Below are positions 1-64,000 of a stretch of 64,000 nt of DNA, piece by piece. The DNA is from Candidatus Curtissbacteria bacterium (GTDB lineage: Bacteria; Patescibacteriota; Microgenomatia; Curtissbacterales; GWA2-41-24). The position numbers and the translations under genes are program-made. The stretch covers positions 1,303-65,302 of the forward strand of contig JACPEV010000009.1 of the NCBI GenBank assembly GCA_016183325.1, read 5' to 3'. The notes beneath the pieces are model-generated. The model saw only the letters and a list, made by a program, of their open reading frames with translations. It had not been told where the DNA came from and did not search any database. Within the stretch, counting starts at the first letter, position 1, and every line of letters begins with the position of its first letter.

Positions 1-1
1 T

Positions 2-199
2 CAATTCTACATTAGGACAACCGATGTTACGGGTGAAGCCACTCTCCCCGAAGGAACCGAAATGGTTATGCCCGGTGATAACATCAAAATGAAGGTAAAA
101 CTTATCGTTCCGGTTGCCATGGAAGAGGGCCTTAGATTTGCTATCCGCGAAGGCGGCCATACTGTCGGGGCCGGCGTGGTAAGCAAAATCATTGCCTAA
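2..199 (+). CDS. tuf: Elongation factor Tu, C-terminal fragment (5' end outside window)
   Basis: Frame-2 translation ...RPQFYFRTTDVTG...[17 protein letters not shown] is the conserved EF-Tu C-terminus; stop TAA 197-199. Confidence 0.9.
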
Positions 200-207
200 C
201 GGCAGCT

Positions 208-275
208 AATCCCCCCCCGCCTCGCTCGACGCGAGTCGAGGCGGGCAAGATTTGATCAAGGGGGATTTTTTTTGA
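208..275 (+). terminator. Putative intrinsic terminator after tuf: nested GC-rich hairpin plus T8 run
   Basis: aatccccc(208-215)/gggggatt(261-268) outer stem enclosing cccgcctcg/cgaggcggg inner stem; tttttttt 266-273. Confidence 0.5.
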
Positions 276-293
276 TATAATAACAAAGTTCTT

Positions 294-349
294 GGAGGTC
301 CGACCTCCGAAAACAGAGACACGACTAAGTTTTTAGAGGTCGGACCTCT
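294..349. repeat. Pair of related 15-nt palindromes (ggaggtccgacctcc / agaggtcggacctct)
   Basis: Each self-complementary; the second is flanked by a T-run and an A-run. Confidence 0.4.
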
Positions 350-540
350 AAAAAAAATTAGTTCGAGCGTAGTTTACACTGAGCGAAACCCTGTACCGGA
401 CGGTACGGGGCGAAGTCTTAGGGGTCGAGAACAACTATATATGAAATCAACAAGTTTAAGCTTCAAGCCTAACCGCTTAAGATAAAAAACTTCTCGACTC
501 ACTCTGCCGACTGGCTGATTCGCTCGACCGTTTGCTAAAC

Positions 541-660
541 TGTCATTCTGGGGAGTTCTGCTACTGGCAGAACGACACCGGAATCGATTCTGGACAAGCC
601 CTTCGATTACACTCAGGACAATTCAAGGGCAATGAGCAAAGTCGAATTGCCAGAATGACA
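541..660 (+). repeat. Inverted-repeat structured element, copy 1 (TIR tgtcattctgg ... ccagaatgaca), ~120 nt
   Basis: Perfect 11-bp terminal inverted repeats. Shares actgtcattctggggagt and gattctggNcaagcc with the copy at 4631-4701. Lies immediately upstream of ORF 701-1060. Confidence 0.6.
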
Positions 661-700
661 AAAATAAAAAAGGAGCACTTGCCAGAAAGGAGTGACATAG

Positions 701-1060
701 ATGTTACAACAAGAAAGAGTCAGAAATCTTAGAGAGAACCTTGATCTTGCAAATATAGAAAATACAAGATTAAGAGAACAACTGAGATTAGCAGAAGAAA
801 TTGGTCAAGTTGAGCGTCGAGGTCTATCAATACCGGAATCTGATGCTATAGTGAATTGGATTCAAGAAAACGAAGCAAGGCGAGTAAGAGTCGAAGGCAT
901 ACTCGATAAGACTTACGTTTATGAGCTGCCCGACAACCAAAAAATAGCATTACATCAAACCGACGGAACACATTATTTTAGCGGGATTACTGCTACAGAA
1001 AAGAGTGTTCAAAGTTTAGAAGAACTTGGAGTTCTCGAAAAGAAAGCTACAAGAAGTTGA
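701..1060 (+). CDS. Hypothetical protein (119 aa) between tuf and rpsJ
   Basis: ORF with RBS aaaggagtga upstream of the ATG; no recognisable motif; preceded by TIR element copy 1. Confidence 0.5.
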   Translation: MLQQERVRNLRENLDLANIENTRLREQLRLAEEIGQVERRGLSIPESDAIVNWIQENEARRVRVEGILDKTYVYELPDNQKIALHQTDGTHYFSGITATEKSVQSLEELGVLEKKATRS

Positions 1061-1201
1061 ACAAAAAACTAATAGCTAGTCGCCAATAGCCAATAGCTAA
1101 TTAAATAGCACATTAATAAACGGTTATCAGGTAATCGGGTAATCAGGATATTGGGAAAAATCCCGACAACCAGAAAACCTGATAGCCCGAAAACCTAAAT
1201 T

Positions 1202-1510
1202 ATGCCAAAAGGTAGAATTCGAGTCAGACTTAAAGCCTATGACGCACGAGTAATCGATGCGGCTTGTCGGGATATCATCAATACCGCACTTGGTACAGGC
1301 GCCAAAATCTCAGGCCCAATACCTTTGCCGACAAATATTCAAAGACTTACCGTTTTGACAAGCCCCCACACCGATAAAGACGCTCGTGAGCAATTTGAAA
1401 TGCGAGTTCACAAAAGATTAATCGATATTATTGAACCGACAAACAAAACCATTGACTCGCTGACTCATTTAGATTTACCAGCTGGAGTCGATATAGAACT
1501 TAAGATGTAA
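1202..1510 (+). CDS. rpsJ: 30S ribosomal protein S10
   Basis: [14 protein letters not shown]...GPIPLPT... classic S10. Confidence 0.95.
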
Positions 1511-1529
1511 ATCCGAAATCCGAAGTACG

Positions 1530-1880
1530 AAATCATTGTATGAAGAAATTAGTTACTGGAAATTAGAAAATTGTAATGGAAAGTAGAAAATAGAAAATGG
1601 ATAATAAATTATAACTATTTTCCAATCTCAATCTGCCATTTCCAATTTCCAGTTTCTAGAAACTATTTTCTAGAATACAGAATTGTTTCGAATTTCGATA
1701 TTCGAATTTCGAATTTTCAATAAATCTGGAGGTTGCAAAGCAAAATTTAATAACTAAATAGACCATTAACGATTAACAATAAACGATACACGTTAATTGG
1801 TGGGACGCCTGAAAACATCTAAGGAGCCCCGCCTTTTTGGTACGAAAACATAAGTTTATTAAGTAGTTTTAATAACGAGC
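1530..1880. repeat. Unusual 370-nt rpsJ-rplC spacer with long imperfect dyad symmetry and a tandem cgaatttcga motif
   Basis: ctggaaattagaaaat...ggaaagtagaaaatagaaaatgg mirrored by ccatttccaatttccagtttctag; cgaatttcgatattcgaatttcgaatttt. Confidence 0.4.
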
Positions 1881-2654
1881 ATGATAAATACATTGTTAGG
1901 TATCAAAAAAGAAATGTCGGCAAGATTCGATCGGTTTGGTCGACGACTGCCGGTGACAGAAATTTATGCCGAGCCCAACATAGTCGTTGTTCAAAAGGAT
2001 GGGAGAATCTTAATTGGAGCTGGGCAAAAAAAGAGAGCCAGAAAAACCGAGAATGCCTTTGTTCAGGCAGCCGGTTTTGCGCCAAGGCTGGTTAAAGAAG
2101 TAAAAGTTGATCAACAAGAAATCAAGCCGGGAACTAAAGTCGATGTATCCATATTTGGACCGGGAGACGAAGTCAAAATAACCGGAGTAACCAAGGGAAA
2201 GGGATTTACAGGCGTTGTCAAAAGATGGGGTTTTGCCGGAGGTCCGAAGACTCACGGACAAAGCGATCGTCATCGTGCACCAGGTTCAATCGGCCAAACC
2301 ACCACACCTGGCAGGGTTTATAAAGGCAAAAAGATGGCTGGCCATATGGGTGTAGCCAAATTAACAATTACGGGGCTTGAAGTCATAGAAGTGGATGCCA
2401 AAAGCAATCTACTTATTGTAAAAGGTTCGGTTCCTGGTGCCAGAAACGGTTATTTGGTAATCGAAAAAACGGGAAAAGTAAAGGGGTACACTCCGCCCCC
2501 TGAACCAAAAGAGGAGCCGGAAGAAGAAGTTAGATCAGAAAAGACTGCAACCGCTGAAAACGCTGAAAAGAACACTGAGAACACTGAAAATCCAGGAGGA
2601 TACCCCCGGAGTGAAGTCGAGGCGTTTCCTGGAAAACACCCCGGGGGTGAGTAA
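1881..2654 (+). CDS. rplC: 50S ribosomal protein L3 with ~45-aa C-terminal extension
   Basis: ...GKGFTGVVKRWGFAGGPKTHGQSDRHRAPGSIG... L3 core; extension ...ENAEKNTENTENPGGYPRSEVEAFPGKHPGGE. Confidence 0.95.
   Translation: MINTLLGIKKEMSARFDRFGRRLPVTEIYAEPNIVVVQKDGRILIGAGQKKRARKTENAFVQAAGFAPRLVKEVKVDQQEIKPGTKVDVSIFGPGDEVKITGVTKGKGFTGVVKRWGFAGGPKTHGQSDRHRAPGSIGQTTTPGRVYKGKKMAGHMGVAKLTITGLEVIEVDAKSNLLIVKGSVPGARNGYLVIEKTGKVKGYTPPPEPKEEPEEEVRSEKTATAENAEKNTENTENPGGYPRSEVEAFPGKHPGGE
2637..2649. repeat. In-frame palindrome caccccgggggtg (encodes HPGGE) in the rplC 3' end
   Basis: 17-nt acaccccgggggtgagt is identical to 17902-17918 in rplM; related cacccccggggtg at 48945 in purL. Confidence 0.6.
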
Positions 2655-2662
2655 AGACCGCA

Positions 2663-3481
2663 ATGTCAAACAAAAAGCAAAAAAGATCCAAAATCGCTAA
2701 GACCCGTATCAAAACCGGATCTAAAACCATAGATAAAAAAAAGATCACAGAAGGCACTGAAAATAAATTGAAGGCACAGAAAAGAACGGCTAAAAAATCA
2801 GCGCCCTCAAATATCTCAGTACCTTCAGTGATCACAAAACAATCAGGACCCTCAAAACTTGCAATCAAATCAGTATCCGCTAAAGTCTTTAATATGCAGG
2901 GTAGGGGCCTAGGTGTCGTTGCCCTCCCTAAAGCAATTTTTGGACATTTGCCAAATCAAAATTTACTTGCTCAAGCCATCAGGGTCTATGTGGCCAACAG
3001 TCATCCGCACACGGCTCACACTAAAACTCGAGCGGAAGTCGCCGGCGGAGGCACCAAACCTTGGCGCCAAAAAGGCACTGGCAGGGCTCGAGCCGGATCA
3101 ATCCGTTCACCGCTTTGGGTTGGTGGAGGCACGACTTTTGGTCCAAGGACAAAAGATACCAAGCTTTCACTGCCTAAAAAAATGAAGCATAAAGCATTAA
3201 TTGACGCGCTATCTGCAAAAGCTAAAGCTGGCGACATCAAAGTGATTTCAAATATTGAAAAAGTAGAGCCAAAAACCAAAAAGATTGCCACACTCTTGAA
3301 AAAGTTAGATGTTGGTAAAAATACTCTTCTTATTGTTTCCGAAAGAACCAAGAACGTTCATTTAGCCACACGTAACATCCCAAATATTAAAGTAGACATA
3401 CCTTCAAACCTAAACGCCTACGAAGTTACTAAAAATAATGACTTGTTAATCTCAAAGGAATCCCTACCCAAATTTAAATGA
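2663..3481 (+). CDS. rplD: 50S ribosomal protein L4 with Lys-rich ~75-aa N-terminal extension
   Basis: ...[42 protein letters not shown]... L4 core; start 9 nt after the rplC stop. Confidence 0.9.
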
Positions 3482-3801
3482 AACCAACTGACCTAATTAA
3501 AACATCAATCCTTTCCGAAAAAGCTTACAAGCAGATGGAAAATGGTATCTATACATTCTTGGTTGATAAGAGGTCAACCAAGAATCAAATAGTCAAAGCC
3601 GTCGAAAATCAATTCGCCGTTAATGTCATTCGGGTTAACGTATCTAAAAAATCTTTCAAGATGAAAAGAATTGGCAGGACTCGAAAACAAGCAAAAGTAG
3701 GCGGCGGCAAAAAAGCCATTGTCTATCTTAAAGCAGGCCAAAATATCGCAATTCTAAGTCCATCTAAAAAAGAAACTAAAAGCATTAAAAAGGAGAAATA
3801 A
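3478..3801 (+). CDS. rplW: 50S ribosomal protein L23
   Basis: L23-like sequence and operon position. Confidence 0.9.
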   Translation: MKPTDLIKTSILSEKAYKQMENGIYTFLVDKRSTKNQIVKAVENQFAVNVIRVNVSKKSFKMKRIGRTRKQAKVGGGKKAIVYLKAGQNIAILSPSKKETKSIKKEK

Positions 3802-4623
3802 ATGTTTAAAATTTCCAAACCCACAACTCCAGGACAAAGATTTAAATCGACTTTATCCTTCGACGAGATAACAAAAACCAAACCGGAAAAATCCTTAATC
3901 GCAAGGCTTAACAAGACAGCTGGTAGGTCGCTGGGAATTGTTACAGTCAGAGGAAAGGGGGGAGGTGCCAAACGAAATTTAAGATTTATAGATTTTAAAA
4001 GAGATAAAAGAGATGTCGTGGCAAAAGTAGCGGCGATTGAATACGATCCAAACAGATCTGCCAATATTGCTCTCCTTCACTATGTTGATGGAGAAAAAAG
4101 ATACATCCTATCCCCGGTTGGTCTTGCTGTTGGGCAGGAAGTTATCGCCAGCGAAAAAGCGCCAATTAAGACCGGTGATGCCCTGCCGCTTGGCAAAATG
4201 CCAGTTGGCACTGTCATTCATAATATTGAGCTTACGCCAGGTAGCGGTGGTCAAATTGTCAGATCTGCCGGCGTCGGTGCAATCGTTGCCGCCAGAGAAG
4301 GAGAATATGTCCACGTTAAACTTCCTTCAAAAGAGATTCGCAAGATTAGTGCTGCAAGTTTTGCCACAGTAGGTCAAGTTGGCAACGTTGATTGGAAAAA
4401 TATCAAAATCGGAAAAGCAGGAAGATCAAGACATATGGGTAAAAGGCCTAAAGTTCGAGGAGTTGCCATGGATCCAAGATCACATCCCCACGGTGGTGGA
4501 GAAGGCAGATCCGGCACGGGTATGCATCCCAAAACCAGAACAGGCAAACCTGCCATGGGCAAAAAAACCCGAAATCCCAACAAACCATCAAGTAGATTTA
4601 TTCTTGAGAGGAGAAAGAAATGA
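3802..4623 (+). CDS. rplB: 50S ribosomal protein L2
   Basis: ...[34 protein letters not shown]... L2. Confidence 0.95.
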
Positions 4624-4630
4624 TTTTTAC

Positions 4631-4701
4631 TGTCATTCTGGGGAGTGAAACGACTCCAGAATCAAAATACGAAAAAAGATTCTGGTCAAGCCAGAATGAC
4701 A
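4631..4701 (+). repeat. Inverted-repeat structured element, copy 2 (same TIRs as 541-660), 71 nt
   Basis: tgtcattctgg 4631-4641 and ccagaatgaca 4691-4701; starts 8 nt after the rplB stop; internal hairpins ggagt-gaaac-gactcc and tctggtcaagccaga. Confidence 0.6.
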
Positions 4702-4720
4702 ATAAACTAAAGGAGAAAAA

Positions 4721-5056
4721 ATGACAGCAGAGCATTTTAAGGACACTATTAATTACGACACTGTGAGGCTCAAAAATATAGACGCTGTGTATGAAAATAG
4801 TGCAGCTATTGCTCCGGAACGGACGATTTTAATTGCGACTGGGATTGATGGAGAAACAGATTATCAGTTTGAGAGATTAGCAAGGACTCACGAGGAGGCA
4901 CAAGAATATATTCAGAGTCAAAACGAGTCAGGCACAAGAATCATAGGTAGACCGGCCGACCCGTTAGCTGCTGAAGTTTGGAAGACAATTAGGTATTACG
5001 ACTTTGGTGTCGGAATTTGGAAGCAAATAGAAACATTAGAAAGGATGGATCAATGA
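4721..5056 (+). CDS. Hypothetical protein (111 aa) inserted between rplB and rpsS
   Basis: Strong RBS aaggagaaaaaATG; 4-nt ATGA overlap with the rpsS start; no recognisable motif. Confidence 0.55.
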
Positions 5057-5337
5057 GTAGATCGAGTAAGAAAGGTCCTTATGTAGATGCAAAGTTACTC
5101 AAAAAGGTCTTGAGCCAGAAGGAGTCTGGCAAGAAGGAGCCGATTAAAACTTGGGCAAGAGCCAGCCAAATTCCTCCGGAATTTGTCAACCACACATTCT
5201 CGGTGCATAACGGTCGCGTATTTATAAACGTTTTTGTGTCAGAAGGTATGGTCGGCCACAGACTTGGCGAATTTGCTCCGACCCGAGTTTTTAGAGGTCA
5301 CGGAAAGATTACAGAGAAAGCAAGAGCAAAGAAGTGA
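5053..5337 (+). CDS. rpsS: 30S ribosomal protein S19
   Basis: [12 protein letters not shown]...HNGR...[12 protein letters not shown]19; start chosen at the internal ATG matching the canonical S19 N-terminus. Confidence 0.9.
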
Positions 5338-5400
5338 TTAATCAATTAGTTATGAGAAGTATAGAACTAAACTACTCATTACTAAACTGCTCATAACAAA

Positions 5401-5844
5401 ATGATAGTTACCGCTACAGCTAAAAATGTCAGATTATCGCCCGAAAAGGCTCGTCTCGTCGTGGCGCAAATAAAAAAAATGAAGCCTTCCTATGCGATTG
5501 CAATTTTAGATCATGTTCACAAATCTTCATCACCAATTCTAAAAAAGGTGATCAAATCTGCCATTGCCAATGCTAAGAATAATTTCAATTTGGATGAGAA
5601 AACACTTACCTTTAAAGAAATTTTAGTTGGAAAAGGCCCGGTTTTTAAAAGATATAGAGCCGTCGCCAGAGGTAGAGCCCATTCTATTTTAAAGCGAACA
5701 AGCAATATAAAAGTGGTTTTAGAAGGAGAAAAAACAAAAGAGGTATCAAAAGTATCACAGGTACCAGAAGTATCACAGGACAAATCAAATATACGAGAAC
5801 GTATTTTTGATAAATCGAAAAGTAAAGATCAAAAATCAAAATGA
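5401..5844 (+). CDS. rplV: 50S ribosomal protein L22 with C-terminal extension partly encoded by a dispersed repeat
   Basis: L22 core ...RYRAVARGRAHSILKRTSNIKVVLEG...; tail ...NIRERIFDKSKSKDQKSK overlaps the repeat at 5783-5846. Confidence 0.9.
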   Translation: MIVTATAKNVRLSPEKARLVVAQIKKMKPSYAIAILDHVHKSSSPILKKVIKSAIANAKNNFNLDEKTLTFKEILVGKGPVFKRYRAVARGRAHSILKRTSNIKVVLEGEKTKEVSKVSQVPEVSQDKSNIRERIFDKSKSKDQKSK

Positions 5845-5846
5845 CA
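5783..5846. repeat. 62-nt dispersed repeat, copy 1 (diverged), containing the TTTT(T/C)GAT-AA-ATCGAAAA palindrome
   Basis: Aligns to 6589-6648 and 14445-14504. Confidence 0.6.
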
Positions 5847-5943
5847 AACCTATATTTATTGTTAGACTCATCACTCATCACTTACTCGCCTCGCTTCGCT
5901 CGCGAAGCGGGTCACTCATCACTACCGACCGAAGGGAGGTCTT

Positions 5944-6582
5944 GTGGGCCAAAAAGTTAATCCTATTGGTTTTAGATTAGGCAATGTTTATACATGGAGC
6001 TCTCGTTGGTTTGCCAAAAAAGGAAACTTCAGCCAGTATCTTCTGGAAGATCAAAAAATTAGAAAGTTTATTATGGATCATTTAAAAGCTGCTGGTGTCT
6101 CAAAAGTCGAAATTGAGCGTTCTTTCGATAAAAGAACTATTATCATTCATGTTTCAAGGCCAGGAGTTGCCATCGGTCGAGGCGGTACTGGCCACGAGCA
6201 ACTAAAGCTTAGTCTTGTAAAAATATTTAAAATCTCAGACCCTAATAAACTGGAAATAAAGTTCGAAGAAATTAAAAGTCCGGATCTAGATGCTTACCTA
6301 GTTGCCACAAACGTCGCAGACCAACTCGCAAAAAGACTCCCTTTCAGAAGAGTCATGAATCAAGCTCTTGAAAGAGTAAAAAGGTCAGGCGCAAAAGGTG
6401 TCAGGATTTCTACGGCTGGAAGATTAGGAGGTTCTGAAATTGCCAGGCGCGAAACTTTAAAGGATGGATCAATTCCACTGCACACCCTAAGAGCTCAGAT
6501 CGATTTTGCCAAAGTCGATGCCAAAGTTCCAAGAGCCGGCATCATCGGTGTTAAGGTCTGGATTAATAAGGGAGAATCATGA
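5944..6582 (+). CDS. rpsC: 30S ribosomal protein S3 (GTG start)
   Basis: MGQKVNPIGFRLG... S3; RBS gggagg. Confidence 0.95.
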   Translation: MGQKVNPIGFRLGNVYTWSSRWFAKKGNFSQYLLEDQKIRKFIMDHLKAAGVSKVEIERSFDKRTIIIHVSRPGVAIGRGGTGHEQLKLSLVKIFKISDPNKLEIKFEEIKSPDLDAYLVATNVADQLAKRLPFRRVMNQALERVKRSGAKGVRISTAGRLGGSEIARRETLKDGSIPLHTLRAQIDFAKVDAKVPRAGIIGVKVWINKGES

Positions 6583-6588
6583 TAAATC

Positions 6589-6648
6589 AAAAATCAAATA
6601 TACCAAAGCGTATTTTCGATAAATCGAAAAGCAAAAATCAAAATGACA
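6589..6648. repeat. 62-nt dispersed repeat, copy 2
   Basis: aaaaatcaaatataccaaagcgtattttcgataaatcgaaaagcaaaaatcaaaatgaca; near-identical to 14445-14504. Confidence 0.7.
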
Positions 6649-6765
6649 TGTAAAAATTTAAAAACTATAAAATCCAAAATTGTAGCTTGCTTTGCAAGTA
6701 CAATTTTGTCCATTAAGGGAAAGGGAATATTAAGGGAAAACCGCTAGGTTTGCCCTTAAAGTTAT

Positions 6766-7173
6766 ATGTTAGCTCCCAAAAGAGCAAAATATAGAAAACA
6801 ATTTAGAGATAAAAGAAGGGGTATTGCTACTCGTCGCACAACTTTGGCTTTTGGAGCATATGGGCTTAAAAGTCTGGAAAGTGCATGGATAACCGCAAGG
6901 CAAATAGAAGCGGCCAGGCGAGCAATGACTCATTACACCAAAAGAGGCGGACGCATCTGGATAAGAATTTTTCCGGATAAACCCGTTACTAAAAAACCGG
7001 CAGAAACAAGAATGGGTTCCGGTAAAGGTGATGTCAATGAGTATGTTTCTGTAGTCAAACCTGGAATGGTGCTTTTTGAAATGGGTGCAATTGACAGCCA
7101 AACTGCCCAGGAAGCTTTAAAACTTGCCGCTTTTAAGTTACCGATCAAAACAAAAATAATAACCAGAATATAA
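6766..7173 (+). CDS. rplP: 50S ribosomal protein L16
   Basis: [19 protein letters not shown]... L16. Confidence 0.95.
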
Positions 7174-7186
7174 ATTATTTGAAATT

Positions 7187-7402
7187 ATGAAAAAGAAAGA
7201 AAAAGAAGAACTAAAAGCTAAAAATACAAGTCAACTGAAAGAAATTCTAAAAGAAAAAGAAAAGGGGCTTATTGTTGATCAAATAGAGTTGAAAATGGGC
7301 AAAATTAAGAATGTTCATATTGTTCATAATAAGAAAAAGGATATTGCGACAGTTAAAACAATGCTAAAAGCCGCAATCTTTAAAGAACAACAAGAAAAAT
7401 AA
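7187..7402 (+). CDS. rpmC: 50S ribosomal protein L29
   Basis: Position between L16 and S17; L29-like helical Lys/Glu-rich sequence. Confidence 0.8.
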   Translation: MKKKEKEELKAKNTSQLKEILKEKEKGLIVDQIELKMGKIKNVHIVHNKKKDIATVKTMLKAAIFKEQQEK

Positions 7403-7408
7403 ATATCT

Positions 7409-7639
7409 ATGCCACAAATAAGGGTGGGAAAAGTTATTGGAACCAAAATGCAAAAAACAATAATTGTTGAAATTATGGGAGTGACAAAACACCCACTTTA
7501 TAAAAAACAAATTAAAAGGACTACCAGACTCAAAGTTCATGACGAATTGGGTGTTAAGGTAGGCCAAAAAGTAAAAATTCAAGAAACGAGACCAATTTCA
7601 AAAGATGTCCACTTTAAAACACTGGAGGTTGTGTCATAA
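7409..7639 (+). CDS. rpsQ: 30S ribosomal protein S17
   Basis: MPQIRVGKVIGTKMQKTIIVEI... S17. Confidence 0.9.
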   Translation: MPQIRVGKVIGTKMQKTIIVEIMGVTKHPLYKKQIKRTTRLKVHDELGVKVGQKVKIQETRPISKDVHFKTLEVVS

Positions 7640-8008
7640 ATGCTTGCCAGAAGATCACATTTAACAGTTGCAGACAATAGTGGCGCCAAAAGCTTAGTCG
7701 TAATAGGTTCAGAAAAGGGCTCTGGTAAAAGATTTATTCGACTTGGTGAAATTGCAACTTGTGTAGTCAAAGGAGCAGCTCCATTAGGTCAGGTAAAAGA
7801 TCATCAGATTGTTAAGGCGACAATTGTCAGGACTAAAAAAGAAACTCGGCGAGCCGATGGGTCATATATCAGATTTTCAGACAATGCCGCAGTTGTTTGT
7901 GATGATAATGGTATTCCGGCAGGAACCAGGATTTTCGGTCCGGTTGCCCAGGAGCTTAAACAAAAAGGTTTTACAAAAATTATTTCAATGGCTAAGGAGG
8001 TTTACTGA
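7640..8008 (+). CDS. rplN: 50S ribosomal protein L14
   Basis: ...LTVADNSGAK... L14. Confidence 0.95.
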   Translation: MLARRSHLTVADNSGAKSLVVIGSEKGSGKRFIRLGEIATCVVKGAAPLGQVKDHQIVKATIVRTKKETRRADGSYIRFSDNAAVVCDDNGIPAGTRIFGPVAQELKQKGFTKIISMAKEVY

Positions 8009-8314
8009 ATGTTTAAGTTTAAAATTGGAGACGAGGTAGTTGTGACGGCCGGTCGTGATAAAGGCAAAAGCGGCAAAGTCGAAAAAGTTCTTCTTTTTGA
8101 AAATAAATTAATTATTGCCGGAGTCAATATTTATAAAAGACATCGCAAGGTCACAAGAACCCAAGCCGCGGGAATTTACGAGATCGCCAGACCCATATCT
8201 CTTGCCAAGGTTGCCCTCGTTTGTCCCAAATGCGGCAAAACGACCAGAGTAGGTTTTAAATCCGAAGGGAATAAGAAAAATAGGATCTGCAAAAAATGCA
8301 AAGGAGTAATATGA
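8009..8314 (+). CDS. rplX: 50S ribosomal protein L24 with C-terminal 4-Cys zinc-ribbon tail
   Basis: KOW core KIGDEVVVTAGRDKGKSGKV; tail CPKCGK...CKKCKG. Confidence 0.9.
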   Translation: MFKFKIGDEVVVTAGRDKGKSGKVEKVLLFENKLIIAGVNIYKRHRKVTRTQAAGIYEIARPISLAKVALVCPKCGKTTRVGFKSEGNKKNRICKKCKGVI

Positions 8315-8859
8315 CAAACATAATCTCGAAATATCAAGATGAGGTTTTAACCAAGTTAAAACAAGAATTCAATCTTAAAAATGACCTTTCTGTTCCAAGA
8401 CTTGCAAAAATTGTCATAAATTCGGGCGTAGCGGAGGGAATTACCAATAAAGAAGTCGTTGGCAAAGTTCAAGAACAACTAGAAAAAATTTCTGGCCAAA
8501 GACCTAAAATCACTCATGCCAAAAAAGCCATTTCTACTTTTAAATTAAAGAAAAACGACCCTATTGGTGTAATGGTAACTCTTCGAGGTACAAGAGCGTG
8601 GCATTTTCTCGAAAAGTTGATTAATATTGTCGTTCCAAGGATGCGTGATTTTCGAGGACTCGCTCAGGAAAACTTTGATAAGTTTGGTAACTATAGTTTG
8701 GGAATATCAGAACAAATCATTTTTCCAGAAATCGACTATAGCAAAATTGATAAGATTAGAGGTTTAGTAATTACGATCGTTTTCAAAAATAGTGACAAGC
8801 AAAAATCTCAAAGAGTCATGGAACTTTTAGGCGTACCTTTTAAAAAAGGAGATAATTAG
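8311..8859 (+). CDS. rplE: 50S ribosomal protein L5
   Basis: L5 sequence; ATG overlaps the rplX TGA (ATGA); RBS aaaggag. Confidence 0.9.
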   Translation: MTNIISKYQDEVLTKLKQEFNLKNDLSVPRLAKIVINSGVAEGITNKEVVGKVQEQLEKISGQRPKITHAKKAISTFKLKKNDPIGVMVTLRGTRAWHFLEKLINIVVPRMRDFRGLAQENFDKFGNYSLGISEQIIFPEIDYSKIDKIRGLVITIVFKNSDKQKSQRVMELLGVPFKKGDN

Positions 8860-8891
8860 ATATAAAAATTTCTGCCCAGTAATCTAAGAAA

Positions 8892-9077
8892 ATGGCCAAA
8901 AAATCAAAAATTGTAAAAAATGATAAAAAACAAAAATATGAAGTCCGTCACAGAAATCGATGCCGACTCTGCGGTCGACCAAGAGGTTATTTGCGTAAAT
9001 TTGGGATTTGTCGATTGTGTTTCCGAGATTTAGCTCATCGTGGAGAAATTCCGGGAGTTAAAAAAGCATCATGGTAA
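8892..9077 (+). CDS. rpsN: 30S ribosomal protein S14, zinc-binding type Z
   Basis: 61 aa with CRLCGRP...CRLCFR. Confidence 0.9.
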
Positions 9078-9167
9078 TTAAAAAGATTACACAGATCTAT
9101 AGCGGATTACCACAGATTATCCGCGCAAATCCGCCATCAATCCGCGGTAATCATACAAAGGAGTCAA

Positions 9168-9542
9168 ATGGATCCAGTTGCTGACATGCTGACTATTATC
9201 AAAAATGGATATATGGCTAAAAAACCAGAAGTTTTTGTGACATATTCCAAGTTTAAACTTGCCATAGCAAGTATTTTGGAAAAAGAAGAATTTATTGGCA
9301 AGGTAGAAAAACAAGATGCCAAAATTAAAATTAGCCTCTTGTATCAAAATCAAAAACCCAAAGTTACACAGATCAAGAGAATTTCTAAATTGGGTCTTAG
9401 GATTTATACCAGAAGCAAAAACATAAAAAATATTAAAGGTGGAAAAGGTTTAGTCATTGTCTCAACATCCCAAGGCGTCATGAATGCAAAAGAAGCAAAA
9501 TCAAAAAATCTGGGAGGAGAGATCATCTGCCAATTATGGTAG
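9168..9542 (+). CDS. rpsH: 30S ribosomal protein S8
   Basis: MDPVADMLTIIKNG... S8. Confidence 0.9.
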   Translation: MDPVADMLTIIKNGYMAKKPEVFVTYSKFKLAIASILEKEEFIGKVEKQDAKIKISLLYQNQKPKVTQIKRISKLGLRIYTRSKNIKNIKGGKGLVIVSTSQGVMNAKEAKSKNLGGEIICQLW

Positions 9543-9551
9543 AAAAGACGT

Positions 9552-10103
9552 ATGTCCAAAATCGGTAATCAACCTATTTTAATTCCTAAAGATGTAAAAG
9601 TGATCGTCAATGATTCACAGGTGAGTGTTAGCGGTCCCAAAGGTGATTTAACTTTTCACCTTCATAATCAGGTTTCAGTAAAAGTAGAAGATGACAAAAT
9701 GAAAATTATTAGAATATCTGAAAGTAAATTCGCAAAATCTCTTCACGGTTTAACCAGAAGTCTTATTGCCAATATGGTGAAGGGAGTAACTGAAGGTCAC
9801 CAAAAAACTTTAGAATTAGTTGGTGTTGGTTATAGAGCCGCCAAACAAGGTGAAAATTTAACTCTAAGCGTGGGTTATTCGCATCCTGTTGTTATAGAAC
9901 ACATCCCAGGAATTCAAATTGAAACAAAAGAAAATAAAATCACTGTTTCGGGAATTGATAAAGCTCTTGTTGGTGAAGTGGCTGCCAAAATTAGAAGAGT
10001 TAGACCGCCCGAGCCTTATAAAGGTAAAGGGATTAAATATGTTGAAGAAATTATTAAGCGTAAGGCTGGTAAAACTGTTAAAACTGCCCAGGGTGCAATA
10101 TGA
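9552..10103 (+). CDS. rplF: 50S ribosomal protein L6
   Basis: L6 sequence and position. Confidence 0.9.
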   Translation: MSKIGNQPILIPKDVKVIVNDSQVSVSGPKGDLTFHLHNQVSVKVEDDKMKIIRISESKFAKSLHGLTRSLIANMVKGVTEGHQKTLELVGVGYRAAKQGENLTLSVGYSHPVVIEHIPGIQIETKENKITVSGIDKALVGEVAAKIRRVRPPEPYKGKGIKYVEEIIKRKAGKTVKTAQGAI

Positions 10104-10456
10104 AAAACGTCAAACTATCTCATAGAAAAATAAGACACCAAAGACTGAGAAAAAAAATTACAGGGAACTCTCAAGTTCCCAGACTTGTAGTCTTTCGTTC
10201 TAATAAACATATTTACGCTCAAATTATCGATGATACCCAAGGGAAAACTTTAATTGCCACCACCGATCTTTCAAAGCCAAAAAAAGTGGGAAAAATCACC
10301 AAAATTGAGAAATCGTTTCAAGCAGGAGAAAATTTAGCTAAAGCTGCCATCAAAAAAAATATTAAAAAAGTTGTTTTTGACAGGGCCGGTTATCACTTTC
10401 ATGGTAGAGTTAAATCTCTGGCCGAAGGGGCCCGAAAAGGAGGACTGCTTTTTTAA
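10100..10456 (+). CDS. rplR: 50S ribosomal protein L18
   Basis: L18 sequence and position. Confidence 0.9.
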   Translation: MKNVKLSHRKIRHQRLRKKITGNSQVPRLVVFRSNKHIYAQIIDDTQGKTLIATTDLSKPKKVGKITKIEKSFQAGENLAKAAIKKNIKKVVFDRAGYHFHGRVKSLAEGARKGGLLF

Positions 10457-10915
10457 ATGTACCAGCAAAATTTTCAATCATCACAAATTAAAGAATTTGA
10501 AGAAAAAGTCGTTCAGGTTAATCGTATTTCAAAAAAAACCACCGGGGGCAATAAATTTGGTTTTTCAACTATTGTAGTTGTCGGAGACAAAAAAGGAAGA
10601 GTTGGTGTTGGTTTAGGTAAAGCTCCCGATGTTGCTTCAGCCATTAGAAAAGGCGCCAGTTACGCCAAAAAGCATTTGATTACAGTTCCTATCGTCAAGG
10701 GCACTATCCCCTACGATATTTTAATCAAAAGAGGTGCCGCCAGAGTACTTTTAAAACCAGCAAGAGAAGGATCTGGAATTATTGCTGGTGGCGCTGTTCG
10801 GGCAGTTGTCGAAGCAGCTGGTATCAGAAACATTTCAAGTAAAGTCCTGGGAACCAAAAATCAAGCTTCAAATGTATATGCCACTCTAGAAGCATTAAGA
10901 AGTCTTAAAACATGA
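10457..10915 (+). CDS. rpsE: 30S ribosomal protein S5
   Basis: ...GGNKFGFSTIVVVGDKKGRVGVGLGKA... S5; followed directly by rplO with no L30 gene. Confidence 0.95.
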   Translation: MYQQNFQSSQIKEFEEKVVQVNRISKKTTGGNKFGFSTIVVVGDKKGRVGVGLGKAPDVASAIRKGASYAKKHLITVPIVKGTIPYDILIKRGAARVLLKPAREGSGIIAGGAVRAVVEAAGIRNISSKVLGTKNQASNVYATLEALRSLKT

Positions 10916-11364
10916 AACTTAACACTTTACCAAAAATAGTTGAAAGATCATCAAAAAGAGTCGGACGGGGTCCCGGATCAGGTAGAGGAAAAACTTCTGG
11001 TCGCGGTACCAAGGGCCAAAATGCCAGAAACAAACTGCCGATCACCCATGCACACTTTGAGGGAGGTCAAAGACCCCTGTTTAAAAGACTTCCTTATAAA
11101 AGAGGTAAAGGTAATCCCAAAATTTCTAAAAAGCCAATTATTGTCAATTTAGAAGTACTCAATCTTCTACCCAAAACTATTTCCAATATTGATCTCGATA
11201 CTCTTGCCAAATTTGGCATTGTTAAAGCCCAGGACGCCAAAAGTTACGGAGTCAAGATTTTAGGCGATGGCAATTTACAAAGACCCATGGTTATAAATCT
11301 TCCAACTTCCAAAAGTGCTGCTCAAAAAATCGCCAAATCCGGCGGCAAGGTAATTAAGTCATGA
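10912..11364 (+). CDS. rplO: 50S ribosomal protein L15
   Basis: ...[21 protein letters not shown]... L15. Confidence 0.9.
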
Positions 11365-12644
11365 ACAGTTATCTACAAATATTACTCAAAGTTTTTAAAG
11401 TTAAAGACTTAAGAAGGAAAATTCTTTTCAGTGCTCTTATCTTTCTAGTTTTTAGAATTTTTGCTCATGTGCCTGTTCCAGGTGTGGATCTCGAATCTTT
11501 AAGAAGGTTATTTCAAGAAAGCCAACTTTTGTCTCTACTGGATCTCTTTTCGGGCGGTACTCTCGCAAACTTTTCAGTTATGTCACTGGGACTTAACCCC
11601 TATATTAATGCCAGCATTATTATGCAACTGCTGCAATTAGTTTTTCCCAAACTGGAGGAGTTAGCCAAAGAAGGAGAATCCGGTCGCGAAAAAATCAATC
11701 AATATACTCGTTACTTAACTGTACCTTTAACTGTTATCCAAGCTTTTGGAATGTACATATTACTTCAAAATTCCCAAATTATTAATCAAGTTACTCCCAT
11801 AACTCTTATTTCCATTGTTATGTCTATGACAGCGGGCACTATACTCCTGATGTGGTTAGGTGAACTTATTTCCGAAAAAGGCATCGGTAATGGCATTTCC
11901 ATGGTAATCTTTGCGGGTATAGTCGGCAGGCTCCCCGTAGGGCTGGCCCAGACAGTTTCAATTCTAGACCCTTCGCAAATTAGAAATATTCTAATTTTTA
12001 TCGCTATGGCCCTGATTGTAATTGTTTCAATTGTCACTGTTACAGAAGCAAGACGTCCAATTCAGATTCAATACGCCAGACGGGGGGAAAACCCAACCGG
12101 CCCTACAAGCTATATTCCATTGCGAGTTAATCAGGCCGGAGTAATTCCTATCATTTTTGCAGTTTCGCTAATCCTTCTTCCCACAACTTTTGCTAGATTT
12201 TTTGAAACTTCTCCAAATGTTGCCATTGCCAATATTGCCCAAAATGTTCAAAGAATCTTTAATCCTGAAGGAATTTTGTACAACTTAAATTACTTTTTGT
12301 TAGTAGTTGCCTTTACTTACTTTTACACCACAGTCGCTTTTAATACCAAACAATTATCCGAGATGCTCATGAAACAAGGGGGTTTTATTTCAGGTATAAG
12401 ACCGGGATCACCGACTAAATCTTTTCTGGATTATGTCTCTCTTAGAGTGACCTTATTTGGCGCAATTTTTTTGGGATTAATTGCCATACTGCCCTCTATT
12501 GGCCAAAGCCTAACCGGAGTAACCACTCTTTTAATTGGCGGTACAGGTCTTTTGATCGTGGTTTCAGTCGTACTTGAGACGACTAAACAAATTGAATCTC
12601 ACCTAGTTATGAAAGACTACGATACCTTTTTGAGAAAAAGATAA
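11361..12644 (+). CDS. secY: Preprotein translocase SecY
   Basis: 427-aa polytopic protein with SecY motifs at the canonical position. Confidence 0.9.
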
Positions 12645-12647
12645 ATT

Positions 12648-13211
12648 ATGAAGTTAATATTTTTAGGCAGTCAAGGTTCCGGCAAGTCTACACAGGCAAA
12701 AATGCTTGCCCAGAAACTGGGCATACCCGCCATCGAAATGGGCCAGCTTTTACGAGAAAAGGCCAAGAAAAATGATATAGAAGCAGGAGAAATTAGGCAA
12801 GCTATTCAGACGGGTAATCTCGTCCCAGACGTCATTACTGTAAGAACTTTACAGGAAAGAATTTCACGCCCCGATTGCCAAAGCGGCTATGTTCTGGATG
12901 GTTACCCTAGAAACTATGCTCAGCTCGAAGGCTTAGATGACGACATAGATGTTGTTTTCGATATCAAAGTCTCCGATCAAGAAGGGATTAAAAGACTAAT
13001 CGATCGTTCTCGACATGACGACAGTCTAGAAGTTATTACCAGAAGGTTAGCCATTTTTCATAAAGAAACTGAACCGTTACTAGCTTACTTTAGAAATAAA
13101 GGGATTCTTGAAGAGGTAGATGGCGCAAGAAGTATCGAAGAAATTCACCAGGATGTTGTTAAAAGAATCGAAAAATATAAAACAAAGGACCATGCAAACA
13201 GTAAAATCTAA
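12648..13211 (+). CDS. adk: Adenylate kinase
   Basis: GSQGSGKSTQAK P-loop; canonical position after secY. Confidence 0.9.
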   Translation: MKLIFLGSQGSGKSTQAKMLAQKLGIPAIEMGQLLREKAKKNDIEAGEIRQAIQTGNLVPDVITVRTLQERISRPDCQSGYVLDGYPRNYAQLEGLDDDIDVVFDIKVSDQEGIKRLIDRSRHDDSLEVITRRLAIFHKETEPLLAYFRNKGILEEVDGARSIEEIHQDVVKRIEKYKTKDHANSKI

Positions 13212-13941
13212 AAAGGAGATTGAACTGATGAAAATTTCTGGAAAAATCTGCGCAGAAGCTTTAAAAAAGGTAATCGAGAATATTAAAGTAGGAGTTAGCG
13301 GTAAATATTTAGATGAAATTGCCGCCTACGAAATTAAAAAAAGAAAAGCCAGCCCGTCTTTTGTAACTGTGGGCGATTATAAGTGGACAATTTGCACAAC
13401 TATTAATAATCAAGTAGTTCATGGGATACCAAGCGACAGAATTTTAAAAAACGCTGATATTTTGGGAATTGATATCGGAGCGATCTATAAAGGTTATCAC
13501 AGTGATATGGCCATCTCGCTTGGCGTGGGTCAAATTACAGAAAGTGCCAAGCGATTTTTAGAGGTAGGGCAACAGACTTTAAAAGCCGCCATCAAACAAG
13601 CCAGAGTCGGTCAAAAAATTGGCGATATTTCCCAGACTATCCAGCATGGTGTTGAGGCCGTCGGCTATTCAGTCGTTAAAAGCCTAACGGGTCACGGAAT
13701 CGGCCGTCAGCTTCATGAAGATCCAATGGTCCCATGTTTTGGCAAAAAAAATACCGGTCAAAAAATCCTAGAAAATATGGTATTGGCAATCGAGGTCATT
13801 TACGCACAAGGTTCGGGAGAGGTTAAATTGGAAAAAGATGGATGGACCATCTCCACAGTTGATGGGTCACTCGGAGGACTATTTGAACAGACCGTCGCTG
13901 TCACTAAAAACGGCCCTATAGTCTTGACGCCCTACCTATGA
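13192..13941 (+). CDS. map: Methionine aminopeptidase type I
   Basis: N-terminus KSKKEIELMKISGKICAEAL aligns to the MAP start; overlaps the adk end by 20 nt. Confidence 0.85.
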   Translation: MQTVKSKKEIELMKISGKICAEALKKVIENIKVGVSGKYLDEIAAYEIKKRKASPSFVTVGDYKWTICTTINNQVVHGIPSDRILKNADILGIDIGAIYKGYHSDMAISLGVGQITESAKRFLEVGQQTLKAAIKQARVGQKIGDISQTIQHGVEAVGYSVVKSLTGHGIGRQLHEDPMVPCFGKKNTGQKILENMVLAIEVIYAQGSGEVKLEKDGWTISTVDGSLGGLFEQTVAVTKNGPIVLTPYL

Positions 13942-14076
13942 GCCTGTTACAATATTCGAATGTTTACGAATGAGAATAATCCGAATAAATCCGAATATTC
14001 AGTTACGAGTTTGAAATTGTACCCCATTGTCACATTAGGATAAATTCGGACTATTACTATTCGGATATATTAGAAT

Positions 14077-14319
14077 ATGTTAAAACCCGGCGTAATTGAA
14101 GTTGAAGGTGAAGTCACAGAGGCCCTGCCAAATACAATGTTTCGAGTGGCCGTAGCACCCGGTCAGCTCCCAAGTATTGAAGAGCAAAAAATTGTTCTAT
14201 GTCACCTCTCTGGTAAAATGCGCATTAACTATGTCCGCATATTGCCCGGAGACAAAGTCAGAGTTGAAATGACACCTTACGATTTAACCAAAGGAAGGAT
14301 AACCTTTAGATATAGATGA
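14077..14319 (+). CDS. infA: Translation initiation factor IF-1 (with ~9-aa insertion)
   Basis: ...[18 protein letters not shown]...[36 protein letters not shown]. Confidence 0.9.
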
Positions 14320-14320
14320 T

Positions 14321-14434
14321 ATGAAAGTACAAGCTTCAATAAAGAAACGTTGCATAAACTGCAAAATTATAAAAAGAAAGGGGAGACTGTACGTTATTTG
14401 TACCAATCCCCGTCATAAACAACGACAAGGATGA
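14321..14434 (+). CDS. rpmJ: 50S ribosomal protein L36 (37 aa; absent from the ORF track)
   Basis: Manual translation [37 protein letters not shown]. Confidence 0.85.
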
Positions 14435-14444
14435 TAGTTAATTT

Positions 14445-14504
14445 AAAAATCAAATATACCAAAGCGTATTTTCGATAAATCGAAAAGCAAAAATCAAAAT
14501 GACA
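14445..14504. repeat. 62-nt dispersed repeat, copy 3
   Basis: Near-identical to 6589-6648; followed by ttccattttccattttcaattttcca. Confidence 0.7.
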
Positions 14505-14565
14505 AGCAAAAACTTTCCATTTTCCATTTTCAATTTTCCATTAACTGCGACTGAAAGGAGCTATT

Positions 14566-14988
14566 GTGGCTAGAATCGCAGGAGTAGATTTGCCAAACGA
14601 AAAAAGAATTGAAGCCGCCTTGCCCTATATTTTTGGTATTGGCCCGACGCTGGCCAAAAAAATAATCGTTGATGCCAATATCGATCCTAATAAAAGAACT
14701 AAAAATTTATCAGAAGAAGAACTCGGCAAACTTCAGAGGAAAGTTGAAGAATACAGGGTAGAAGGGGATTTAAGACGCGAAATTCAGGGAAATATTAAAA
14801 GATTGCAAGAAATTGGGTCTTATAGAGGCATAAGACACGCCAAAAACCTGCCCGCCCGCGGCCAAAGAACAAGGACAAATGCCAGAACCAAAAGAGGCAA
14901 AAGAATAACTATCGGTACCATTAGAAAAGACGTTGTTCAAAAGACAGAAACTACACCAGCCAGAGAGCCAGCAGGGGAGAAAAAGTAG
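14566..14988 (+). CDS. rpsM: 30S ribosomal protein S13 (GTG start)
   Basis: [26 protein letters not shown]... S13. Confidence 0.9.
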
Positions 14989-15384
14989 ATGGCAAAAAAT
15001 ACCAAAAAGCCTAAGAAAAATACTGAAGAAAAGGTAATCTCAGGTCGTGGACGGGCCTATGTTACCGCAACTTTTAACAACACACTTGTAACCATAACTG
15101 ACACAATTGGCAACACTCTCGTATGGGGATCAGCTGGCGCCGCCGGATTTAAGGGTGCCAGAAAATCGACCCCTTACGCCGCTACAACTGCTGTCGAGCA
15201 AGTAGCCAGACGTGCAAAACAAAAAGGTATAGAAAGTATAGAGGTCTACATAAAAGGTCCAGGACCGGGAAGGGACGGAGCAATTCGTGCGTTTAAGTCA
15301 GCAGGAATCGATATTGCAATGATTGCCGACGTCACGCCAATTCCTCACAATGGTCCGAGAGCCAGTAAAAGGAGACGCGTATAA
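14989..15384 (+). CDS. rpsK: 30S ribosomal protein S11
   Basis: S11 sequence and position. Confidence 0.9.
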
Positions 15385-15992
15385 TGGCACGTTATACAGG
15401 ACCAAAACATAAACTCTGTCGAGCAGAAGGTGTTGCACTTTGTGGATCACCTAAATGTCCTGTCATTAGAAAAAACGCTGGACCACCGGGACAACATGGT
15501 CAAAAGGGTCGAAGAAAACCTTCAGAATATAGAGTCCAACTTAGAGAAAAGCAAAAGGTTAAAAGGATGTACGGAGTTTTAGAAAGACAATTTAAAAAAT
15601 ATTACACAAATGCTGCTGCAAGTTCGAAAGCCACGGGCGAAGCCCTTCTGGCAATTTTAGAAACTAGACTTGATAATGTTATCTATAAATTAAATTTAGC
15701 CAAAAGCCTTTCACAAGCAAGACAATTAGTTTCTCATGGCCATGTATTTGTCAATAATAAAAAAGTGACTATTCCTTCTTATAATGTTAAAATTGGCGAT
15801 ATTATTTCGCTGTCGGCAAAAGCTTCAAACTTTGATTTCATCCAAAAATTACAAGAAGAGACAAAAAACGAAAAATTACCTGTTTGGCTGGCTAAAAAAG
15901 CAACTGTAGGCAAAATTGTAAGTTCGCCAAAACGTGAAGATTTAACTACCGATGTCAACGAGAAACTAATCGTGGAATACTATTCTAGATAA
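15384..15992 (+). CDS. rpsD: 30S ribosomal protein S4
   Basis: [26 protein letters not shown]... S4. Confidence 0.9.
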   Translation: MARYTGPKHKLCRAEGVALCGSPKCPVIRKNAGPPGQHGQKGRRKPSEYRVQLREKQKVKRMYGVLERQFKKYYTNAAASSKATGEALLAILETRLDNVIYKLNLAKSLSQARQLVSHGHVFVNNKKVTIPSYNVKIGDIISLSAKASNFDFIQKLQEETKNEKLPVWLAKKATVGKIVSSPKREDLTTDVNEKLIVEYYSR

Positions 15993-16068
15993 TATGGAAA
16001 AAAATAAGGAAGAGGAATACTAAGGGGAAACCGAAAGTGTCCCCTTAGATTTAAAGGAGGTGAAATAA

Positions 16069-16989
16069 ATGCTCGATTTATCACAAGTTGAAGTCGAAAC
16101 AGAAAAAGAAACTGCTGATTTTGGTAGATTTGTAATCAAGCCACTAGATCAAGGCTATGGCCATACCATTGGCAATACTTTACGACGGGTTCTTTTGACA
16201 TCAATTCCGGGGGCAGCTATTACTCAAGTTAAAATTGCTCAAGTTCGACACCAGTTCTCATCTGTCCCAGGTATGTCCGAAGATGTAGTTGAGTTGATTT
16301 TGAATCTCAAAAAAATTAGATTAAAAATTTCAAGCGACAAACCAGTTAAATTGCTCTTAGATCAAAAAGGCCCAAAAATTGTTTTAGCAAAAGACATAGA
16401 GAAAGCAGCAGGGGTTGAAATCGTCAATGATGATCTTGTTTTAGCTCACCTTTCGGACGCGAAATCTAAATTAAGCGCCCGACTAGTTGCCGAAAATGGC
16501 ACTGGTTACTCGCTGGCAGATGAAAGAAAAACTGGCGAAATAGGTGTTATTCCAATTGATGCAAATTTTTCATCGGTTGTTCGAGTTAACTACAAAGTAG
16601 AAGCGACACGCGTCGGTAGATTGACGAGTTATGACAAATTAACGATTGAAATCACTACTGATAAAACGATTAAATCATCAGAAGCCCTAAAAAAAGCGGC
16701 TAAAATTTTAGTCGATCATTTTATGACAGTCTATCAACCGCAAACTGGTGGTGTTAAAAAGACTAAAGTTGACCAAAGTCCGCCAAGCGAGGATGTCCTT
16801 AAAACTTCTCTGGAAGAATTAGATTTACCGGTACGCCTTACTAACAGTCTCAAATCTGGGAAAATTGAAACTATCGGGGATTTTTTACAAAAAGACAGAA
16901 AAGACCTTCTAAAGATGAAGAATATGGGACCAAAATCAGTAAGCCTAGTTGAAGAGAAGCTTTTAGAAAAGGGGATTAAAATAAAGTGA
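16069..16989 (+). CDS. rpoA: DNA-directed RNA polymerase subunit alpha
   Basis: 306 aa, RpoA N- and C-terminal domains, canonical position. Confidence 0.9.
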   Translation: MLDLSQVEVETEKETADFGRFVIKPLDQGYGHTIGNTLRRVLLTSIPGAAITQVKIAQVRHQFSSVPGMSEDVVELILNLKKIRLKISSDKPVKLLLDQKGPKIVLAKDIEKAAGVEIVNDDLVLAHLSDAKSKLSARLVAENGTGYSLADERKTGEIGVIPIDANFSSVVRVNYKVEATRVGRLTSYDKLTIEITTDKTIKSSEALKKAAKILVDHFMTVYQPQTGGVKKTKVDQSPPSEDVLKTSLEELDLPVRLTNSLKSGKIETIGDFLQKDRKDLLKMKNMGPKSVSLVEEKLLEKGIKIK

Positions 16990-17480
16990 AACACAAAGTA
17001 TCAGGCCAAAAACTAGGGCGCGACACCAGCGGTAGAAAAGCCTTGTTAAGAAATTTGGCAAGTGAACTTGTTGCAAAAGGCGCAATTATTACAACCTTAG
17101 CAAAGGCTAAATTTGCGCGCCCTTACATAGAAAAACTTGTAACTTCAGCAAAGATTAATCGGCTCACGAAACACAGAAGTCTCGAATCGCGACTTACACA
17201 CCAAGCATTTATTAGACTCCAAAGTGAAATTGGCCCCGGTTTTAGAAGTAGGGCTGGAGGTTACACCAGAATTATAAAATTAGGCATCAGAAAAGGTGAC
17301 GCTGCTCCGCTTGCAAGACTGGAGTTTCTGCAATGGGAAAAGACCCCAACCGCTAAAGTGCAAAAGTCACCAAGAAAAACCATCAATCGGCGTAAATCCG
17401 CTATAAACTTGTCCCGAGCGCCACTAGTGAGCGAAGTCGAACTGAAGTCGAGGAATCAGCGCTCATCTGCGAAATTATGA
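16986..17480 (+). CDS. rplQ: 50S ribosomal protein L17 with C-terminal extension (GTG start)
   Basis: L17 core; basic tail ...KVQKSPRKTINRRKSAINLSRAPLVSEVELKSRNQRSSAKL. Confidence 0.85.
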   Translation: MKHKVSGQKLGRDTSGRKALLRNLASELVAKGAIITTLAKAKFARPYIEKLVTSAKINRLTKHRSLESRLTHQAFIRLQSEIGPGFRSRAGGYTRIIKLGIRKGDAAPLARLEFLQWEKTPTAKVQKSPRKTINRRKSAINLSRAPLVSEVELKSRNQRSSAKL

Positions 17481-17974
17481 AAAACGTTAAACCAAAAGAT
17501 ATAAAGCGAAATTGGCATTTACTTGATGCCAAAAATAAGATTTTAGGCAGACTTGCCTCAGAAATCTCTCTAATTTTAATGGGTAAAAACAAAAGTTATT
17601 ACACACCATATTTAGACACAGGAGACTATGTAGTTGTCATCAATGCAAAAGAAATTGTATTTTCTGGAAAAAAAGAAAGACAAAAACAATATTGGCATCA
17701 TAGCCAATATCCAGGAGGGATGCATGTAAAATCAGTTTCAGTCCTGAGAAATAAAAAACCAGAAGAGCTAATAAGACACGCAGTTGGCGGTATGATTCCA
17801 AAAACCAAACTTGGCAAAGATATGATGAAAAAACTTTTTATTTTTTCAAATAGTAATCATCCATATCAAGACAAATTTGCAACCACTGAAAAACCAGATG
17901 AACACCCCGGGGGTGAGTCAGGATCAAAGATGCATGCTAAATCGGGACCACCCCCAGCGGTTGCAATAAAATGA
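17477..17974 (+). CDS. rplM: 50S ribosomal protein L13 with C-terminal extension containing the HPGGE palindrome
   Basis: L13 core; tail ...KPDEHPGGESGSKMHAKSGPPPAVAIK. Confidence 0.9.
   Translation: MKNVKPKDIKRNWHLLDAKNKILGRLASEISLILMGKNKSYYTPYLDTGDYVVVINAKEIVFSGKKERQKQYWHHSQYPGGMHVKSVSVLRNKKPEELIRHAVGGMIPKTKLGKDMMKKLFIFSNSNHPYQDKFATTEKPDEHPGGESGSKMHAKSGPPPAVAIK
17904..17916. repeat. In-frame palindrome caccccgggggtg in the rplM 3' end
   Basis: Identical 17-mer to 2635-2651. Confidence 0.6.
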
Positions 17975-18438
17975 AACCAGAATCCAAAAACTCTTCGAGT
18001 CTGAGCCTCGGAGTCGAAGACCTCAGAGCCGGAGGCCAGAAATCAAAAACCAGCTATATCAGTGCTCATGGGAACAGGAAACAGGCAGTTGCCAGGATTA
18101 GGTTGTTTAAAGGAAAAGGCGAGACCGTTGTCAATGAAAAACCTATCGAAACATATTTCCCACAAGAAGTTGATAAAATTGTCTGGCAAAAACCCTTTTT
18201 AGTAACTAAATCGCAAGGCCAATACTATGCCACCATTAAAGTTAGTGGCTCTGGCAAAAGGAGTCAACTAGATGCCATTGCCCTTGGTATTTCAAGAGCT
18301 CTTGTCATGCAGGAAGAAAGTTTTCGCCCAATTCTTAGAAAAGCTGGTCTTCTAACTCGCGATTCCAGAAAAAAAGAACGCCGCAAATACGGAAGAGCAC
18401 AGAAGGCACGTAAAGGGAAACAAAGCCCCAAACGATAA
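17971..18438 (+). CDS. rpsI: 30S ribosomal protein S9 with N-terminal extension
   Basis: S9 C-terminus ...RKKERRKYGRAQKARKGKQSPKR; N-terminal ~25 aa encoded by a GC-rich near-palindrome. Confidence 0.85.
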   Translation: MKPESKNSSSLSLGVEDLRAGGQKSKTSYISAHGNRKQAVARIRLFKGKGETVVNEKPIETYFPQEVDKIVWQKPFLVTKSQGQYYATIKVSGSGKRSQLDAIALGISRALVMQEESFRPILRKAGLLTRDSRKKERRKYGRAQKARKGKQSPKR

Positions 18439-18500
18439 TCTTCCGGCAATTCTCCTGATAATATTATTTAATTATTAATCGTGTGCAAGTATAATTATCT

Positions 18501-19430
18501 ATGTTGAAAGAGCCCATCCTAAAAGTTGAAAATTTGGTCAAACTTTTTGGCACGTTTCAAGCTCTCGATAGTATTTCTTTTTCCATTCCAAGAGGAAAAA
18601 TCATCGGACTTCTGGGACCAAACGGCGCGGGTAAAACCACTACAATTAATATACTTCTTGGAATTACATTGCAAAACAGCGGTTCTATTAAATATTTTGG
18701 CAAAAATTTTTCCGAAAATAGACAATTTTGCCTGCAAAAAATAAATTTCACGTCTTCGTTTAATACTCTTCAAAGCAGGATTTCTGTCCGGGAAAATTTA
18801 ATAGTTTTTGCTCATTTATACGAAGTTACAAATCCCGAAAAGAAAATAAAGGAACTCACAAGCTATTTTGAAATCGAAGATTTAATCAATCAAAAATTCA
18901 ATGATTTATCAGCAGGTCAAAAAACGCGAGTTAACATAACCAAAGCACTCATCAACGATCCGGAAATTATCTTGATGGACGAACCAACAGCTTCACTCGA
19001 CCCGGATATTGCAGATAAAACCTTGTCCCTCATCGAAGATTTAAAAAAAGATAAAAAACTCTCCATACTTTACACAAGTCATAACATGAGCGAGGTTACC
19101 AGAATTTGTGATCAAGTAATTTTTCTCGACAGAGGTAAAATTGTTGCTCAAGACACACCGTTAGGACTAACGAAACGTATCCAAAAATCCCAATTAAGAT
19201 TAACTTTCGATGGCAATAAAAATAAACTTGAGAAATATTTAAATTCCCAAAAACTTCATTTTTCATTCGCAAAAAATAATGTCGTCGTCGTAAATACTCC
19301 AGAAAAACAAATTCCAAAAATAATATTTGGAATCGCAAACGAAGGAATCTGGATTACCGATATAGAAATTAAAAAACCTACACTGGAAGATTTCTTTTTG
19401 CAAATGGCCAGAGGTAAAAATGTCGACTGA
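18501..19430 (+). CDS. ABC transporter ATP-binding protein
   Basis: Walker A GPNGAGKTT, signature LSAGQKTR, Walker B ILMDEP. Confidence 0.85.
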   Translation: MLKEPILKVENLVKLFGTFQALDSISFSIPRGKIIGLLGPNGAGKTTTINILLGITLQNSGSIKYFGKNFSENRQFCLQKINFTSSFNTLQSRISVRENLIVFAHLYEVTNPEKKIKELTSYFEIEDLINQKFNDLSAGQKTRVNITKALINDPEIILMDEPTASLDPDIADKTLSLIEDLKKDKKLSILYTSHNMSEVTRICDQVIFLDRGKIVAQDTPLGLTKRIQKSQLRLTFDGNKNKLEKYLNSQKLHFSFAKNNVVVVNTPEKQIPKIIFGIANEGIWITDIEIKKPTLEDFFLQMARGKNVD

Positions 19431-20208
19431 TCGCATAAAAGCTATTCTTCTATCGGAGTTTTTTATAACAAAAAGATCCCTTGAGGTAATTATGGATCTA
19501 TTCTTCTTCTCGCTGATGGCCACAATCGTTTTCGGTTTCGTCTCGGTTTTCTTAGCAAGTTCCATCGACTCTACTGCTGCTCATTACCTTTTTCTCGGCA
19601 TAATACTTATGGAAGTTATTCGCGTTACCCAATACTCGATTTCGGTTTCAGCCCTTTGGGAAGTTTGGTCGAGAAATCTCAGCAATGTATTCATCACCCC
19701 TTTATCGCTCAAAGAATACCTTTTCGCTCTTTTTTTGTCCGGTGCTGCTAAATCACTTTTAACATTTACAGCAATCTCATTAATATCAACGCTCATTTTT
19801 AAGTTCAATATCTTCTCAGCATGTTTTCATAATCTTGCATTATATTTTGTAAATCTAACTATTTTTTCTTGGTCGATAGGCTTGTTCATTTTAGGTTTTA
19901 TTTTCCGTTTTGGAACCAGAATTCAAGCTCTTGCCTGGGGATTGATTTTTTTAGTTCAGCCCTTAACCGCCGCGTTTTTTCCAGTCAATATTTTACCGAG
20001 TCCACTACAAGTAATTGCTTACTCACTTCCGCCAACTTACATCTTCGAAGCTGCTCGGGGAAATTTGGAAAATCCTTCAGTTAATTGGAATTTAATAGGA
20101 ATGGCAGCAGCACTTAATATTTTCTATTTTGCCCTCGCCCTTTGGTTTTTCAACATTATGTTTAAAAAATCAAAACAAACCGGCCAATTCGCAAAACTAG
20201 AAGGGTAG
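19420..20208 (+). CDS. ABC-2 type transporter permease
   Basis: ~6-TM hydrophobic protein overlapping the ATPase gene. Confidence 0.75.
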   Translation: MSTDRIKAILLSEFFITKRSLEVIMDLFFFSLMATIVFGFVSVFLASSIDSTAAHYLFLGIILMEVIRVTQYSISVSALWEVWSRNLSNVFITPLSLKEYLFALFLSGAAKSLLTFTAISLISTLIFKFNIFSACFHNLALYFVNLTIFSWSIGLFILGFIFRFGTRIQALAWGLIFLVQPLTAAFFPVNILPSPLQVIAYSLPPTYIFEAARGNLENPSVNWNLIGMAAALNIFYFALALWFFNIMFKKSKQTGQFAKLEG

Positions 20209-20379
20209 CAAATCGACAATATTGGACGCTTATCCTGAGAAAATCGAAGGGAACTTCGAACAATTTTGTCTCAAATTACAGTTAGTGTCAAAGATTTTGA
20301 TTTTCTTTCGAGAAGCTGCCTAAAAGATTAATAACAGTTTTCTATATCCTTTTATCTATTAAAAATAATTTTGTCTTTT

Positions 20380-20661
20380 TTATACTTCTGTTATTTTACC
20401 CCTTTGTCTCAATATTTGTAGATATTCATTATTAGAAAGATCACATCTTTTGTAATCATTTAATCGTGTAATGCTTAAACCTAGTTGTTTTGCTATGAGT
20501 GGTATATCTTTATCCTTTATTCCTGAATGGGAGCGTTTGGTTTTAAGTATGTATTTATTTCGATAAAAAATGTGATAAAAATAATGGTCGTTAGTATCTT
20601 CTTCTACTGTAAAAACTTCTTTTAGTTTAGTAATTATCTGATTAAAATCATGGATTCTCAT
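20380..20661 (-). CDS. HicA-like putative toxin (93 aa)
   Basis: KRSHSGIKDKDIPLIAKQLGLS resembles the HicA/YcfA ...H...GTLksIlKQaGL C-terminal signature; last gene of a 3-gene minus-strand operon. Confidence 0.4.
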   Translation of the reverse strand: MRIHDFNQIITKLKEVFTVEEDTNDHYFYHIFYRNKYILKTKRSHSGIKDKDIPLIAKQLGLSITRLNDYKRCDLSNNEYLQILRQRGKITEV

Positions 20662-21044
20662 TACCTTACGTTTTCAAGATAGTCTCTTAAAAATTCCCAA
20701 TACTTCACAGCAGAAGGTCCAAGACGATTTTCACCCACATCTTTTAACTTTTTATACAATAAAGCAATTTGCAACTTAATATTAGCGAGTGCTTTTTCCA
20801 AATCTTTGTCTCTTGCCCATAATTCAAGCTCATTTTGTTCAACATAATAATCTTCTCCGTCGAAATTTACGTTGAAATATATGGGTTTATGTAAAAGTAA
20901 GTTGGAGTCCAGACTATAGATAGAATTAATACCTGCGATTGCTATGTCTGGGGCAATAAATTTAGGCGTACTATTAGATAAAGTTCCGACGCTGTAAATC
21001 CACTGACTGAACTCGTCGGATTTTTTAGTATAATTTATGTCCAT
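20661..21044 (-). CDS. HicB/UPF0150-like domain protein (putative antitoxin partner, 127 aa)
   Basis: HKPIYFNVNFDGEDYYVEQNELELWARDKDLEKALANIKLQIALL matches the HicB N-domain pattern kYpvv..e.d.GgY.a.vPdLpGc...G.TleEAlen.keAi; 1-nt start/stop overlap with the downstream gene. Confidence 0.4.
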   Translation of the reverse strand: MDINYTKKSDEFSQWIYSVGTLSNSTPKFIAPDIAIAGINSIYSLDSNLLLHKPIYFNVNFDGEDYYVEQNELELWARDKDLEKALANIKLQIALLYKKLKDVGENRLGPSAVKYWEFLRDYLENVR

Positions 21045-21046
21045 GG

Positions 21047-21334
21047 TTATTTATCCTCCTTTTTTTCCAGCTGGCTCCTAAGAGCTTCTAGAAATGCTTT
21101 TGCGATTTCTAAAGGTAAAACTATCTCTGACAACACTGGAATTCTTGTTTCTTTCTCTTTTTTTATTTTTTCTAATTCCCCTGGGTTAGCTGGTGGTTTT
21201 AGATCACAAAATTTTATAGATACATCTAAACCAGTTTTTGTTACCTCAACGTAGTTTGAATAAATACGCTGACTTCCGTCTGGGCGGTAAGCGATAATTT
21301 TTAATGGTACAGGCTGTTCATTTTTATTGGCCAT
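21047..21334 (-). CDS. DUF3467-like small protein (95 aa)
   Basis: YSNYVEVTKTGLDVSIKFCDL ... RIPVLSEIVLPLEIAKAFLEALRSQLEK fits the DUF3467 pattern from memory; first gene of the 3-gene operon. Confidence 0.35.
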   Translation of the reverse strand: MANKNEQPVPLKIIAYRPDGSQRIYSNYVEVTKTGLDVSIKFCDLKPPANPGELEKIKKEKETRIPVLSEIVLPLEIAKAFLEALRSQLEKKEDK

Positions 21335-21492
21335 ATCTCCCTTTTAGTCTGACCGAAAGATACCACAGTTGCAACAACTACTTCAAGAAGGGATCATTTT
21401 AACAACTCACATCCACTTCCGATGTGAACCAGCTTTGCACATCGGCAATTAATTACGAATCCAAAGTCGACAATACTGCACGAACTTCGAAT

Positions 21493-21612
21493 TTAAATAA
21501 TTGGTCGACCGAATTTTATTAAATTTTCTTTCTTTTCTCTTCGCCATTTTTTGATTTGAGCTTCCCTTTGTCTTGCTTTTTTCAGTGTAGGATATTCTTT
21601 ATATACGAGTCC
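21493..21612 (-). pseudogene. C-terminal remnant (~39 aa) of a small GIY-YIG (UPF0213-type) nuclease gene
   Basis: GLVYKEYPTLKKARQREAQIKKWRREKKENLIKFGRPII matches the GIY-YIG C-terminus (ELVYyEef.tkseAlkrEkqiKkWsRaKKeaLI). The upstream in-frame sequence is tRNA-derived (GSSPASPT); no GIY...YIG N-terminal half in any frame. Confidence 0.5.
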
Positions 21613-21615
21613 AAA

Positions 21616-21668
21616 AGTCGGAGAGGCGGGACTCGAACCCGCGACCCCCAGACCCCCAGCCTGGTGTG
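21616..21668 (-). other. tRNA-like 3' fragment (anticodon arm CCAGG-CTGGGGG-TCTGG, canonical T-arm GCGGGTTCGAGTCCCGC, 3' acceptor strand) with no 5' acceptor/D-arm
   Basis: Minus-strand reading ...CCAGGCTGGGGGTCTGGGGGTCGCGGGTTCGAGTCCCGCCTCTCCGA; no complementary GGAGAGG within 150 nt. Confidence 0.35.
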
Positions 21669-21671
21669 CTA

Positions 21672-21734
21672 GCCTCAGCCAAAGGCTGATCGTCCTCTGG
21701 ACAAAACTGTCAGCCAAAGGCTGATCGTCCTCTG
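21672..21734. repeat. Tandem duplication of a 28-nt unit (tcagccaaaggctgatcgtcctctggac x2, 7-nt spacer)
   Basis: Exact copies at 21672-21699 and 21707-21734, adjacent to the tRNA-like fragment. Confidence 0.8.
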
Positions 21735-21766
21735 GACGAAACTGGAAACAACAAATCTTGCTAAAT

Positions 21767-21843
21767 ATGTCGGGGTACTCGGTTCCGCCCCGAGGACCTC
21801 ACGCACCCCATGCGTGCGCTCTGCCTATCTGAGCTATACCCCG
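21767..21843 (-). tRNA. tRNA-Pro (anticodon GGG); T-loop non-canonical (GGCGGAA)
   Basis: Minus strand CGGGGTA-TA-GCTC-AGATAGGCA-GAGC-G-CACGC-ATGGGGT-GCGTG-AGGTC-CTCGG-GGCGGAA-CCGAG-TACCCCG-A; 7-bp acceptor, 4-bp D, 5-bp anticodon and 5-bp T stems all pair; no encoded CCA. Confidence 0.7.
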
Positions 21844-21959
21844 AACAGAATGAGGGGTATATCAGACGTAGTGCTGATTTACCCCGTCTTGGTAAAGAGG
21901 ATTATATTTTATCACTAAACGTTTGACAATAAAATCTGCCCCATTTCATAATTAAAATA

Positions 21960-22200
21960 ATAACTCATGTTACGCAAACTTCCTTGTCATTCCCATGAAA
22001 ATGGGAATCTATATGCATAAAGAGTCGGGATTCCCGCTCTGGAATTAATAAATTCCGAGTCGTAGACTTACGCGGGAATGACAATGCGTAAGGTGAGATA
22101 ATAACTATGACGATACGAATCATCGTAGTTAAAGTTCGGCTGACCTTACCCCACTTTGGTAACAGATGATGATAGTCTTCAGATAAAAAGGGCAAAGTTC
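21960..22200. other. Highly structured ~240-nt noncoding region between tRNA-Pro and recA (multiple gggaat/attccc inverted repeats)
   Basis: ttacgca...ttgtcattccc (21963-21995) pairs with gggaatgacaa tgcgtaa (22073-22090); internal palindromes ggaattaataaattcc and acgatacgaatcatcgt; only a spurious 76-aa antisense ORF. Confidence 0.4.
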
Positions 22201-22266
22201 GGTACTTGTATTTTTAGCTAATCTATAGTAAAACTAGTCTGAATTCACACTGCCCAGATCTTGTCA

Positions 22267-23337
22267 ATGACAGTCTCCGATGCCAAAAAGCAAGCCATTT
22301 TAACTGCCATTTCCCAAATCGAAAAAGCCTACGGAAAGGGTTCCATCATGAAGATGGGCGAACATATTGGCAAATTAGATGTCGAAGTTTTGAGTACCGG
22401 TGTCTTACCGGTTGATTTGGCTCTGGGAGTTGGCGGTCTGCCAAGGGGCCGAATTATTGAAATATTCGGACCGGAAGCATCCGGTAAAACCACTTTAACA
22501 CTCTCGCTAATTGCTCAAGCGCAAAAAAACGGAGGTACCGCAGCTTTAATCGATGCCGAACACGCCCTCGACCCTCTTTGGGCTCAAAAGGTTGGCGTAA
22601 ACCTTGATGATCTTTTGATTTCTCAGCCGGATACTGGTGAACAGGCACTGGAAATCGCCGAAACCTTAATTCGCTCGGGTGCGGTAGATGCTATAGTAGT
22701 TGATTCTGTTGCGGCCCTAGTTCCCAGGGCAGAAATTGAAGGCGAGATGGGTGATTCCATGATGGGTGTTCAGGCAAGGTTAATGTCTCAAGCTCTAAGA
22801 AAATTAACAGGGGCAATTTCCAAATCCAAAACAGTTGCCATCTTCACCAATCAACTAAGAGAAAAAATAGGAGTTATGTTTGGTAATCCTGAAACTACTC
22901 CGGGTGGCCGTGCTCTTAAGTTTTACTCATCTGTCCGGCTCGACACCAGGAAGATCGAGAACATAAAAGAAGGAGATCGCGTAATCGGGTCACGTCATCG
23001 TGTCAAGGTCGTCAAGAATAAAGTCGCACCCCCATTTAGAATAGCTGAATTTGATATCACAGGCGAGGAAGGAATCTCCAGAGAAGGTGGTCTTCTGGAC
23101 GTTGCATTAGAACTTGGTTTAGTTACAAAATCTGGAGCGTTCTTCAGGTGGAACTCAAAACTCATTGGCCAGGGGAGAGAAAGCGCAAAGGCTTATTTTA
23201 CAGAACACAAAAAAGAGGCTCAAAGTCTTGAAAAAGAAATCTGGGCCAAGGTTAAAAAAGGTCTTCCCCAAAAACCTGTTGTGACAAATTCAGAATCCGA
23301 AGACGAGGGAATCCTGGAAGAGATAGTTGCTGCCTAA
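22267..23337 (+). CDS. recA: Recombinase RecA
   Basis: GPEASGKTT Walker A and full-length RecA similarity; ATG at 22267 preferred over TTG at 22261. Confidence 0.95.
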
Positions 23338-24001
23338 AGTGCCGCAAATTACTGCAATCGAACCTCAGAAATCGTCTAAAAGACGAAAAAGCCGCTTCAA
23401 CATTTACCTCGACGGTAATTTCGCCTTCGCCGTTGATGAAAACACTCTCGTCAAAAATAACCTTCGGATTAATCAGCAAATCACGCAAGAGCAAGTCGAA
23501 AAGTTACTAAAAGAGACTGTTCTTTCCAAATTCCAAGATTTAGCTCTCAGGTTTTTATCATACCGCCAAAGGAGCGAGAAAGAAGTCAGAGATTATCTCA
23601 CGAACAAAATCGCCAAAAAGGAAAATATTAAATATCAGGAAGCTAAAGAAAGCCCCTTAATAGAAAAAATCATCTCCAAGTTAAGAAGATACAATTATCT
23701 CAATGATCGCCAGTTTGCCAAATGGTGGATTGCCGCGAGAAAATTTCGTCCAAAAGGATTAAATTTAATCAAGCTTGAACTTATCAAAAAAGGTATTGAC
23801 AAGGATATAATAGAAGAAGTTCTAAGTGGCTCAGGCAGTCAACTCGAACTGGCCCAAATTGCCCTCACAAAAAAAATCAAAAAATTCCAAAAATTACCAC
23901 CTATCGAGTTGAAAAAGAGAGTCTATCAGTACTTATCAAATCGAGGTTTTGATTACGACACTATTAGGCAGGTGTTTGCACATTTAGTCAAAAAGTTGTA
24001 G
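23327..24001 (+). CDS. recX: RecX-like regulatory protein
   Basis: Overlaps the recA 3' end; N-terminal [14 protein letters not shown]...AFAV and helical repeats typical of RecX. Confidence 0.7.
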
Positions 24002-24107
24002 AATTTAGTGTAGGAAAACTGAAGATTAAGAAGTAAGTTTTTAAAGATGACATATTTAGTCACAACCGAGTCTGGCTCGGTCGCAACTTTCTTCAAAAAC
24101 TTGATTC

Positions 24108-24135
24108 AAGCCTAATTTAGGCTTTTTCTTCTTGC
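24108..24135 (+). terminator. Rho-independent terminator after recX
   Basis: aagcc-taattta-ggctt hairpin followed by tttttcttctt. Confidence 0.6.
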
Positions 24136-24151
24136 GGTTTTCCAAATACAA

Positions 24152-25687
24152 ATGGCTATAATGGACGTTTTTAAAGACCAGTCAAATAAAAGACGGGGTC
24201 AAAGGAACCAAAGTTCAAATCAAGACTTTTCAAACAGGTCAAAGAAAGTCGTGGTTTCCGTGGGCAGACAAAATCCAAGACCCCAGCCACCGCAAGATTA
24301 TCAATCTTCACGGGAAATTATCCAGGATGCCCGTGATGAAGCGTTCAGGATTAAAAAAGCCGTCGAGGAGGAAGCTGCCAAAATCCGCCAAGAATCTTTG
24401 GAACTGGAAAAGAGAATTGCTCAAAAAGAAGAAACAATTTACTCAAAACTTTCACAACTTGAGAACAGTGAAAAAGAAATAGAGAGATATAAACAAGCCC
24501 TCACAAAAAAAGAACAAGAAATTGAAACACTTCGGGATAATCTCATTAAGGAATTAGAGAAAGTTGGTTCTCTGACGCGAGAGGAAGCGAAAAAACTGAT
24601 TTTAGAAAATCTGGAAAGTCATCTCAAGGATGATGTTGCCAAAAAAATAAAAGAGGCAGAAGAGGAAATCAAAGCAACAAGTCAACAAAAAGCTAAAGAC
24701 ATCATCGCCAACGCCATGATTGCAGGAGCAACAGATTGGGTTGCCGAGTACACTGTTTCAACAGTTAAGTTGGAATCGGATGAAATGAAAGGCCGCATAA
24801 TTGGAAAAGAGGGCCGTAATATTCGAGCGTTTGAGTTGGCAACCGGTGTTGATGTTGAACTCGATAGCGAAATCCCCAACGAAGTTAGGCTTTCTTCTTT
24901 TGATCCTATAAGACGCGAAGTTGCCAGGATTGCCCTTGAGATGCTGGTCAAAGATGCCCGTATTCAACCAACCAGAATCGAACAGCTGGTTCAAAAAGCA
25001 AAACAGATGGTTCAGAGTGATATGTCCGAAGCCGGTCGTCGGGCTGCCCAGAGCTTGGGACTCTACAATTTACCCCAGGAAGCCTTAGATACTTTAGGTC
25101 GCCTTAAATTCCGCTATTCTTATGGCCAAAATCAACTGATCGCTGCAGTCGAAACAGGTAGTATCGCCAAAAAACTTGCAGAGGAGTTAGGGGCTAAAAT
25201 GATAGTTTGTGCTACAGGTGGCCTATTCCATGATATCGGCAAGACTCAAGTTGACAAAGAAGGTACGCATGTTGAGTTGGGAGTTGAACTTGCCAAAAAA
25301 TGGAATTTCCCGAAAGCAATTATCGACTGTATCGCTCAGCACCACGAAGACGAACCATTCACCAGCATCGAATCGATTGTTGTACACTTATCAGATGCGG
25401 TTTCCGGCGCAAGACCAGGTGCTCGCCATGAACCGGTGGAAGAGTATATTAAAAGACTGGGAAACATTGAAAAAGTCGCCACAAGTTTTTCCGGTGTTGA
25501 AAAAGCATACGCAATTCAAGCGGGGAGAGAAATTAGGGTAATTGTCAAGCCTGACATCATTGATGATTCTAGCATTGTTAAGCTTGCTCACGATATTAGA
25601 GAAAAATTGGAAAAAGAATTAACTTATCCCGGCCAAATTATGGTCACGGTTATTCGCGAAACCCGGGCAGTCGATATTGCCAAATGA
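24152..25687 (+). CDS. rny: Ribonuclease Y (KH + HD domains)
   Basis: KH motif IIGKEGRNIRAFELATGVDVELD; HD motif FHDIGK...HHE; long N-terminal coiled coil. Confidence 0.85.
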   Translation: MAIMDVFKDQSNKRRGQRNQSSNQDFSNRSKKVVVSVGRQNPRPQPPQDYQSSREIIQDARDEAFRIKKAVEEEAAKIRQESLELEKRIAQKEETIYSKLSQLENSEKEIERYKQALTKKEQEIETLRDNLIKELEKVGSLTREEAKKLILENLESHLKDDVAKKIKEAEEEIKATSQQKAKDIIANAMIAGATDWVAEYTVSTVKLESDEMKGRIIGKEGRNIRAFELATGVDVELDSEIPNEVRLSSFDPIRREVARIALEMLVKDARIQPTRIEQLVQKAKQMVQSDMSEAGRRAAQSLGLYNLPQEALDTLGRLKFRYSYGQNQLIAAVETGSIAKKLAEELGAKMIVCATGGLFHDIGKTQVDKEGTHVELGVELAKKWNFPKAIIDCIAQHHEDEPFTSIESIVVHLSDAVSGARPGARHEPVEEYIKRLGNIEKVATSFSGVEKAYAIQAGREIRVIVKPDIIDDSSIVKLAHDIREKLEKELTYPGQIMVTVIRETRAVDIAK

Positions 25688-25694
25688 ATCGCAT

Positions 25695-25722
25695 TTGACA
25701 AAATCAATCTTTAGATTATAAT
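25695..25722 (+). promoter_or_regulatory. Consensus sigma-70-like promoter (TTGACA-16 nt-TATAAT) upstream of hup
   Basis: ttgaca 25695-25700, tataat 25717-25722. Confidence 0.6.
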
Positions 25723-25787
25723 AACAATCAATAATTCTTATTCGGATACATTGGGATTATTAATAATTCGGATAAATTCGTATTTAA

Positions 25788-26060
25788 ATGACCAAAAACG
25801 AACTCATCGAAAAAGTAGCCAAAAAAGTGGGTCTCACTAAAAAGGCCGCATTTGAAGCTGTTAACGCAGTGTTTGGCAATATCAAAGAAGGACTCGCCAA
25901 AGGTGACAAAATTGTCATTTCCGGGTTCGGAACATTCAAAGTGAGATCCAGAGCAACACGAACAGGAAGGAATCCGCAAACCGGCTCATCAATCAAAATT
26001 GCCGGCCACAAACTCCCAGGCTTCACCGCCGGCAAAACCCTTAAGAGATTAATCAAGTAA
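25788..26060 (+). CDS. hup: DNA-binding protein HU
   Basis: MTKNELIEKVAKKVGLTKKAAFEAVNAVF...GFGTFKVRSRATRTGRNPQTG... HU. Confidence 0.95.
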   Translation: MTKNELIEKVAKKVGLTKKAAFEAVNAVFGNIKEGLAKGDKIVISGFGTFKVRSRATRTGRNPQTGSSIKIAGHKLPGFTAGKTLKRLIK

Positions 26061-26075
26061 ACTATTTGAGGAATT

Positions 26076-26381
26076 TTAGGCCGCCTTTTTACCAAGGCGT
26101 TCTTGACGAAGCGCAAAGGCTAAAGCTGAATGTTCTGGAGTCAATTTTGTAACTGCCGGTTTATCCGAAAGTCCCGTTGACGATGGTGAACCTGTTCTGA
26201 TTGAGGTGACCTGCGGTGTCAGTATATCATCCTCCGGGACATCTACGATCCGACCGTCAGTTGCCTCAATTTCTTGCCTAATTGCCCTAATCTGTCCTGC
26301 AATATAAGCATCAGAACTTGGTGGTTCTGTTGTCTGACCACCAAGGATTCTCTCTTTGTTATTTACGTCGTGTTCAGGCAT
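26076..26381 (-). CDS. Hypothetical low-complexity protein (101 aa), convergent with hup
   Basis: ORF only; weak RBS; shares a bidirectional hairpin cgcctt...aaggcg with the hup 3' end. Confidence 0.3.
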   Translation of the reverse strand: MPEHDVNNKERILGGQTTEPPSSDAYIAGQIRAIRQEIEATDGRIVDVPEDDILTPQVTSIRTGSPSSTGLSDKPAVTKLTPEHSALAFALRQERLGKKAA

Positions 26382-26465
26382 ATTTCAGTTCTCTTTTTAT
26401 ATGCCGCACTATACAACTTTTGGGTCCCAAAGTCAACGAAAAATTTTATGCTAGAATTAAACAAC

Positions 26466-27446
26466 ATGGCCGTTATTGAGGTTAAAAATTTAACAAAAAT
26501 TTTTACCGTTTATCAAAAAGAACCAGGAATCTTGGGAACTTTCAAATCACTTTTTGGGCGCAAATACGAAGAGATCAAGGCAGTTGACAACATCTCTTTT
26601 TCGATCGAAGAAGGCGAACTGGTCGGTTTTATTGGTCCCAACGGCGCCGGCAAAACCACTACTCTCAAATGTCTCTCAGGCCTTCTTTATCCGACAGGCG
26701 GTGTTATCAACGTTTTGGGTTTCCAACCTTGGCGAAGAAAAGCTGATTTTCTCAAAAAAATCGCCTTTGTCATGGGACAGAAAAACCAGCTTTGGTGGGA
26801 TCTGCCCCCAATGGAAACTTTTGTTCTCAATAAAGAGATTTATGGACTGTCTGACGAAAAGTTTAAAAAAGTTCTGGGCGATCTGGTAGACCTTCTTGAC
26901 CTTTCTGACTTACTGAAAGTTCCGGTCAAAAAACTTTCGCTTGGTCAGCGCATGAAATGCGAACTGATTGCATCACTGCTTCATTCCCCTCAAGTGCTCT
27001 ATCTTGACGAACCCACAATAGGTTTAGATGTAGTTATGCAGAAAAAACTTCGCGATTTCATACGTGATTATAACCACAAGTATAAGGCAACCATAATGTT
27101 AACCAGCCATTATATGGCAGATGTCGAAGCGCTTGCCAGGCGAGTGATCATCATCAATCGCGGCAGGATCCTATTTGACGGCGATCTTACATCTCTTATC
27201 AAAAAACATGCACCTTATAAGCTCATAACTTTGGTTCTCAAAGAGCAAGTTGCCCGTCAGAAGTTTGAGAAACTAGGAAAAATTAAGAAATTTTCCTATC
27301 CAGAAGTTGTCCTCAAGGTCGAAAGTCATCTGTCCAATAAAATCGCAGCTAAAATCTTAGAGAATTTTCCAGTCGATGATTTAAATATTGAAGATGCCGA
27401 CATCGAAGAAGTTATTAGAGAAATCTTCCAATCTCAAAATGAATAA
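26466..27446 (+). CDS. ABC transporter ATP-binding protein (ATPase with C-terminal extra domain)
   Basis: GPNGAGKTTT, LSLGQRMK, LYLDEP; start taken at MAVIEVKNL (ATG 26466; alternative 26448); the long upstream ORF extension is judged spurious. Confidence 0.85.
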   Translation: MAVIEVKNLTKIFTVYQKEPGILGTFKSLFGRKYEEIKAVDNISFSIEEGELVGFIGPNGAGKTTTLKCLSGLLYPTGGVINVLGFQPWRRKADFLKKIAFVMGQKNQLWWDLPPMETFVLNKEIYGLSDEKFKKVLGDLVDLLDLSDLLKVPVKKLSLGQRMKCELIASLLHSPQVLYLDEPTIGLDVVMQKKLRDFIRDYNHKYKATIMLTSHYMADVEALARRVIIINRGRILFDGDLTSLIKKHAPYKLITLVLKEQVARQKFEKLGKIKKFSYPEVVLKVESHLSNKIAAKILENFPVDDLNIEDADIEEVIREIFQSQNE

Positions 27447-28233
27447 ATATTTTCAAGTTGCCAAAAATACTTGGGATGAAACAGTCAGTTACCGACTGAA
27501 TTTTGTGATGTGGCGCATTCGAGTTGTTTTACAAATAATCACCCTCTACTTTTTATGGCTTTCAATTTTACCAAAAGATACGACTTTTCTTGGTTACAAT
27601 CAGTCTCTTATGCTTACCTATATTCTTGGGACATCGCTTTTGGCAGCTTTTGTTCTTTCTTCAAGAAGCTACAGCGTCGGTGACGAAATCAATCAAGGCA
27701 ATCTCTCCAACTTTCTAATTAAACCCATTAATTATTTTCTTTATCATTTCGCCAGGGACGTCGGTGACAAATCCATGAACATTGTTTTTTCAATTTTCGA
27801 ACTTACAATTTTATTTCTTCTGCTGCGCCCACCCATTTTTATCCAAACCGATCCATTCTTTCTATTTTTGTTTCTGATATCAGCCATTTTGGCCTTACTT
27901 TTATATTTTTTCTTTAATTTTTTACTTGGTCTTGTCGGTTTCTGGAGCCCAGAAGTTTGGGCGCCAAGATTTATTTTCTTTATTGTTATTACCTTTTTTG
28001 CCGGGGGTCTTTTTCCACTAGATATTCTTCCAAAATCAGTATTTACTGTTTTTCAACTTTTGCCATTTCCTTATCTTCTATACTTTCCACTCAAAATTTA
28101 TTTAGGACAACTGCCACTTTTTGAAATTTTTAAAGGCCTGACAGTTTCGTTTATCTGGTTAATTTTAATGTATTTGTTAGTTAAATTTATCTGGAATGTA
28201 GGTCTTAAACTTTACACCGCTCAAGGACGATAA
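27439..28233 (+). CDS. ABC-2 family transporter permease 1
   Basis: Polytopic hydrophobic protein, overlaps the ATPase stop by 8 nt. Confidence 0.7.
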   Translation: MNKYFQVAKNTWDETVSYRLNFVMWRIRVVLQIITLYFLWLSILPKDTTFLGYNQSLMLTYILGTSLLAAFVLSSRSYSVGDEINQGNLSNFLIKPINYFLYHFARDVGDKSMNIVFSIFELTILFLLLRPPIFIQTDPFFLFLFLISAILALLLYFFFNFLLGLVGFWSPEVWAPRFIFFIVITFFAGGLFPLDILPKSVFTVFQLLPFPYLLYFPLKIYLGQLPLFEIFKGLTVSFIWLILMYLLVKFIWNVGLKLYTAQGR

Positions 28234-28274
28234 GAGGCGACACTACTGTCATCCTGAGCGAAGCGAAGGATCTC

Positions 28275-29060
28275 ATGTTAAAAAAATATTTCAAAATCTG
28301 GCTTTTGATGACAACTTGCGTTTCACAAATCGCTTTCCTTTCACGCTTTGGTGCAGTCTTGTTTATTATTGGCAAATTCCTACGCTTCGGATTCTTTTTA
28401 CTTTTTCTAATTATTCTAGAGACGCAAACCAAGGGCATCGAAGGTTATAATCTTTGGCAAGTGATATTTTTCTTTGCAACCTTCAATCTCATCGACACCC
28501 TACCTCAGCTATTCTTTCGTGAAGTTTATCGCTTTAGATCTTATGTTGTCTCGGGTCAATTTGATTTCTTTTTGACCAAACCGCTCTCACCACTTTTTAG
28601 ATCACTTCTTGGGGGAAGCGATATTTTAGATCTTTCGATGATTTTTATTGCAGTCGGTTTTATTGCACTCTCTGCCACTCGACTTGAGGGTATTACTGGT
28701 CTATCCATAATTTCTTATCTACTTTTGATTGCCAACGCTTTAGTAATTGCCATGGCACTGCACATTCTGGTTATCTCAGTTGGTGTTTTAACGACCGAAG
28801 TTGACAACACCATTATGCTTTATCGGGATATCACCCAAATGGGCCGCATTCCTGTGGATGTTTACCGCGAACCGCTAAGCTTCCTAATCACCTTTGTTAT
28901 ACCTGTCGGAGTTATGGCGACCTTCCCGGCCAAAGCTTTAATGGGACTGTTGACCTTGCAGTTTATGATGATTTCTTTTTTAATCAGCGGAATTTTACTG
29001 GCAGCAAGCCTTGCTTTTTGGAAGTTTTCCCTCAAAAACTACTCGTCGATATCTACTTAA
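28275..29060 (+). CDS. ABC-2 family transporter permease 2
   Basis: Polytopic hydrophobic protein, second permease of the ATPase+2-permease trio. Confidence 0.7.
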   Translation: MLKKYFKIWLLMTTCVSQIAFLSRFGAVLFIIGKFLRFGFFLLFLIILETQTKGIEGYNLWQVIFFFATFNLIDTLPQLFFREVYRFRSYVVSGQFDFFLTKPLSPLFRSLLGGSDILDLSMIFIAVGFIALSATRLEGITGLSIISYLLLIANALVIAMALHILVISVGVLTTEVDNTIMLYRDITQMGRIPVDVYREPLSFLITFVIPVGVMATFPAKALMGLLTLQFMMISFLISGILLAASLAFWKFSLKNYSSIST

Positions 29061-29078
29061 TTAAGCCCTCAAATTTAG

Positions 29079-29192
29079 GTAACTGTTCACCGTTACTGAC
29101 ACAACGCATATTGTTCGAGGCTGAAAGCCGAGAACTAAACTTCTCGCTCACGCTCGAAGAGTAATAACGTGTCAGCGATTGTGAACTCTTAC
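29079..29192 (+). repeat. 114-bp exact repeat, copy A (MITE-like; terminal inverted repeats gtaa-ctg-ttcac ... gtgaa-ctc-ttac)
   Basis: Identical base for base to 55393-55506; sits 10 nt upstream of dgkA. Confidence 0.85.
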
Positions 29193-29202
29193 AAATTTAG
29201 TT

Positions 29203-29604
29203 ATGGATAGAATCCGTGTTAAGATTATTGATATGGGACATAGAGATAGTTTCTTTAAGCATCAGATAGTCAGTTTTTCTTATGCTATCGAAGGAATCAT
29301 TTATAGCTTTAAAAAAGGTACTCATTTTAAAATCCAGACTCTGGCCGCAGTTGCGGCCGTAATTGCCGCAGTCATTTATAAAATTAGCTATATTGAATGG
29401 TTGACTATCATCCTTATCTCGTCAGCCATTCTGGCTGCCGAAGCGATCAACACGGGCATTGAAGAAACTGGCGATGTTTTGCATCCCGAACATCATCCTC
29501 GCGTCAAATTGGCCAAACACTGCGCCGCCGGCGGTGTCCTCATCCTATCCATCGCAGCAGTCATTATCGGAGCAATTATTTTCCTCCCAAAAATCTTCGT
29601 CTAA
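29203..29604 (+). CDS. dgkA: Diacylglycerol/undecaprenol kinase family protein (DgkA-like)
   Basis: ...EWLTIILISSAILAAEAINTGIEETGD...HPRVKLAKHCAAGGVLI... DgkA motifs. Confidence 0.75.
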   Translation: MDRIRVKIIDMGHRDSFFKHQIVSFSYAIEGIIYSFKKGTHFKIQTLAAVAAVIAAVIYKISYIEWLTIILISSAILAAEAINTGIEETGDVLHPEHHPRVKLAKHCAAGGVLILSIAAVIIGAIIFLPKIFV

Positions 29605-29706
29605 AACCCCACACCAAAAACACGCAATTGCGTAAAAATGGTACGGATCGAAATTGTTATTTTGTGATAAAATTTCTTATCAATTTAACAATGTAACAAT
29701 TTAGCA

Positions 29707-30882
29707 ATGAAAAATACTTTTTTCATCAAAACCTTTGGTTGTCAGCAAAATTTAGCCGATTCCCAGCGGATTGCAAGCTACTATCTTGCTCGCGGTTACC
29801 GTCAGACCAACACTATGGAGTCGGCAAGTGAAATTGTTATCAACACGTGCATGATTCGTCAAACCGCAGAGGACAAAGTTACGGGTCTTGTTAAAAATAT
29901 CTTAAAACAATCAGCTCTCCGAGCCAGAGGCTCTCTGAGCCGGAGGCCCAAAATTGTCATCACGGGCTGCATGGTGGGCATGGCTGTTCGCGACGAAACT
30001 GGCAAGTATTTAAAAGCCCTAAGAAAAAGAATGCCTGAAGTCGACGAGTTTTTACCCCTTGAGGAAGTTGGTTTCGATTATCCTGCCCTAAGAAATGATG
30101 TTACACATAGCTGGGTCCCGATCTCAAACGGTTGCAACAATTTCTGCACCTTTTGTGTCGTGCCCTTCACACGTGGTCGGGAAGTATCCCGTCCATTTGA
30201 GGACATAATCTCAGAAATCAAAGAATTAGCCAGCATTGGCTGCAGGGAAGTTACCTTACTCGGTCAAAACGTCAATTCCTATGGAGCCGACTTAGTAAAA
30301 AACTCAAAAGGCTACAAATTGCCAAATGGTAGGCTAGTCAAACCGGTAATGGTCAAACACTTGGGTCGTTATCGTATTCCGACGTTGTTTCCATATCTTT
30401 TGGAAGAAGTTTGCAAAATCAAAGGCATTAAGATCGTTAAGTTTATTTCCTCAAACCCTTGGGATTTTTCAGACGAACTAATTGATGTAATCACCAAAAA
30501 TAAAAAAATCGACAGAAATTTACACTTAGCAGTTCAGTCAGGAGATGACGGAGTTCTTAAAAGAATGAATAGATGGTACACGAGAGAAGAATATATTAAT
30601 CTGGTTAAAAAAATTAAATCAAAAATCAAAGGTGCTCAAATATCAACAGATATTATTGTTGGCTTTCCAGGCGAGACGGAAGACCAATTTAAAAATATTA
30701 TCAAACTCGCCAAAGAAGCAAACTTTGCCTATGCTTATGTCTCCAAATATTCCCAACGTCCCAATACTGCTGCAACCAAAGCTTTTCCGGATGATATTCC
30801 CCATACTGAAAAAGAACGTCGCTTCCACATTGTTGATCAGCTCATCAACCACAAGGGCAATCCCCGCTCAGCAGTTCACTGA
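29707..30882 (+). CDS. MiaB/RimO-family radical SAM methylthiotransferase (no obvious C-terminal TRAM domain)
   Basis: N-terminal MTTase domain FIKTFGCQQN; radical SAM CNNFCTFCVVP. Confidence 0.8.
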   Translation: MKNTFFIKTFGCQQNLADSQRIASYYLARGYRQTNTMESASEIVINTCMIRQTAEDKVTGLVKNILKQSALRARGSLSRRPKIVITGCMVGMAVRDETGKYLKALRKRMPEVDEFLPLEEVGFDYPALRNDVTHSWVPISNGCNNFCTFCVVPFTRGREVSRPFEDIISEIKELASIGCREVTLLGQNVNSYGADLVKNSKGYKLPNGRLVKPVMVKHLGRYRIPTLFPYLLEEVCKIKGIKIVKFISSNPWDFSDELIDVITKNKKIDRNLHLAVQSGDDGVLKRMNRWYTREEYINLVKKIKSKIKGAQISTDIIVGFPGETEDQFKNIIKLAKEANFAYAYVSKYSQRPNTAATKAFPDDIPHTEKERRFHIVDQLINHKGNPRSAVH

Positions 30883-30967
30883 ATTCGAATGTATCCGAAT
30901 GTAATTACTCCGAATGAATCCTAATATTCGGATAAATTAGGATTATTTAAATTCGGATGTATTCGGA

Positions 30968-32305
30968 TCATCTCCACGTCGGAAGCCACATATATTTATC
31001 TATCGCAGCTACTTCAATCGGCCAACCAGAGGAAATTGGATAAAAATAGAAGAAAACAACAGCCACCAGAATTAAAAATATCAACACCAAATATTTCGCT
31101 CTACTTTTGTAAATTTGAAAAAGTGCCACTCCTAAAGCTATCGCCAAAAATGGAAGAGATGGAAGATAGTGGTGTAAAAAAAGTATCCTTGGGGTAAAAA
31201 CGAATGGTAGCCAAAAGATAAAGTATCCCAGAAGTATCAGTAAATATTTCTTTTCTCTTTCCGCAATCAACCGCCCTACAATATAAGAAATAGCCACTAA
31301 TCCTGCCCAAAAAATTAAAGGATTTCCAAGCGCATAAATATAACCGGCTTTTTCTCCCGCTTCGCCGCGAGGCGAGCGAGGCGAGCCGTATTGCTCGTAA
31401 GAAAAATACACGGGGCGTATATCAAGCGCCCAAGGGCAAAAAGTTTTTGGGCCACTGAGCCCTTTGGGAGCACAAAAAATCGGTGTCGTTGCGTACGAAT
31501 GCTCAAGATCTCCTCGACTTTGATACCACCAAATTTGTTGGTGCAAGTTATAAAATTGTTTAAAAGTGTAACCTTGAAGCCAAAATTGGCTGTAAGACAG
31601 AAGGTAAATCACTCCCGGGATAATAAATAAACTCAAAATTTTAGGGCTCACTAGCTTCTGCTTGAAATCATCCCAGAAGATATAAATAAAAAGAGCCAAT
31701 ATTGCCCAGAAACCTGTCCATTTAGTTGCAATCGAAAAACCTAAAAATAGACTCGTTAAAAATAAGAGAACTGATCTTTTCTTAACACCTCCGAGGTGGC
31801 TGAAGGACTCCTCGGAGGTGGACCTTACATAAAGAGCAGCAAAAATAAACGACATTAATACAAAAAATGTCACAAAAACGTCATTCATCGTAATGCGGCT
31901 CATGACAAATGTTAAATTTTCAAACGCTATAACAGTGGCAGCAAAAATCGCAACCACCGGCCCAAATAACAAATTAGCAAGAACAAAAGTTGCGCCAATT
32001 ATGCCTGTGCCAAAAATAGCACTTGGCAACCTCCACCCAAATGGCACGTCACCGAAAATCTTGATCGACCCCGCCTGAATCAACTTTGCCAGCGGTGGAT
32101 GCAGCCAATCATAAGCGGTTCCCTCTTTAGGTGCTGGAGAAAAAGGATCATAAGGCGCCGGATTATTGTCAGCGTAAGCTTTCGCCGTCACCGCATGATA
32201 AACTTCGTCAAAGTAGTAGTGACTGGGCTCTGTCAATCGGAATAAACGGATCGCCAAGGAAAAAACTGTCAAAAATATAAGAAGAACAAAAATTATTCTA
32301 TTCAT
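30968..32305 (-). CDS. GT-C fold glycosyltransferase, PMT/GT39-like membrane protein
   Basis: N-terminal YYFDEVYHAVTAKAY...YDWLHPPLAKLIQAGSIKIFG (DE motif); contains an in-frame palindromic insert at 31786-31820. Confidence 0.7.
   Translation of the reverse strand: MNRIIFVLLIFLTVFSLAIRLFRLTEPSHYYFDEVYHAVTAKAYADNNPAPYDPFSPAPKEGTAYDWLHPPLAKLIQAGSIKIFGDVPFGWRLPSAIFGTGIIGATFVLANLLFGPVVAIFAATVIAFENLTFVMSRITMNDVFVTFFVLMSFIFAALYVRSTSEESFSHLGGVKKRSVLLFLTSLFLGFSIATKWTGFWAILALFIYIFWDDFKQKLVSPKILSLFIIPGVIYLLSYSQFWLQGYTFKQFYNLHQQIWWYQSRGDLEHSYATTPIFCAPKGLSGPKTFCPWALDIRPVYFSYEQYGSPRSPRGEAGEKAGYIYALGNPLIFWAGLVAISYIVGRLIAEREKKYLLILLGYFIFWLPFVFTPRILFLHHYLPSLPFLAIALGVALFQIYKSRAKYLVLIFLILVAVVFFYFYPISSGWPIEVAAIDKYMWLPTWR
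31786..31820. repeat. In-frame inverted-repeat mini-element cacctccgaggagtcc...cacctcggaggtg (minus-strand orientation) inside the GT39-like gene
   Basis: Same arms as the element at 41806-41887 in miaA; encodes STSEESFSHLGGV. Confidence 0.7.
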
Positions 32306-32312
32306 CTTAAAT

Positions 32313-34010
32313 TTAAAAATTTGGTCTCAATCTCAATATTAATAAAATCATTAAAACAATTAAAGAAGCAATACTGATACTATTACCAATATTTCGAATA
32401 GGAGTATTTTTAAAAATCAATTTTATGTTATGGGTCCCTTTTTCGATGTAAAAATTGATCAACCCATGTTTATCTTTAGATAAGGGGGTTTCTTTATTGT
32501 CGATATATAGCTTCCAACCAGGGAAATAAAAAGTATTAGCTCGAATTTGTGCAGTTTGAAAACTAGTGATGTTTGCTGAATATAAAAGGTTATCTTTTCG
32601 TATGTTAGTAATGCTGCTTGATAAACTATCATCTTCAAAAAATGGATGAGTCCATGCAGGGCCACGATTTTCAATAAGTTTAAGTAGCTGATAGTAAGAT
32701 TGTCTAGGCGGCCCAAATTCAGTTTCTGGGAATAGTCCAGAATTAGTCTTAATCATAGTTATATAATCTACGTCTGTAAAAGAAAAACGTGTTGTTATTA
32801 CTTTTGAATACGGCCAATATAAAAATAAAGATAACACAATTATTACAAACGAAAACATTAATTGAAACTTCTTAATTATGACCACAATTATTGAAACTAG
32901 AGCGGCAACTGCAAATGTGGCAATTTCGAGAAACCTCCAAGGGAAGATAATAAATTTCAAGAAAGAAAAGACTTCATAAATTGAAGAGGAGGCCTTCGTT
33001 ATAAAATAAATAGAGGCCATGAAAATAATTAATAAGAAAATCCCCAGGGAGATTAAATGATTCGTGGGCTTACTTCTGATTTTAGATTTATTTATAACTA
33101 ATAAAAAAATGAACACAATTGGTATTACTATATGAACAAGACCTAACTGAAAAGACATAGAATTTTCTTGATTTGATGGAACAGCAAAATGATATTGCCA
33201 CTTCGAATAAATAATTGATTTCAGTGAAGGATAACCATTATCGAAATGATAAGCATTAGAAATATTTGTAAATTTGTTTTCTAAAATTGCCGGTATCCAG
33301 AAAAAAGCAGCCAAACCAAGTCCAAGTACAAAAACATAAATACTATTTATAAAAAACTTTAAATTAGCCTTAAGTCTTAGTTGCAAATAAAACGCGTAAA
33401 TAAAATATAAACCAGCCCCGATTAAAGACATGATATTATGGTTAAGAATAAACAGCATCCAAACTACACTGGTCCATAATGGAAATGTCTTTTGTTTCGA
33501 ATTATAAGCACAAGTTATCAAATAAAATAAGATTGGGAAAAAAAGAAAAGAAGTCGTCTCGCCAAGAGCCCCTCTTATAAAAATATCGGTAAATTGGTAG
33601 GGGGCCCATAAATATAATGTACTTCCAACTAAGGCAGCGAGGTCATTCTTCAAAAGTTTTTTAAGAAATAATAAAGAGAATATTCCTGAGAGTATATATC
33701 CAATACCAAATACCCCCTTAATGCTTGATTGATATGAAAAACCTAAAGAATGAAGAAGACTCCCTACATAATAGGGAAGGTTATAATTTAAAATAAATAC
33801 AGGTGATCCATAACCAGCCATCCATGTTGGAAGCCACCTTACAGGAAACTGCCCATCTCTAAGTGCTTCATTAAAATGGGCAAGCCGCATAATATGGGTA
33901 AATCCATCATGAGTATCAAAAAAACCAGGAAGAAAAAGTTCACGGATACCAATCAATGAAACTATTACTATTATTAAAAGTGGAACTAATATTCCTTGTG
34001 TGTTTTTCAC
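32313..34010 (-). CDS. Large polytopic membrane protein (565 aa), putative GT-C-like
   Basis: FFDTHDGFTHIMRLAHFNEALRDGQFPVRWLPTWMAGYGSP... plus >10 predicted TM segments. Confidence 0.6.
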   Translation of the reverse strand: MKNTQGILVPLLIIVIVSLIGIRELFLPGFFDTHDGFTHIMRLAHFNEALRDGQFPVRWLPTWMAGYGSPVFILNYNLPYYVGSLLHSLGFSYQSSIKGVFGIGYILSGIFSLLFLKKLLKNDLAALVGSTLYLWAPYQFTDIFIRGALGETTSFLFFPILFYLITCAYNSKQKTFPLWTSVVWMLFILNHNIMSLIGAGLYFIYAFYLQLRLKANLKFFINSIYVFVLGLGLAAFFWIPAILENKFTNISNAYHFDNGYPSLKSIIYSKWQYHFAVPSNQENSMSFQLGLVHIVIPIVFIFLLVINKSKIRSKPTNHLISLGIFLLIIFMASIYFITKASSSIYEVFSFLKFIIFPWRFLEIATFAVAALVSIIVVIIKKFQLMFSFVIIVLSLFLYWPYSKVITTRFSFTDVDYITMIKTNSGLFPETEFGPPRQSYYQLLKLIENRGPAWTHPFFEDDSLSSSITNIRKDNLLYSANITSFQTAQIRANTFYFPGWKLYIDNKETPLSKDKHGLINFYIEKGTHNIKLIFKNTPIRNIGNSISIASLIVLMILLILRLRPNF

Positions 34011-34149
34011 AATAGAATTGATATAAATTTTCTCTAAATCAGTTTATCAGGATGGCTTATCTAGATCAAAAAACAGTTGTTATACTCTTAAAAAAAATGG
34101 TTAAAGTTGCTGTTAACTTCGATGGTTTAGCCCAACCATTTAATTTATA

Positions 34150-36078
34150 ATGGATTTAATGCTATTAACTATTTTAGTGATTATAATTACGGTTTTTTTT
34201 GGATATGCTATTTTAAGTCTTTTCGCAACGCAATTGAGATTCAACGAAAAAATAGCTTCTAGTTTTATAATTGGAATCTCGTTATATTCATTATTAACCT
34301 TTTTGATTGCGAATGTCTTTAAGTTAAGTTTTTTAACTATTTTTTTCTCTACAACAATTGTTGTCTTATTTGCGGTAGTAATTTTGGTAAAAAGAAAATC
34401 CTATTATTTCAAAGATTTTTTAACATCTCATGAGCAAATAAAAAATTTTTTGAAAAACAAGTATTTACTATTCACTTTTATTTTTTTCACCATTCTTTTT
34501 TCTAAAATTTTTTACCAAACTTTCGTTCCTGAAAAAGCCGGCTTTTATGCAGGTTCACTAGGATTTTGGGGTGATGGCGCTTTGCATCTCACATTGATTA
34601 ACTCCTTTTTTAAAGGAGATAATTTTTGGCCCCAACAACCACTTTTTGCAGGTGTTAAATTAAGCTATCCGTTTTTACCGGACTTCACCAGTAGTATTTT
34701 CCTAAAGTTGGGAAGTTCAGTGCGCACTGCTATAGCACTTCCTTCTGTACTATTACTTTCCGCATCAATCTTGCTTCTCTACTCGATTTTCCATCAAATA
34801 ACTAAATCTAAGCTTGCCGCTTCTCTAGCAATCTTCATAATATTTTTCCTTGGCGGTTTAGGTTTTATCTACTTCTTCGAGGATTTGGTCAGGACCAATT
34901 TCGCATTTTCTACATTTGCATATCCTCCAAGAGAATACACATCGATGGGAAACGAGAAAGGTATCCACTACATTAATCTAATTACATCTCCTATAGTTTC
35001 TCAAAGAGCCTTTTTATTTGGTTTTCCTCTGATTTTGGTAATTTATATGGTCTTAAGAGAGGCTTTGGAAAAGTTAGACGTAAAACAATTTATTTTCGCT
35101 GGTCTATTAGTAGGTGTTCTGCCATTTATACACAGTCACACTCTTCTGACCTTGGGAATTGCGTTGCCTGTATTTGCTTTAGTTAACCTAATTAATAGGC
35201 CAAAGTCCGAAATAAAAAAGCTCTTTTTATTGTGGACCATTTTTGGAATAATCGCTGCTGCTCTAATTGTCCCACAACTTTTATTGTTTTTTCCCCGGGA
35301 CATCTCGGTTAACACTCTGCGGTTTCAATTTGGCTGGATGGCTCATGTTAAAAATGACAATATTTTTTGGTTTTGGATCAAAAATACTGGCCTTTTAATA
35401 CCTTTAATTATATTGTCTCCAATAGTTTTAGGAAAACAGAAATTTATCAAACTCTTTAAGTTTTATTTGCCATTTTTGGGAATTTTCATTGTTGCAAATT
35501 TTATTATATTCCAACCCTTAGAATACGATAACAGTAAAGTTTTTAACTATTGGTATATTTTTTCCGCACCGCTTGCTGCAACAGTAATTATAAACTTTTT
35601 AAAGAGGAATTCACTGTTTAAAATTATTGGGGTGGTTCTTTTTATCGTCCTTATCTTATCAGGTTTTTTAGATGTTTGGCGCTTGAATAATTATCAAGAG
35701 AACAGAATTCTAATGTTTGATAATGAAAGTATTAAACTTGCTGATTTTGTTTCTATTCATACTGAACCAAGATCAATTTTTGTTACGGCCATTCAACACA
35801 ATCATTCTGTCTTAGCTCTTGCAGGAAGAAGGGTTTTAGTTGGTTACACTGGATGGTTGTGGACTTACAGTATTAACTATGGTCCACGTGAGCAAGATGT
35901 CAGAATGATCTATCAAGGGGGCAATCTATCCCAAAACTTACTTAATAAATATAGCGTTAATTATCTTGTTATCGGGCCAGTAGAGAGTTCGCAGTTTCAA
36001 ATAAATGAACAATTTTTCGAGCAAAATTTCGCCCGTATTTACTCAACGCCTGCGTATCGAGTTTATAAAATATCATGA
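34150..36078 (+). CDS. Large polytopic membrane protein, paralog family member 1 (642 aa)
   Basis: Shares N-terminal W.DG.H....SF.KGDNFWPQQPLFAG..LSYPFL and C-terminal LAGRRVLVGYTGWLW...GPREQDV motifs with 37455-39251 and 39294-41201. Confidence 0.7.
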   Translation: MDLMLLTILVIIITVFFGYAILSLFATQLRFNEKIASSFIIGISLYSLLTFLIANVFKLSFLTIFFSTTIVVLFAVVILVKRKSYYFKDFLTSHEQIKNFLKNKYLLFTFIFFTILFSKIFYQTFVPEKAGFYAGSLGFWGDGALHLTLINSFFKGDNFWPQQPLFAGVKLSYPFLPDFTSSIFLKLGSSVRTAIALPSVLLLSASILLLYSIFHQITKSKLAASLAIFIIFFLGGLGFIYFFEDLVRTNFAFSTFAYPPREYTSMGNEKGIHYINLITSPIVSQRAFLFGFPLILVIYMVLREALEKLDVKQFIFAGLLVGVLPFIHSHTLLTLGIALPVFALVNLINRPKSEIKKLFLLWTIFGIIAAALIVPQLLLFFPRDISVNTLRFQFGWMAHVKNDNIFWFWIKNTGLLIPLIILSPIVLGKQKFIKLFKFYLPFLGIFIVANFIIFQPLEYDNSKVFNYWYIFSAPLAATVIINFLKRNSLFKIIGVVLFIVLILSGFLDVWRLNNYQENRILMFDNESIKLADFVSIHTEPRSIFVTAIQHNHSVLALAGRRVLVGYTGWLWTYSINYGPREQDVRMIYQGGNLSQNLLNKYSVNYLVIGPVESSQFQINEQFFEQNFARIYSTPAYRVYKIS

Positions 36079-36100
36079 GAATTAAAACTTTATCTTTTTA

Positions 36101-37463
36101 ATGCGTACAACTTTATTCACCATTTTGCTGTTGTTGATTACAATTTTAGGTTTAATTCTACGATTTTTAGATTATGACAAATTCCCTCCATTTGATGCCA
36201 CTAAGGATGAATTCTTTTATTCTTGGGCAGGGATGTCTTTAATTCAAACGGGTACTCCAAAATCTTGGTCAATATTTAACGCATATCCAGATGGAGAACT
36301 TGTTTATAAATGGGGTACATGGTATAGGTTAGTTTCTCCTTGGTTAGATAAACCTCCGTTATATTCTTTAATTACTGGTTCATGGGTTTTATTAAATGGT
36401 GCAAGAGATCTATTCGATGTACGTCTATCCATCTTGAGAGTTATCCTTATTTTTTAAAGTTTTTTCACTATTTTCTTAACCGGTATATTAGCTAAAAAAA
36501 TTTTCTCGCCAACAGTCGGAATTCTTGCCTCATTGCTATATGCATTCACTCCGACCATAGTAATATCTAATCGTCTTTCACTTACTGAAAACTTACTAAC
36601 ACCGCTCTCTCTTCTTACTCTTTGGTTTTTCTCCCAAAATCAACAGGGGATATGGTCAAAAATCAAACCTTGGGTCGTCGGATTGACTTGCGGCTTGGCT
36701 CTCATCTCCAAAAATATCGCCATCACCTTGCCAGCTGTCTTAATCTGGTTGCTTTTCGAGAAAAAACAATGGCGTAATTTATTAATCATTGCTGCATTTT
36801 CTTTATTCTTTGCCTTAATCCATCCCCTTATCGGTCTTTATTACAATTGGGATCTTTATCTTGCAGTCTTGGCCGATTATGGAAAGGCCCACAGTCTGGG
36901 ATTACCCAAGCTAGTTACTACTCTCTTCAGATTCCCCGTCATTGGCCATAAAGAAGCCATTTTCCTAGATGGATCCATACTCGCAGGCTATATTCTTTTT
37001 TTTCAGTTCGCCGTTTTGGCTAAAAGGCAAATTAGAAGATATGAATCTTAAACTACTGTTAGCTTTTCCCTTTGCTACTCTGGTTCTCCTTTCAGAATTA
37101 GAAGGCGGAAAGACCTTTTTCGGTTGGCACCTATTTCCTCTATTTCCGTTTCTCTCGATACTTCTGGCCAAAGCCTTTTACGATCTCTGGCAAAATCCCA
37201 ATTTATTAAAATCATTGTTTTTCTATCTAATTCTCGGCTCATCAACGGTCCGCTTTTTTCTACTCTTGACACTCCAATCTCAAAAATCATGGCAATGGAT
37301 TTTAGGGACGTTGTTGGTAATTTTAATTGTTGGATTTTTCCCGAAAACTGCCTATCGACGAATTGTCTTACTGGCTTACTTTATGGTGTTTTTCGTTGTC
37401 AATGTTTTAGTAGTCATCAATCTAAACCAAATTTATCCCAGCTATCCGCAACCCTTAGAGTAA
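36101..37463 (+). pseudogene. Disrupted PMT/GT-C-like glycosyltransferase gene (in-frame TAA at 36455-36457, then a frameshift near 36970-37050)
   Basis: ORFs 36101-36457 and 36533-37051 are in the same frame, separated by one stop with continuous sense on both sides. Third piece 36969-37463 is in another frame; T8 homopolymer at ~36998. Confidence 0.55.
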
Positions 37464-39251
37464 GAGAACTAAGTATTTCTGATTCTGGTAGACTTTTTTG
37501 AACTGTTGTGGAGCTTCGAAGTTATATTTATCGACGGGAATTACTATGTATTTAACAGGTACCTCCAAATTACCAATCTGCGAAAAATTACCAGCTAAAA
37601 TTTGATTAACTTCTTGTTCCCGCTTACCATAATCAATTCCATGAACCCAAAGATGTCCGGGATAACCGATGTAAACTAAACGTCCAGCCAATCCAGAAAT
37701 TGGGTTGACAGGAGTTGGTTCAACTATAAACACGTCACGAGTATTGGTGTTTGATTTTGCCCAATTGGCAAGATCAATATCCCAATTGTCATAAAGTACG
37801 TATCTATTTTTTAATTGCAATTCTAAAGATAAAGATCCGCTGGCGATAGAGATCAGGATAATTACTCCGGCAGTGACCTTTGCGACTAGTCCCTTTTGGG
37901 CAAGTTTTGCAAGCAAAAATCCAGTCAAAATCACAAAAAACAAGAAAGACCACGATAAAAGCTTTATATTATCCCAATCCCAAGGCTGAAAAATCACCAA
38001 ATTGGCGATTATAAAAACCACAAAAGCAGGAATAAAGAATATTTTTTGATCACGCTTTACAAACCAAAACCCCAGTATTGCCAAAGGAATTGTCAAAAAC
38101 GTATTTTTAAGCCAAAAGACTAGAATATTTTCATCCCCATTTTGCCAACCCAGACTTGTATGCAAGAATTGACTAACTTGATGATTTGTAAAAAACAAAA
38201 ATAAAAAGGGGACCATCGTCGCAACAGCCACCAAACCCATTGAAGAAAAATCAACAAATGCTTTTTTGAAATTTTGTCGCATTGACCAGACAGCAAAGAT
38301 TGCACTAACAATTGAGAAGAAAATAAAAGAGTGTGTATGCCAGAAAGGCAAAGATCCCAAAATCAGACCGTTAATCAACAAAAGCTTTCTATCCTTTGGC
38401 CCGAAATATTCCATGAAATTTGAAAACATCAAAAGCCCTAAGAAAAGCCCCGGCAAAAAACTTCTCTCAGACAATACAAGTCCTGTCAAGATATTGCGAA
38501 AGTATAAATTATATTGGGCATTATCAGTATAATCTTTTGTCAAAAATTGCCAAAAGCCTCCACCTTGAGTACCCCATTCATTTAAAAAGAAAATTACGCC
38601 AACACCCCAACCCAAAAATAAAATCAAAAGTGAGATCACAAAACCTATATCCGAAGTAAATTTTCTACAAATCTGATAGAAGAGAACCAAAAATCCTATC
38701 AAAAACAAAATCTGTGGTAAGGAAAATGCTAAATTGAAATTTAAACCGGCGATTTTTAGTGTTGACGAAAGTAAATCATTGGCAAATGGATAAACTAAAA
38801 TGCGGCCTGCAAAAAGAGGATTCTGGATTGGAAACTCACCGGTTGTCAGTCGTGAAGTATAGGCGGCATGCAGAGCCGAGTCTCCATACATCCCACCGCC
38901 ACCAGTTTTTAATCCAACGCTTGTTGCAGCCAGGGTTTGGGTCAGCCAAATATAAGCCAATAACATCGTTGTAACTGCGGTGACTGCCAAAAATACTGGC
39001 GAAATTTCGCCAAAATCGTTCTTCGGTTTAAACTTCACAAAAATTGTCAATGCCAAGATTCCTGCCACAATCAGTGCTACAATAACCCCATTGAATAAAC
39101 CTAGAAAAAAAGAAAAAAGCAGCGCAAGCTCGCCAAAAACAAAAAGACCTAAAGCCGGTGCCACCAATAACCTGTATGGCCAGCCAAAATTTTTAGGCAA
39201 AATAGGGACAAATCCTATCCCCAAGGCCGCAATAGCCAAAAGCAAAAGCAT
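37455..39251 (-). CDS. Large polytopic membrane protein, paralog family member 2 (598 aa)
   Basis: Motifs PIQNPLFAGRILVYPF and LAGRLVYIGYPGHLWVHGIDYGKREQEV. Confidence 0.7.
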   Translation of the reverse strand: MLLLLAIAALGIGFVPILPKNFGWPYRLLVAPALGLFVFGELALLFSFFLGLFNGVIVALIVAGILALTIFVKFKPKNDFGEISPVFLAVTAVTTMLLAYIWLTQTLAATSVGLKTGGGGMYGDSALHAAYTSRLTTGEFPIQNPLFAGRILVYPFANDLLSSTLKIAGLNFNLAFSLPQILFLIGFLVLFYQICRKFTSDIGFVISLLILFLGWGVGVIFFLNEWGTQGGGFWQFLTKDYTDNAQYNLYFRNILTGLVLSERSFLPGLFLGLLMFSNFMEYFGPKDRKLLLINGLILGSLPFWHTHSFIFFSIVSAIFAVWSMRQNFKKAFVDFSSMGLVAVATMVPFLFLFFTNHQVSQFLHTSLGWQNGDENILVFWLKNTFLTIPLAILGFWFVKRDQKIFFIPAFVVFIIANLVIFQPWDWDNIKLLSWSFLFFVILTGFLLAKLAQKGLVAKVTAGVIILISIASGSLSLELQLKNRYVLYDNWDIDLANWAKSNTNTRDVFIVEPTPVNPISGLAGRLVYIGYPGHLWVHGIDYGKREQEVNQILAGNFSQIGNLEVPVKYIVIPVDKYNFEAPQQFKKVYQNQKYLVLLL

Positions 39252-39293
39252 GATATTAGTATATTTAGTATATAGAGTACAATACTTGCAGTC

Positions 39294-41201
39294 ATGGGCT
39301 CAATTTTTTTGCTTCTCTCCTCATTTATCTCTGGCCTGGCAACTTTAGAATTAACCCAGATTGTTTTGCCTTGGCCAGTGCGTGCTGTTTTTGCCACCGT
39401 TTTAGGTCTTATTATTAATACTTTAGCCATCTTTTTAGTTTCTCTATTTGTAAAATTTAATCTGATCAGTGTCCTGGTAACAATCTTTTTAATTTCTTTG
39501 CCTTCATTAATTTATTTAATTAAAAAATCTTCGTTTCAAAATATTATTGAAGATAATCTGGATATTAAAAAGAATTGGCAGATAATTTTAGGATTTTCGA
39601 TCATTACAATTTTTTTAATTTTAATTTTTAGCAAATCTATTTTCGTCAATTCCAGTGGCATCATCGCAGGCAACCGTCTCGTTTGGACCGATTGGCCAGT
39701 CCACATAGCCATCATTACATCGTTTGTGAAAGGTGATAATTTCCCGCCCCAGAACCCATTATATGCAGGCCAACTTATCTCCTATCCTTTCCTCTCAAAT
39801 TTTCTCTCAAGTGTCTTGCAGATTTTAGGCGCTAGCCTAAAAACCTCTCTGGTTCTTCCGGGCATACTTCTTGGACTGTCGGCAATAACAACCGTCTATT
39901 TTTTGGGGATTCTCTTAACAGCCCAAAAACAGATGGCCATCACAGGACTTTTGATCGGCGTTTTTTGGGGAGGATTGGGATTTTTATATTACGCTGTCGA
40001 CCTGCTTTCATCACCCAATTTTATTGAAACACTCAAGTTTCCTCCAATAGAGTACACTTTTTATCATCTCAAAAATTTATGGTTTTTCTCATTTTTGTAC
40101 TCTGAACTTTTACCTCAAAGGGCTTTCCTCTTTGGCCTGCCAATGTTTTTTATGGCACTGATACTCTTGATTCTTGGATTATCCCACCATAAAAAGACCT
40201 ATTTACTAGTCGCTGGTTATTTGGTTGGCATCATGCCCTTTTTCCATATGCATTCTTATCTTAGCTTCTTACTTTTCAGTGTTATTTTTATTCCGCTTGC
40301 GCAAGTTACCAGTTTAAAAAAAAATGGCCAAACTTCGACCAAAAGACAACTAATCTATGTCATTATTTATTTTGCCCTGCCCATCATTGGTCTTGGTTTA
40401 ATTCAACTCCCGTTTTTGCTTTCAATTAATTTAAATCAAACTTTTGGTTTTAACTGGGGCTGGATGAAAGAGCAAGAAAACTTTTTTTTATTTTGGTTTA
40501 AAAATACCGGATTCTTCTGGCCTCTATGGCTCTTTGCAATTTTCAAAACCAAATTAAATCAACTTGTCAAAAATGTGGCCATTGCCTCAGCAATTTTATT
40601 TATACTACCTAATATTTTTCGCTTTGCTCCCTGGCCCTATGACAATCTAAAAATTATGACTTATTGGTATTTAATCGGCGCTTTTTTAGTTGCCATTGCC
40701 CTAGTAGAAATCTACAAAAAAGGTCTTTCGGGGAAAATTTTGGCCATCGCTCTTTTTATTTCTCTGACTGCATCAGGAGCAATCGAGGTTTTTCGAATTT
40801 TCAATACCCCAAAAACTCAAATTCCTCTTTGGTCCTCAAAGGACATCGAACTTTCAAACTCTATCATTAAAAATACCGAAGCAGAGTCAGTAATCTTAAC
40901 CGCCGCCGTCCACGATCATCCCGTAACTGCCCTTGCTGGCAGAAAAATCATCATTGGTTTTCCCGGCAACGCCTGGTCATGGGGACTTGCCGATTGGTCA
41001 CAAAGAGAAGCAGATGTTAGAACCATCCTCAAGGGTGATGCCATTTATGCTCCTTATCTTCTTGCCAAATATAAAGTCAACTATGTCCTGATCAGTCCTC
41101 GAGAAAGATATTTTGAACCGGGTTTAAATGAACAGTACTTTCAAGAGAAATTTACCTTTGTCATTGGCGATTCTGATTACAAATTGTTTAAAGTCCCATG
41201 A
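39294..41201 (+). CDS. Large polytopic membrane protein, paralog family member 3 (635 aa)
   Basis: Motifs PPQNPLYAGQLISYPFL and LAGRKIIIGFPGNAWSWGLADWSQREADV. Confidence 0.7.
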   Translation: MGSIFLLLSSFISGLATLELTQIVLPWPVRAVFATVLGLIINTLAIFLVSLFVKFNLISVLVTIFLISLPSLIYLIKKSSFQNIIEDNLDIKKNWQIILGFSIITIFLILIFSKSIFVNSSGIIAGNRLVWTDWPVHIAIITSFVKGDNFPPQNPLYAGQLISYPFLSNFLSSVLQILGASLKTSLVLPGILLGLSAITTVYFLGILLTAQKQMAITGLLIGVFWGGLGFLYYAVDLLSSPNFIETLKFPPIEYTFYHLKNLWFFSFLYSELLPQRAFLFGLPMFFMALILLILGLSHHKKTYLLVAGYLVGIMPFFHMHSYLSFLLFSVIFIPLAQVTSLKKNGQTSTKRQLIYVIIYFALPIIGLGLIQLPFLLSINLNQTFGFNWGWMKEQENFFLFWFKNTGFFWPLWLFAIFKTKLNQLVKNVAIASAILFILPNIFRFAPWPYDNLKIMTYWYLIGAFLVAIALVEIYKKGLSGKILAIALFISLTASGAIEVFRIFNTPKTQIPLWSSKDIELSNSIIKNTEAESVILTAAVHDHPVTALAGRKIIIGFPGNAWSWGLADWSQREADVRTILKGDAIYAPYLLAKYKVNYVLISPRERYFEPGLNEQYFQEKFTFVIGDSDYKLFKVP

Positions 41202-42271
41202 AAAGAGTGCTTGTAATTTATGGCCCTACCGCAACCGGCAAGACTGATCTGGCTATTTCTTTAGCCAAAAAATTTAATGGAGAAATAATTTCTGCAGATT
41301 CTAGACAAGTCTATAGAGGTTTGGATATTGGCACAGGCAAAGTATCAATTCAAAAGTTAAGCGATCCAGCAATTCAGAAGTTCGAAAGCTTCTGGGTTGT
41401 AGATGGTGTCAGAATTCACGGTTTCGATCTGGTAGGATCACCCGTTCACGAACCCGGCTTGCAGAATTATTCCAAGCCGGGTTCGGAAGCTTTGGTTCGA
41501 TTTTCCGCCGCTGATTTCTTAAAATTTGCATCTACTACGATGATTCGAATCATTGAACAAAACAAATTACCTATTGTAGTAGGCGGGACGGGATTTTATA
41601 TTAAGACTTTAACTAGCGGTGTTGATACAATCGGAATTCCGGCAAATCCCGTACTACGTCGACAACTTGCTGATTTGTCAGTTGGCGAGCTTTATCAAAA
41701 ATTCGAATCGATCGATCCAAATCGCGCCAGATCAATGAACAGATCGGATCGTGCTAACCCTCGCCGGCTGATTCGTGCCATTGAAATCGCAATTCATAAG
41801 TCGTTCACCTCCGAGGAGTCCCCTTCGACTACTTCGACTACGCTCAGTACAAGTTCACTCAGGGCAAGCGAGCCCACCTCGGAGGTGAACACGAGCTACC
41901 AACTACCCGCTACCAGCTACTTACTCCTCGGTCTAACCGCCCCCAACAATTTCCTCTACCAGCGAGCCGATTGGTGGCTCGATCAGCAGCTTGCCCATGG
42001 CATGATCGAAGAAGTCCAAAAATTACTCGATCACAAAATTAACCCAATTTGGCTTGATAGCTTAGGACTTGAATATCGCTGGCTTTCTCGATACTTACTG
42101 AGGAAGATAAGTTTTAAAGAAGCTGTCGCCAGACTTAAAGGCGACACTCACAGTTTTATCAGACGCCAAAAAACCTGGTTTAGAAAGTTTAAAAACATCC
42201 AACTTTTTGATATCTCAAAAGACAATTGGCAAAAAGAGTTAGAAAAGAAACTTCAGCTTTGGTATCATTAA
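41198..42271 (+). CDS. miaA: tRNA dimethylallyltransferase with ~35-aa low-complexity in-frame insertion
   Basis: GPTATGKTDLAI P-loop, ADSRQVYRGLDIGT; insertion ...SFTSEESPSTTSTTLSTSSLRASEPTSEVNT... encoded by a palindromic element. Confidence 0.85.
   Translation: MKRVLVIYGPTATGKTDLAISLAKKFNGEIISADSRQVYRGLDIGTGKVSIQKLSDPAIQKFESFWVVDGVRIHGFDLVGSPVHEPGLQNYSKPGSEALVRFSAADFLKFASTTMIRIIEQNKLPIVVGGTGFYIKTLTSGVDTIGIPANPVLRRQLADLSVGELYQKFESIDPNRARSMNRSDRANPRRLIRAIEIAIHKSFTSEESPSTTSTTLSTSSLRASEPTSEVNTSYQLPATSYLLLGLTAPNNFLYQRADWWLDQQLAHGMIEEVQKLLDHKINPIWLDSLGLEYRWLSRYLLRKISFKEAVARLKGDTHSFIRRQKTWFRKFKNIQLFDISKDNWQKELEKKLQLWYH
41806..41887. repeat. In-frame inverted-repeat mini-element cacctccgaggagtcc...(53 nt)...cacctcggaggtg inside miaA
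   Basis: Perfect 11-bp inverted arms cacctccgagg / cctcggaggtg; internal tandem cttcgacta x2; same arms as 31786-31820. Confidence 0.7.
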
Positions 42272-42275
42272 GCTG

Positions 42276-43307
42276 ATGGCCGAAGACCAATCGCCTACCA
42301 GAATCGAAATTTCCTATAAAACTATTGTTTTTACCGTCGCCGTTCTTATCGGTCTATGGTTTTTGATCCAAATCCGCGATATTATCATTCTTATTTTTCT
42401 TTCGATTATCTTGCTTTCCGCTCTTTTAAAGCCAGTTGATTGGCTGAACGCAAAAGGTATTCCGAGAGTTCTATCAGCAATATTAGTTTACATCGTTTTA
42501 ATTGCTCTTTTATCATTCACTATCGGTATTATCTTCCCCCCACTTATTGACCAGACTTCAGAATTCGTATCAAAACTCCCTACAATTGCGCTTGCCATCA
42601 ATGATTTTCTAATTTTCAACAAGATCCCCGTGGAAGATATTTCTCGGGTTCTCGTTAATCAAATAAACGTAATCACCGGCAATGTTCTTGCCATATCATC
42701 TGCCATATTCGGAAGCATATTTTTACTTTTAACACTTTTTGTATTCACCTTTTACCTACTTTTGGAATGGAAAAATTTCGTAAGACTTATTGCGTCTCCT
42801 TTTTCTGGCAAACAAGAAAAAGTCGTTTCAAGTATCATTACCAAGGTTGAAAACGGTCTAGGAAGATGGTTGAGAGGTCAACTCTCCCTGTCTTTGATTA
42901 TAGGGATCCTCACTTACATTGGTCTGAGAATTTTAGGTATTCCATACGCTCTCCCACTTGCGCTGATTGCTGGAATTTTAGAAATTATCCCGATTATCGG
43001 TCCGATTATCTCCGCGATACCAGCAGTCTTAGTCGGATTGACTATTTCACCATTCTTAGCCCTTGCTGCGGCTGCACTTTTTTTTATAATTCAACAACTG
43101 GAAAATAATCTGATTGTTCCGATGGTTATGTCAAAAGTTGTCGGTATTCAACCACCGGTTGTCATTATTGCTCTTTTAATAGGTTCCAAACTTGCTGGGG
43201 TTGGAGGAGCCTTTTTGGCAGTCCCAATAATCGTCACAGTTAAAATAGTCGTAAATGAAATTTTGGGCCAGGATCAAAAACTAGAAGACGATCTTAAAGA
43301 AGATTAG
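42276..43307 (+). CDS. AI-2E family transporter (UPF0118/PerM-like)
   Basis: 8-TM architecture with typical AI-2E N- and C-terminal regions. Confidence 0.7.
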   Translation: MAEDQSPTRIEISYKTIVFTVAVLIGLWFLIQIRDIIILIFLSIILLSALLKPVDWLNAKGIPRVLSAILVYIVLIALLSFTIGIIFPPLIDQTSEFVSKLPTIALAINDFLIFNKIPVEDISRVLVNQINVITGNVLAISSAIFGSIFLLLTLFVFTFYLLLEWKNFVRLIASPFSGKQEKVVSSIITKVENGLGRWLRGQLSLSLIIGILTYIGLRILGIPYALPLALIAGILEIIPIIGPIISAIPAVLVGLTISPFLALAAAALFFIIQQLENNLIVPMVMSKVVGIQPPVVIIALLIGSKLAGVGGAFLAVPIIVTVKIVVNEILGQDQKLEDDLKED

Positions 43308-43374
43308 AAACAGCTTCTCGCCAATTTTGAAAAATTACCCATTTCTGGTAAAATATATGTTGCTTTTGGGAAGA

Positions 43375-43715
43375 AGAACGATCGCCCCGTACCATACGGT
43401 ACGGGGAGGAAAGTCCAGACAGCAGGAAGCAAAGGATCCCGCGTAAGCGGGGACTAGAAATAGCTGGTGTCTTGGCTCTTTACCCGCATGCGGAGCCAAG
43501 AACAGGTCTTGAGTTTACAAGACTTGAGAGCAACAGAGACGAGCGGGAGTGAAACGGGCAATCCTACTTGCTGCAACCCAGATTTGAACCGATCTAGCCA
43601 TAGGCTGGTCAGTCTTTGGCTAATGACCATGCTTCCGGGAGGTTCAGAGTAGGGGCATCCTGTTAAAAACCAGGACGAAGTGGCTAATTCGTCATTTCGA
43701 GATAGATGATCGTAA
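43375..43715 (+). ncRNA. rnpB: Probable RNase P RNA
   Basis: ccccgtacc-ata-cggtacgggg hairpin followed by GGAGGAAAGTCCAG (P4 5'-strand-like); ...GCAACAGAGAC...GTGAAACGGGC...; ~340 nt of hairpins with only a spurious 61-aa ORF. Confidence 0.5.
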
Positions 43716-43815
43716 AAACCAAGTCTGACTTGGTAAAACAGAATCTGGCTTACATCTTCCCAAAAGCATTTTTAAAGAATTTGACTAATTTTGTCAAAGG
43801 TGTAATCATATTTGT

Positions 43816-44016
43816 ATGGCCAAGAAATCTGCTCTCAAGGCCGCAAAAAGTAATCCTCTTTCCCAATTCTTAATTGCCGCAACAGTTGTTATAGTTCTTA
43901 TAGCTTCATACGAAGCCGCCACCCAAAATGATTTCACGAAAATTGCTCCAACTCAACTTTTCTTGATTGCCGGCGTTTTAGGTGTCTTGGGTCTTTATCT
44001 TAAAGACGAAAAGTAA
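43816..44016 (+). CDS. Small membrane protein (66 aa, 2 predicted TM)
   Basis: ORF with hydrophobic segments; no motif. Confidence 0.35.
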   Translation: MAKKSALKAAKSNPLSQFLIAATVVIVLIASYEAATQNDFTKIAPTQLFLIAGVLGVLGLYLKDEK

Positions 44017-44272
44017 AACCTAATTTGACGGAATTGACACTTTAACCATAATCAAGTATATTAACTTCAGCTATACGTATATGAGTGGCCCAGAAGGCAG
44101 CAACCAAACCCAATTCGAAATTGGCCCAACTCCAGTTCTACCCCGAAAAATATCTTCGGTCCCAAGAGGATTCGTGTTTGTCAATACCTTTTTATCTCCT
44201 GATATGGAAACTCCACGTCCACCACCCGATGCTGTTGAAGCAATAGAAAAACGTTTAAGTTAACTCTTGCGC

Positions 44273-44959
44273 GTGGTAAAAATTCCGATTGCTATTATGA
44301 TTGGAGCCGGTTCAAAGTTGCCTGCTCTCATCAAAGCGGCCAAAAGCCCCCAAAGCAGATTTTATATTAGCTTAGTAGTCAGCCACAGGAGTTTTTCTCC
44401 TGGAATCAAATACGCTCTTTTCAAAAAGATTCCGGCAATCTATTTTAAACTTCCAGATTATAGAAAAAGATTGTTTAATGGCTCAAAAAAAGCCAGAGCC
44501 GATTATATGAAGCGCCTCGGCTGGTTTATCTCCCAGCGAGAATATTTTCCCAAATTACTCGTCTTTGCCGGTTGGGATTTAGTCATGGATAAAAATTTCT
44601 TTAGTTTTTTCAAAGCGAAATTCGGCAATGGCTATGCTGCAATCAATCTTCATCCCGCCCTCCTGCCGCAAGAAAATGAAGGCGCCAAGATTAAACTTCC
44701 AGACGGTTCTTTCACCCCGATAATCAAAGGCGAACAACAAGAAGTTTTAAAAACAGTCATTGCCAAAAAACTTACTTATTTTGGCCCAACCGTTCATTTC
44801 ATGGTTCCGGTACAGTTCGACACCGGCGAGGTTATAAAAAGGGCATTTATTAAAATCGCAAGTGGCCAATCCCCCGAATCTTTGCGCAAAAAACTGATGC
44901 CGCAAGAAGACAGAATTTTAACAGAATCGATAAACGAAGTCATATCTAAATATTTGTAA
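44273..44959 (+). CDS. purN: Phosphoribosylglycinamide formyltransferase-like (PurN-like, with insertion)
   Basis: IPIAIMIGAGSKLPALIKAA N-terminus; NLHPALLP; TVHFMVPVQFDTGEVI; start placed at GTG 44273 (uncertain). Confidence 0.65.
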   Translation: MVKIPIAIMIGAGSKLPALIKAAKSPQSRFYISLVVSHRSFSPGIKYALFKKIPAIYFKLPDYRKRLFNGSKKARADYMKRLGWFISQREYFPKLLVFAGWDLVMDKNFFSFFKAKFGNGYAAINLHPALLPQENEGAKIKLPDGSFTPIIKGEQQEVLKTVIAKKLTYFGPTVHFMVPVQFDTGEVIKRAFIKIASGQSPESLRKKLMPQEDRILTESINEVISKYL

Positions 44960-44969
44960 ATCATAAACT

Positions 44970-46289
44970 ATGAACACTAAAGCGACTGTTTTAATTGTAG
45001 ACGGAGGAGGACGCGGCTCAGTTCTTGTTTATAAATATGCAAGAAGTCCACATGTTGGCAAAATCATAGCAGTTCCCGGCAACGATCTTATGGTAGAACT
45101 TACCCCAAAACCCGTGCAGATTTTTAAGGATATCAAAACTACCGATTTAAAAGAAATAATAAGAATTTGTCAACAGCACCACGTAGATTTAATTGATATC
45201 GCCCAGGATGATGCAATCGCCCAAGGTCTTACTGATGTTTTAAAAAAAGAAAATTTTAAAGTGCTTGGGCCCACCCGAGCGGCTGGCCAAATCGAGTGGG
45301 ATAAAGCTTGGGCGCGAAATTTTATGGTAGATTTTAATATCCCCTCACCCAAATTTAAAGTTTGTTTCACAGAACAGGAAGGAATTGATTTTATAAAATC
45401 TCAAAAAGAAAGCCAGTGGTTTATTAAAGCATCAGGCTTAGTTGCTGGCAAAGGTGCCCTTTATGCCAGGAATAATCAAGAAGCCCAAGAAAATATCACC
45501 AAGATGAAAACTTTTGGCATAAAAGGCCAAACTTATTTGATAGAAAAATGCCTTTACGGAGAAGAATTCTCCTCATTTGCCTTAGTCGATGGCCAAGACT
45601 TCCAAATTTTAGGTCACGCACAAGATCACAAAACGGTTTTTAACAATAATCTGGGTCCAAATACTGGTGGCATGGGTTGCTCCTCACCACCAATGGCCAT
45701 AACTAATAAAATAGCAGAACAAATAAAAATTATTTTTAAAAAAACATTAAAAGGACTAGCACTATTAAAAAGGCCATATCGGGGAATTCTCTATTTGGGT
45801 GGCATTATAGATAAAAACGGCAAAGTTTATGTTATTGAATTTAATGCCAGGTGGGGGGATCCTGAAGCTCAAGTAGTTCTGCCTCAAATTAAAAACGATT
45901 TTTACGAAATTGCCAAAGCGACCATTGAAAAGAAATTTTCCAAAATAAAATTAAAAAGAGATAAACTTTATCGGATAGCTGTCACGGCCGCGGCATCGGG
46001 TTACCCAATTGACTCCAGTCAAGCGCAAAATAAGCAAATTTTTGGTTTAGAAAAAATTTTCAAAAATAAAGATATTCAGATTTTCGGCGCCGGGATAAGG
46101 AAAATCAAGAAAAAATATTATGTAGCGGGCGGACGCCTTTTAACCATAGTCGCCAAAGCGCCCAATGTTGCACTGGCACGTCAAAAAGCCTACAATGCTC
46201 TTTCTCTTATTTTTATTGAAAGCAATAACCTTCACTATAGAACAGACATTGGTTATCGTGATTTAGAAAGACTTTACGAGGGATCGTAA
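44970..46289 (+). CDS. purD: Phosphoribosylamine--glycine ligase
   Basis: MNTKATVLIVDGGGRGS...; ATP-grasp architecture. Confidence 0.85.
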   Translation: MNTKATVLIVDGGGRGSVLVYKYARSPHVGKIIAVPGNDLMVELTPKPVQIFKDIKTTDLKEIIRICQQHHVDLIDIAQDDAIAQGLTDVLKKENFKVLGPTRAAGQIEWDKAWARNFMVDFNIPSPKFKVCFTEQEGIDFIKSQKESQWFIKASGLVAGKGALYARNNQEAQENITKMKTFGIKGQTYLIEKCLYGEEFSSFALVDGQDFQILGHAQDHKTVFNNNLGPNTGGMGCSSPPMAITNKIAEQIKIIFKKTLKGLALLKRPYRGILYLGGIIDKNGKVYVIEFNARWGDPEAQVVLPQIKNDFYEIAKATIEKKFSKIKLKRDKLYRIAVTAAASGYPIDSSQAQNKQIFGLEKIFKNKDIQIFGAGIRKIKKKYYVAGGRLLTIVAKAPNVALARQKAYNALSLIFIESNNLHYRTDIGYRDLERLYEGS

Positions 46290-46292
46290 ATT

Positions 46293-49202
46293 ATGATTCA
46301 CCAAATAAGTATTACCGCAAAAAGCAAGAAAGATCCTCTAGGGCAGGATTTACTCGCCGAGATTAAAAGAACACTGGGGATTAACAATATTAAAAACATA
46401 AGAACAGCCAAAATTTACAGACTTCAAGGTGTAAGCTTAAAAAAAGCCCAAGAATTTACCCAAAAAGTTTTATTCGAGCCGATTGATCAAGTAATGTCTT
46501 TTGACAAACCATTATTCAATGATGCTGGTCAAAAAATTGAGGTCGCCTACAAACTTGGGGTTATGAATCCTGAAGTTGGATCGCTACTTAAGTCGGCAAT
46601 TGACCTTGGTATCAATCTGGAAGCGGCGGACGCTTCTCGTCAGTACGCTTTTTATGGAGGTCTGACAAAGGAACAACTTGCAGAGATTGCCGTCAGACTT
46701 TTAGTTAACAAAACTGTTGAGCAAATCATCGAAAAACCTCCGAAAAATCTTATTATCACTGGCAAGGTCCAAAAAACAGAAAAAATTCTGATCAGAAATA
46801 TGAACGATAGTCAACTAGTAAAGCTTTCAAAAGACAAGCTATTTCTCAACTTAGAAGAAATGAAAGTAATACAAAATTATTTTAAAAAAATAAAAAGGGA
46901 TCCTACCGATTGTGAAATTGAAGTTCTTGCCCAAACATGGAGCGAACATTGTGTGCATAAAACTTTCAAAGCCAAACTCATTGTCGATGGCAAAGTCAAA
47001 AAACCGTTAATTGAGAGGATTAAGGCAACTATCAAAAACAACCCCAAAATTGTAGTCTCCGCTTTTGTCGACAATGCCGGTGTCATCGATTTTTATGACG
47101 GTTTTGCCATAAACGGCAAAGTCGAAACTCACAATTCTCCATCAGCAATCGAACCTTATGGTGGGGCAATGACCGGTTCCGGAGGTGTTTTTCGCGACAT
47201 CCTTGGGACTGGGCAAGGAGCAAAAGTTGTCGCATCAACCGACATTTTTTGTTTTGCGCCTCCCAATACGTCTTCAAAATTAATTCCCCCGGGCTGTCTT
47301 CCTCCGGACTATCTTTTAAGAAAGGTTGTTGCCGGCGTTCGAGATTACGGGAATAGAGTTGGCATTCCCACCAACAACGGGTCAGTCCATTTTCATCAAG
47401 ATTTTCGTGCCAAGCCCACAGTTGCCGCAGGCGCTTACGGCATTGTTCCCAAAAAACAAGCAAAAAAACAATGGCCCAAAAAGGGTGATCTTATTTTGAC
47501 TATTGGAGGCCGAACTGGTCGTGATGGTATCCATGGCGCTACTTTTTCTTCAGGCGAAATGACCGACCGCACAATTTCAGTTTCCGGCTCGGCAGTTCAG
47601 ATCGGCAACGCTATTGAAGAAAAAAGAATGATCGATGCCATCCTGACACTTCGTCAAAATGGTTTAGTCAGAACATTAACCGACTGCGGCGCCGGCGGTT
47701 ACTCATCGGCAGTTGGCGAAATGGGCCAAAAAATTGGCGCCCGAGTTTATCTTGAAAAAGTTCTTCTCAAATATACTGGTCTTGCTCCTTGGGAAATATT
47801 TCTTTCCGAATCGCAAGAGCGCATGGTACTTTGTGTTTCGCCCCGTCAGATTAAAAAAGTTAAAGAAATTTGCCAACTTTACAACGTCGAAGTAACCGCA
47901 ATCGGCAAGTTTGACGGTTCAAAAAGGCTTAAGGTTCTTTATAAAGATCAAGTAGTTTGCGATCTTGCGATGAAATTTTTACATGAAGGTCTTCCTCAAA
48001 GAAAAATGATAGGAACGACCGCAAAAAAACAAATCAAAGAAAAATTACCGGCAAAAAATATCGACCTTGAAAATATCTGGCAAAAGATCATGTCTCATGG
48101 CAATGTTTGCTCAAAAGAGCCAATAGTAAGAATGTATGATCATACAGTCCAAGGCACAAGCTCCCTGCCACCTCTTTGCGGGGTCAATCAGGATGCTCCA
48201 AATGACGGAGCAGTTATTCGCCCTATTTTAAAAAAACCATATGGCCTGGTTATAACTCACGGATTGAATCCCTCCCTGAATAAAATCGATCCTTATAAAG
48301 GCAGTATTTGGGCGATACTTGAAGCGGTATCAAACTATGTTGCAGTCGGTGGCAATTTAAAGGACGCTGCCTTAATAGACAATTTTATCTGGTCATTTCC
48401 AGACGAAAAAAGTCTTGCCGATTTGGACAAATCGGTTGATGCTTGTATCAAAATGGCCAAAATTTTAAAAATGCCTTTCGTTTCCGGCAAAGACAGTCTT
48501 TCATCAACGTACAGATTTAGAGATGGCCGAATTTTAAAAATTCCACCTGTTCTTTTAATTTCCGTTTTTGGAAAAATTCCTGATGTCAACAAAACCGTCA
48601 GCTCTGACTTTAAGAAAATTGGATCTACAATAGTTTTAGTTGGCAAACCGGATATCAATAACCTTGGTGGCACAGTTTACTTTGATCTAACAGACTCAAC
48701 GAGTCCCAATGTTTCAAGTCCTGATCTTCAACCTACAACAAAAGTTCTTTCGACAATCACTTCAGTGATTCGAAACGGTGAAGTAATGTCTGTCCATGAT
48801 ATTTCTGAAGGAGGACTTGCAGGATCACTCGCCGAAATGTGCTTTGGGGGTGATTGTGGAGCTAAGATCGATTTAGCTAACATTAAAAATTATCAAAAAA
48901 TTCGCTATAGCAAAAAAATGGAAAATAGTGTCAATGTAACCGACACCCCCGGGGTGGGCAAAACAAGACCGGACTTTATTTTATTTAATGAAACCCCAGG
49001 AACCTTTTTGGTAGAAGTGGCAAATCCCCAACTTGCTCAAAAACTTTTTGCCAAAGTCCCTCACTATATTCTTGGACAGACCATAGCAGATCAATCAATT
49101 ATCGTCGCGCAGGGATCTAAAAAAATTGTCAGAATTGATGTCGGTAAACTTAAACAATCGTGGCAAAAGCCAATGAAAGAAATATTTCATTATGAAGCCT
49201 AA
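46293..49202 (+). CDS. purL: Phosphoribosylformylglycinamidine synthase, PurS-like N-terminal domain fused to PurL
   Basis: 969 aa; N-terminal ~80 aa PurS-like, then PurL AIR-synthase-related domains (VEXHNSPSAIEPYGGA, DCGAGG). Confidence 0.85.
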   Translation: MIHQISITAKSKKDPLGQDLLAEIKRTLGINNIKNIRTAKIYRLQGVSLKKAQEFTQKVLFEPIDQVMSFDKPLFNDAGQKIEVAYKLGVMNPEVGSLLKSAIDLGINLEAADASRQYAFYGGLTKEQLAEIAVRLLVNKTVEQIIEKPPKNLIITGKVQKTEKILIRNMNDSQLVKLSKDKLFLNLEEMKVIQNYFKKIKRDPTDCEIEVLAQTWSEHCVHKTFKAKLIVDGKVKKPLIERIKATIKNNPKIVVSAFVDNAGVIDFYDGFAINGKVETHNSPSAIEPYGGAMTGSGGVFRDILGTGQGAKVVASTDIFCFAPPNTSSKLIPPGCLPPDYLLRKVVAGVRDYGNRVGIPTNNGSVHFHQDFRAKPTVAAGAYGIVPKKQAKKQWPKKGDLILTIGGRTGRDGIHGATFSSGEMTDRTISVSGSAVQIGNAIEEKRMIDAILTLRQNGLVRTLTDCGAGGYSSAVGEMGQKIGARVYLEKVLLKYTGLAPWEIFLSESQERMVLCVSPRQIKKVKEICQLYNVEVTAIGKFDGSKRLKVLYKDQVVCDLAMKFLHEGLPQRKMIGTTAKKQIKEKLPAKNIDLENIWQKIMSHGNVCSKEPIVRMYDHTVQGTSSLPPLCGVNQDAPNDGAVIRPILKKPYGLVITHGLNPSLNKIDPYKGSIWAILEAVSNYVAVGGNLKDAALIDNFIWSFPDEKSLADLDKSVDACIKMAKILKMPFVSGKDSLSSTYRFRDGRILKIPPVLLISVFGKIPDVNKTVSSDFKKIGSTIVLVGKPDINNLGGTVYFDLTDSTSPNVSSPDLQPTTKVLSTITSVIRNGEVMSVHDISEGGLAGSLAEMCFGGDCGAKIDLANIKNYQKIRYSKKMENSVNVTDTPGVGKTRPDFILFNETPGTFLVEVANPQLAQKLFAKVPHYILGQTIADQSIIVAQGSKKIVRIDVGKLKQSWQKPMKEIFHYEA
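48945..48958. repeat. In-frame palindrome cacccccggggtgg inside purL
   Basis: Third member of the caccccgggggtg family (encodes DTPGVG). Confidence 0.5.
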
Positions 49203-50016
49203 AGTTTGTATTTTAAGAACCGACGGTACCAATTGCGATGAAGAGCTCTTTTATGCCTTTGAGAAATTTGGCGCCGCTCCCCAGTATGTCCACGTCAATC
49301 AGCTAAGAGCTAAAAGCAAAAAGCTAAAGGCATTCCAGATTCTGGCCCTTCCCGGCGGTTTTTCTTATGGAGATGATGTCGCCTCCGGCAAAATTCTGGC
49401 TGTTGAGTTGATTTCATACCTCAAAGATCAACTTCAGGAATTTATCAGCAAAAATGGACTTGTGATCGGCATTTGTAATGGTTTTCAAACACTCGTGCGA
49501 ACTGGCCTTTTGCCATTTGGCCATTTAGGCAAGATGGAGGCAACTCTTGCCCAAAACGAAAGCGGTCATTTTGAATGTCGCTGGATCAGATTAAAAATCG
49601 AAAAAAGCCGCTGCCCCTTTTTAAATCTCTATCTCAAACCGGGTTTGCCTACGTATTCCAAACCCGGTTTGGATAATGGTTTGGAAAATGGCGTCTTTGA
49701 ATTGGCCGTTAATCATGGTGAAGGTCGCTTTTTCGCCAACAATGAAACAATTGCAACAATGGAACAATCAAATCTCGTTGTGTTTCGCTACGTTGATGGA
49801 AAAGGTAAACCAACTGGGCATTATCCCGAGAATCCCAATGGTTCAATCAACGCTATCGCTGGAGTCTGTGATCCAACCGGTAGAATCTTAGGCTTGATGC
49901 CCCATCCCGAAAAATTCGTCGACATTACTCAATACCCAAACTGGCGCCGGGGAAAAGTGACCGAACCCCATGGAGCCTTTATCTTTAAACAACTGATAAG
50001 ATTTGCCACTGTCTGA
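49192..50016 (+). CDS. purQ: Phosphoribosylformylglycinamidine synthase, glutamine amidotransferase subunit
   Basis: MKPKVCILRTDGTNCDEE...; GIC catalytic cysteine; overlaps the purL stop. Confidence 0.85.
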   Translation: MKPKVCILRTDGTNCDEELFYAFEKFGAAPQYVHVNQLRAKSKKLKAFQILALPGGFSYGDDVASGKILAVELISYLKDQLQEFISKNGLVIGICNGFQTLVRTGLLPFGHLGKMEATLAQNESGHFECRWIRLKIEKSRCPFLNLYLKPGLPTYSKPGLDNGLENGVFELAVNHGEGRFFANNETIATMEQSNLVVFRYVDGKGKPTGHYPENPNGSINAIAGVCDPTGRILGLMPHPEKFVDITQYPNWRRGKVTEPHGAFIFKQLIRFATV

Positions 50017-50044
50017 TACTATGATTTAAATCATTAGAACAAAC

Positions 50045-51145
50045 ATGAATAAGAAAATCACTTATTCCCAAGTTGGCGATGATTACGACACCAAAGATCC
50101 CATCAAAAAAATGGCCCAATTTTTCGCCCGCCAAACCATTATTAAAGATAAATCAGGATTTGTAGAACTGTCCAGCACTCGTGGAGAGTCGGCATTCGTT
50201 TGGCAGCAAGATGGTGTTTTTATGGCTTCCGTTGTTGAAGGCCTTGGTACCAAAAATCTCGTTGCCGACGACATGCGAAAAATCACAGGTAAAACTTACT
50301 ACGATGTCATCGGTCATGATACCGTCGCCACCATCATCAATGATTTGATTACCGTCGGTGCCAAACCTCGCGTTATCCATGCTTATTGGGCAATTGAGGA
50401 TAACAGTTGGCTCCAAGATCACCAGCGTATGACGGATTTTATTACCGGTTGGCGAGATGCTTGCAAAATTTCAATGGCCACATGGGGAGGAGGAGAAACA
50501 CCAACATTAAAAGGGGTTATAGAAAAAGACACAGTGGATCTTGGGGGATCAGCTATTGGAGTAATAGAAGACAAAAAAAGATTGATTACAGATAAAAAAC
50601 TAAAAGCGGGGGATAGAATAGTATTTCTTAAAAGTAACGGTATCAATTGCAACGGCCTATCTCTTGCCCGCGCCGTTGCCAAAAAGTTTCCGAAAGGTTA
50701 CGCCACAAAAATGTCCGATGGTCAGGTGTACGGAGAGGCACTTCTTACCAAAACCAATATCTACGCCAAACTAATTCAAGATTTACTAAATGCCGGCATT
50801 GATATCCATTATATTTCCAACATCACAGGTCACGGACTTAGAAAAATTATGAGGGCAAGAAGCAATTTTACTTATGTAATCGAGAAACTTTTTGAGCCCC
50901 AAGAAGTTTTCCTTTTTACCCAAAAACATGCCAACTTAACGGACGACGAAATATATCAAACACTCAACATGGGTCAGGATTATGCAATATTTCTTTCCCC
51001 AAAAGATATTAAAAAAGCACAGGAAATTATCGCTAAAAATAAATCCCAAAGTCTCGACGCAGGTTATGTTAAAGTCGGTCCCCGCCAAGTCAAAATCCTT
51101 CAAAAAAACATCACCTACAAATCAGAAACCTTAGATTTACGATAA
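50045..51145 (+). CDS. purM: Phosphoribosylformylglycinamidine cyclo-ligase (AIR synthase)-like
   Basis: AIR synthase-related N- and C-domains. Confidence 0.75.
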   Translation: MNKKITYSQVGDDYDTKDPIKKMAQFFARQTIIKDKSGFVELSSTRGESAFVWQQDGVFMASVVEGLGTKNLVADDMRKITGKTYYDVIGHDTVATIINDLITVGAKPRVIHAYWAIEDNSWLQDHQRMTDFITGWRDACKISMATWGGGETPTLKGVIEKDTVDLGGSAIGVIEDKKRLITDKKLKAGDRIVFLKSNGINCNGLSLARAVAKKFPKGYATKMSDGQVYGEALLTKTNIYAKLIQDLLNAGIDIHYISNITGHGLRKIMRARSNFTYVIEKLFEPQEVFLFTQKHANLTDDEIYQTLNMGQDYAIFLSPKDIKKAQEIIAKNKSQSLDAGYVKVGPRQVKILQKNITYKSETLDLR

Positions 51146-51162
51146 TGTGCTAAAGTACACCT

Positions 51163-51444
51163 ATGAAGAGCAAGCTGGCTAAAAAACAAAGAGAAAAAAT
51201 CATGAAACAATTTGGGGGTAGGATGCCCACCAAAGAAGAGATTTTCGAAAAGATCAAAGCCTCACAAGAGAGAATGATGCAAGCATTAGCGGGAGCTGCA
51301 AGAACCGCTCCCGACGATCCCGAGACAAGAAAACAGCTTTTAGAAGTTATCGAAAGAGCCTCAAAACTCAGGGGCAAAATCTATGAGCAAGTTTTAAAAG
51401 AAAAACCACCAAAAATCCGCGAAAACCCCGACGAATCAAACTAA
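51163..51444 (+). CDS. Hypothetical protein (93 aa)
   Basis: ORF only. Confidence 0.4.
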   Translation: MKSKLAKKQREKIMKQFGGRMPTKEEIFEKIKASQERMMQALAGAARTAPDDPETRKQLLEVIERASKLRGKIYEQVLKEKPPKIRENPDESN

Positions 51445-51506
51445 ATTTTATTCAGACTTCTATACCTAATCAAGGATAGCTTATTGTAAATCTGAAACTT
51501 ATGAAC

Positions 51507-51540
51507 CATCACACTCGATGACATATCACAGAGCGTGATG
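51507..51540. promoter_or_regulatory. 34-bp imperfect palindrome overlapping the putative promoter (-10 ttataat at 51541-51547) of the PaaX-like gene
   Basis: ccatcacactcgatgacatatcacagagcgtgatg; related copy immediately after the gene stop. Confidence 0.5.
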
Positions 51541-51564
51541 TTATAATCCGATCTGCAGAACATT

Positions 51565-52140
51565 ATGAAAGTAGATCCAAAACGAAAAGAAGTTTTAACA
51601 ATGTTAGGTCTTGGTGTATTTCTTTCCGTAAGCATTATCTTCCCGGGACTACCGTTAATAACTAAAAAAATTCTCGACATCGCGCAAGAAGAAGAAATAA
51701 GGAAAAAGCAAAAAGATTGGGATAAATTCAACTTATGGCGCCTTCGGCAGTTAATAAAAAGGATGCAGGATTCAAAATATATTGAAATCAAAGAAGAAAA
51801 TGGAATTCCAATTATCAAAATAACACAAAAAGGTAAAAACAAGCTCTTGAGTTATGATTTGGAAAAGTTAAAGCTCAATGAAACTAAATGGGATGGTAGA
51901 TGGAGACTGATTATATATGACGTTCAAAAATCAAAAAGGGCAAACAGTGAAACATTCAGAAGAGCATTGTTGAGGTTGAACTTACTAAAATTACAAAAAA
52001 GCGTCTACTTGACACCATTTAAATGCGAGGACGAAATTGAATATCTCAGATTACTTTTTGATATAGGTAAAGAAGTACAAATTTTGACTGTAGGAAGCTT
52101 GGAAAACGAATCTGCCTACAGACGCTACTTCGGAATCTAA
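51565..52140 (+). CDS. PaaX-family-like transcriptional regulator (wHTH + PaaX_C-like domain)
   Basis: WDGRWRLIIYDVQKSKRANSETFRRALLRLNLLKLQKSVYLTPF resembles the PaaX C-domain (WdGrW.lv.yslPe..R..R..lrr.L.w.GFg.l..gvWisP); N-terminal KEVLTMLGLGVF... and YIEIKEENGIPIIKITQKGKNKL resemble a winged helix. Confidence 0.5.
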   Translation: MKVDPKRKEVLTMLGLGVFLSVSIIFPGLPLITKKILDIAQEEEIRKKQKDWDKFNLWRLRQLIKRMQDSKYIEIKEENGIPIIKITQKGKNKLLSYDLEKLKLNETKWDGRWRLIIYDVQKSKRANSETFRRALLRLNLLKLQKSVYLTPFKCEDEIEYLRLLFDIGKEVQILTVGSLENESAYRRYFGI

Positions 52141-52141
52141 C

Positions 52142-52179
52142 ACCATCACACTCCGTGATATGTCACAATACGTGATGGT
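52142..52179. promoter_or_regulatory. 38-bp imperfect palindrome immediately after the PaaX-like gene stop (second copy of the operator-like element, or a terminator hairpin)
   Basis: accatcacactccgtgatatgtcacaatacgtgatggt; shares the ccatcacactc and cgtgatg arms with 51507-51540, with an inverted core. Confidence 0.5.
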
Positions 52180-52240
52180 ATTGTGATTGACGTTTTTCGG
52201 CAATGACGCCCTAGAAGTCACAAGGAAAGTAAATTAAACC

Positions 52241-52702
52241 TTAGTTGTTATTTACCAAACACTTTTCAAACCTTATTTTCTCATCAGCCGTCAATACAGA
52301 AGTATTTTCGGCAACAATCAAATTCTTAATGGAAGTATCTGAGAGCGCATTTTTGACACAGGCAATATTAACTCTTCCCACTCTCGGAATATTTGCTTCA
52401 GTCGGCTGCTGTTTTTCAGCCTGTTGTTGTTCTTGTGCTTGTGGTTGTTGAACTTGTCCATCTTTGATTTGTCCAGTTCCAGCCCCATTTGCACCTAAAA
52501 CTTTGTTAAAAGTGCCGTTTCTAAAGTTTTGAATAACAAAGATGGAAAGTGATCCTCCTAAAAAGATCCAAATTGCCATCGATAAAACCATCATCAAAAC
52601 AAATATTCTCCTGAAAAATGGAAGCAGATTTAGTCTAAAAGAAGTTTTAGATATCGCCTTTAATCTTTTTTGAAATTTTTTTAACAATTTCTCTGCCTTC
52701 AT
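52241..52702 (-). CDS. Membrane-anchored small protein, paralog A (153 aa; TM anchor, Gln-rich linker, 2-Cys C-terminal domain)
   Basis: Paralog of 54446-54853: IPRVGRVNIACVKNALSDTSIKNLI...ADEKIRFEKCLV vs LSGIGKVKVDCVQSALSSDSIQKMV...DEEKAKLEPCIL. Confidence 0.55.
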   Translation of the reverse strand: MKAEKLLKKFQKRLKAISKTSFRLNLLPFFRRIFVLMMVLSMAIWIFLGGSLSIFVIQNFRNGTFNKVLGANGAGTGQIKDGQVQQPQAQEQQQAEKQQPTEANIPRVGRVNIACVKNALSDTSIKNLIVAENTSVLTADEKIRFEKCLVNNN

Positions 52703-52867
52703 AAAACTCGGGCAGAAGAAAATCTAGGAGTTGCAACACTCTATCAGAAACTATTTCATTCGTCAAATATGCTTGTTTTCCTGATATTTTCAAGAATATT
52801 AGGATAAAATTTATTATGGACAATTAGCCTGAAAGTCACACAGATGATTTAAAGAAAAAGTGCCAAG

Positions 52868-53167
52868 CTAAGTCAAATGGAATGTGAACTGTTGATAAAA
52901 ATCTATCCTTTCATTTTCAACACTATCCGTCTTTCTGTGCATCACATGGACAATCTCGAGATCATTCGGGTTTATTATCAAATCAGCTTCCTCTTTAGCC
53001 TCCCGGCAGATTGCAACGGTTGCCGATTCATCACCATTTAGATGTCCGGAAACCAAAGTATAATTGCCGTCCTCCCATCCCGTATTAAAACGTCTGAGCA
53101 AAAGTATCTTATTATTCCGGGCTAAGATTAAAAATACTGCAGGAATTAATTTAAATCTACTAGGCAT
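52868..53167 (-). CDS. NUDIX hydrolase, truncated (99 aa)
   Basis: Nudix box GHLNGDESATVAICREAKEEAD; too short for a full NUDIX domain. Confidence 0.5.
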   Translation of the reverse strand: MPSRFKLIPAVFLILARNNKILLLRRFNTGWEDGNYTLVSGHLNGDESATVAICREAKEEADLIINPNDLEIVHVMHRKTDSVENERIDFYQQFTFHLT

Positions 53168-53292
53168 ATAAATGCGGTCGTAATACTTTATAAAGGGAAT
53201 AAGGCATCACTGCCATTTATTAGTTCTTTATAAATATTATCGTTCAGGTCAACCTAAAAAGGAGCACAACCACAGTTCTTATTTATTCAGAA

Positions 53293-53655
53293 TTATATCT
53301 TAATCGCTTTGCCAACAAAATCATCAGGATCTTTACCGGAAATAAAATTTGTGACAAGTTTATCTATTTCCTCATTCGATAATTGAGATTCAATTCCTAA
53401 AATACCTGGTTTTCCTATTTTCACCAATTTCTTAAAATCTTTAAGATTAACCGTCAGGACGAATCTGTTTTCCTCTATTGCTTTCTGGTAAATTTCTTTG
53501 TCCTCAGCTTGAATTGGTAAGTGGCAATCATGAACAGAATGAGAAACGTTTGCCTTTTTTGAAAGTTTTGGAAATTGCCCAGGTTTTGCAAAAGCCGAAT
53601 CTAATAGAATTCTGAATTTTCTTGGGTGCCTTTTGGGGGTTTTATTTCTGCGCAA
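53293..53655 (-). CDS. DUF5615-like protein (PIN-like putative toxin of the DUF433/DUF5615 pair)
   Basis: FRILLDSAFAKP...HSVHDC...EDKEIYQKAIEENRFVLTVNLKDFKKL fits the DUF5615 pattern. Confidence 0.55.
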   Translation of the reverse strand: MRRNKTPKRHPRKFRILLDSAFAKPGQFPKLSKKANVSHSVHDCHLPIQAEDKEIYQKAIEENRFVLTVNLKDFKKLVKIGKPGILGIESQLSNEEIDKLVTNFISGKDPDDFVGKAIKI

Positions 53656-53983
53656 GTTGCTTTTGGTAATAAGTAAAGATCGTCAGCAAATCTTTTTTAG
53701 TTAGATCGAGATATGGGTAGTCTTCCTTGAAGTCTTTTATTTTGTATCCCTGAACATAAAGCGCCACAATACGCGCAATAGGAATCCTTGTCCCCTTAAT
53801 TACCGGTTGTCCTCCTAAAATTCTTGGATTAGTCTGAATAATGTCTGGCATAGTAATATTATACACGCAACTTGCAACCATCTGCTGGCCGACTTTTTCG
53901 GATTTTTCTAAAGCTGATAATTTTTGTCTTCTGAGGCAGCCGTTATCAGTTCTCTGGTTTTGGCTACCCGGCTCAGTGGGCAA
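53642..53983 (-). CDS. DUF433-like protein (putative antitoxin partner); true start probably internal (~53851 or ~53881)
   Basis: NPRILGGQPVIKGTRIPIARIVALYVQGYKIKDFKEDYPYLDLTKKDLLTIFTYY fits DUF433; 14-nt overlap with the downstream DUF5615 gene. Confidence 0.55.
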   Translation of the reverse strand: MPTEPGSQNQRTDNGCLRRQKLSALEKSEKVGQQMVASCVYNITMPDIIQTNPRILGGQPVIKGTRIPIARIVALYVQGYKIKDFKEDYPYLDLTKKDLLTIFTYYQKQLAQK

Positions 53984-54046
53984 TTGTCAAAAATAAAAGA
54001 GAAATATATCAGATTGTTCTGAAAACAAAGCTGATATAATTAACCC

Positions 54047-54460
54047 ATGGCAAATTCGCAAAAACCAAACGTCGAAGAGCTCAAGAACAAGCTCACGCCC
54101 GAGCAATATAACATTTGTTTCTTAAAAGGCACGGAGCCTCCGTTTAGCGGAAAGTACACTGACAACTTTGACAAAGGCATATATCACTGCGTCGTTTGCG
54201 ACACGCCGCTTTTCTACTCGACTGCCAAATTCCACTCCGATTCCGGCTGGCCAAGCTTTGATCGACCCATCGACAAAAAAAACATTAAATACGAAAAAGA
54301 CTCAAGTCTTGGCATGGAAAGGACCGAAATTATCTGCAAAACTTGTGGCGCACATTTGGGCCATGTTTTTGACGATGGCCCAACCGCAACGAAAAAAAGA
54401 TATTGCATCAATTCCCTGGCACTGGACTTTAGAGAAGAAAATTTATTAGCTAGAGGGTGA
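54047..54460 (+). CDS. msrB: Peptide methionine sulfoxide reductase MsrB
   Basis: CxxC...CxxC zinc site, GWPSF and RYCINS motifs. Confidence 0.9.
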   Translation: MANSQKPNVEELKNKLTPEQYNICFLKGTEPPFSGKYTDNFDKGIYHCVVCDTPLFYSTAKFHSDSGWPSFDRPIDKKNIKYEKDSSLGMERTEIICKTCGAHLGHVFDDGPTATKKRYCINSLALDFREENLLARG

Positions 54461-54853
54461 AGGGCTTGCGGCTTTTTCCAAGATACAAGGCTCAAGCTTT
54501 GCTTTTTCCTCGTCAGTCAAAGAATTCGTGCTACCCTCTTGAACCATTTTTTGTATCGAATCGGAACTCAAAGCGCTTTGAACACAATCAACTTTTACCT
54601 TGCCAATTCCCGACAAATTTACCTCAGATGGCACTTGTTGTGAGACCGCTTGTTGTTGGGGACCAGTTGAGTTGAAAATTTCTTGATATGCGCCCTGGCG
54701 CAAATTTGCATAGATAGAAAGCAAAACGAAAATGCCAACGACGATCCAGATTAAATGAAATATCAATGACAAAAATCTATCGACTGCCCAAAGTAACGGT
54801 TTTTTATGCGGCGCTGGTTCTGACACAATTTCTTTAACTGTATTTCTTGCCAT
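54446..54853 (-). CDS. Membrane-anchored small protein, paralog B (135 aa)
   Basis: See 52241-52702; same architecture and conserved Cys pair. Confidence 0.55.
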   Translation of the reverse strand: MARNTVKEIVSEPAPHKKPLLWAVDRFLSLIFHLIWIVVGIFVLLSIYANLRQGAYQEIFNSTGPQQQAVSQQVPSEVNLSGIGKVKVDCVQSALSSDSIQKMVQEGSTNSLTDEEKAKLEPCILEKAASPSPSS

Positions 54854-54910
54854 ATTCCTGAAAGCCTAAACTATTAAAGAATTAAAATCAAGTCCCAAAT
54901 TTCCAGAAAT

Positions 54911-55348
54911 TTACAAAATATAGGGGATGAATTTTTTGGTTTTATTTTTATAATCCGCATATTCCGGATGCTTGGCGATCAACATTACCTCTTCCATGTC
55001 TGCCTTTAGATTTAAAACATAAATCAAAAATAACCAGATCAAAAACGATTCTAATCTCAACTGAGAAAGCACCAATCCCAGCCCCATCACAACCATCCCC
55101 GTATACATTGGATGACGCACGTATCTATACAAACCCTTTTGTTGGAAAGTTCGGCCTTCTCTCGGTTCCGGGTAAGGAGAATATGACTTAATACCGATAT
55201 TAAAAAATCCGGCCACTAAAATCCCGGCTCCCAAACCAAAAATCAAAGACAGTACTAGATCTTTGGCAATATTGCCTAAATCTCCCAGAAAGAAAAGCAA
55301 CCCCAAAAATATTACCTGAAGATAGATAATCCAACGATTATCGTGCAT
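54911..55348 (-). CDS. Isoprenylcysteine carboxyl methyltransferase (ICMT/PEMT) family membrane protein
   Basis: YRYVRHPMYTGMVVMGLGL ICMT signature; 4 TM segments. Confidence 0.7.
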   Translation of the reverse strand: MHDNRWIIYLQVIFLGLLFFLGDLGNIAKDLVLSLIFGLGAGILVAGFFNIGIKSYSPYPEPREGRTFQQKGLYRYVRHPMYTGMVVMGLGLVLSQLRLESFLIWLFLIYVLNLKADMEEVMLIAKHPEYADYKNKTKKFIPYIL

Positions 55349-55392
55349 TTGTCTCCTAGAAAAACAATATCACAGGAATTTGCCCATAACAA

Positions 55393-55506
55393 GTAACTGT
55401 TCACCGTTACTGACACAACGCATATTGTTCGAGGCTGAAAGCCGAGAACTAAACTTCTCGCTCACGCTCGAAGAGTAATAACGTGTCAGCGATTGTGAAC
55501 TCTTAC
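55393..55506 (+). repeat. 114-bp exact repeat, copy B
   Basis: Identical to 29079-29192; 51 nt upstream of purP-1. Confidence 0.85.
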
Positions 55507-55557
55507 CATAACAACTCAAACTTTGCAATTTGGCGAAAATGTGTTTAAAATACGTCA

Positions 55558-56571
55558 ATGGCGGGCCGTTTAAGCTACAAAATAGCAACATTAGGTTCGC
55601 ACTCCGCGCTCCAAATCTTAAAAGGCGCCAAGGATGAGGGGTTCCAAACTCTCCTTGTCGCGACTCCAGGCCGTCTTTCTCTCTATAAACGCTTCAAATT
55701 TATAGACAAAATTATTCAGATCTCCTCTTATTCAGATTTCCCAAAAATCGAAAAACAACTCATTGCCGAAAACGCGGTCATTGTTCCACACGGCTCATTT
55801 GTTGCATATTTAGGCATCGATGAAAATAAAAAAATAAATGTTCCCTATTTTGGTAATAAAGCTGTTTTGGATTGGGAATCGGACAGACTTAAACAACGCT
55901 ATTGGTTAGAAAGTGCCAATGTCCCCGTTCCCCGAAGATTTACTCACCCCAGCGATATAGATGTTCCTGTCTTGGTTAAGTCTTACGGCGCTGCCGGTGG
56001 CCATGGTTATTTTTTCGCCAAAAATAAAGGAGAGTTTAAACAAAAAATCAAAAGTTTTAAAGCCAAAAATTACATCATTCAGGAATATGTCATTGGTGTT
56101 TCAGCTTACATCCATTACTTTTACTCTCCACTAACACAAAAACTTGAAATTCTCTCAATCGATAGGCGTTATGAAACCAATGTCGACTCTCTCGGCAGGA
56201 TTCCTTCTCACAATCAGCAAGGGCTTGGCATTGAACCTTCTTTTGTAGTTGTCGGCAATAGCCCGCTGGTTCTGCGCGAATCACTTTTGGTTGATGCTTT
56301 TGAAATGGGTGAGCGTACGATTGCTGCCTCCAAAAAATTAATGAAAGGTGGACTTTGGGGACCGTTTTGTCTTGAGGCCATAATTACCCCAGCTCAAGAA
56401 TTTTTCGTCATCGAAATTTCCTGCCGCATTGTTGCCGGCACAAACTTATTCATCAACGGTTCACCATACTCCTCACTATACTGGGACAAAGAAGTTTCCA
56501 CCGGTCGAAGAATCGCTATGGAAATTAAAGATGCGATAAAGAAACGGTTACTGAGTAAAATTTTAAATTAG
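55558..56571 (+). CDS. purP: Archaeal-type FAICAR synthetase (PurP, formate-dependent ATP-grasp), paralog 1
   Basis: IATLGSHSALQILKGAKDEGF...VPHGSFVAYLG...FGN...HYFYSP...IDRRYETN...GPFCLE close to characterised archaeal PurP. Confidence 0.8.
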   Translation: MAGRLSYKIATLGSHSALQILKGAKDEGFQTLLVATPGRLSLYKRFKFIDKIIQISSYSDFPKIEKQLIAENAVIVPHGSFVAYLGIDENKKINVPYFGNKAVLDWESDRLKQRYWLESANVPVPRRFTHPSDIDVPVLVKSYGAAGGHGYFFAKNKGEFKQKIKSFKAKNYIIQEYVIGVSAYIHYFYSPLTQKLEILSIDRRYETNVDSLGRIPSHNQQGLGIEPSFVVVGNSPLVLRESLLVDAFEMGERTIAASKKLMKGGLWGPFCLEAIITPAQEFFVIEISCRIVAGTNLFINGSPYSSLYWDKEVSTGRRIAMEIKDAIKKRLLSKILN

Positions 56572-56646
56572 CGGTAAGTTCTCACTGGCGTTCGAACAAT
56601 AACCTGCTAGTTATTCTTCGAAAGAGAGAAGTTACACAACAAATCT

Positions 56647-57927
56647 ATGGCCAGTAAAAGTTTGAAAAATTGGCAGGGCATAGCTTGTGTCATCGGTTTA
56701 GATTTTGGTGATTCAGGTAAAGGTCGGCTTATTGACGATCTTGCCCAAAATGCCCATATTGTTGCCAGATTTAACGGTGGGTCAAACGCCGGCCATACCG
56801 TAAGAAATCAATTTGGCGCGTTCGCCCTGCACATGATTCCTTCAGGAATCTTTAACCAGAAAGCGACTTGCATCATTGGCAGGGGAGTCGCAGTCGATCT
56901 TGAATCTCTCATTGACGATGAATTTCAACAGTTGAAAAAAGTGGGCGTTTCCTGGAAAAATTTAATCATTGACGATCAGGCAACTTTAACTATGCCCTGG
57001 CATAAGCTAAAGGATGGAATTCGCGAAAATTACCGAAAAACAAAAATCGGAACGGTTGGTAAGGGCATTGGACCAACTTATGCCGATAGAGTCGAAAGAT
57101 CAGGATTGCGAGTTTACGATTTGATTGCCAAAGATTTCAGAGAAAAACTGGCAGATGAGTTATCGTTTCAAAATAAATTTTTTAACTTAAAATTAAAATT
57201 TGAAAATATATTTAGTCAGTACGCAAAATATGCCACCATCATCAAATCCCATGTAGCAACTACTATTCCCGTCATTAAGAAAGCTAAAAAAGATGGCAAA
57301 AATATTTTATTTGAAGGAGCCCAAGGGTACTTTTTAGACATTGATTCGGGTACTTATCCGTATGTTACATCATCTAGTACCGGGGTTTTAGGCATTTGGC
57401 GATCTTTTGATATTCACCCCTTCGACATCAATCAAGTCGTAGGAATTACCAAAGCTTATTTGACAAGAGTAGGAGCAGGCCCGATGCCCACAAAAATCAA
57501 CTCTCACGAGAAAGAAACCATCATCGAAAAAGGCACGGAATTTGGAACAACCTCCGGCAGGGTAAGGGATCCGGGCTGGTTGGATTTGGTATTAATAAAG
57601 CATGCAGTCGCCGCCAATAAAGTAAACAGTCTTGCCCTAACGAAACTAGATATTTTATCCGGCTTTAAGAATATAAAAATTTGCATCGGCTACAAAATTG
57701 CAAGTCAAGTTGCCAATTATGTATCAGGCGATGCAACTTCACTTGAAAAGTGCCAGCCCCAATATGAAGTGCTTCCAGGATGGCGCCAAGATATTTCAAA
57801 AGCTAGAAATTTTAAAGACCTTCCAAAAAATGCCAAGAACTATATAAAATTTATTGAAAAATTTACGCAAGTACCGGTCAATATTATTGGAGTCGGGCCA
57901 GAAAGGGAGCAAGCAATTTATGTCTAA
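56647..57927 (+). CDS. purA: Adenylosuccinate synthetase
   Basis: GLDFGDSGKGRLIDDL...NGGSNAGHTV... PurA. Confidence 0.9.
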   Translation: MASKSLKNWQGIACVIGLDFGDSGKGRLIDDLAQNAHIVARFNGGSNAGHTVRNQFGAFALHMIPSGIFNQKATCIIGRGVAVDLESLIDDEFQQLKKVGVSWKNLIIDDQATLTMPWHKLKDGIRENYRKTKIGTVGKGIGPTYADRVERSGLRVYDLIAKDFREKLADELSFQNKFFNLKLKFENIFSQYAKYATIIKSHVATTIPVIKKAKKDGKNILFEGAQGYFLDIDSGTYPYVTSSSTGVLGIWRSFDIHPFDINQVVGITKAYLTRVGAGPMPTKINSHEKETIIEKGTEFGTTSGRVRDPGWLDLVLIKHAVAANKVNSLALTKLDILSGFKNIKICIGYKIASQVANYVSGDATSLEKCQPQYEVLPGWRQDISKARNFKDLPKNAKNYIKFIEKFTQVPVNIIGVGPEREQAIYV

Positions 57928-59194
57928 AATGTACAAAACGCAAAATTATTCTTCGAGCGAATCCGCCAACTGGCGGAGAAGTCGAGAAACTACCTCTGAA
58001 AATATAATAAATTTTAAGGTAAGTTCTCGACCTGCCCCGTACCGTATGGTAACGGGGCAAGCTCGAACAATAACGGTAGCTGTTTTGGGGAGCCACTCTG
58101 CTCTAGATGTCTGCCGAGGTGCCAAGGACGAGGGTTTAAAGACTTTAGTCATCGCAGAATATGGGCGCGACAAAACTTACGCAGAGTATTTTAAAACTAG
58201 AAGTCCTTCGACAAGCTCAGGACGATCTTCGATCGGTTGCGTTGATGAAGTTTTGTATGTTGATAAATTTAAAGATATTCTTTTGCCAAAAATTCAGAAG
58301 ATCTTAAAATCAAAAAATAGCATTTTCATCCCCCATCGTTCCTTTGAAGTCTATATCAACGATTATGACGCCATCGAAAACGACTTTAAAATTCCCATAT
58401 TTGGAAATCGTAAACTTCTGAGAATAGAAGAAAGGTCCGAAAAACCAAATCAATATGACCTTTTGAAACAAACCGGTATTAAGTACCCAAAAACATTTAA
58501 AGATCCAAAAGATATTGATACTATTGTTATTGTTAAAGTAAACGAAAAAGAAAGAAAGTACGAAAGAGCCTTTTTCCTTGCAAGCACTCGCAAGCAGTAT
58601 CAGTCCGAGTCAGAAAGGTTAATTAAAGCAGGAGTTATTACTAAAAAAGATCTGAATGCCGCAATAATTGAAGAATTTATTTTAGGAGTCCAAGTTAATT
58701 TCAACTTCTTCTATTCTCCAATTAGTCGTCGACTCGAATTAGTTGGAACAGATACCAGAAGACAAACTGATATAGAAGGAATTTTAAGATTGCCTGTTGA
58801 CAGACAAAAGGAAATTCTTGAAATGAAGACTAGAGCTGGAAATAAAAAAATCAATCCTCAGTGGGAAGAAGCGGGGCACATTGCTGTCACTACTTTGGAA
58901 TCCTTACTTGAGCCTGCTTTCGAAATCGGAGAAAAGTTTATCAAAGCGGCCCGACAGATGGTTCCACCCGGCGTCATCGGTCCATTCAGTCTGCAATCAG
59001 TCATCACTCCCGGCCCGCCTAAAAAGGAAATTGTTGTTTTTGATGTTTCTCCAAGAGTGCCCGGCTCCCCAGGTATATCAAGCACTCCCTACAGCGCTTA
59101 TTTGTGGGGTCAATCCGTCAGCATGGGTCGTCGAGTTGCCATGGAAATTAAAAATGCAATCTTTAGAAAAAAACTGAATAAAATATTGACTTAA
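57920..59194 (+). CDS. PurP-family ATP-grasp protein, paralog 2
   Basis: VAVLGSHSALDVCRGAKDEGL...IPHRSFEVYI...FGNR...NFFYSP...TDTRRQTD...GPFSLQ; start chosen at ATG 57920 (RBS aagggag), overlapping the purA stop. Confidence 0.75.
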   Translation: MSKMYKTQNYSSSESANWRRSRETTSENIINFKVSSRPAPYRMVTGQARTITVAVLGSHSALDVCRGAKDEGLKTLVIAEYGRDKTYAEYFKTRSPSTSSGRSSIGCVDEVLYVDKFKDILLPKIQKILKSKNSIFIPHRSFEVYINDYDAIENDFKIPIFGNRKLLRIEERSEKPNQYDLLKQTGIKYPKTFKDPKDIDTIVIVKVNEKERKYERAFFLASTRKQYQSESERLIKAGVITKKDLNAAIIEEFILGVQVNFNFFYSPISRRLELVGTDTRRQTDIEGILRLPVDRQKEILEMKTRAGNKKINPQWEEAGHIAVTTLESLLEPAFEIGEKFIKAARQMVPPGVIGPFSLQSVITPGPPKKEIVVFDVSPRVPGSPGISSTPYSAYLWGQSVSMGRRVAMEIKNAIFRKKLNKILT

Positions 59195-59247
59195 AATATC
59201 ACATTTTTCGCCATGGCGGTTTTTATGATGAAATTATATTTAAATTT

Positions 59248-60642
59248 ATGAATCAAAAGATCAATTTTGGAACTTACCAATCACCATTTTCCTGGCGTTA
59301 TGGTTCAGATGAGATGCGATCACTATTCTCCGAGGTAAATCGCCGCAAAACTTGGCGCAAAGTCTGGGTAGCTCTCGCCCGCGCCCAATCAAAATTTGGT
59401 CTAGTTACAGGCCGCCAACTCCAAGATCTTATCAAAAACCAGAACAATATAGACATTCAAAAGGCACACGAGATAGAAGCAAGAATCAAGCACGATCTAA
59501 TGGCAGAAATTAAAACCTATGCCGCTCAATCTGGTGCAGCCGGAGCCAAGATTCATCTCGGCGCCACCTCTGCCGATATTGAAGATAATGCCGATGTTAT
59601 TAATTTCCGAATATCGCTGGCAATTATAGAAAAAAAATTAAAAGATTTACTTCGCGAATTTTCCCAAAAAATTGACGAAAATAAAAACCTTGTTTGCATG
59701 GCCTATACTCATTTGCAGCCAGCCGAACCGACCACTCTGGGATACCGTTTTTGTCTTTATGCTCAAGATCTGCTTTTAGATCTGAAATTATTGTCGTATA
59801 TCAGAAGTCAAATGAAAGGTAAAGGCATCAAAGGCGCGGTTGGAACATCTGCAAGTTACGTTTCTCTACTGGGTCAAAAAGCCAAAGACATGGAAAGAAT
59901 GGTCCTCAAAGAATTGCAAATAGAAGCTTTTGATGTTACCGGCCAGGTTTACCCAAGAAAAATCGACTACCTAATTTTAACGGCTCTTGCCAGCATTGCA
60001 CAAAGTCTTTATAAATTTGCTTTTGACCTTCGAATCATGCAATCCCCGGGTTTTGGCGAGCTCCAAGAACCATTTGGGGCTAGTCAAGTCGGTTCTTCTG
60101 CCATGCCGCATAAAAGAAATCCCCAAACTTCAGAGCGAATTTGTTCAATTAGCCGTTTCGTCAATTCATTAACTCATGTTGCTTGGGAGAACGCCGCCAA
60201 CTCGCTACTTGAAAGGACCTTAGATGATTCAGCCAGTCGCAGAATTATTATTCCACAGGCATTTTTGGCAACTGATGAAATTCTGGCTCATATGATTTTA
60301 ATTGTTAGAGATCTAAAAATTAACAAAAGAAACGTTCAAAGAAACTTGGAAATCTATGGACCTTTCGCTGGCAGCGAAAATATTATGATGCAATCAGTTA
60401 AAAACGGAGCCGATCGGCAAGAAATCCACGAAGCAATTCGACAAGTTTCCATGAAAGCTTGGGAAAAAGTAGGAGAAGGACACGCTAACCCCTTGGTAGA
60501 CTTGCTTAAACGCAATAAAATGATAACTAAATTTGTTAATCCCGACCAAATTGCCCAACTTATTAATCCTGCCAAACATATTGGATTTGCTAAAGATAAG
60601 TGCCTCTCATTTCTTAAGGAACTAAATAAACAATTACTATGA
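59248..60642 (+). CDS. purB: Adenylosuccinate lyase
   Basis: Fumarate lyase signature GSSAMPHKRNP. Confidence 0.9.
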   Translation: MNQKINFGTYQSPFSWRYGSDEMRSLFSEVNRRKTWRKVWVALARAQSKFGLVTGRQLQDLIKNQNNIDIQKAHEIEARIKHDLMAEIKTYAAQSGAAGAKIHLGATSADIEDNADVINFRISLAIIEKKLKDLLREFSQKIDENKNLVCMAYTHLQPAEPTTLGYRFCLYAQDLLLDLKLLSYIRSQMKGKGIKGAVGTSASYVSLLGQKAKDMERMVLKELQIEAFDVTGQVYPRKIDYLILTALASIAQSLYKFAFDLRIMQSPGFGELQEPFGASQVGSSAMPHKRNPQTSERICSISRFVNSLTHVAWENAANSLLERTLDDSASRRIIIPQAFLATDEILAHMILIVRDLKINKRNVQRNLEIYGPFAGSENIMMQSVKNGADRQEIHEAIRQVSMKAWEKVGEGHANPLVDLLKRNKMITKFVNPDQIAQLINPAKHIGFAKDKCLSFLKELNKQLL

Positions 60643-61187
60643 AAAAACTTGTCGGTATTTTAATGGGTTCTGATACAGATCTAGAGGTCGTCTCCGAAGC
60701 AGCTAAAATTTTGGATGAGTTACAGATATCGTACGAAATATCCGTGCTCTCAACCCACCGAGCCCCAGAAGAAACGGCAAAGTATGCTAAACTTGCCAAG
60801 GGAAAAGGTCTTAAAGTATTAATTGCAGCAGCAGGCGGAGCAGCCGCGCTACCCGGATCTGTAGCTTCTCAAACTACTCTTCCTGTAATCGGTATCCCCA
60901 TAAAAGCCAAATCTCTGGATGGTATTGATTCCCTTCTTTCTATTTCTCAAATGCCCCCCGGCGTCCCAGTTGCTACAGTTGGTGTAAATGCGGCTAAAAA
61001 TGCCGGCATCTTAGCTGCCCAGATTTTGGCACTTTCCGATACTAAAATCGCCGGAAAAGTCGAAGATTATAAAGAAAAGTTGAGACACGAAGTACTTTCG
61101 AAAAATTCCAAGATTCAAAAACTCGGCTGGGATAAATATCTGAAAGATAAAACTGCAACCACTGAAGGTACTGAAAATAGAACATGA
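60639..61187 (+). CDS. purE: AIR carboxylase / N5-CAIR mutase catalytic subunit
   Basis: GILMGSDTDL...AAGGAAALPG... PurE. Confidence 0.85.
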   Translation: MKKLVGILMGSDTDLEVVSEAAKILDELQISYEISVLSTHRAPEETAKYAKLAKGKGLKVLIAAAGGAAALPGSVASQTTLPVIGIPIKAKSLDGIDSLLSISQMPPGVPVATVGVNAAKNAGILAAQILALSDTKIAGKVEDYKEKLRHEVLSKNSKIQKLGWDKYLKDKTATTEGTENRT

Positions 61188-61239
61188 GATCACTGAGGCT
61201 AATAAAACATTCAGTGTTTCCAGTGGTTGCTTAAGTTCA

Positions 61240-62229
61240 GTGTTATCAGTGGTTACAATGATAGACAAAAAAACTATTTTAGAAAATATTCCCGAAGCAA
61301 TAGACAAAATCGCTTATCCAAAACTCGGCAGGCGAAACAGCGGAAAAGTCCGCGATTGGTACATTAGAAATAACCTTCGCATCCTGATTACCACAGATCG
61401 CGTTTCTGCTTTCGATAAAGTTGTAGGAACAGTTCCTTTCCGTGGCGCTGTCTTAAATAAGCTTTCCCAATTTTGGTTTGAAAAAACCAGAGATATTGTT
61501 GCCAATCATATGATTGGTATAACCGACCCGAATGTCATGCTCGTTTCCGAATGCCAAGCATTGCCAGTGGAAGTAATTGTTAGGGGACATATCACGGGTG
61601 TTACGCAAACCTCAATCTGGAAAATGTATTCGGAAGGTCAAAGAATTATCTATGGCATTAAATTTCCAGAAGGTCTTGTTAAAAATCAAAAGCTAAAAAA
61701 ACCTGTTATTACTCCAACAACAAGAGCGACTGGTCCTGGCGGACATGATGAACCAATTACCGCAGCCGAAATCATCAAGAAAAAACTTGTACCTCCAAAT
61801 ATTTGGAGACAGATCGAAAAAGTTGCCCGCGATCTTTTCGAAAGAGGAACCAAGATTTGTCAAAAAGGCGGCTTTATTTTAGCGGATACTAAGTATGAAT
61901 TTGGTCTCTCCAAAAATGGCAAACTTACTTTGATAGACGAAATTCATACTCCTGATAGCAGCCGGCTTTGGCTGAAAAAAACCTACAGAGAAAGATTCAA
62001 AAAAGGCCAAGAAGTTGAAAACTACGATAAGGAAATTATGCGCATTTGGTTTAAAGAACGAGGATATAGTGGAAAGGGTAAAGCGCCGGAAATACCCGAC
62101 AGTCTCAAGGTCCAAATTGCCACCCGCTATATGGAGGTTTATGAAAAGATAACTGGAGAAAAATTTATAATTGATTTGAAAGTTCCACCAAAAGAAAGAA
62201 TTTTAGAAAATCTTTCGATGCTCATATAA
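61240..62229 (+). CDS. purC: SAICAR synthetase
   Basis: ...GKVRDWY...ILITTDRVSAFD... long-form SAICAR synthase. Confidence 0.8.
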   Translation: MLSVVTMIDKKTILENIPEAIDKIAYPKLGRRNSGKVRDWYIRNNLRILITTDRVSAFDKVVGTVPFRGAVLNKLSQFWFEKTRDIVANHMIGITDPNVMLVSECQALPVEVIVRGHITGVTQTSIWKMYSEGQRIIYGIKFPEGLVKNQKLKKPVITPTTRATGPGGHDEPITAAEIIKKKLVPPNIWRQIEKVARDLFERGTKICQKGGFILADTKYEFGLSKNGKLTLIDEIHTPDSSRLWLKKTYRERFKKGQEVENYDKEIMRIWFKERGYSGKGKAPEIPDSLKVQIATRYMEVYEKITGEKFIIDLKVPPKERILENLSMLI

Positions 62230-63819
62230 ATGATTATAGTCGTTAACTTTGGTGGTCAATTTGCTCACCTGATCGCAAGAAGAATCAGAAATTTGGGTGT
62301 CAAAAGTGAATTAGTTCCACCTGATATTTCTCCAAAAAATCTTATTAAACTTTCTCCGCAGGCAGTTATTTTTTCTGGCAGTCCTTCTTCTGTTTACGAA
62401 AATAACGCTCCCAAAATAAGTCCCCAAATTTACAATTTAAATTTACCAATTCTAGGAATCTGTTACGGTCAGCAATTAATAGCCCATCAACTTGGAGGCA
62501 AAGTTTCATCACATGATGCTAAACAATTCGGAAAAGAAATATTAAAAATAAAAAAGTCATCGCTCTTTTCAGGTCTTTCCTCACCTCAAACAGTTTGGTT
62601 TTCCCATGGAGATCAGGTGGATAAACTATCACCAGGTTTTGAAACAATTGCCTCTACAACAAATGCCAAAATTGCCGCCATGCAAAATTCAGCAAAAAAT
62701 ATTTACGGCATCCAATTTCATGCCGAAGTTGTCCATACTCCAAATGGCCAAAAAATCCTTGAAAATTTTCTTTTTAAAATAGCCAAGGCCAAAAAAGATT
62801 GGAAGCTAGACTTTGTCAAAGAAAATTTAATCAAAAATCTCAAAAAAGAAATATCCAATCAAAAAGTCTTAATGGCGATTTCTGGAGGAGTTGATTCTCT
62901 TGTTGCGGCATCGATTTTAACAGAAGCGATTGGTAAAAATTTACTGCTTGTATTTATCGATACAGGACTATTAAGAAAATACGATATCCCTGATCTGAAG
63001 GCTACAGTAAAAACACAAAAATTTAATAATTTAAAAATTGTAGACGCGCAAGAAAGGTTTCTTAGTGCATTAAAGGGAATTACCGATCCAGAAAAAAAAC
63101 GCCAGGTTATCGCCAGGATCTATTTTGAAGTTCTCACAGAAGAAGCTAAAAAGTTAGGGAATCTTAATTTTCTTGCCCAAGGCACCATCTATCCCGATAG
63201 AATCGAATCGGGAAAGCCCTCAAAACATGCCGATAAAATCAAAAGCCATCACAACGTCACATTGCCGCAAGGTTTAAAACTAAAAATAATAGAACCACTC
63301 GCCGAATTTTATAAAGATGAAGTTAGAAAAATCGGCAAACTTTTAAATATCCCAAGCGGATTTCTAGATCGCCATCCCTTTCCCGGCCCTGGTCTGGCAA
63401 TTAGAATTTTGGGAGAAGTAACAGAGGAGAGATTGAAAATATTAAGGGAAGCAGATGAGATTTTTATCAGCGAATTAAAAAGATATGAACAAGGTGCATA
63501 TAATAAGGAAGTTTCACTTCGGTCAACTTCCTTGCGGTCCTCCCGAGTCGGACTCGGTGCGGGCCTAAAGGTAGGACAAGCGTTTGCCGCTCTTTTCCCG
63601 GTAAAGTCAGTGGGAGTAATGGGCGATAGCAGAACTTATTCTTATATAATTTCTCTAAGAGCCGTCGACACAGTCGATTTCATGACCGCAGACTGGTCTA
63701 AGTTACCAAACGAATTGTTAGAAAAAGTATCTACGAGAATCGTCAATGAAGTTCGAGGAGTCAACCGCGTCGTTTATGACATCACCCAAAAACCCCCGGC
63801 AACCATAGAGTATGAGTAA
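62230..63819 (+). CDS. guaA: GMP synthase (glutamine-hydrolysing) with ~21-aa in-frame palindromic insertion
   Basis: GATase ILGICYGQQ; PP-loop SGGVDS; C-terminal ...VGVMGDSRTYSYIISLRAV...PPATIEYE; insertion EVSLRSTSLRSSRVGLGAGLK. Confidence 0.9.
   Translation: MIIVVNFGGQFAHLIARRIRNLGVKSELVPPDISPKNLIKLSPQAVIFSGSPSSVYENNAPKISPQIYNLNLPILGICYGQQLIAHQLGGKVSSHDAKQFGKEILKIKKSSLFSGLSSPQTVWFSHGDQVDKLSPGFETIASTTNAKIAAMQNSAKNIYGIQFHAEVVHTPNGQKILENFLFKIAKAKKDWKLDFVKENLIKNLKKEISNQKVLMAISGGVDSLVAASILTEAIGKNLLLVFIDTGLLRKYDIPDLKATVKTQKFNNLKIVDAQERFLSALKGITDPEKKRQVIARIYFEVLTEEAKKLGNLNFLAQGTIYPDRIESGKPSKHADKIKSHHNVTLPQGLKLKIIEPLAEFYKDEVRKIGKLLNIPSGFLDRHPFPGPGLAIRILGEVTEERLKILREADEIFISELKRYEQGAYNKEVSLRSTSLRSSRVGLGAGLKVGQAFAALFPVKSVGVMGDSRTYSYIISLRAVDTVDFMTADWSKLPNELLEKVSTRIVNEVRGVNRVVYDITQKPPATIEYE
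63505..63572. repeat. GC-rich palindromic in-frame insertion in guaA (core ccgagtcggactcgg)
   Basis: The well-characterised E. coli GuaA has LYDKVSQAF contiguous at this point, as recalled from memory; here 63 nt of palindromic GC-rich sequence intervene. Confidence 0.55.
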
Positions 63820-63851
63820 GTCTTGACAATAAGTAACTTATAAGTTACCAT

Positions 63852-64000
63852 ATGAAAAAGAATATATTTTTAGATAAAAATGCCGAAAAGGAACTAAGAG
63901 AATTTGATGAGGAAGTACAGTTGGAGTTTGAAGCGTATTTTAAAATATTGGAAATAGAGGGTAAACTGGATTTTCCCTCAGCTAGAAAAGTTACTAAAGA
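63852..64000 (+). CDS. Gp49/RelE-HigB-like toxin family protein, 5' fragment (runs off window)
   Basis: MKKNIFLDKNAEKELREFDEEVQLEFEAYFKILEIEGKLDFPSARKVTK resembles the phage Gp49-like / HigB N-terminus. Confidence 0.45.
   Translation, partial: MKKNIFLDKNAEKELREFDEEVQLEFEAYFKILEIEGKLDFPSARKVTK

Follow-up and report, generated by a model that had tools for sequence, protein, structure and literature searches.

Two short ORFs of the tuf-S10 ribosomal operon, each preceded by the same inverted-repeat element, raise the question of whether repeat and ORF belong together. In the window, that is, the whole 64-kb stretch of DNA that was analysed, they are the sole two orphan ORFs of the operon, and each lies directly downstream of one of the two element copies, a coincidence that weighs against the explanation preferred below. 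The first-pass annotation proposed either a MITE-like cassette that had carried the ORFs in or a cis-regulatory RNA controlling two novel ribosome-associated factors. Our analysis leads to a different explanation: most likely, the element is a selfish hairpin-pair repeat of the CGTC-tagged REP/SRM kind, two copies of which landed in the S10 operon, and the ORFs are orphans in variable slots with no dedicated pairing.

A sequence check found both elements and both ORFs where the first-pass annotation had placed them. All genes and sites of the operon described here lie on the forward strand. The 3′ end of tuf (EF-Tu) occupies positions 1-198 (stop 196-198; the relatives' homologue carries Pfam GTP_EFTU_D3). 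Directly past the T-run of the tuf terminator, a putative S10-operon promoter is proposed at 252-281 from its consensus match (TTGATC-18-TATAAT with an extended -10, 10 of 12 matches); the string ...ttttttttg(a/c)tataat is likewise present in relatives. A conserved leader, which five Curtissbacteria also have, follows at 405-530, with outer stem GTCGAGAA/TTCTCGAC, a conserved 14-codon mini-ORF (441-485) and no match to an Rfam family. ORF1 (701-1060, 119 aa, annotated HYU92_02910, hypothetical) lies in the slot between tuf and rpsJ (S10, 1202-1510, orthologues with Pfam Ribosomal_S10). ORF2 (4721-5056, 111 aa, annotated HYU92_02940, hypothetical) lies between rplB (L2, 3802-4623), the coding gene directly upstream of the second element copy, and rpsS (S19, 5053-5337).

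The window contains the 11-mer TGTCATTCTGG at four places and no others, namely as the perfect 11-bp inverted repeats that end copy 1 (541-660, 120 nt) and copy 2 (4631-4701, 71 nt, starting 8 nt past the rplB stop). The composite pattern TGTCATTCTGGGG-N20-50-GATTCTGG gave two matches as compared to 0 expected from shuffles, and the strings actgtcattctggggagt and gattctggNcaagcc, said to be shared, were indeed present in both copies. Each element consists of two inverted hairpin units with their tags outward, a 'head-to-head dimer'. A unit is made of an unpaired tag (C/T)GTC, a 7-bp stem ATTCTGG/CCAGAAT starting with A-T, T-A, a loop and an unpaired C. Units and linker are given here without strand. 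The left unit of copy 1 (541-585) shows tag TGTC, stem ATTCTGG/CCGGAAT, a loop with a nested hairpin GTTCTGC..GCAGAAC and the closing C; its inverted right unit (586-660) shows G, stem ATTCTGG/CCAGAAT with a 56-nt nested insert in the loop, and tag GACA. In copy 2, the left unit (4631-4663, 75.6 bits) reads TGTC, ATTCTGG/CCAGAAT around the loop GGAGTGAAACGACT, and C, and the right unit (4678-4701) reads G, ATTCTGG, loop TCAAG, CCAGAAT, GACA. The copies differ by the longer left-loop hairpin and the 56-nt insert of copy 1 and by the 14-nt A-rich linker of copy 2 (4664-4677), whose position is held by a GIY-YIG gene in related loci. The insert subfamily was also found in other Curtissbacteria (L032, L007, L058), and in L117 a homologous single unit sits in reverse orientation at the right-unit site of copy 1.

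Predicted RNA folds of copies 1 and 2 (-45.5 and -27.7 kcal/mol, z about -5.8) were far better than those of shuffles, and DNA folds gave z values of about -5 to -5.7. The strict ATTCTGG family is compatible both with two hairpins and with one long terminal-repeat hairpin. In copies with different half stems, such as ATGCTGA/TCAGCAT with ATCCTGA/TCAGGAT, the two-hairpin fold alone is kept. Altogether, 32 variants favoured two hairpins, 5 the long hairpin, and 61 were neutral. Judged from sequence, this pattern of covariation points to two hairpins that form independently of each other and not to terminal repeats bound by a protein.

The element was then sought in contigs of species-representative genomes. 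It was present at no fewer than 114 loci, nearly all from Curtiss-, Davies-, Roizman-, Levy-, Gottesman- and Shapirobacteria and WWE3, and a covariance-model search of the same loci added about 20 copies that had diverged further. Among the loci listed, 107 of 122 pattern matches were complete, modular elements between 56 and 139 nt long. Within the matches listed, complete copies came nearly all from Microgenomates, several per genome; 52 of the 107 were intragenic, and 34 occupied the spacer between co-directional genes, with a median gap of about 19 nt behind the stop of the preceding gene and of about 17 nt ahead of the following start codon. Copies occurred in both orientations. In-frame copies were flanked by Pfam domains of GyrB, LeuRS, UvrA, ArgRS, GuaA, PPDK, an Ile/Val-type aminoacyl-tRNA synthetase, MurB and others, and one copy in Daviesbacteria supplies the tail at the C terminus of ribosomal protein L4 (rplD). 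No target-site duplication was consistent among the copies, and no clean pair of empty and filled sites was obtained to fix the insertion boundaries.

At four related loci (L007, L109, L026, L069), a 94-aa GIY-YIG gene (Pfam PF01541, E 1e-11 to 1e-13) lies exactly between the left and right units; the short elements therefore look like gene-less derivatives. The encoded proteins, which matched no NCBIfam family and no PDB sequence, are predicted GIY-YIG nucleases and putative members of cd10448. Of an ssn-like gene, the window holds a C-terminal fragment only (21502-21645) and no intact copy. The arrangement recalls Neisseria Ssn, a GIY-YIG nuclease of about 94 aa that binds hairpins as single-stranded DNA and cuts a few nucleotides upstream, the layout SRM-ssnA-SRM being typical (Chenal et al. 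2025, PMC11893778). Its targets belong to the CGTC-tagged REP superfamily, which includes Rickettsia RPE-4/RPE-6 and Neisseria dRS3 (Di Nocera et al. 2013, PMC3733652) and whose members, dRS3/NTS among them, are now named Ssn-related motifs, SRM (PMC11893778). In the NTS (CGTCATTCCCGCG..CGGGAATCYRG), binding depends critically on the C that follows the palindrome, and cleavage on the 3 nt that precede it (PMC11893778). The present units likewise begin (C/T)GTCAT and end ..AT-C (compare CGTCATTCCCGCG..CGGGAATC), with an unpaired GTC before and a C after the palindrome, as the NTS bases that matter for cleavage and binding. They are hairpins inside the stated 20-50 nt range, are found in many copies per genome and flank single-domain 94-aa GIY-YIG genes on both sides. 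By analogy, an Ssn-type nuclease may recognise them. The stem sequence, however, differs: ATTCTGG, 7 bp and AT-richer, takes the place of ATTCCCGCG. The loop of the left unit is long and contains a conserved GGA..GAC as well as a nested hairpin; the units are not matched by the degenerate string published for SRM searches; about half of the copies are intragenic as compared to 2% reported for N. meningitidis, and the host group, Patescibacteria, is unmentioned in that study (PMC11893778).

The wider superfamily offers further parallels. CGTC-tagged REPs carry a terminal unpaired CGTC or, often, TGTC tag, their stems start with complementary A-T, T-A, tags-outside (HH) dimers predominate, heterodimers, variable spacers and nested inserts occur, and in-frame intragenic copies, including one in uvrA, add about 20-30 residues (PMC3733652); the 5-nt loop of the present right unit also fits. 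They differ in stem length (8-9 bp versus 7 bp here), in the CCA-like tail, which the present units lack, in their loops of 4-5 nt, much shorter than that of the left unit, and in their hosts, which that survey placed in five phyla, none of them CPR. It found no associated transposase (PMC3733652), whereas a GIY-YIG gene lies between units here and in Chenal et al. REPINs/BIMEs with RAYT (IS200/IS605-type tyrosine transposases) are also inverted REP hairpin doublets able to form one long hairpin, and are non-autonomous repeats linked to a single small enzyme gene with repeats on either side. Their tag is, however, GTAG rather than GTC, their enzyme a Y1 (HUH) transposase, and no RAYT adjoined the element among the copies examined. 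Classical MITEs (Neisseria Correia elements, Coxiella QMITEs) are likewise short, devoid of genes, present in many copies and bounded by identical inverted ends, and can be co-transcribed or inserted in frame in genes. Unlike them, the present element shows no detected target-site duplication, its covariation favours two independent hairpins over protein-bound terminal repeats, and no DDE transposase partner is evident. In our view, the Microgenomates repeat is a divergent family, new within a repeat class that is already known, and the orphan-gene slots are mildly interesting.

Both ORFs are probably real genes, translation being predicted from their sequence features. ORF1 has a Shine-Dalgarno GGAG 8 nt ahead of its ATG and ORF2 an AAGGAG 6 nt ahead, and the last four bases of ORF2 (ATGA, 5053-5056) hold both its stop and the start of rpsS, as first described. 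Searches among 5.8e9 proteins returned self matches only for both, as did an exhaustive HMMER search of 1.84e9 representatives for ORF2; the ORFs are thus lineage-restricted, without conservation. Neither matched Pfam, PHROGs, NCBIfam or PADLOC. The AF2 model of ORF1 (pLDDT 62, N-terminal helix at residues 2-37) had no fold match, and that of ORF2 reached pLDDT 45. It is possible, though on balance doubtful, that one or both are untranslated open frames in repeat-expanded spacer DNA. The lack of homologues, the low-confidence structure predictions, the repeat-rich spacers around them and codon scores of 0.065-0.087, under the long-gene mean of 0.18, would fit this; the scores are, however, similar to that of rpsS. 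Moreover, stop-free runs of 111-119 codons have P of about 3-6e-4 per frame (our calculation from base composition), the Shine-Dalgarno sites are well spaced, codon positions follow the coding-like order GC1>GC2>GC3, no repeat model matches within either ORF, and the slot ORFs of L119 and L121 abut or overlap S19 as well.

The slots themselves are variable. The three closest genomes hold unrelated ORFs of 111, 136 and 151 aa, and in eight others the flanking genes are directly adjacent or separated by a 30-aa mini-ORF or by some 80-100 nt of spacer. No pairwise similarity was found among the slot ORFs, all six of which fall in clusters of 1-2 sequences each; as a control, the same genomes share a small rpsG-fusA ORF at 67-77% identity. 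ORF1 and ORF2 are therefore probably mutually unrelated, lineage-specific orphans in two variable operon slots. The slots could be likened to minimal mobile elements of Neisseria, reportedly described by Saunders and Snyder in 2002: whole-gene cassettes would be swapped between conserved genes by homologous recombination, and the hairpin repeats, together with an Ssn-type nuclease that works on DNA entering in single-stranded form, would promote or modulate exchange. Repeat-ORF adjacency would then have a cause, yet the repeat would be no regulator of the ORFs. The likeness concerns the ORF slots, not the repeat: conserved-gene junctions hold differing whole-gene cassettes or none per genome, often with dRS3-type repeats close by (reviewed in PMC3898611). 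Genomes with 81-84% identity in L2 indeed have unrelated ORFs at exactly the same positions, slots are empty elsewhere, and conserved flanks, the initiation region ttgccagaaaggag and atagcacattaa before rpsJ, surround the non-homologous ORFs. Repeat arrays are proposed to raise exchange at adjacent loci (PMC3898611), and NTS/Ssn modulate integration of transforming DNA (PMC11893778). Repeat units precede a slot ORF not only in the window but also in L117, which counts against our preferred explanation as well. Nevertheless, we consider such exchange unlikely: L119 and L121 have slot ORFs without the repeat, no donor copy of any cassette was found, and the genomes compared are different species-level lineages rather than strains. 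Unlike the Neisseria sites, the site here is inside the S10 ribosomal-protein operon, its cassettes are single orphan ORFs, and their exchange by transformation is hypothetical.

The two readings of the first-pass annotation are at best partly supported. The MITE-like one is broadly right in that a multi-copy, gene-less palindromic repeat with longer, GIY-YIG-carrying versions is what we observe; that it carried the ORFs in finds no support. An element and its ORF forming one mobile unit is very improbable, even if each ORF directly follows a copy and long versions do carry a gene. Known cargo sits between units, whereas ORF1 and ORF2 are outside complete two-unit elements; the repeat-model search found no unit downstream of either ORF; L117 shares the unit upstream of the tuf/rpsJ slot but has a different ORF there, and, among the matches listed, no other copy of the 107 precedes an ORF1 or ORF2 homologue. 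More than 100 other copies lack such cargo, and L119 and L121 have other ORFs in these slots with no element. A dedicated cis-regulatory RNA (leader, attenuator or protein-binding site) for two new ribosome-associated proteins is scarcely credible and largely refuted. The stable predicted folds, four mutually complementary 7-mers that allow alternative pairings in principle, and the position just upstream of each Shine-Dalgarno site would suit it. However, the element-RBS-ORF layout is generic wherever the repeat sits between co-directional genes, about half of the more than 100 copies elsewhere lie in coding sequences and both orientations occur, copies with unlike half stems rule out a conserved alternative-pairing switch, and no Rfam family matched. 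Relatives hold different ORFs without the element, or empty slots, and there is no conserved regulon because ORF1 and ORF2 are not conserved. Since the repeat is very common and the orphan genes in the variable slots are unrelated, the pairing does not amount to a dedicated regulatory system; the adjacency is best explained by both accumulating at the few insertion-tolerant junctions.

For the selfish repeat, the unit-GIY-YIG-unit layout, as in Neisseria, suggests that the 56-139-nt elements are gene-less derivatives that multiplied as selfish or neutral DNA. Their landing sites would be the spacers of operons and, where the reading frame is kept, the linkers of housekeeping proteins; in the window, copy 1 would have landed in the 5′ leader of the S10 operon and copy 2 directly past rplB. 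Both copies may form stable hairpins in the polycistronic mRNA, with an effect that would be at most generic, either a barrier in RNA stability or processing or a break in rplB-to-ORF2 coupling. Such a break could be compensated by ORF2's own Shine-Dalgarno sequence and by an ATGA-linked bridging ORF. This 34-codon candidate (4620-4724, forward strand) runs through element copy 2, overlaps both the rplB stop and the ORF2 start as ATGA, and was also predicted by the gene caller on Logan contigs.

The window comes from a contig of Candidatus Curtissbacteria, in the Microgenomates of the Candidate Phyla Radiation. The tuf gene ends at position 198 and is followed by a terminator and a promoter-like site (252-281). 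Copy 1 of the element (541-660) stands downstream of the leader region and before ORF1 (701-1060; hypothetical protein HYU92_02910), with rpsJ (1202-1510) 3′ of the latter. Copy 2 (4631-4701) is found downstream of rplB (3802-4623) and is followed by ORF2 (4721-5056; HYU92_02940), which overlaps the start of rpsS (from 5053) by ATGA. The window sequence bears out the layout described in the first-pass annotation, with two elements and two ORFs within the tuf-S10 operon. The window contains exactly four occurrences of TGTCATTCTGG, namely the ends of both element copies, and the composite element pattern gave two matches as compared to none expected. Whether treated as RNA or as DNA, both copies fold far better than their shuffled counterparts, and both have TGTC/GACA at their outer ends. 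Copy 2 is a plain family member. In copy 1 the hairpin of the left loop is longer and the right loop contains a 56-nt insert, of a subfamily also present in other Curtissbacteria. A covariance model run over the 64 kb detected no third copy, the only weak match being to a related repeat at 21985-22083. Rfam covariance models gave no match at the gathering score in the window, and only a spurious miRNA match at E≤1 over 150-5400.

Species-representative genomes were scanned with the pattern TGTCATTCTGGGG-N20-50-GATTCTGG, and at least 114 loci were found to match. Among the matches listed, almost all hosts were Curtiss-, Davies-, Roizman-, Levy-, Gottesman- or Shapirobacteria, WWE3 or unclassified Patescibacteria, and a single genome often contributed several loci. 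Complete elements of 56-139 nt accounted for 107 of the 122 pattern matches listed; the others, from unrelated phyla and missing the right end, are chance matches. The element is modular. Its first module consists of TGTCATTCTGG, GGA, a variable small hairpin and GAC(T/A/G); the second of CCAGAATC, a linker of 0-30 nt and GATTCTGG; the third of either AC-AAG or a nested insert, followed by CCAGAATGAC(A/G). The shortest form measures 56-57 nt, according to whether the terminal A/G is counted. The covariance model added about 20 more diverged copies within the same loci. Leaving the tag unconstrained, the copies that it retrieved carried CGTC or TGTC, rarely AGTC or GGTC.

Viral contigs of IMG/VR contained neither the element nor any relative of ORF1 or ORF2, so a phage origin has no support. 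Logan contigs bearing ORF2 (runs SRR12113424 and SRR12113430) stop within the element, as expected of an assembly-breaking repeat. In the literature searched, we found neither the element sequence itself nor a link between the Candidate Phyla Radiation (CPR) and REP, MITE or RPE elements. Microgenomates genomes commonly contain the element and its relatives (GTCATTCCC.., GTCATTGCGAG.., GTCATCCTGA..), which thus matter for annotation: they break assemblies, lengthen housekeeping proteins, one ribosomal protein included, by 20-45 residues, and are open to being mistaken for regulatory RNAs. Many copies were found in MAGs from binchicken co-assemblies labelled 'uncultured Gammaproteobacteria' (loci L005, L017, L022, L025, L043, L047, L050, L057, L063, L068 and L075). 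The GyrB of L047 has the same insertion as that of Daviesbacteria L071, with nearly identical flanks. The taxonomic labels of these MAGs are probably wrong.

The four 7-mers of the element (ATTCTGG, CCAGAAT, ATTCTGG, CCAGAAT) permit two folds, a long hairpin formed by pairing of the ends or two separate hairpins. The long terminal-repeat hairpin is the predicted MFE fold. Within the strict ATTCTGG family, each fold is about 97% paired and double changes are marginally more frequent for the two-hairpin fold; the two folds are indistinguishable on this basis. The decision came from elements with different self-complementary stems in each half, namely ATGCTGA/TCAGCAT with ATCCTGA/TCAGGAT, ATTCTGG/CCAGAAT with ATTCCCG/CGGGAAT, and ATCCTGG/CCAGGAT with ATTCTGG/CCAGAAT. 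Because these elements retain only the separate hairpins, the long hairpin was rejected as the conserved structure. In a relaxed search, which included some chance matches, 32 arm variants favored two hairpins and 5 the long hairpin, 61 being neutral. Each unit therefore consists of (C/T)GTC, the two arms of a stem that begins with AT, with a loop between them, and finally a closing C. The element is two such units in inverted orientation, tags outside. The stem has 7 bp and begins with AT in every subfamily (ATTCTGG, ATCCTGA, ATGCTGA, ATTCCGG, ATTCCCG). The loop has 5 nt in the right unit (ACAAG/TCAAG) and at least 14 nt in the left one. The GTC preceding the palindrome and the C following it hardly vary, if at all, across 101 aligned copies.

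Genomic contexts were classified from ORFs of at least 100 aa. Among the 107 copies in the matches listed, 52 are intragenic, 34 lie between co-directional genes, 7 between divergent and 3 between convergent genes, and 11 near locus ends. The co-directional spacers in these matches are essentially filled by the repeat, the upstream stop lying a median of about 19 nt away and the next start about 17 nt. Therefore, the succession of element, RBS and ORF seen at both window sites is a generic arrangement. Intragenic copies, again among the matches listed, continue the reading frame of the host gene in either orientation, the commonest translation being ..VILGSEATPES..DSGQARMT... Pfam domains flank in-frame copies in GyrB, LeuRS (twice), UvrA, ArgRS, GuaA, PPDK and MurB; they also flank copies in Ile/Val-type aminoacyl-tRNA synthetase, Wzy-like and PMT-like proteins. 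In two Daviesbacteria loci (L080, 3492-4412; L112, ~3039-3114), the repeat makes the in-frame C-terminal tail of ribosomal protein L4, reading ..KEAVN VILGSKTTPEFGKKDSGRALLARMT KKGKKK and then a stop that overlaps the rplW start. This copy also belongs to the S10 operon, just before rplW, and comes without an extra ORF. The length is a multiple of three in 24 of 43 intragenic copies, an enrichment that is not exclusive because the boundary definition is approximate. With three boundary offsets, the 107 copies showed no excess of 3-5-nt direct repeats; 2-nt repeats were in slight excess (11 and 15 observed as compared to 6.7 expected). The consistent target-site duplication of a classical TIR MITE was thus not found. 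In leuS, the proteins of L090 and L110 are too divergent at the second insertion site for defining boundaries.

In its tag, stem start and dimer layout, the element matches the CGTC-tagged REP superfamily. These REPs carry a CGTC tag, often TGTC or CCTC, an 8-9-bp stem whose first pairs are A-T and T-A, and a 4-5-nt loop; they mostly occur as tags-outside dimers (HH) with variable spacers, heterodimers and copies inside genes such as uvrA (Di Nocera et al. 2013, PMC3733652). Rickettsia RPE-4/RPE-6 and Neisseria dRS3 belong to this superfamily, for which no associated transposase was reported (PMC3733652). The unpaired terminal TGTC/CGTC tag and the AT stem start are common to both. The stem of the element is shorter (7 bp), its right loop (5 nt) is within the REP range and its left loop (at least 14 nt) is larger. 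All 107 complete elements listed are tags-outside dimers, as the search pattern demanded, and 52 are intragenic. This intragenic fraction, about half among the matches listed, resembles that of Rickettsia RPEs and is unlike that of the Neisseria Transformation Sequence (NTS). The REPIN/RAYT system differs by its tag, GTAG instead of GTC, and by flanking a Y1 (IS200/IS605-type) transposase gene. In the few loci considered (L007 and L111), no Y1_Tnp/RAYT or other transposase lies between copies, the genes there being housekeeping or GIY-YIG genes.

In its long form, dRS3 is known as the NTS (CGTCATTCCCGCGMAVGCGGGAATCYRG; Chenal et al. 2025, PMC11893778). SsnA, a 94-aa single-domain GIY-YIG nuclease (cd10448), binds the NTS only as single-stranded DNA and cuts a few nucleotides upstream; binding depends critically on the C directly 3′ of the palindrome, and cleavage on the three bases 5′ of the palindrome (PMC11893778). 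The ssn genes are typically flanked by Ssn-related motifs (SRMs) across bacteria; Patescibacteria are not mentioned in that study (PMC11893778). The unpaired GTC before and C after the palindrome are exactly common to the NTS and the window units. The published SRM string HGTCWYN(0-2)YYVSBRHN(0-5)WNVSBRGN(0-2)RNCYNB had no match in the window and was failed by four test units, while the NTS consensus, used as a control, matched it. The TGTCAT of the units fits the 5′ part of the string, HGTCWY; the stem and loop part does not fit. This kind of element was already known from the 2013 and 2025 papers. What is new is a divergent family, abundant in the CPR and missed by a search with the published string, and its Rickettsia RPE-like intragenic fraction.

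Pfam analysis of the ORFs between copies in L007, an element-bearing locus, led to a GIY-YIG protein independently of PMC11893778, and tblastn then gave relatives in L109, L026, L069 and L106. In L007 (5052-5561, where the annotated ORF continues through one and a half repeat copies), L109 (1844-2125) and L026 (6534-6815), both encoding 94 aa, and L069 (5066-5320, units with ATCCTGA-type stems), a GIY-YIG gene (Pfam PF01541) of about 94 aa is placed exactly between a left and a right unit. The left unit ends 0-20 nt before the start of the gene and the right unit lies 5-10 nt past its end. The flanking of a ~94-aa GIY-YIG gene on both sides, as in the SRM/Ssn system, is thus also seen in four related loci. 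In view of these unit-gene-unit loci, the short elements look like the gene-less form of a unit-ssn-unit module, the gene encoding a putative cd10448 (Ssn) nuclease. The Microgenomates GIY-YIG proteins had no NCBIfam match and no PDB sequence match. The Ssn nuclease-hairpin system would thereby extend to the CPR, and the 94-aa proteins of L109 and L026 paired with GTC-ATTCTGG..CCAGAAT-C are candidate new ssDNA-cutting specificities. In L106 (4301-4880), two more distant GIY-YIG genes adjoin tRNA-like sequences instead.

The window holds no intact flanked GIY-YIG gene, only a C-terminal fragment (21502-21645, minus strand). The related repeat at 21985-22083 is a second hairpin pair of the same architecture with NTS-like stems (GTCATTCCC..GGGAATC ... 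GGATTCCCGC..GCGGGAATGAC), located in a divergent intergenic region (21500-22090, minus strand). Adjacent sequence resembles parts of a tRNA, namely a 5′ half (~21790-21860) and a T-arm/3′ end (~21616-21650), split by a 35-nt tandem repeat (21675-21744) and followed by the Ssn-like GIY-YIG fragment. ARAGORN called no tRNA in the window.

ORF1 and ORF2 show no similarity to each other. They look coding, with 111-119 stop-free codons at 39% GC and GC1>GC2>GC3, and have good Shine-Dalgarno sites in addition to the overlap of ORF2 with rpsS. Neither these ORFs nor four slot ORFs of relatives matched anything in Pfam, PHROGs, NCBIfam or PADLOC. Among 5.8 billion clustered proteins, ORF1 and ORF2 matched only themselves, and exhaustive HMMER searching of 1.84 billion representatives with ORF2 added nothing beyond short matches, all to long and probably repetitive proteins. 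The AlphaFold2 models, predicted from single sequences, were of poor quality (pLDDT 62 for ORF1, 45 for ORF2), and Foldseek comparison of the ORF1 model with the PDB gave no match below E = 0.3.

The loci of related genomes were compared at both junctions, the nearest L2 relatives being merely 81-84% identical. At rplB-rpsS, a 151-aa ORF is present in L121 (L2 84%) and a 136-aa ORF in L119 (83%); L117 (81%), the P0010 contig (80%), L127 (79%) and L125 (76%) have spacers of 102, 95, 79 and 32 nt, respectively, L124 (77%) has a 30-aa mini-ORF, and the two genes are adjacent in L122 (79%), L126 (79%) and L123 (78%). At tuf-rpsJ, there is a 105-aa ORF in L119, a 110-aa ORF in L117, a 29-codon mini-ORF in L123 and an ORF-less spacer in L122, L124 and L125; L121, P0010, L126 and L127 do not cover this junction. 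Hence rplB-rpsS contains unrelated ORFs of 111, 136 or 151 aa, a mini-ORF or nothing, and tuf-rpsJ unrelated ORFs of 119, 110 or 105 aa, a mini-ORF or nothing. The slot ORFs do not resemble each other, gave only self-matches by tblastn against all DNA examined, and each belong to a cluster of 1-2 sequences. As a control, a small rpsG-fusA ORF is 67-77% identical among L117, L124 and L125, showing that a conserved small gene is detectable at such distance. ORF1 and ORF2 are lineage-specific orphans in two variable slots. The control ORF (L117 3143-3415, L124 1348-1608, L125 1301-1582; 86-93 aa) belongs to no Pfam family and matches the GreA N-terminal coiled coil weakly, below threshold (NCBIfam E = 0.0017); the window begins downstream of its position.

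Around the tuf-rpsJ slot, the DNA is conserved (the leader, 'ttgccagaaaggag', and, ahead of rpsJ, 'atagcacattaa'), unlike the ORFs themselves. The corresponding position in L117, 5′ of that genome's slot ORF, holds one unit in reverse orientation with about 82% identity to the copy 1 right unit, and after it a repeat of another subfamily. In L123 (~560-690), the mini-ORF before rpsJ uses the apparent original rpsJ start (ATGCC) and the rpsJ initiation region (AGCACATTAA..ATGCC) is duplicated on its flanks, possibly the footprint of a DNA insertion at the slot. No donor of slot cassettes was found among the species-level relatives compared.

A device dedicated to ORF1 and ORF2, one of the options in the first-pass annotation, would account for an element before an RBS and an ORF at both window sites. 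This arrangement is however generic, copies are widespread, and the slot ORFs of L119 and L121 have no element at all. Overall, the element belongs with the SRM/CGTC-REP hairpin-pair repeats, as selfish or neutral DNA that serves neither ORF in particular. Its hairpins could plausibly have a generic effect on the operon mRNA at the RNA level. More speculatively, a 34-codon ORF bridging rplB and ORF2 through copy 2, with two ATGA overlaps, could preserve translational coupling.

For the slots, the nearest known concept is the minimal mobile element of Neisseria, a site between two conserved genes that is occupied by different cassettes, exchanged through homologous recombination of the flanks, and that often has dRS3 repeats in its vicinity (PMC3898611); differing whole-gene contents are seen here too. 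It is doubtful that the repeats help to create or exchange slot contents. In a broader scenario, which we regard as improbable, tuf-rpsJ and rplB-rpsS would be cassette or gene-birth slots of one Curtissbacteria subclade, repeatedly receiving unrelated orphans that are coupled to ribosomal proteins and hence very highly made, with Ssn-type repeats, through single-strand nicking or recombination, as part of the creating or exchanging machinery. If so, the slot orphans would be candidate fast-evolving ribosome-, host- or phage-interaction factors. The orphan-gene slots of the S10 operon are a modest curiosity; lying within one of the most conserved operons of bacteria, they are a small case in which gene turnover at a highly expressed locus can be tested.

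A leader of about 100 nt (405-530), located downstream of the S10-operon promoter and upstream of the element, is conserved in five Curtissbacteria (window, L117, L123, L124, L125). Its core ...CTTCAAGCCTAACCGCTT... is invariant, with an outer stem GTCGAGAA/TTCTCGAC, and a mini-ORF of 14-15 codons (441-485; MK(S/L)T S L S F K P N R L x, then stop) is in frame in all five. No Rfam family matched this region, which may represent an as yet undescribed r-protein leader. Several other palindromic repeats, most of them absent from relatives, have colonised the tuf-rpsJ spacer (200-540). They include a GC-rich palindrome within the tuf terminator loop (216-247; related copy at 31356-31383), a 26-nt inverted repeat pair (289-354), the hairpin CCCTGTACCGGACGGTACGGGG (389-410; repeats at 43385 and 58035) and a segment (502-527) with an inverted copy at 57953-57978. 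The rpsJ-rplC spacer (1511-1880) has 370 nt, as compared to 140-270 nt in relatives, and consists mostly of AT-rich long inverted repeats (~1538-1678) with only a spurious miRNA match in Rfam. A 77-nt direct repeat family (..AAATCAAATATACCAAAGCGTATTTTCGATAAATCGAAAAGCAAAAATCAAAATGACA..), 71-94% identical, occurs at the rplV 3′ end (5774-5850), in the rpsC-rplP spacer (6583-6659) and at 14.4 kb (14439-14515), and terminates in AATGACA as the hairpin repeats do. Finally, a perfect 114-nt direct repeat is found at 29079-29192 and 55393-55506, 26 kb apart.

Follow-up and report, generated by a model that had tools for sequence, protein, structure and literature searches.

In-frame palindromic hairpin doublets in ribosomal-protein and housekeeping genes of Candidatus Curtissbacteria

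Genomes of the CPR/Patescibacteria are seen as streamlined, and insertions in their proteins, together with extensions of their ribosomal proteins, are usually taken as lineage-specific adaptations. Fungal mitochondrial genomes carry GC-rich palindromic clusters in AT-rich DNA, sometimes inside reading frames, and the small dispersed repeats (SDRs) of cyanobacteria are reportedly very small palindromic repeats whose mobility was inferred from filled versus empty orthologous sites; they are also said to nest and to lie occasionally inside genes. REPINs consist of two palindromic units in inverted orientation with a spacer between them, are predicted to form a hairpin in single-stranded DNA or mRNA, and are extragenic and linked to RAYT genes (Bertels and Rainey, 2011; PMC3116915). 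Rickettsia palindromic elements (RPEs), as summarized in PMC10969869, measure around 100-150 bp and occur in frame, as several families, in unrelated housekeeping genes of Rickettsia (Ogata et al., 2000). Here we describe palindromic repeats from a Candidatus Curtissbacteria contig that resemble REPINs in layout and RPEs in placement, using a window of 64 kb (64,000 nucleotides, the whole stretch of DNA analysed) and comparing it with related genomes and metagenome contigs.

A recurrent palindrome in rplC, rplM and purL

Pfam searches on the open reading frames identified positions 1881-2654 as L3, 17477-17974 as L13 and 46293-49202 as PurL. The string ACACCCCGGGGGTGAGT is found exactly at 2636-2652 in rplC and at 17902-17918 in rplM, and the exact repeat shared by the two genes comprises 18 nt, AACACCCCGGGGGTGAGT, at 2635-2652 (rplC end) and 17901-17918 (rplM tail). 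An earlier note on this DNA had reported an identical 17-nt string in both genes, which is confirmed exactly and extends to 18 nt; its position for the rplM copy was right, and that for the rplC copy (2635-2651) was one base off. The further copy that it had placed in purL at 48945-48957 does exist, at 48944-48956, as an exact reverse-complement copy of the 13-mer core. The core is palindromic, as had also been proposed, and more precisely is an odd-centred palindrome, CACCCC-S-GGGGTG, in which the centre base flips between strands. The peptides named in the note can be read in the translations: ..FPGKHPGGE directly before the stop codon in L3, ..PDEHPGGESGS.. in L13 (PDEHPGGESGSK) and ..TDTPGVGK.. 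in PurL. Independent Logan assemblies from several SRA runs code for the very same L3 and L13 proteins and carry the motif in the corresponding DNA, which excludes an assembly artefact. Logan contigs end near repeat-rich spots, for which the repeats are a possible cause only.

The GC content of the window is 39%. When compared with dinucleotide-preserving shuffles of the window, the 17-mer gave three matches at up to three mismatches against 0.06 expected, and the 13-mer gave nine strand-matches at up to two mismatches against 0.31 expected, with 0 of 100 shuffles as high. The pattern CACCYCSGRGGTG, drawn up post hoc with the matches already known, has seven window sites at up to one mismatch against 0.03 expected, three of them of the CCCC type (rplC, rplM and purL) and four of the CCTC type (miaA at 41806 and 41875; a PMT-like glycosyltransferase gene at 31786 and 31808). 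The window also contains further exact repeats of 16-18 nt, unrelated and chance-like, so that the L3/L13 pair by itself is only modestly surprising; it is the family-level enrichment, and not this pair, that makes the recurrence solid. Those further repeats are what speaks for a chance coincidence, an explanation that is hardly credible against 7-9 observed sites where shuffles predict 0.03-0.3, and the earlier note's alternative of a random-expectation frequency fails likewise in this window, where the motif lies far above chance. Equally hard to credit is its suggestion that the palindrome is a restriction-modification target that is otherwise avoided: the counts of CCCGGG (9 versus 6.9 expected), CCGGG (34 versus 36.0) and CCCGG (38 versus 39.9) are near expectation and reveal no depletion.

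Architecture and location of the hairpin doublets

The 17-mer is the right arm of a hairpin doublet of approximately 50 nt. Two mutually complementary 13-mers, each of them itself palindromic, are arranged as CACCCC-C-GGGGTG, spacer, CACCCC-G-GGGGTG (X-C-X' ... X-G-X'), with a variable spacer of 6-56 nt and a total unit length of about 35-90 nt, typically 51. In single-stranded form the doublets are predicted to give one long GC-rich stem closed by both 13-nt arms, with folding energies from -21.6 to -40.8 kcal/mol for those of the window and from -32 to -47 kcal/mol for those of other contigs (z from -3.6 to -8 overall). The window holds variant families with the same two-arm layout (CACCTC.., GAGGTC.. 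and CAAACC..) in miaA, the PMT-like gene, purQ and the spacer between tuf and S10, and compensated variants (CACCCC/GGGGTG, CACCTC/GAGGTG and CACTCC/GGAGTG) keep the pairing of the arms in each case. A fixed order of the centre bases, C in the left arm and G in the right, is seen in five of six independent families, which is not significant, and we make no claim for it.

Doublet pairs lie at 295/336, 2601/2637, 31786/31808, 41806/41875 and 49635/49659. A scan for such pairs returned four, and a looser re-scan again four, now with rplC in and purQ out, which makes five distinct pairs, compared with 0 or 1 per shuffle (n = 20); long GC-rich stems number 0.94 per 10 kb of window sequence and 0.05 in shuffles. 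Altogether the 64-kb window has ten palindromic-repeat sites, nine of which belong to doublet families and nine of which lie in coding sequence, the sole intergenic copy being that at 295-348.

The complete family-A doublet is located at the 3' end of rplC (2601-2654, forward strand) and encodes YPRSEVEAFPGKHPGGE. It comprises a degenerate left arm, TACCCCCGGAGTG (2601-2613), a spacer (2614-2636) and the right arm CACCCCGGGGGTG (2637-2649), followed by a conserved AGT that overlaps the TAA stop (2652-2654). Its arms are 36 nt apart, from left-arm start to right-arm start, and the stem-loop has a folding energy of -28 kcal/mol (z -3.7). The 16-mer GGCGTTTCCTGGAAAA is common to this spacer and to position 56944, a level of sharing expected by chance for 16-mers. 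The doublet provides the last 17 codons of L3, in a group where all Curtissbacteria L3 proteins have long, variable, K/E-rich tails. The L3 tail and the N-terminal extension of L4 have a 26-nt direct repeat in common (81% identity).

In rplM, a single family-A right arm, AACACCCCGGGGGTGAGTCAGG, lies in the tail (17901-17922, forward strand; ..EHPGGESG..) and matches, without a mismatch for 22 nt, the right end of a doublet in a ClpC gene of another contig (L092, described below); alone, it forms only a weak hairpin (z -0.6). This arm sits in the loop of an outer inverted repeat that spans the C-terminal extension of L13 (17877-17966, forward strand), whose arms, TTGCAACCACTG at 17877-17888 and CAGCGGTTGCAA at 17955-17966, are 92% complementary. 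The outer-repeat arm TGCAACCACTGAA is also found at the 3' end of purE (61154-61230) and in the L13 tail of a relative (L008), the likeness of the L13 and purE copies being no more than suggestive, given that a match of 12 nt is close to the chance level. Most L13 proteins of relatives end in ..DKFK, and a few tails end in ..VARK or ..VITK, to be compared with ..VAIK in the window.

The earlier note had ascribed the L3 and L13 extensions at least partly to the insertion of a palindromic element, and this is supported by the presence of the same doublet in unrelated genes and by empty sites in orthologues. The extent of the contribution is more limited: in L3 the last 17 codons are element-derived and most of the extension is not, and in L13 about six codons come from the family-A arm, within the second inverted repeat that covers nearly the whole extension. 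What remains of both extensions arose otherwise, in part from other repeats. SecY assigns the window to Candidatus Curtissbacteria, with 75-82% identity to about 30 MAGs and no close match among the GTDB representatives searched (82% for the best), and the MiaA of the window is identical to a Curtissbacteria protein at NCBI. Of the ribosomal-protein loci of about 30 related Curtissbacteria, none has the 13-mer or the HPGGE tail; the L3 and L13 C-termini therefore do not fit the case, foreseen in the note, of relatives that share the tail without the nucleotide palindrome.

Two other repeats accompany the ribosomal-protein genes. A different palindrome, TCTTCGAGTCTGAG-C-CTCGGAGTCGAAGA, occupies the N-terminal extension of S9 (17992-18020, forward strand; ..SSSLSLGVEDLRAG..); it is missing from the S9 proteins of about 25 relatives and has an 83%-identical copy in a different gene of L092. 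The intergenic doublet between tuf and the S10 region (295-348), GAGGTCCGACCTC-spacer-GAGGTCGGACCTC, has a folding energy of -36.8 kcal/mol (z -7.9).

Further sites are found in other genes. The purL copy is a single family-A arm, CACCCCCGGGGTG (48944-48956, forward strand), read in another frame as TDTPGVGK, and purQ contains a doublet, CAAACCGGGTTTG-spacer-CAAACCCGGTTTG (49635-49671, forward strand; LKPGLPTYSKPGL). In miaA, a family-B doublet at 41806-41887 (forward strand) consists of CACCTCCGAGGAG, a 56-nt spacer and CACCTCGGAGGTG, is translated as ..FTSEES...EPTSEVN.. and has a folding energy of -40.8 kcal/mol (z -6.2); a second hairpin insert in the same gene (41449-41485, forward strand; ..HEPGLQNYSKPGSE..) is a plain 13-bp stem, with CGAACCCGGCTTG and CAAGCCGGGTTCG around an 11-nt loop. 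Another family-B doublet is found in the PMT-like glycosyltransferase gene (31786-31820, reverse strand, pair 31786/31808; ..STSEESFSHLGGV..).

Direct reading of the element shows that its third forward frame holds a stop codon and that the other two are open, and these two are read as HP(R/G)GE and TPGV. Both are used, which implies that the DNA is conserved and not the peptide. Selection on the peptide, with a function for HPGGE at the tails or turns of ribosomal proteins and the DNA identity as a by-product, would account for the common frame of L3 and L13, both with HPGGE, and Pro-Gly is a good turn former; against it, the TPGV frame is used in purL and, in other contigs, in trigger factor and UvrD, a sister family is intergenic, the peptide appears in no relative's L3 or L13, and the synonymous positions are identical over 18 nt. 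We regard this explanation as very improbable, and as largely refuted by frame usage.

Some known classes of signal were considered and rejected. As a Shine-Dalgarno mimic, GGGGGTGA has its last base 12 nt before the rplD ATG, which is too far, and the other copies are gene-internal. A terminator was discarded given the absence of a T-run after the hairpins. A known RNA family or ribozyme was dismissed as well, the window giving no Rfam matches at gathering score and the segment 2500-2760 only chance-level ones (E >= 0.5), and by eye the conserved core sequence of the hammerhead is absent.

Filled and empty sites in relatives and other contigs

A relative with syntenic purL and purQ genes (L131; 70-73% protein identity to the window for PurL and PurQ) allows a direct comparison of sites. 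Relative to the 73%-identical orthologue, purQ has a 51-nt (17-aa) insertion exactly at the doublet, and purL has 57 nt (19 aa) extra beside its arm, at whose position L131 carries a different palindrome, TCCGCCAGCGGGCGGA. The doublet of the PMT-like gene lies within about 20 aa for which the L131 PMT has no counterpart, the two proteins being only 39% identical. The filled versus empty comparisons of ClpC, PurQ and PurL, between genes with 70-76% protein identity and with ambiguous boundaries, gave neither a clear target-site duplication nor a definite edge of the insert.

MiaA is hypervariable in length after the sequence RAIEIA, and many relatives have TSEESKPTSEV there, which corresponds to a short family-B doublet; the hairpin at 41449-41485 is an insertion of about 30 aa found in only some MiaA relatives. 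At strain level, two miaA alleles, each from a different sample, have 100% DNA identity except for an in-frame indel of 69 bp at the palindromes, on whose borders stands a 27-nt direct repeat with the right arm inside it. This indel fits slippage or recombination as well as it fits transposition.

Scanning metagenome contigs with the 17-mer gave 43 loci, most of them single matches in unrelated, often GC-rich DNA, at about the level of chance. Seven low-GC loci (four distinct sequences) contain a full doublet, CACCCCCGGGGTG-spacer-CACCCCGGGGGTGAGT, with arm spacings of 36, 42 or 45 nt, all multiples of 3. The A...AGT that flanks these metagenome doublets is an ascertainment bias, because the loci were found by motif search. 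In frame, the doublets reside in a ClpC-type AAA+ protein (L092 and identical contigs; ..EHPRGEVKVLPGKHPGGESG..), in two UvrD-family helicases (L108; TPGV...TPGV, with the complete doublet in one only) and in trigger factor (L121; DTPGVGSGRQQGNTPGVS); another full doublet is in an ORF without assigned product (L098).

The ClpC insert of L092, whose closest named ClpC relatives are from Curtissbacteria, is identical to the rplC doublet at 47 of 51 nt (92%), spacer included. The corresponding ClpC loop is without the insert in a 76%-identical relative and contains it in an 88%-identical one, with 50 of 51 nt the same, and in other lineages it holds different inserts, some with TSEV or TPGV signatures. 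A copy so little changed (50/51 nt) in two genes of 88% identity could point to selection on its sequence and not to a neutral passenger; the evidence for selection is weak (P about 0.015), and the flanks of the insert are likewise conserved between these two genes.

A functional cis-acting role would make such conservation understandable. In this explanation the 13-mer is a binding site for a dimeric protein, or part of an mRNA hairpin for processing, stability or pausing. The parS, matS and Noc-binding sites are chromosomal organiser sites bound by dimeric proteins, and a 13-bp odd-centred palindrome resembles them; moreover, copies stand near gene 3' ends in two ribosomal operons, and the copy in ClpC has changed little between diverged genes. 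However, several families that differ in sequence have one architecture, and one binding protein would not account for this, no site was found at orthologous positions in about 30 relatives, and the sites arrive with inserted coding sequence and are not overlaid on conserved sequence. The hairpins, in addition, match no Rfam family and are followed by no T-run. Taking both sides together, we consider a cis-acting function distinctly improbable.

Nesting of palindromic repeats is observed for CCTGCCTGCCGGCAGGCAGG. This palindrome is contained in the spacer of the L098 doublet and found elsewhere in L098 too; it stands alone in the L3 gene of one relative (L039), where it adds LPAGRQG, and in another (L026) a further palindrome interrupts it.

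Local generation without transposition is a serious rival to mobility. By this route, slippage, intrastrand template switching (quasi-palindrome correction) or gene conversion would create the repeats in place, and their likeness would come from convergence or ectopic conversion. The strain-level miaA indel, bounded as it is by a direct repeat, would fit such processes; one loop may hold unlike palindromes from species to species, for example at the purL site and in the ClpC loop; all four half-arms co-vary, as templated correction would give; and a scan of 40 window ORFs detected no transposase. That one spacer should turn up in unrelated genes of different species is not foreseen on this route, whereas the rplC copy and the ClpC copy of another organism agree at 92% of 51 nt, arms and spacer included, and trigger factor and UvrD have these arms too. 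This identity of arm and spacer across genes and species argues against local generation as the whole story, and we judge it unlikely on balance.

Probable mobility and comparison with known systems

The reading that we favour, and hold to be probable, is that these are very small, non-autonomous, probably mobile palindromic repeats of certain Candidatus Curtissbacteria genomes, which persist only in frame and in permissive loops or termini. The unit would be the hairpin doublet, copies of which may land in, or arise in, many genes. In a genome that is about 90% coding, the survivors would be those with a length that is a multiple of 3, an open frame of the element and a position in a permissive loop or terminus. 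In the window, the full copy in rplC now terminates L3, the single arms in rplM and purL may be decayed or partial copies, and sister families are present in miaA, purQ, the PMT-like gene and one intergenic spacer. Layout, enrichment, in-frame position, empty orthologous sites, occurrence in unrelated genes of other species and the strain-level indel are all observed; we infer in addition that spread would occur by transposition rather than by another copying process, for example with single-stranded hairpins as substrates of an HUH/Y1-type enzyme, as in REPINs, and that the inserts are mostly neutral passengers. The 40 window ORFs scanned revealed neither a transposase or HUH domain nor a RAYT nor a parent IS with matching ends, and the viral contigs had no family-A or family-B doublets. 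At protein level, a 59-aa composite query of the encoded peptides returned no candidates, and the 30-aa L3 tail had no match in an exhaustive HMMER search.

A bolder version, possible though doubtful in our estimation, is that the doublets form a class of mobile hairpins of the CPR that has not been described before, ultra-small (about 50 nt), adapted to coding sequence and a major source of lineage-specific insertions and extensions, perhaps with a new mechanism. The searchable literature, itself incomplete, gave nothing relevant on palindromic or MITE-type repeats in CPR, Patescibacteria or Curtissbacteria. If such a class exists, the ribosomal-protein extensions that it covers would be the L3 C-terminus, the L13 C-terminus and the S9 N-terminus; its adaptation to coding would lie in the two of three forward frames that are open and encode turn-forming Pro-Gly peptides; and its driver might be an enzyme or copying mechanism not yet tied to such repeats.

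Some CPR ribosomal-protein extensions are built of repeated palindromic DNA that is also found in ClpC, helicases, trigger factor and purine-synthesis enzymes, which advises caution, since not every CPR-specific extension of a ribosomal protein need be functional. Palindromic DNA that varies between close strains and is absent from sister species is a concrete and testable source of protein-length variation, and would carry the case of selfish DNA within coding genes, known from Rickettsia, over to a very distant phylum. In practical terms, the repeats offer strain-level markers, and stable GC-rich hairpins may affect assembly.

Among the described systems, the cyanobacterial SDRs are, by what is reported of them, similar in size, in the inference of mobility and in nesting, and differ in taxon and sequences. 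The GC clusters of fungal mitochondria are likewise GC-rich palindromes in AT-rich genomes, but are organellar and unrelated in sequence. MITEs have terminal inverted repeats, as do the elements described here, whose 13-nt arms are exact reverse complements. Iterated palindromes of the HIP1 kind and restriction targets are recognized by a global over- or under-representation of a short word, which is not the case here.

The likeness to REPINs is closer. In both, an inverted pair of short palindromes with a spacer gives a predicted hairpin (five pairs here, from -22 to -41 kcal/mol), the doublet is the apparent unit, singlets look like remnants, and there are several families per genome (PMC3116915). 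REPINs, however, are extragenic, whereas nine of the ten Curtissbacteria sites are in coding sequence, and they go with a RAYT (IS200-like) gene that the repeat flanks, of which there is none among the 40 ORFs scanned in the Curtissbacteria 64-kb window. A genome with REPINs has tens to hundreds of them; the ten palindromic-repeat sites counted here are those of 64 kb.

In placement, the closest counterpart is the RPE, to judge from the summary of RPEs in PMC10969869. As described there, RPEs and the present repeats both belong to small-genome bacteria, add a peptide at permissive positions and fall into several sequence families, the Curtissbacteria copies being in frame in L3, L13, PurL, PurQ, MiaA and PMT, and elsewhere in ClpC, UvrD-like helicases and trigger factor. 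The host is a member of the CPR/Patescibacteria and not Rickettsia. Set against the same summary, the unit is about 50 nt long instead of 100-150 bp, has no conserved peptide per family and is translated in either of two frames; by description, RPEs also lack a doublet of self-palindromic 13-mers. We rate the element as an intragenic palindromic mini-repeat, which is a known kind, with three distinctive features: the doublet of 13-mers, the very small size, and the residence at ribosomal-protein termini of an ultra-small genome.

Inverted repeats and hairpins resembling sequences in a related organism

The spacer between rplB and rpsS holds an inverted repeat, TTTACTGTCATTCTGG…CCAGAATGACAATAAA (4626-4706), the left end of which recurs as an 18-nt copy at 539-556. 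Ends resembling this pair, ACTGTCATCC…GGAATGACAG, are found at 9374-9446 of L092, a metagenome contig from another Curtissbacteria organism. The spacer repeat has the appearance of a further small element bounded by terminal inverted repeats. Upstream of the ORF starting at 5944 lies a GC-rich hairpin, CGCTTCGCTCGCGAAGCG (5892-5909), flanked by TTACTCGCCT…GGGTCACT. The region of this hairpin displays 84% identity over 58 nt to positions 1-60 of L092, a similarity suggestive of one more repeat family common to both.

Intergenic repeats and AT-rich arrays

AT-rich quasi-palindromes built from arrays of the motifs ATTCGAAT, ATCCGAAT and ATTCGGAT occupy several intergenic regions (1682-1725, 13951-14076, 25740-25783 and 30882-30968), and a similar array was observed at 5380-5418 of L115, another Curtissbacteria contig. 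In the independent SRA assemblies (Logan), the contigs that bear rplC start about 190 nt upstream of this gene, near the first array (1682-1725).

Two repeats with exact copies are also intergenic. The first is a direct repeat of 114 bp (29079-29192 and 55393-55506), with one copy located 5' of a diacylglycerol-kinase gene and the other 5' of a purP-like (DUF1246/DUF1297) gene; an Rfam search with the first copy (29079-29192) gave no match. The second, AT-rich and 60 bp long (…CCAAAGCGTATTTTCGATAAATCGAAAAGC…), is present at 6589-6648 and 14445-14504, with a partial copy at 5800-5847, in spacers of the ribosomal-protein cluster ahead of the ORFs starting at 5944, 6766 and 14566. A role as promoter or leader is possible for this repeat; alternatively, it may represent a further repeat family. 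In addition, a stretch that has no confident ORF contains a sequence duplicated in tandem (TCAGCCAAAGGCTGATCGTCCTCTGGAC…; 21675-21745), the period being 35 nt.

RNA genes and reading frames without Pfam matches

A match to class A RNase P RNA was obtained at 43366-43767 (78 bits, E 4e-24), below the Rfam gathering score of 100 and spanning 402 nt against the 367 positions of the model. Sequences nearly identical to its hairpin CCCCGTACCATACGGTACGGGG (43385-43406) recur at 389-410 and around 58033-58055; a hairpin derived from a repeat may thus be present in the ribozyme gene as well. Despite the large ribosomal-protein cluster, no tRNA gene was detected by ARAGORN over the 64-kb window, and no Rfam family reached its gathering score within 1-64000. 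Pfam searches gave no match for the 119-aa ORF in the tuf-rpsJ interval (701-1060) or for three ORFs of 598-642 aa (34150-36078, 37455-39251 and 39294-41201).

Repeats within coding regions

The purine-biosynthesis cluster holds two purP-like paralogues (DUF1246 and DUF1297, ATP-grasp fold) at 55558-56571 and 57854-59194. The N-terminal region of the second, around 70 aa, includes one hairpin of the CCCCGTACC…GGTACGGGG type, which makes its annotated TTG start doubtful.

Between the C-terminal tail of L3 (2566-2591) and the N-terminal extension of L4 (2739-2764) we found a 26-nt direct repeat (…AACACTGAGAACACTGAAAAT…) with 81% identity, coding for TENTEN-like peptides. A TENTEN stretch is also present in the L13 tail of a relative, L008.

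Follow-up and report, generated by a model that had tools for sequence, protein, structure and literature searches.

The window analysed here, a 64 kb stretch of a contig from Candidatus Curtissbacteria (CPR), contains three copies of a short repeat, and these lie where a first-pass annotation had placed them, flanked by genes for S3, L16, L36 and S13 whose identities are confirmed by Pfam (Table 1). Copy 1 is in-frame in the tail of rplV, the encoded end of which is ...NIRERIFDKSKSKDQKSK followed by the stop codon; copy 2 occupies the 183-nt spacer between rpsC and rplP, and copy 3 the 131-nt spacer between rpmJ and rpsM. The copies after rpsC and after rpmJ, first described as near-identical, proved to be 100% identical over 60 nt and 94% identical over 77 nt, and copy 1, rightly described as diverged, is 71% identical in an ungapped comparison. 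The word arrays around copies 2 and 3 are very short and their flanks otherwise unrelated. Since these two copies are identical over 60 nt, it appears that the whole composite of words, core and words was copied recently between the two spacers.

Table 1. Repeat copies and flanking genes in the 64 kb window.
Feature	Positions	Strand	Remarks
rplV (L22, 147 aa)	5401..5844	+	Pfam Ribosomal_L22 on residues 5-108; hosts copy 1
Copy 1 composite	5774..5850	+	repeat family D1; heptamer parsing gacaaat caaatat, core, taaagat caaaaat caaaatg
Copy 1 core	5793..5822	+	30 nt, ACGAGAACGTATTTTTGATAAATCGAAAAG; covariance model R1 53.4 bits at 5791-5822
Copy 1 palindrome	5804-5821		one C-to-T change
rplV stop codon	5842-5844		within copy 1 composite
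rpsC (S3)	5944..6582	+	Pfam KH_2 and Ribosomal_S3_C; upstream neighbour of copy 2
Copy 2 full extent	6583-6659		
Copy 2 composite	6589..6648	+	aaaaat caaatat, core, caaaaat caaaatg aca; equals copy 3 over 60 nt
Copy 2 core	6602..6631	+	R1 52.6 bits at 6600-6631
Copy 2 palindrome	6613-6630		perfect
rplP (L16)	6766..7173	+	Pfam Ribosomal_L16; downstream of copy 2
rpmJ (L36)	14321..14434	+	Pfam Ribosomal_L36; upstream neighbour of copy 3
Copy 3 full extent	14439-14515		
Copy 3 composite	14445..14504	+	equals copy 2 over 60 nt
Copy 3 core	14458..14487	+	R1 52.6 bits at 14456-14487
Copy 3 palindrome	14469-14486		perfect
rpsM (S13)	14566..14988	+	Pfam Ribosomal_S13; downstream of copy 3

The repeat, announced as a 62-nt unit, is real, but what is conserved is a core of 30-32 nt made of two abutting hairpins, to which the 18-bp palindrome contributes only a part; the remainder of the 62-mer is an array of heptamer words. 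The layout of the core is ATACG-AGAG-CGTAT and then TTTCGA-TAAA-TCGAAA-AG, such that hairpin 1 pairs 5 bp around a 4-nt loop and hairpin 2 pairs 6-7 bp around a TAAA loop, with a trailing G after it, and the core can fold into both hairpins as single-stranded DNA or RNA. It lies between the units of short tandem arrays of words, mostly NNNNAAT, that repeat every 7 nt, and the heptamers directly to its left and right differ at 0-2 positions in 11 of 13 copies; the last three bases of the left flank are AAT or TAT, likewise in 11 of 13. Heptamer and octamer arrays fill most spacers, and those hosting the core differ widely by genome (GGTCATT, AACTAAT, TAAGTTCAGAAT).

The palindrome TTTTCGAT-AA-ATCGAAAA has the perfect 8-bp arms originally claimed for it in copies 2 and 3, but not in copy 1, where the single change leaves a G-T/G-U wobble. 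Seven matches with at most three mismatches were found against 0.53 expected, a number reached in none of 100 shuffles. Among the aligned copies, 96.4% of the cells are paired, with changes on both sides at three pairs; no shuffle of 500 reached the observed score, and slid controls gave 14-58% pairing. Pair 4 of stem 1 is C-G, U-A or A-U according to the genome, and in the copy L041 hairpin 2 reads TTTCAGA...TCTGAAA in place of TTTTCGA...TCGAAAA. Stem 1 is broken by C-C in copies 2 and 3, and part of the invariance seen in hairpin 2 comes from the search pattern itself (ascertainment). The predicted folding energies are weak (-4 to -6 kcal/mol; z-scores -1.2 to -2.9).

Searching with the core 20/21-mer matched two Curtissbacteria genomes (L001 and L013) and about nine distinct metagenome sites; exact matches to the core 20-mer number one per genome in two reference Curtissbacteria genomes, diverged copies falling outside that count. 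There are about 10 further independent copies, in other Curtissbacteria genomes and on unassigned metagenome contigs, located at non-orthologous sites and in either orientation relative to genes. They have the same left hairpin and the trailing G and score 50-57 bits with R1; L019, L024, L029 and L036, at only 30-39 bits, are chance matches. Spacers hold copies 2 and 3, L001, L013, L020, L025 and L026, and coding sequences hold copy 1 and L041 (both L22) and L032 (AlaRS). The most similar copies come from the same genome, with shared stem variant and flank words. The window copies and L032 have an ATACC/ATACG...CGTAT stem and CAAAAAT words in common; four contigs of metagenome sample Ga0210057 have a common ATATG...CATAT stem and AACNAAT words.

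Two clean empty sites are available, in the L22 tail and in alaS, and in each the difference is exactly 30 nt. The L22 tail is lineage-variable among the 120 homologues listed. In the window it reads ...EVSQDKSNI[RERIFDKSKS]KDQKSK before the stop codon, the bracketed 10 residues (132-141) being those encoded by the core of copy 1, and the comparison of L22 lengths proposed at the outset bore fruit in that exactly these 10 aa (30 nt) are missing in relatives: the uninterrupted tail of P0060 ends ...EVSNEKSNIKDQKSK, those of P0002, P0004 and P0047 are similar, and the DNA end in L040, ...ATCAAAGATCAAAAATCAAAATGA, is the window sequence that follows the core. The repeat does add residues 132-141, but it does not supply the whole C-terminus of L22 as had been suggested, since the final KDQKSK is present in relatives without the core. 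For alaS, alignment of L032 with L045 gives one 30-nt gap between near-identical flanks; L032 carries the core in-frame in a loop of the AlaRS catalytic domain, and L045 lacks exactly those 30 nt. An 11-aa loop is found at this position in 90 of 120 Curtissbacteria AlaRS. The same alaS array slot holds other hairpin inserts in L043, L044 and L046, that of L046 having a two-hairpin layout like that of the core, in the opposite orientation. No target duplication is seen between filled and empty sites of either gene. The empty sites could represent precise losses and not gains.

The core is absent from the compared relatives at all three window positions. At that of copy 2, rpsC directly adjoins rplP in L040 and on the P0060 contig, and L042 has a spacer without the core; at that of copy 3, the L042 spacer holds other words and no core, and L042 gives zero R1 matches across its whole S10-spc-alpha cluster. 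The L22 and rpsC genes overlap in L049.

Three readings had been offered for the repeat, namely a regulatory site, a transcription attenuator and a small mobile repeat, and only the last fits, with its 30-nt presence or absence and its non-orthologous copies. Against a regulatory site stand the absence of the core in relatives, the mixed orientation, the variable distance to the start codon, the compensatory stem changes and copies inside coding regions (the rplV tail and alaS), an outcome of the kind that the first-pass annotation had named as refuting. In its most specific form, that reading makes the 8-2-8 palindrome a DNA operator for a dimeric transcription factor acting at internal promoters of the ribosomal superoperon, for which the perfect arms of copies 2 and 3 speak, as does an ATGACA hexamer that follows the composite in all three copies and lies 16-17 nt before TAGACT (copy 1) or TATAAA (copy 2). 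Copy 3, however, has no -10 partner, and promoter-like sites are not enriched (55 against 42 +/- 6 in shuffles). Furthermore, a second, unrelated hairpin with a covarying stem belongs to the conserved unit, the arms in L041 change symmetrically by complementarity without keeping base identity, and copies are found in coding loops and also downstream of genes that are convergent or antisense, with neither position nor orientation relative to genes fixed; relatives' operons do without the core. We consider an operator highly improbable.

The attenuator fares no better, for the A+U-rich stems are weak and are followed by GCAAAAA, with no U tract, and the terminator scan reported no site at any core; an intrinsic terminator was set aside on the same grounds. 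Rfam 15 covariance models gave no family at gathering score in the 64 kb, and at E<=1 over positions 1-20000 the sole match was an unrelated miRNA model away from the cores. A known cis-regulatory RNA (r-protein leader or riboswitch) was accordingly rejected, there being no Rfam match and no core in relatives' operons.

A further reading is a functional RNA signal in mRNAs of translation genes, a two-hairpin motif that would serve for protein binding, RNase processing or 3'-end stabilisation (a role that REP hairpins have in E. coli) and would have been distributed to several cistron boundaries. Compensatory changes preserve pairing, the C-to-T substitution of copy 1 still permits a G-U pair, on the sense strand only, and the window includes an RNase Y gene. 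Moreover, the copies in r-protein operons are uniformly sense (copies 1-3, L026 before rpsD, L041, and L025 before rplS). A bias to translation genes is possible, with copies upstream of rpsC, rplP, rpsM, rpsD (L026) and rplS (L025) and inside alaS, and could mean a translation-linked function; r-protein genes follow two of nine independently found sites, for which chance is estimated at roughly 7%. However, relatives lack the core at the same boundaries, the core is antisense to its neighbours in L013, L020, L021 and L034, one copy is in-frame within alaS, and the distance to the next start codon is not fixed, ranging from 31 to about 140 nt. Given also the weak stems and the lack of a match to any Rfam family, such a signal seems unlikely to us.

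We propose that the repeat is probably a miniature palindromic element of Curtissbacteria, non-coding and either mobile or duplicative, because it is present or absent as 30 nt at two coding sites, because its copies are non-orthologous in several Curtissbacteria genomes and because copies resemble each other most within one genome. It resembles a very small selfish repeat more than a regulatory switch; a dedicated regulatory role does not appear to be needed to explain the data, although the element may incidentally affect how mRNAs fold or how stable they are. The core would enter and exit cleanly, as 30 nt with no target-site duplication, at a slot formed by the boundary between units of the 7-nt word arrays. 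Being divisible by 3 in length and open in five of its six reading frames, it can survive in-frame in tolerant parts of essential genes, and it is tolerated in the L22 tail, a loop of the AlaRS catalytic domain and operon spacers. The mover may be an IS200/IS605- or RAYT-type enzyme that acts on single-strand DNA and recognises hairpins, a class that inserts beside a short target and leaves no duplication, or copying may proceed by gene conversion between similar word arrays. Against this reading, no transposase-like domain was found among the 41 window ORFs or among 10 genes neighbouring other copies, in a search that covered about 250 kb of related sequence, nor any RAYT gene among the same ORFs and neighbours; copy number is low (3 in 64 kb), the hairpins are weak, and the possible bias to translation genes could point to a function.

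Transposition might also be dispensed with, the core being a passenger that is spread or lost solely when similar heptamer arrays undergo homologous or slipped-strand exchange. The core always lies inside arrays with matching units on both sides (0-2 differences in 11 of 13), same-genome copies occupy the same word type, such arrays fill most spacers, recA is present and target duplication is absent. The homology arms, however, measure just 7-20 nt, the arrays around copies 2 and 3 are very short and lie within otherwise unrelated flanks, and the same core sits in quite different word arrays across genomes, so that an array-independent transfer step is needed. Exchange as the sole route thus strikes us as quite unlikely.

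Taken as a mobile or duplicative element, the repeat is best read as comparable to the REP, Rickettsia RPE and cyanobacterial SDR elements. Rickettsia palindromic elements are 100-150 bp long and occur both between and within genes, RPE-7 lying in phenylalanyl-tRNA synthetase (PMC1779305). The Curtissbacteria repeat is similarly dispersed, palindromic, intergenic as well as in-frame in essential genes (here AlaRS and L22), and proliferates in a lineage-specific manner, but it has a 30-nt core and a composite of about 60 nt, with few copies and an unrelated lineage and sequence; the RPE length is matched neither by the 30-nt indel nor by the longest shared composite of 60-77 nt. We know of no mobilising enzyme for RPEs, nor, to our knowledge, has an association with heptamer arrays been described for them.

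IS200/IS605 elements have no terminal inverted repeats, recognise stem-loops, insert 3' of a fixed short target and do not create larger duplications of the target (PMC2817692). An enzyme of this type, which recognises stem-loops and again makes no target duplication, is believed to move REPs (PMC2817692, PMC3116915); REPs are G+C-rich and extragenic, have a GT(A/G)G head and usually exceed 100 per genome, with a RAYT gene between inverted REPs (PMC2817692). Our repeat shares with them a short (20-40 nt) imperfect palindrome at cistron boundaries, here a 30-32 nt core with two stems, and the absence of target duplication. It differs in being A+T-rich, in its few copies, in having two different tandem hairpins and in its coding copies, those in rplV and alaS contradicting an extragenic restriction; the ten aligned copies begin AT/AA-A-N-G, none with GTAG or GTGG. 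MITEs carry terminal inverted repeats, are bounded by target-site duplications and in most cases exceed 100 bp. The likeness to them extends to a small, non-autonomous repeat that spreads within a genome and can occupy operon spacers, but the ends of the core belong to different hairpins, leaving no terminal inverted repeats, and the 30-nt indel has no duplicated unit, so this class was rejected.

Cyanobacterial SDRs (Elhai et al. 2008, Genome Res 18:1484, a study cited in PMC3116915 and PMC5861425) are reportedly mobile, dispersed repeats of about 21-27 nt with hairpin potential. SDRs are restricted to Nostocaceae, and SDR5 inserts at the HIP1 motif (PMC5861425). On that description, both are very small dispersed hairpin repeats inserting at specific short host motifs; the sequences, however, are unrelated and the Nostocaceae restriction sets SDRs apart. 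We know of no mechanism for SDR mobilisation.

CPR genomes are tiny and streamlined, and their non-coding DNA is little known. On the reading we favour, they nonetheless carry very small selfish repeats, which would create spacers where ribosomal genes adjoin or overlap in relatives (rplV-rpsC, rpsC-rplP), add peptide segments to essential proteins (L22, AlaRS) and account for part of the lineage-specific tails and loops of CPR proteins. Such repeats probably break short-read assemblies, and filled versus empty sites would offer a tractable marker for strain-level population studies. The finding also cautions against taking conserved palindromes in such genomes for operators.

A bolder version, which we regard as doubtful, holds that the 30-nt core is a true ultra-small transposable unit, integrating and excising precisely at heptamer-array boundaries without target duplication through a predicted hairpin-specific enzyme (a HUH/Y1 transposase, possibly CPR reverse transcriptases), and that traffic shared with other hairpin families using the same slots would shape both the word-array spacers and low-complexity insertions in essential proteins. 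Reverse transcriptases are common in CPR genomes, and low-complexity insertions in essential proteins are typical of Curtissbacteria. Should a dedicated enzyme indeed move a unit of 30 nt, that unit would rank with the smallest known mobile DNAs.

The first-pass annotation had placed three copies of a short palindromic repeat in the ribosomal gene cluster, and both the sequence and a repeat search of the window bear this out (see the table of features). Copies 2 and 3, which lie in spacers, had been called near-identical and are indeed the same at 60 of 60 consecutive nucleotides; apart from this stretch, the spacers that host them are unrelated. Copy 1 lies, as claimed, within rplV, in the tail of the 147-residue L22 and outside its Pfam domain (residues 5-108), and Pfam agrees with the naming of the neighbouring genes as those for L22, S3, L16, L36 and S13. 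The arms of the palindrome, TTTTCGAT-AA-ATCGAAAA, are perfect in copies 2 and 3 but not in copy 1, which carries one C-to-T change. Allowing up to 3 mismatches, the palindrome has 7 matches in the window against 0.53 expected, a number reached in 0 of 100 shuffles, and a covariance model of the two-hairpin core (R1), run over the whole window with filters off, finds no copy beyond the known three. The L22 protein matches, at 100% identity, an NCBI L22 entry from Candidatus Curtissbacteria bacterium, and its close homologues are all from Curtissbacteria; its gene also occurs in the read sets SRR12113424 and SRR12113430. The gene order of the window has no L30 between S5 and L15, as is typical of CPR bacteria. 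Both lines place the contig in the CPR (Microgenomates).

Features of the window and of related loci (window positions unless a locus is named)
Feature	Position	Remark
Copy 1, in rplV tail	5774-5850	core 5793-5822; 71% identity to reference copy
Copy 2, rpsC-rplP spacer	6583-6659	core 6602-6631; 100% identity
Copy 3, rpmJ-rpsM spacer	14439-14515	core 14458-14487; 94% identity
Stretch identical in copies 2 and 3	6589-6648; 14445-14504	
Mini-ORF, copy 2	6579-6653	24 codons
Mini-ORF, copy 3	14428-14475	15 codons
Array spacers (examples)	1071-1147; 1509-1716; 5866-5882; 14514-14542; 41894-41920; 49301-49328; 49738-49772	words e.g. AATAGCC, AAATCCG, TTTCGAA, TTTCCAT, ACTCATC
Logan contigs L017 and L018	4634-5894	independent short-read assemblies
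GTCATYCTG-style hairpin repeats	4630-4700; L020 ~8150-8190; L034 ~4690-4730; L044 alaS loop	
Orphan ORF, 111 aa	4721-5056	between rplB and rpsS, overlapping rpsS start
A+T-rich hairpin	6676-6707	between copy 2 and rplP; inner part 6685-6699 in terminator scan listing
55-nt module	6710-6765; L042 ~4940-4995	directly upstream of rplP
Perfect 114-nt direct repeat	29079-29192; 55393-55506	many internal hairpins
40-nt direct repeats	51505-51544; 52142-52181	80% identical
ORF, 191 aa	51565-52140	PaaX_M / Cas2-like domain
Reverse transcriptase (RVT_1), 327 aa	L043 87-1070	directly upstream of alaS with hairpin insert

The gene upstream of each spacer copy has its stop codon overlapped by an ATG (ATGATA), from which a mini-ORF starts; the two mini-ORFs run in different frames of the repeat, and the arrangement is probably a coincidence. 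These mini-ORFs recall the mycobacterial MIRU repeats, whose small ORFs overlap neighbouring genes.

The core 20/21-mer was scanned against GTDB species genomes and JGI metagenomes, with matches in two Curtissbacteria genomes (L001 and L013) and at about 9 further distinct sites. When the sites are lined up, conservation extends 13 nt leftward of the palindrome and ends rightward after one base (G), and the left part forms a second small hairpin whose stem varies between genomes with complementarity kept (ATACG-AGAG-CGTAT, ATATG-AGTG-CATAT and ATAAG-AGAG-CTTAT), so the conserved unit is about 32 nt long and consists of two abutting hairpins and a trailing AG. In the alignment of this unit (A1, 10 distinct copies), 96.4% of cells are paired and in three pairs both partners have changed; the covariation score was not equalled in any of 500 column shuffles, and sliding the partner columns, as a control, lowers pairing to 14-58%. 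Since the stems are weak (-4 to -6 kcal/mol), the case for structure rests on covariation and not on folding energy. The invariance of hairpin 2, the palindrome of the first-pass annotation, is partly forced by the search pattern; the sole copy found by another route, L22 homology (L041), reads TTTCAGA-TAAA-TCTGAAA, with two compensatory pair changes. True copies score 50-57 bits with R1 and chance 21-mer matches 30-39; a match inside an NRAMP-like gene (L027), at just 32 bits, was assigned to neither group. Viral contigs gave two chance matches only, with unrelated flanks, one identical to the match L029 and the other resembling a Bacteroidales chance match (L010).

Filled and empty sites were compared by pairwise alignment, and the L22 tails across 120 homologues. 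The window protein ends ...EVSQDKSNI-RERIFDKSKS-KDQKSK-stop, and ten residues inside this tail (RERIFDKSKS) are lacking in some relatives. The homologue P0060 ends ...EVSNEKSNIKDQKSK-stop, four others (P0002, P0004, P0047 and P0096) have similar ends without the ten residues, and the DNA of a relative without the insert (L040) ends ...ATCAAAGATCAAAAATCAAAATGA, the same as the window sequence after the core. Because P0060-type tails and the L040 DNA lack just that block, the core of copy 1 appears to be a clean 30-nt in-frame insertion, encoding L22 residues 132-141. A metagenomic locus, L032, carries the 32-mer of copies 2 and 3 in-frame inside alaS, between the conserved AlaRS motifs EIWNDVFMEYD and QRNVDTGMG, at a site where 90 of 120 Curtissbacteria AlaRS have an 11-residue loop; L045, which has the same heptamer words without the core, differs from it by one 30-nt gap between near-identical flanks. 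Nothing is duplicated at the junctions of the L22 and alaS pairs, so target-site duplication is absent at both, and a duplication of 7 bp was rejected since filled and empty sites, in protein and DNA, differ by exactly 30 nt and not 37. A non-coding comparison (L023 vs L025) is ambiguous, with one extra heptamer. At the positions of the window copies, relatives differ: rpsC abuts rplP in L040 and the P0060 contig, rplV overlaps rpsC in L049, and L042 has spacers at the window's positions, but its S10-spc-alpha cluster is entirely without the core.

On both sides of every copy lie 7-nt units, mostly ending in AAT, and in 11 of 13 copies the adjacent left and right units agree at all but 0-2 positions. 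The word is specific to the locus or genome: the window and L032 have CAAAAAT, four contigs of metagenome sample Ga0210057 have AACNAAT, and L026 has TGGTCAT/TGGAAAT. Arrays of 7-8 nt occupy most spacers of the window and run in-frame through about 25 of 120 AlaRS loops (e.g. KIKNQKSKIKN, RVKSQESRVKS), where other lineages have different hairpin inserts in the central alaS slot (TTTCC-AAAA-GGAAA in L043; the TCCCGAGCGAAGTCGAGGGA type in L044; CTTGC-TTTGA-GCAAG then TTTTC-TTGC-GAAAAG on the opposite strand in L046). Since the array words around one core vary, and the cores within arrays of a given word vary too, core and array would behave as separable modules. Spacers of relatives have arrays of like style and different words (CTATACA in L040, ACTTTTC in L042). 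The two Logan contigs that match the window both break off within the CTCATCAC word array, about 50 nt past the end of rplV; word arrays and repeats may break assemblies.

Copies from the same genome have their stem-1 variant and flank word in common and this, together with the 60-nt identity, suggests that copies 2 and 3 reflect recent copying inside the genome and not independent conservation. All copies in r-protein operons are in sense orientation (copies 1-3, L041, L026 between rpsK and rpsD, genes with overlapping ends in the window and abutting ones in L042, and L025 between dnaE and rplS), as are those of L001 and L032; the copies of L013, L020, L021 and L034 are antisense to adjacent genes. 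Of the nine sites found independently, two lie just before r-protein genes (about 7% by chance, a rough binomial estimate), a hint, not proof, of a bias toward highly expressed genes.

The first-pass annotation had suggested that the repeat could be a regulatory site, an attenuator or a small mobile repeat. An intrinsic terminator is ruled out, as the U tract is absent and a terminator scan lists no site at the cores, and so is a known RNA family: Rfam gave no match for the core, none in the window at gathering score and nothing relevant at E<=1 over 1-20000 and 29000-29300. An ATGACA hexamer lies 3' of all three window copies, with a -10-like partner in copies 1 and 2, but it is not general, copy 3 lacks the partner and promoter-like sites in the window are not enriched over shuffles; the repeat is not convincingly an outward promoter. 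A conserved coding mini-ORF was likewise rejected, for the matching frame of the L001 copy lacks a start codon, and the ORF that overlaps copy 3 runs in a different frame and ends within hairpin 2.

The 30-nt block with conserved hairpin potential is cleanly present or absent at orthologous sites and recurs at non-orthologous sites in several genomes, the copies of one genome being most alike. We infer that the block is a miniature palindromic repeat, either mobile or duplicative; it may also act as an RNA signal, though no such role is needed. A single-strand enzyme of the IS200/IS605/RAYT type could be the mover: the behaviour of such enzymes (PMC2817692) fits the hairpins, the clean junctions and the AAT that recurs on the left side. 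No gene of this type occurs in the roughly 250 kb inspected, and no transposase, RAYT or integrase domain in 41 window ORFs and 10 neighbours of other copies; a GIY-YIG gene in L020 and an RVT_1 gene in L043 do lie near copies, but only once each. A live alternative to such an enzyme is gene conversion between similar arrays; the window encodes recA.

In function the repeat resembles Rickettsia palindromic elements (RPE), REP/REPIN elements (PMC2817692, PMC3116915) and the tiny dispersed repeats reported from Nostocaceae (Elhai et al. 2008, cited in PMC5861425). RPE also insert in-frame into coding regions, in one case a tRNA synthetase (PMC1779305), but differ in size. Unlike REP elements, the repeat has no GTAG head and is not confined to extragenic sites, and its copies seem fewer. 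Terminal repeats and target duplication distinguish MITEs from it. Our literature search found no repeat of such kind described in Curtissbacteria or other CPR bacteria.

Several further small elements were seen. A second family of hairpin repeats, in the style GTCATYCTG...GCGAAG...CAGRATGAC, occurs in spacers, and its L044 member lies in-frame in the alaS array slot that the core uses in L032. For the 111-aa ORF, Pfam gives no domain and a search of 1.84 billion representatives no homologue; relatives have unrelated ORFs in the rplB-rpsS slot (151 aa in L049, partial in L040) or none (L042). Within the S10 operon this slot seems to be a place for variable cargo. Upstream of rplP lie the hairpin AAAATTGTAGCTTGC-TTT-GCAAGTACAATTTT and the module CCATTAAGGGAAAGGGAATATTAAGGGAAAACCGC.AGGTT..CCCTTAAAGTTAT, in which TTAAGGG can pair with CCCTTAA; the module is kept in L042 but missing from L040 and the P0060 contig, in which rpsC and rplP abut, and may represent a leader of rplP or one more inserted module. 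One copy of the 114-nt repeat lies upstream of a diacylglycerol-kinase gene and the other upstream of one for a DUF1246/DUF1297 ATP-grasp protein; the repeat has no Rfam match and may be another small repeat or an uncharacterised RNA. The 40-nt repeats around the 191-aa ORF look like a cassette layout.
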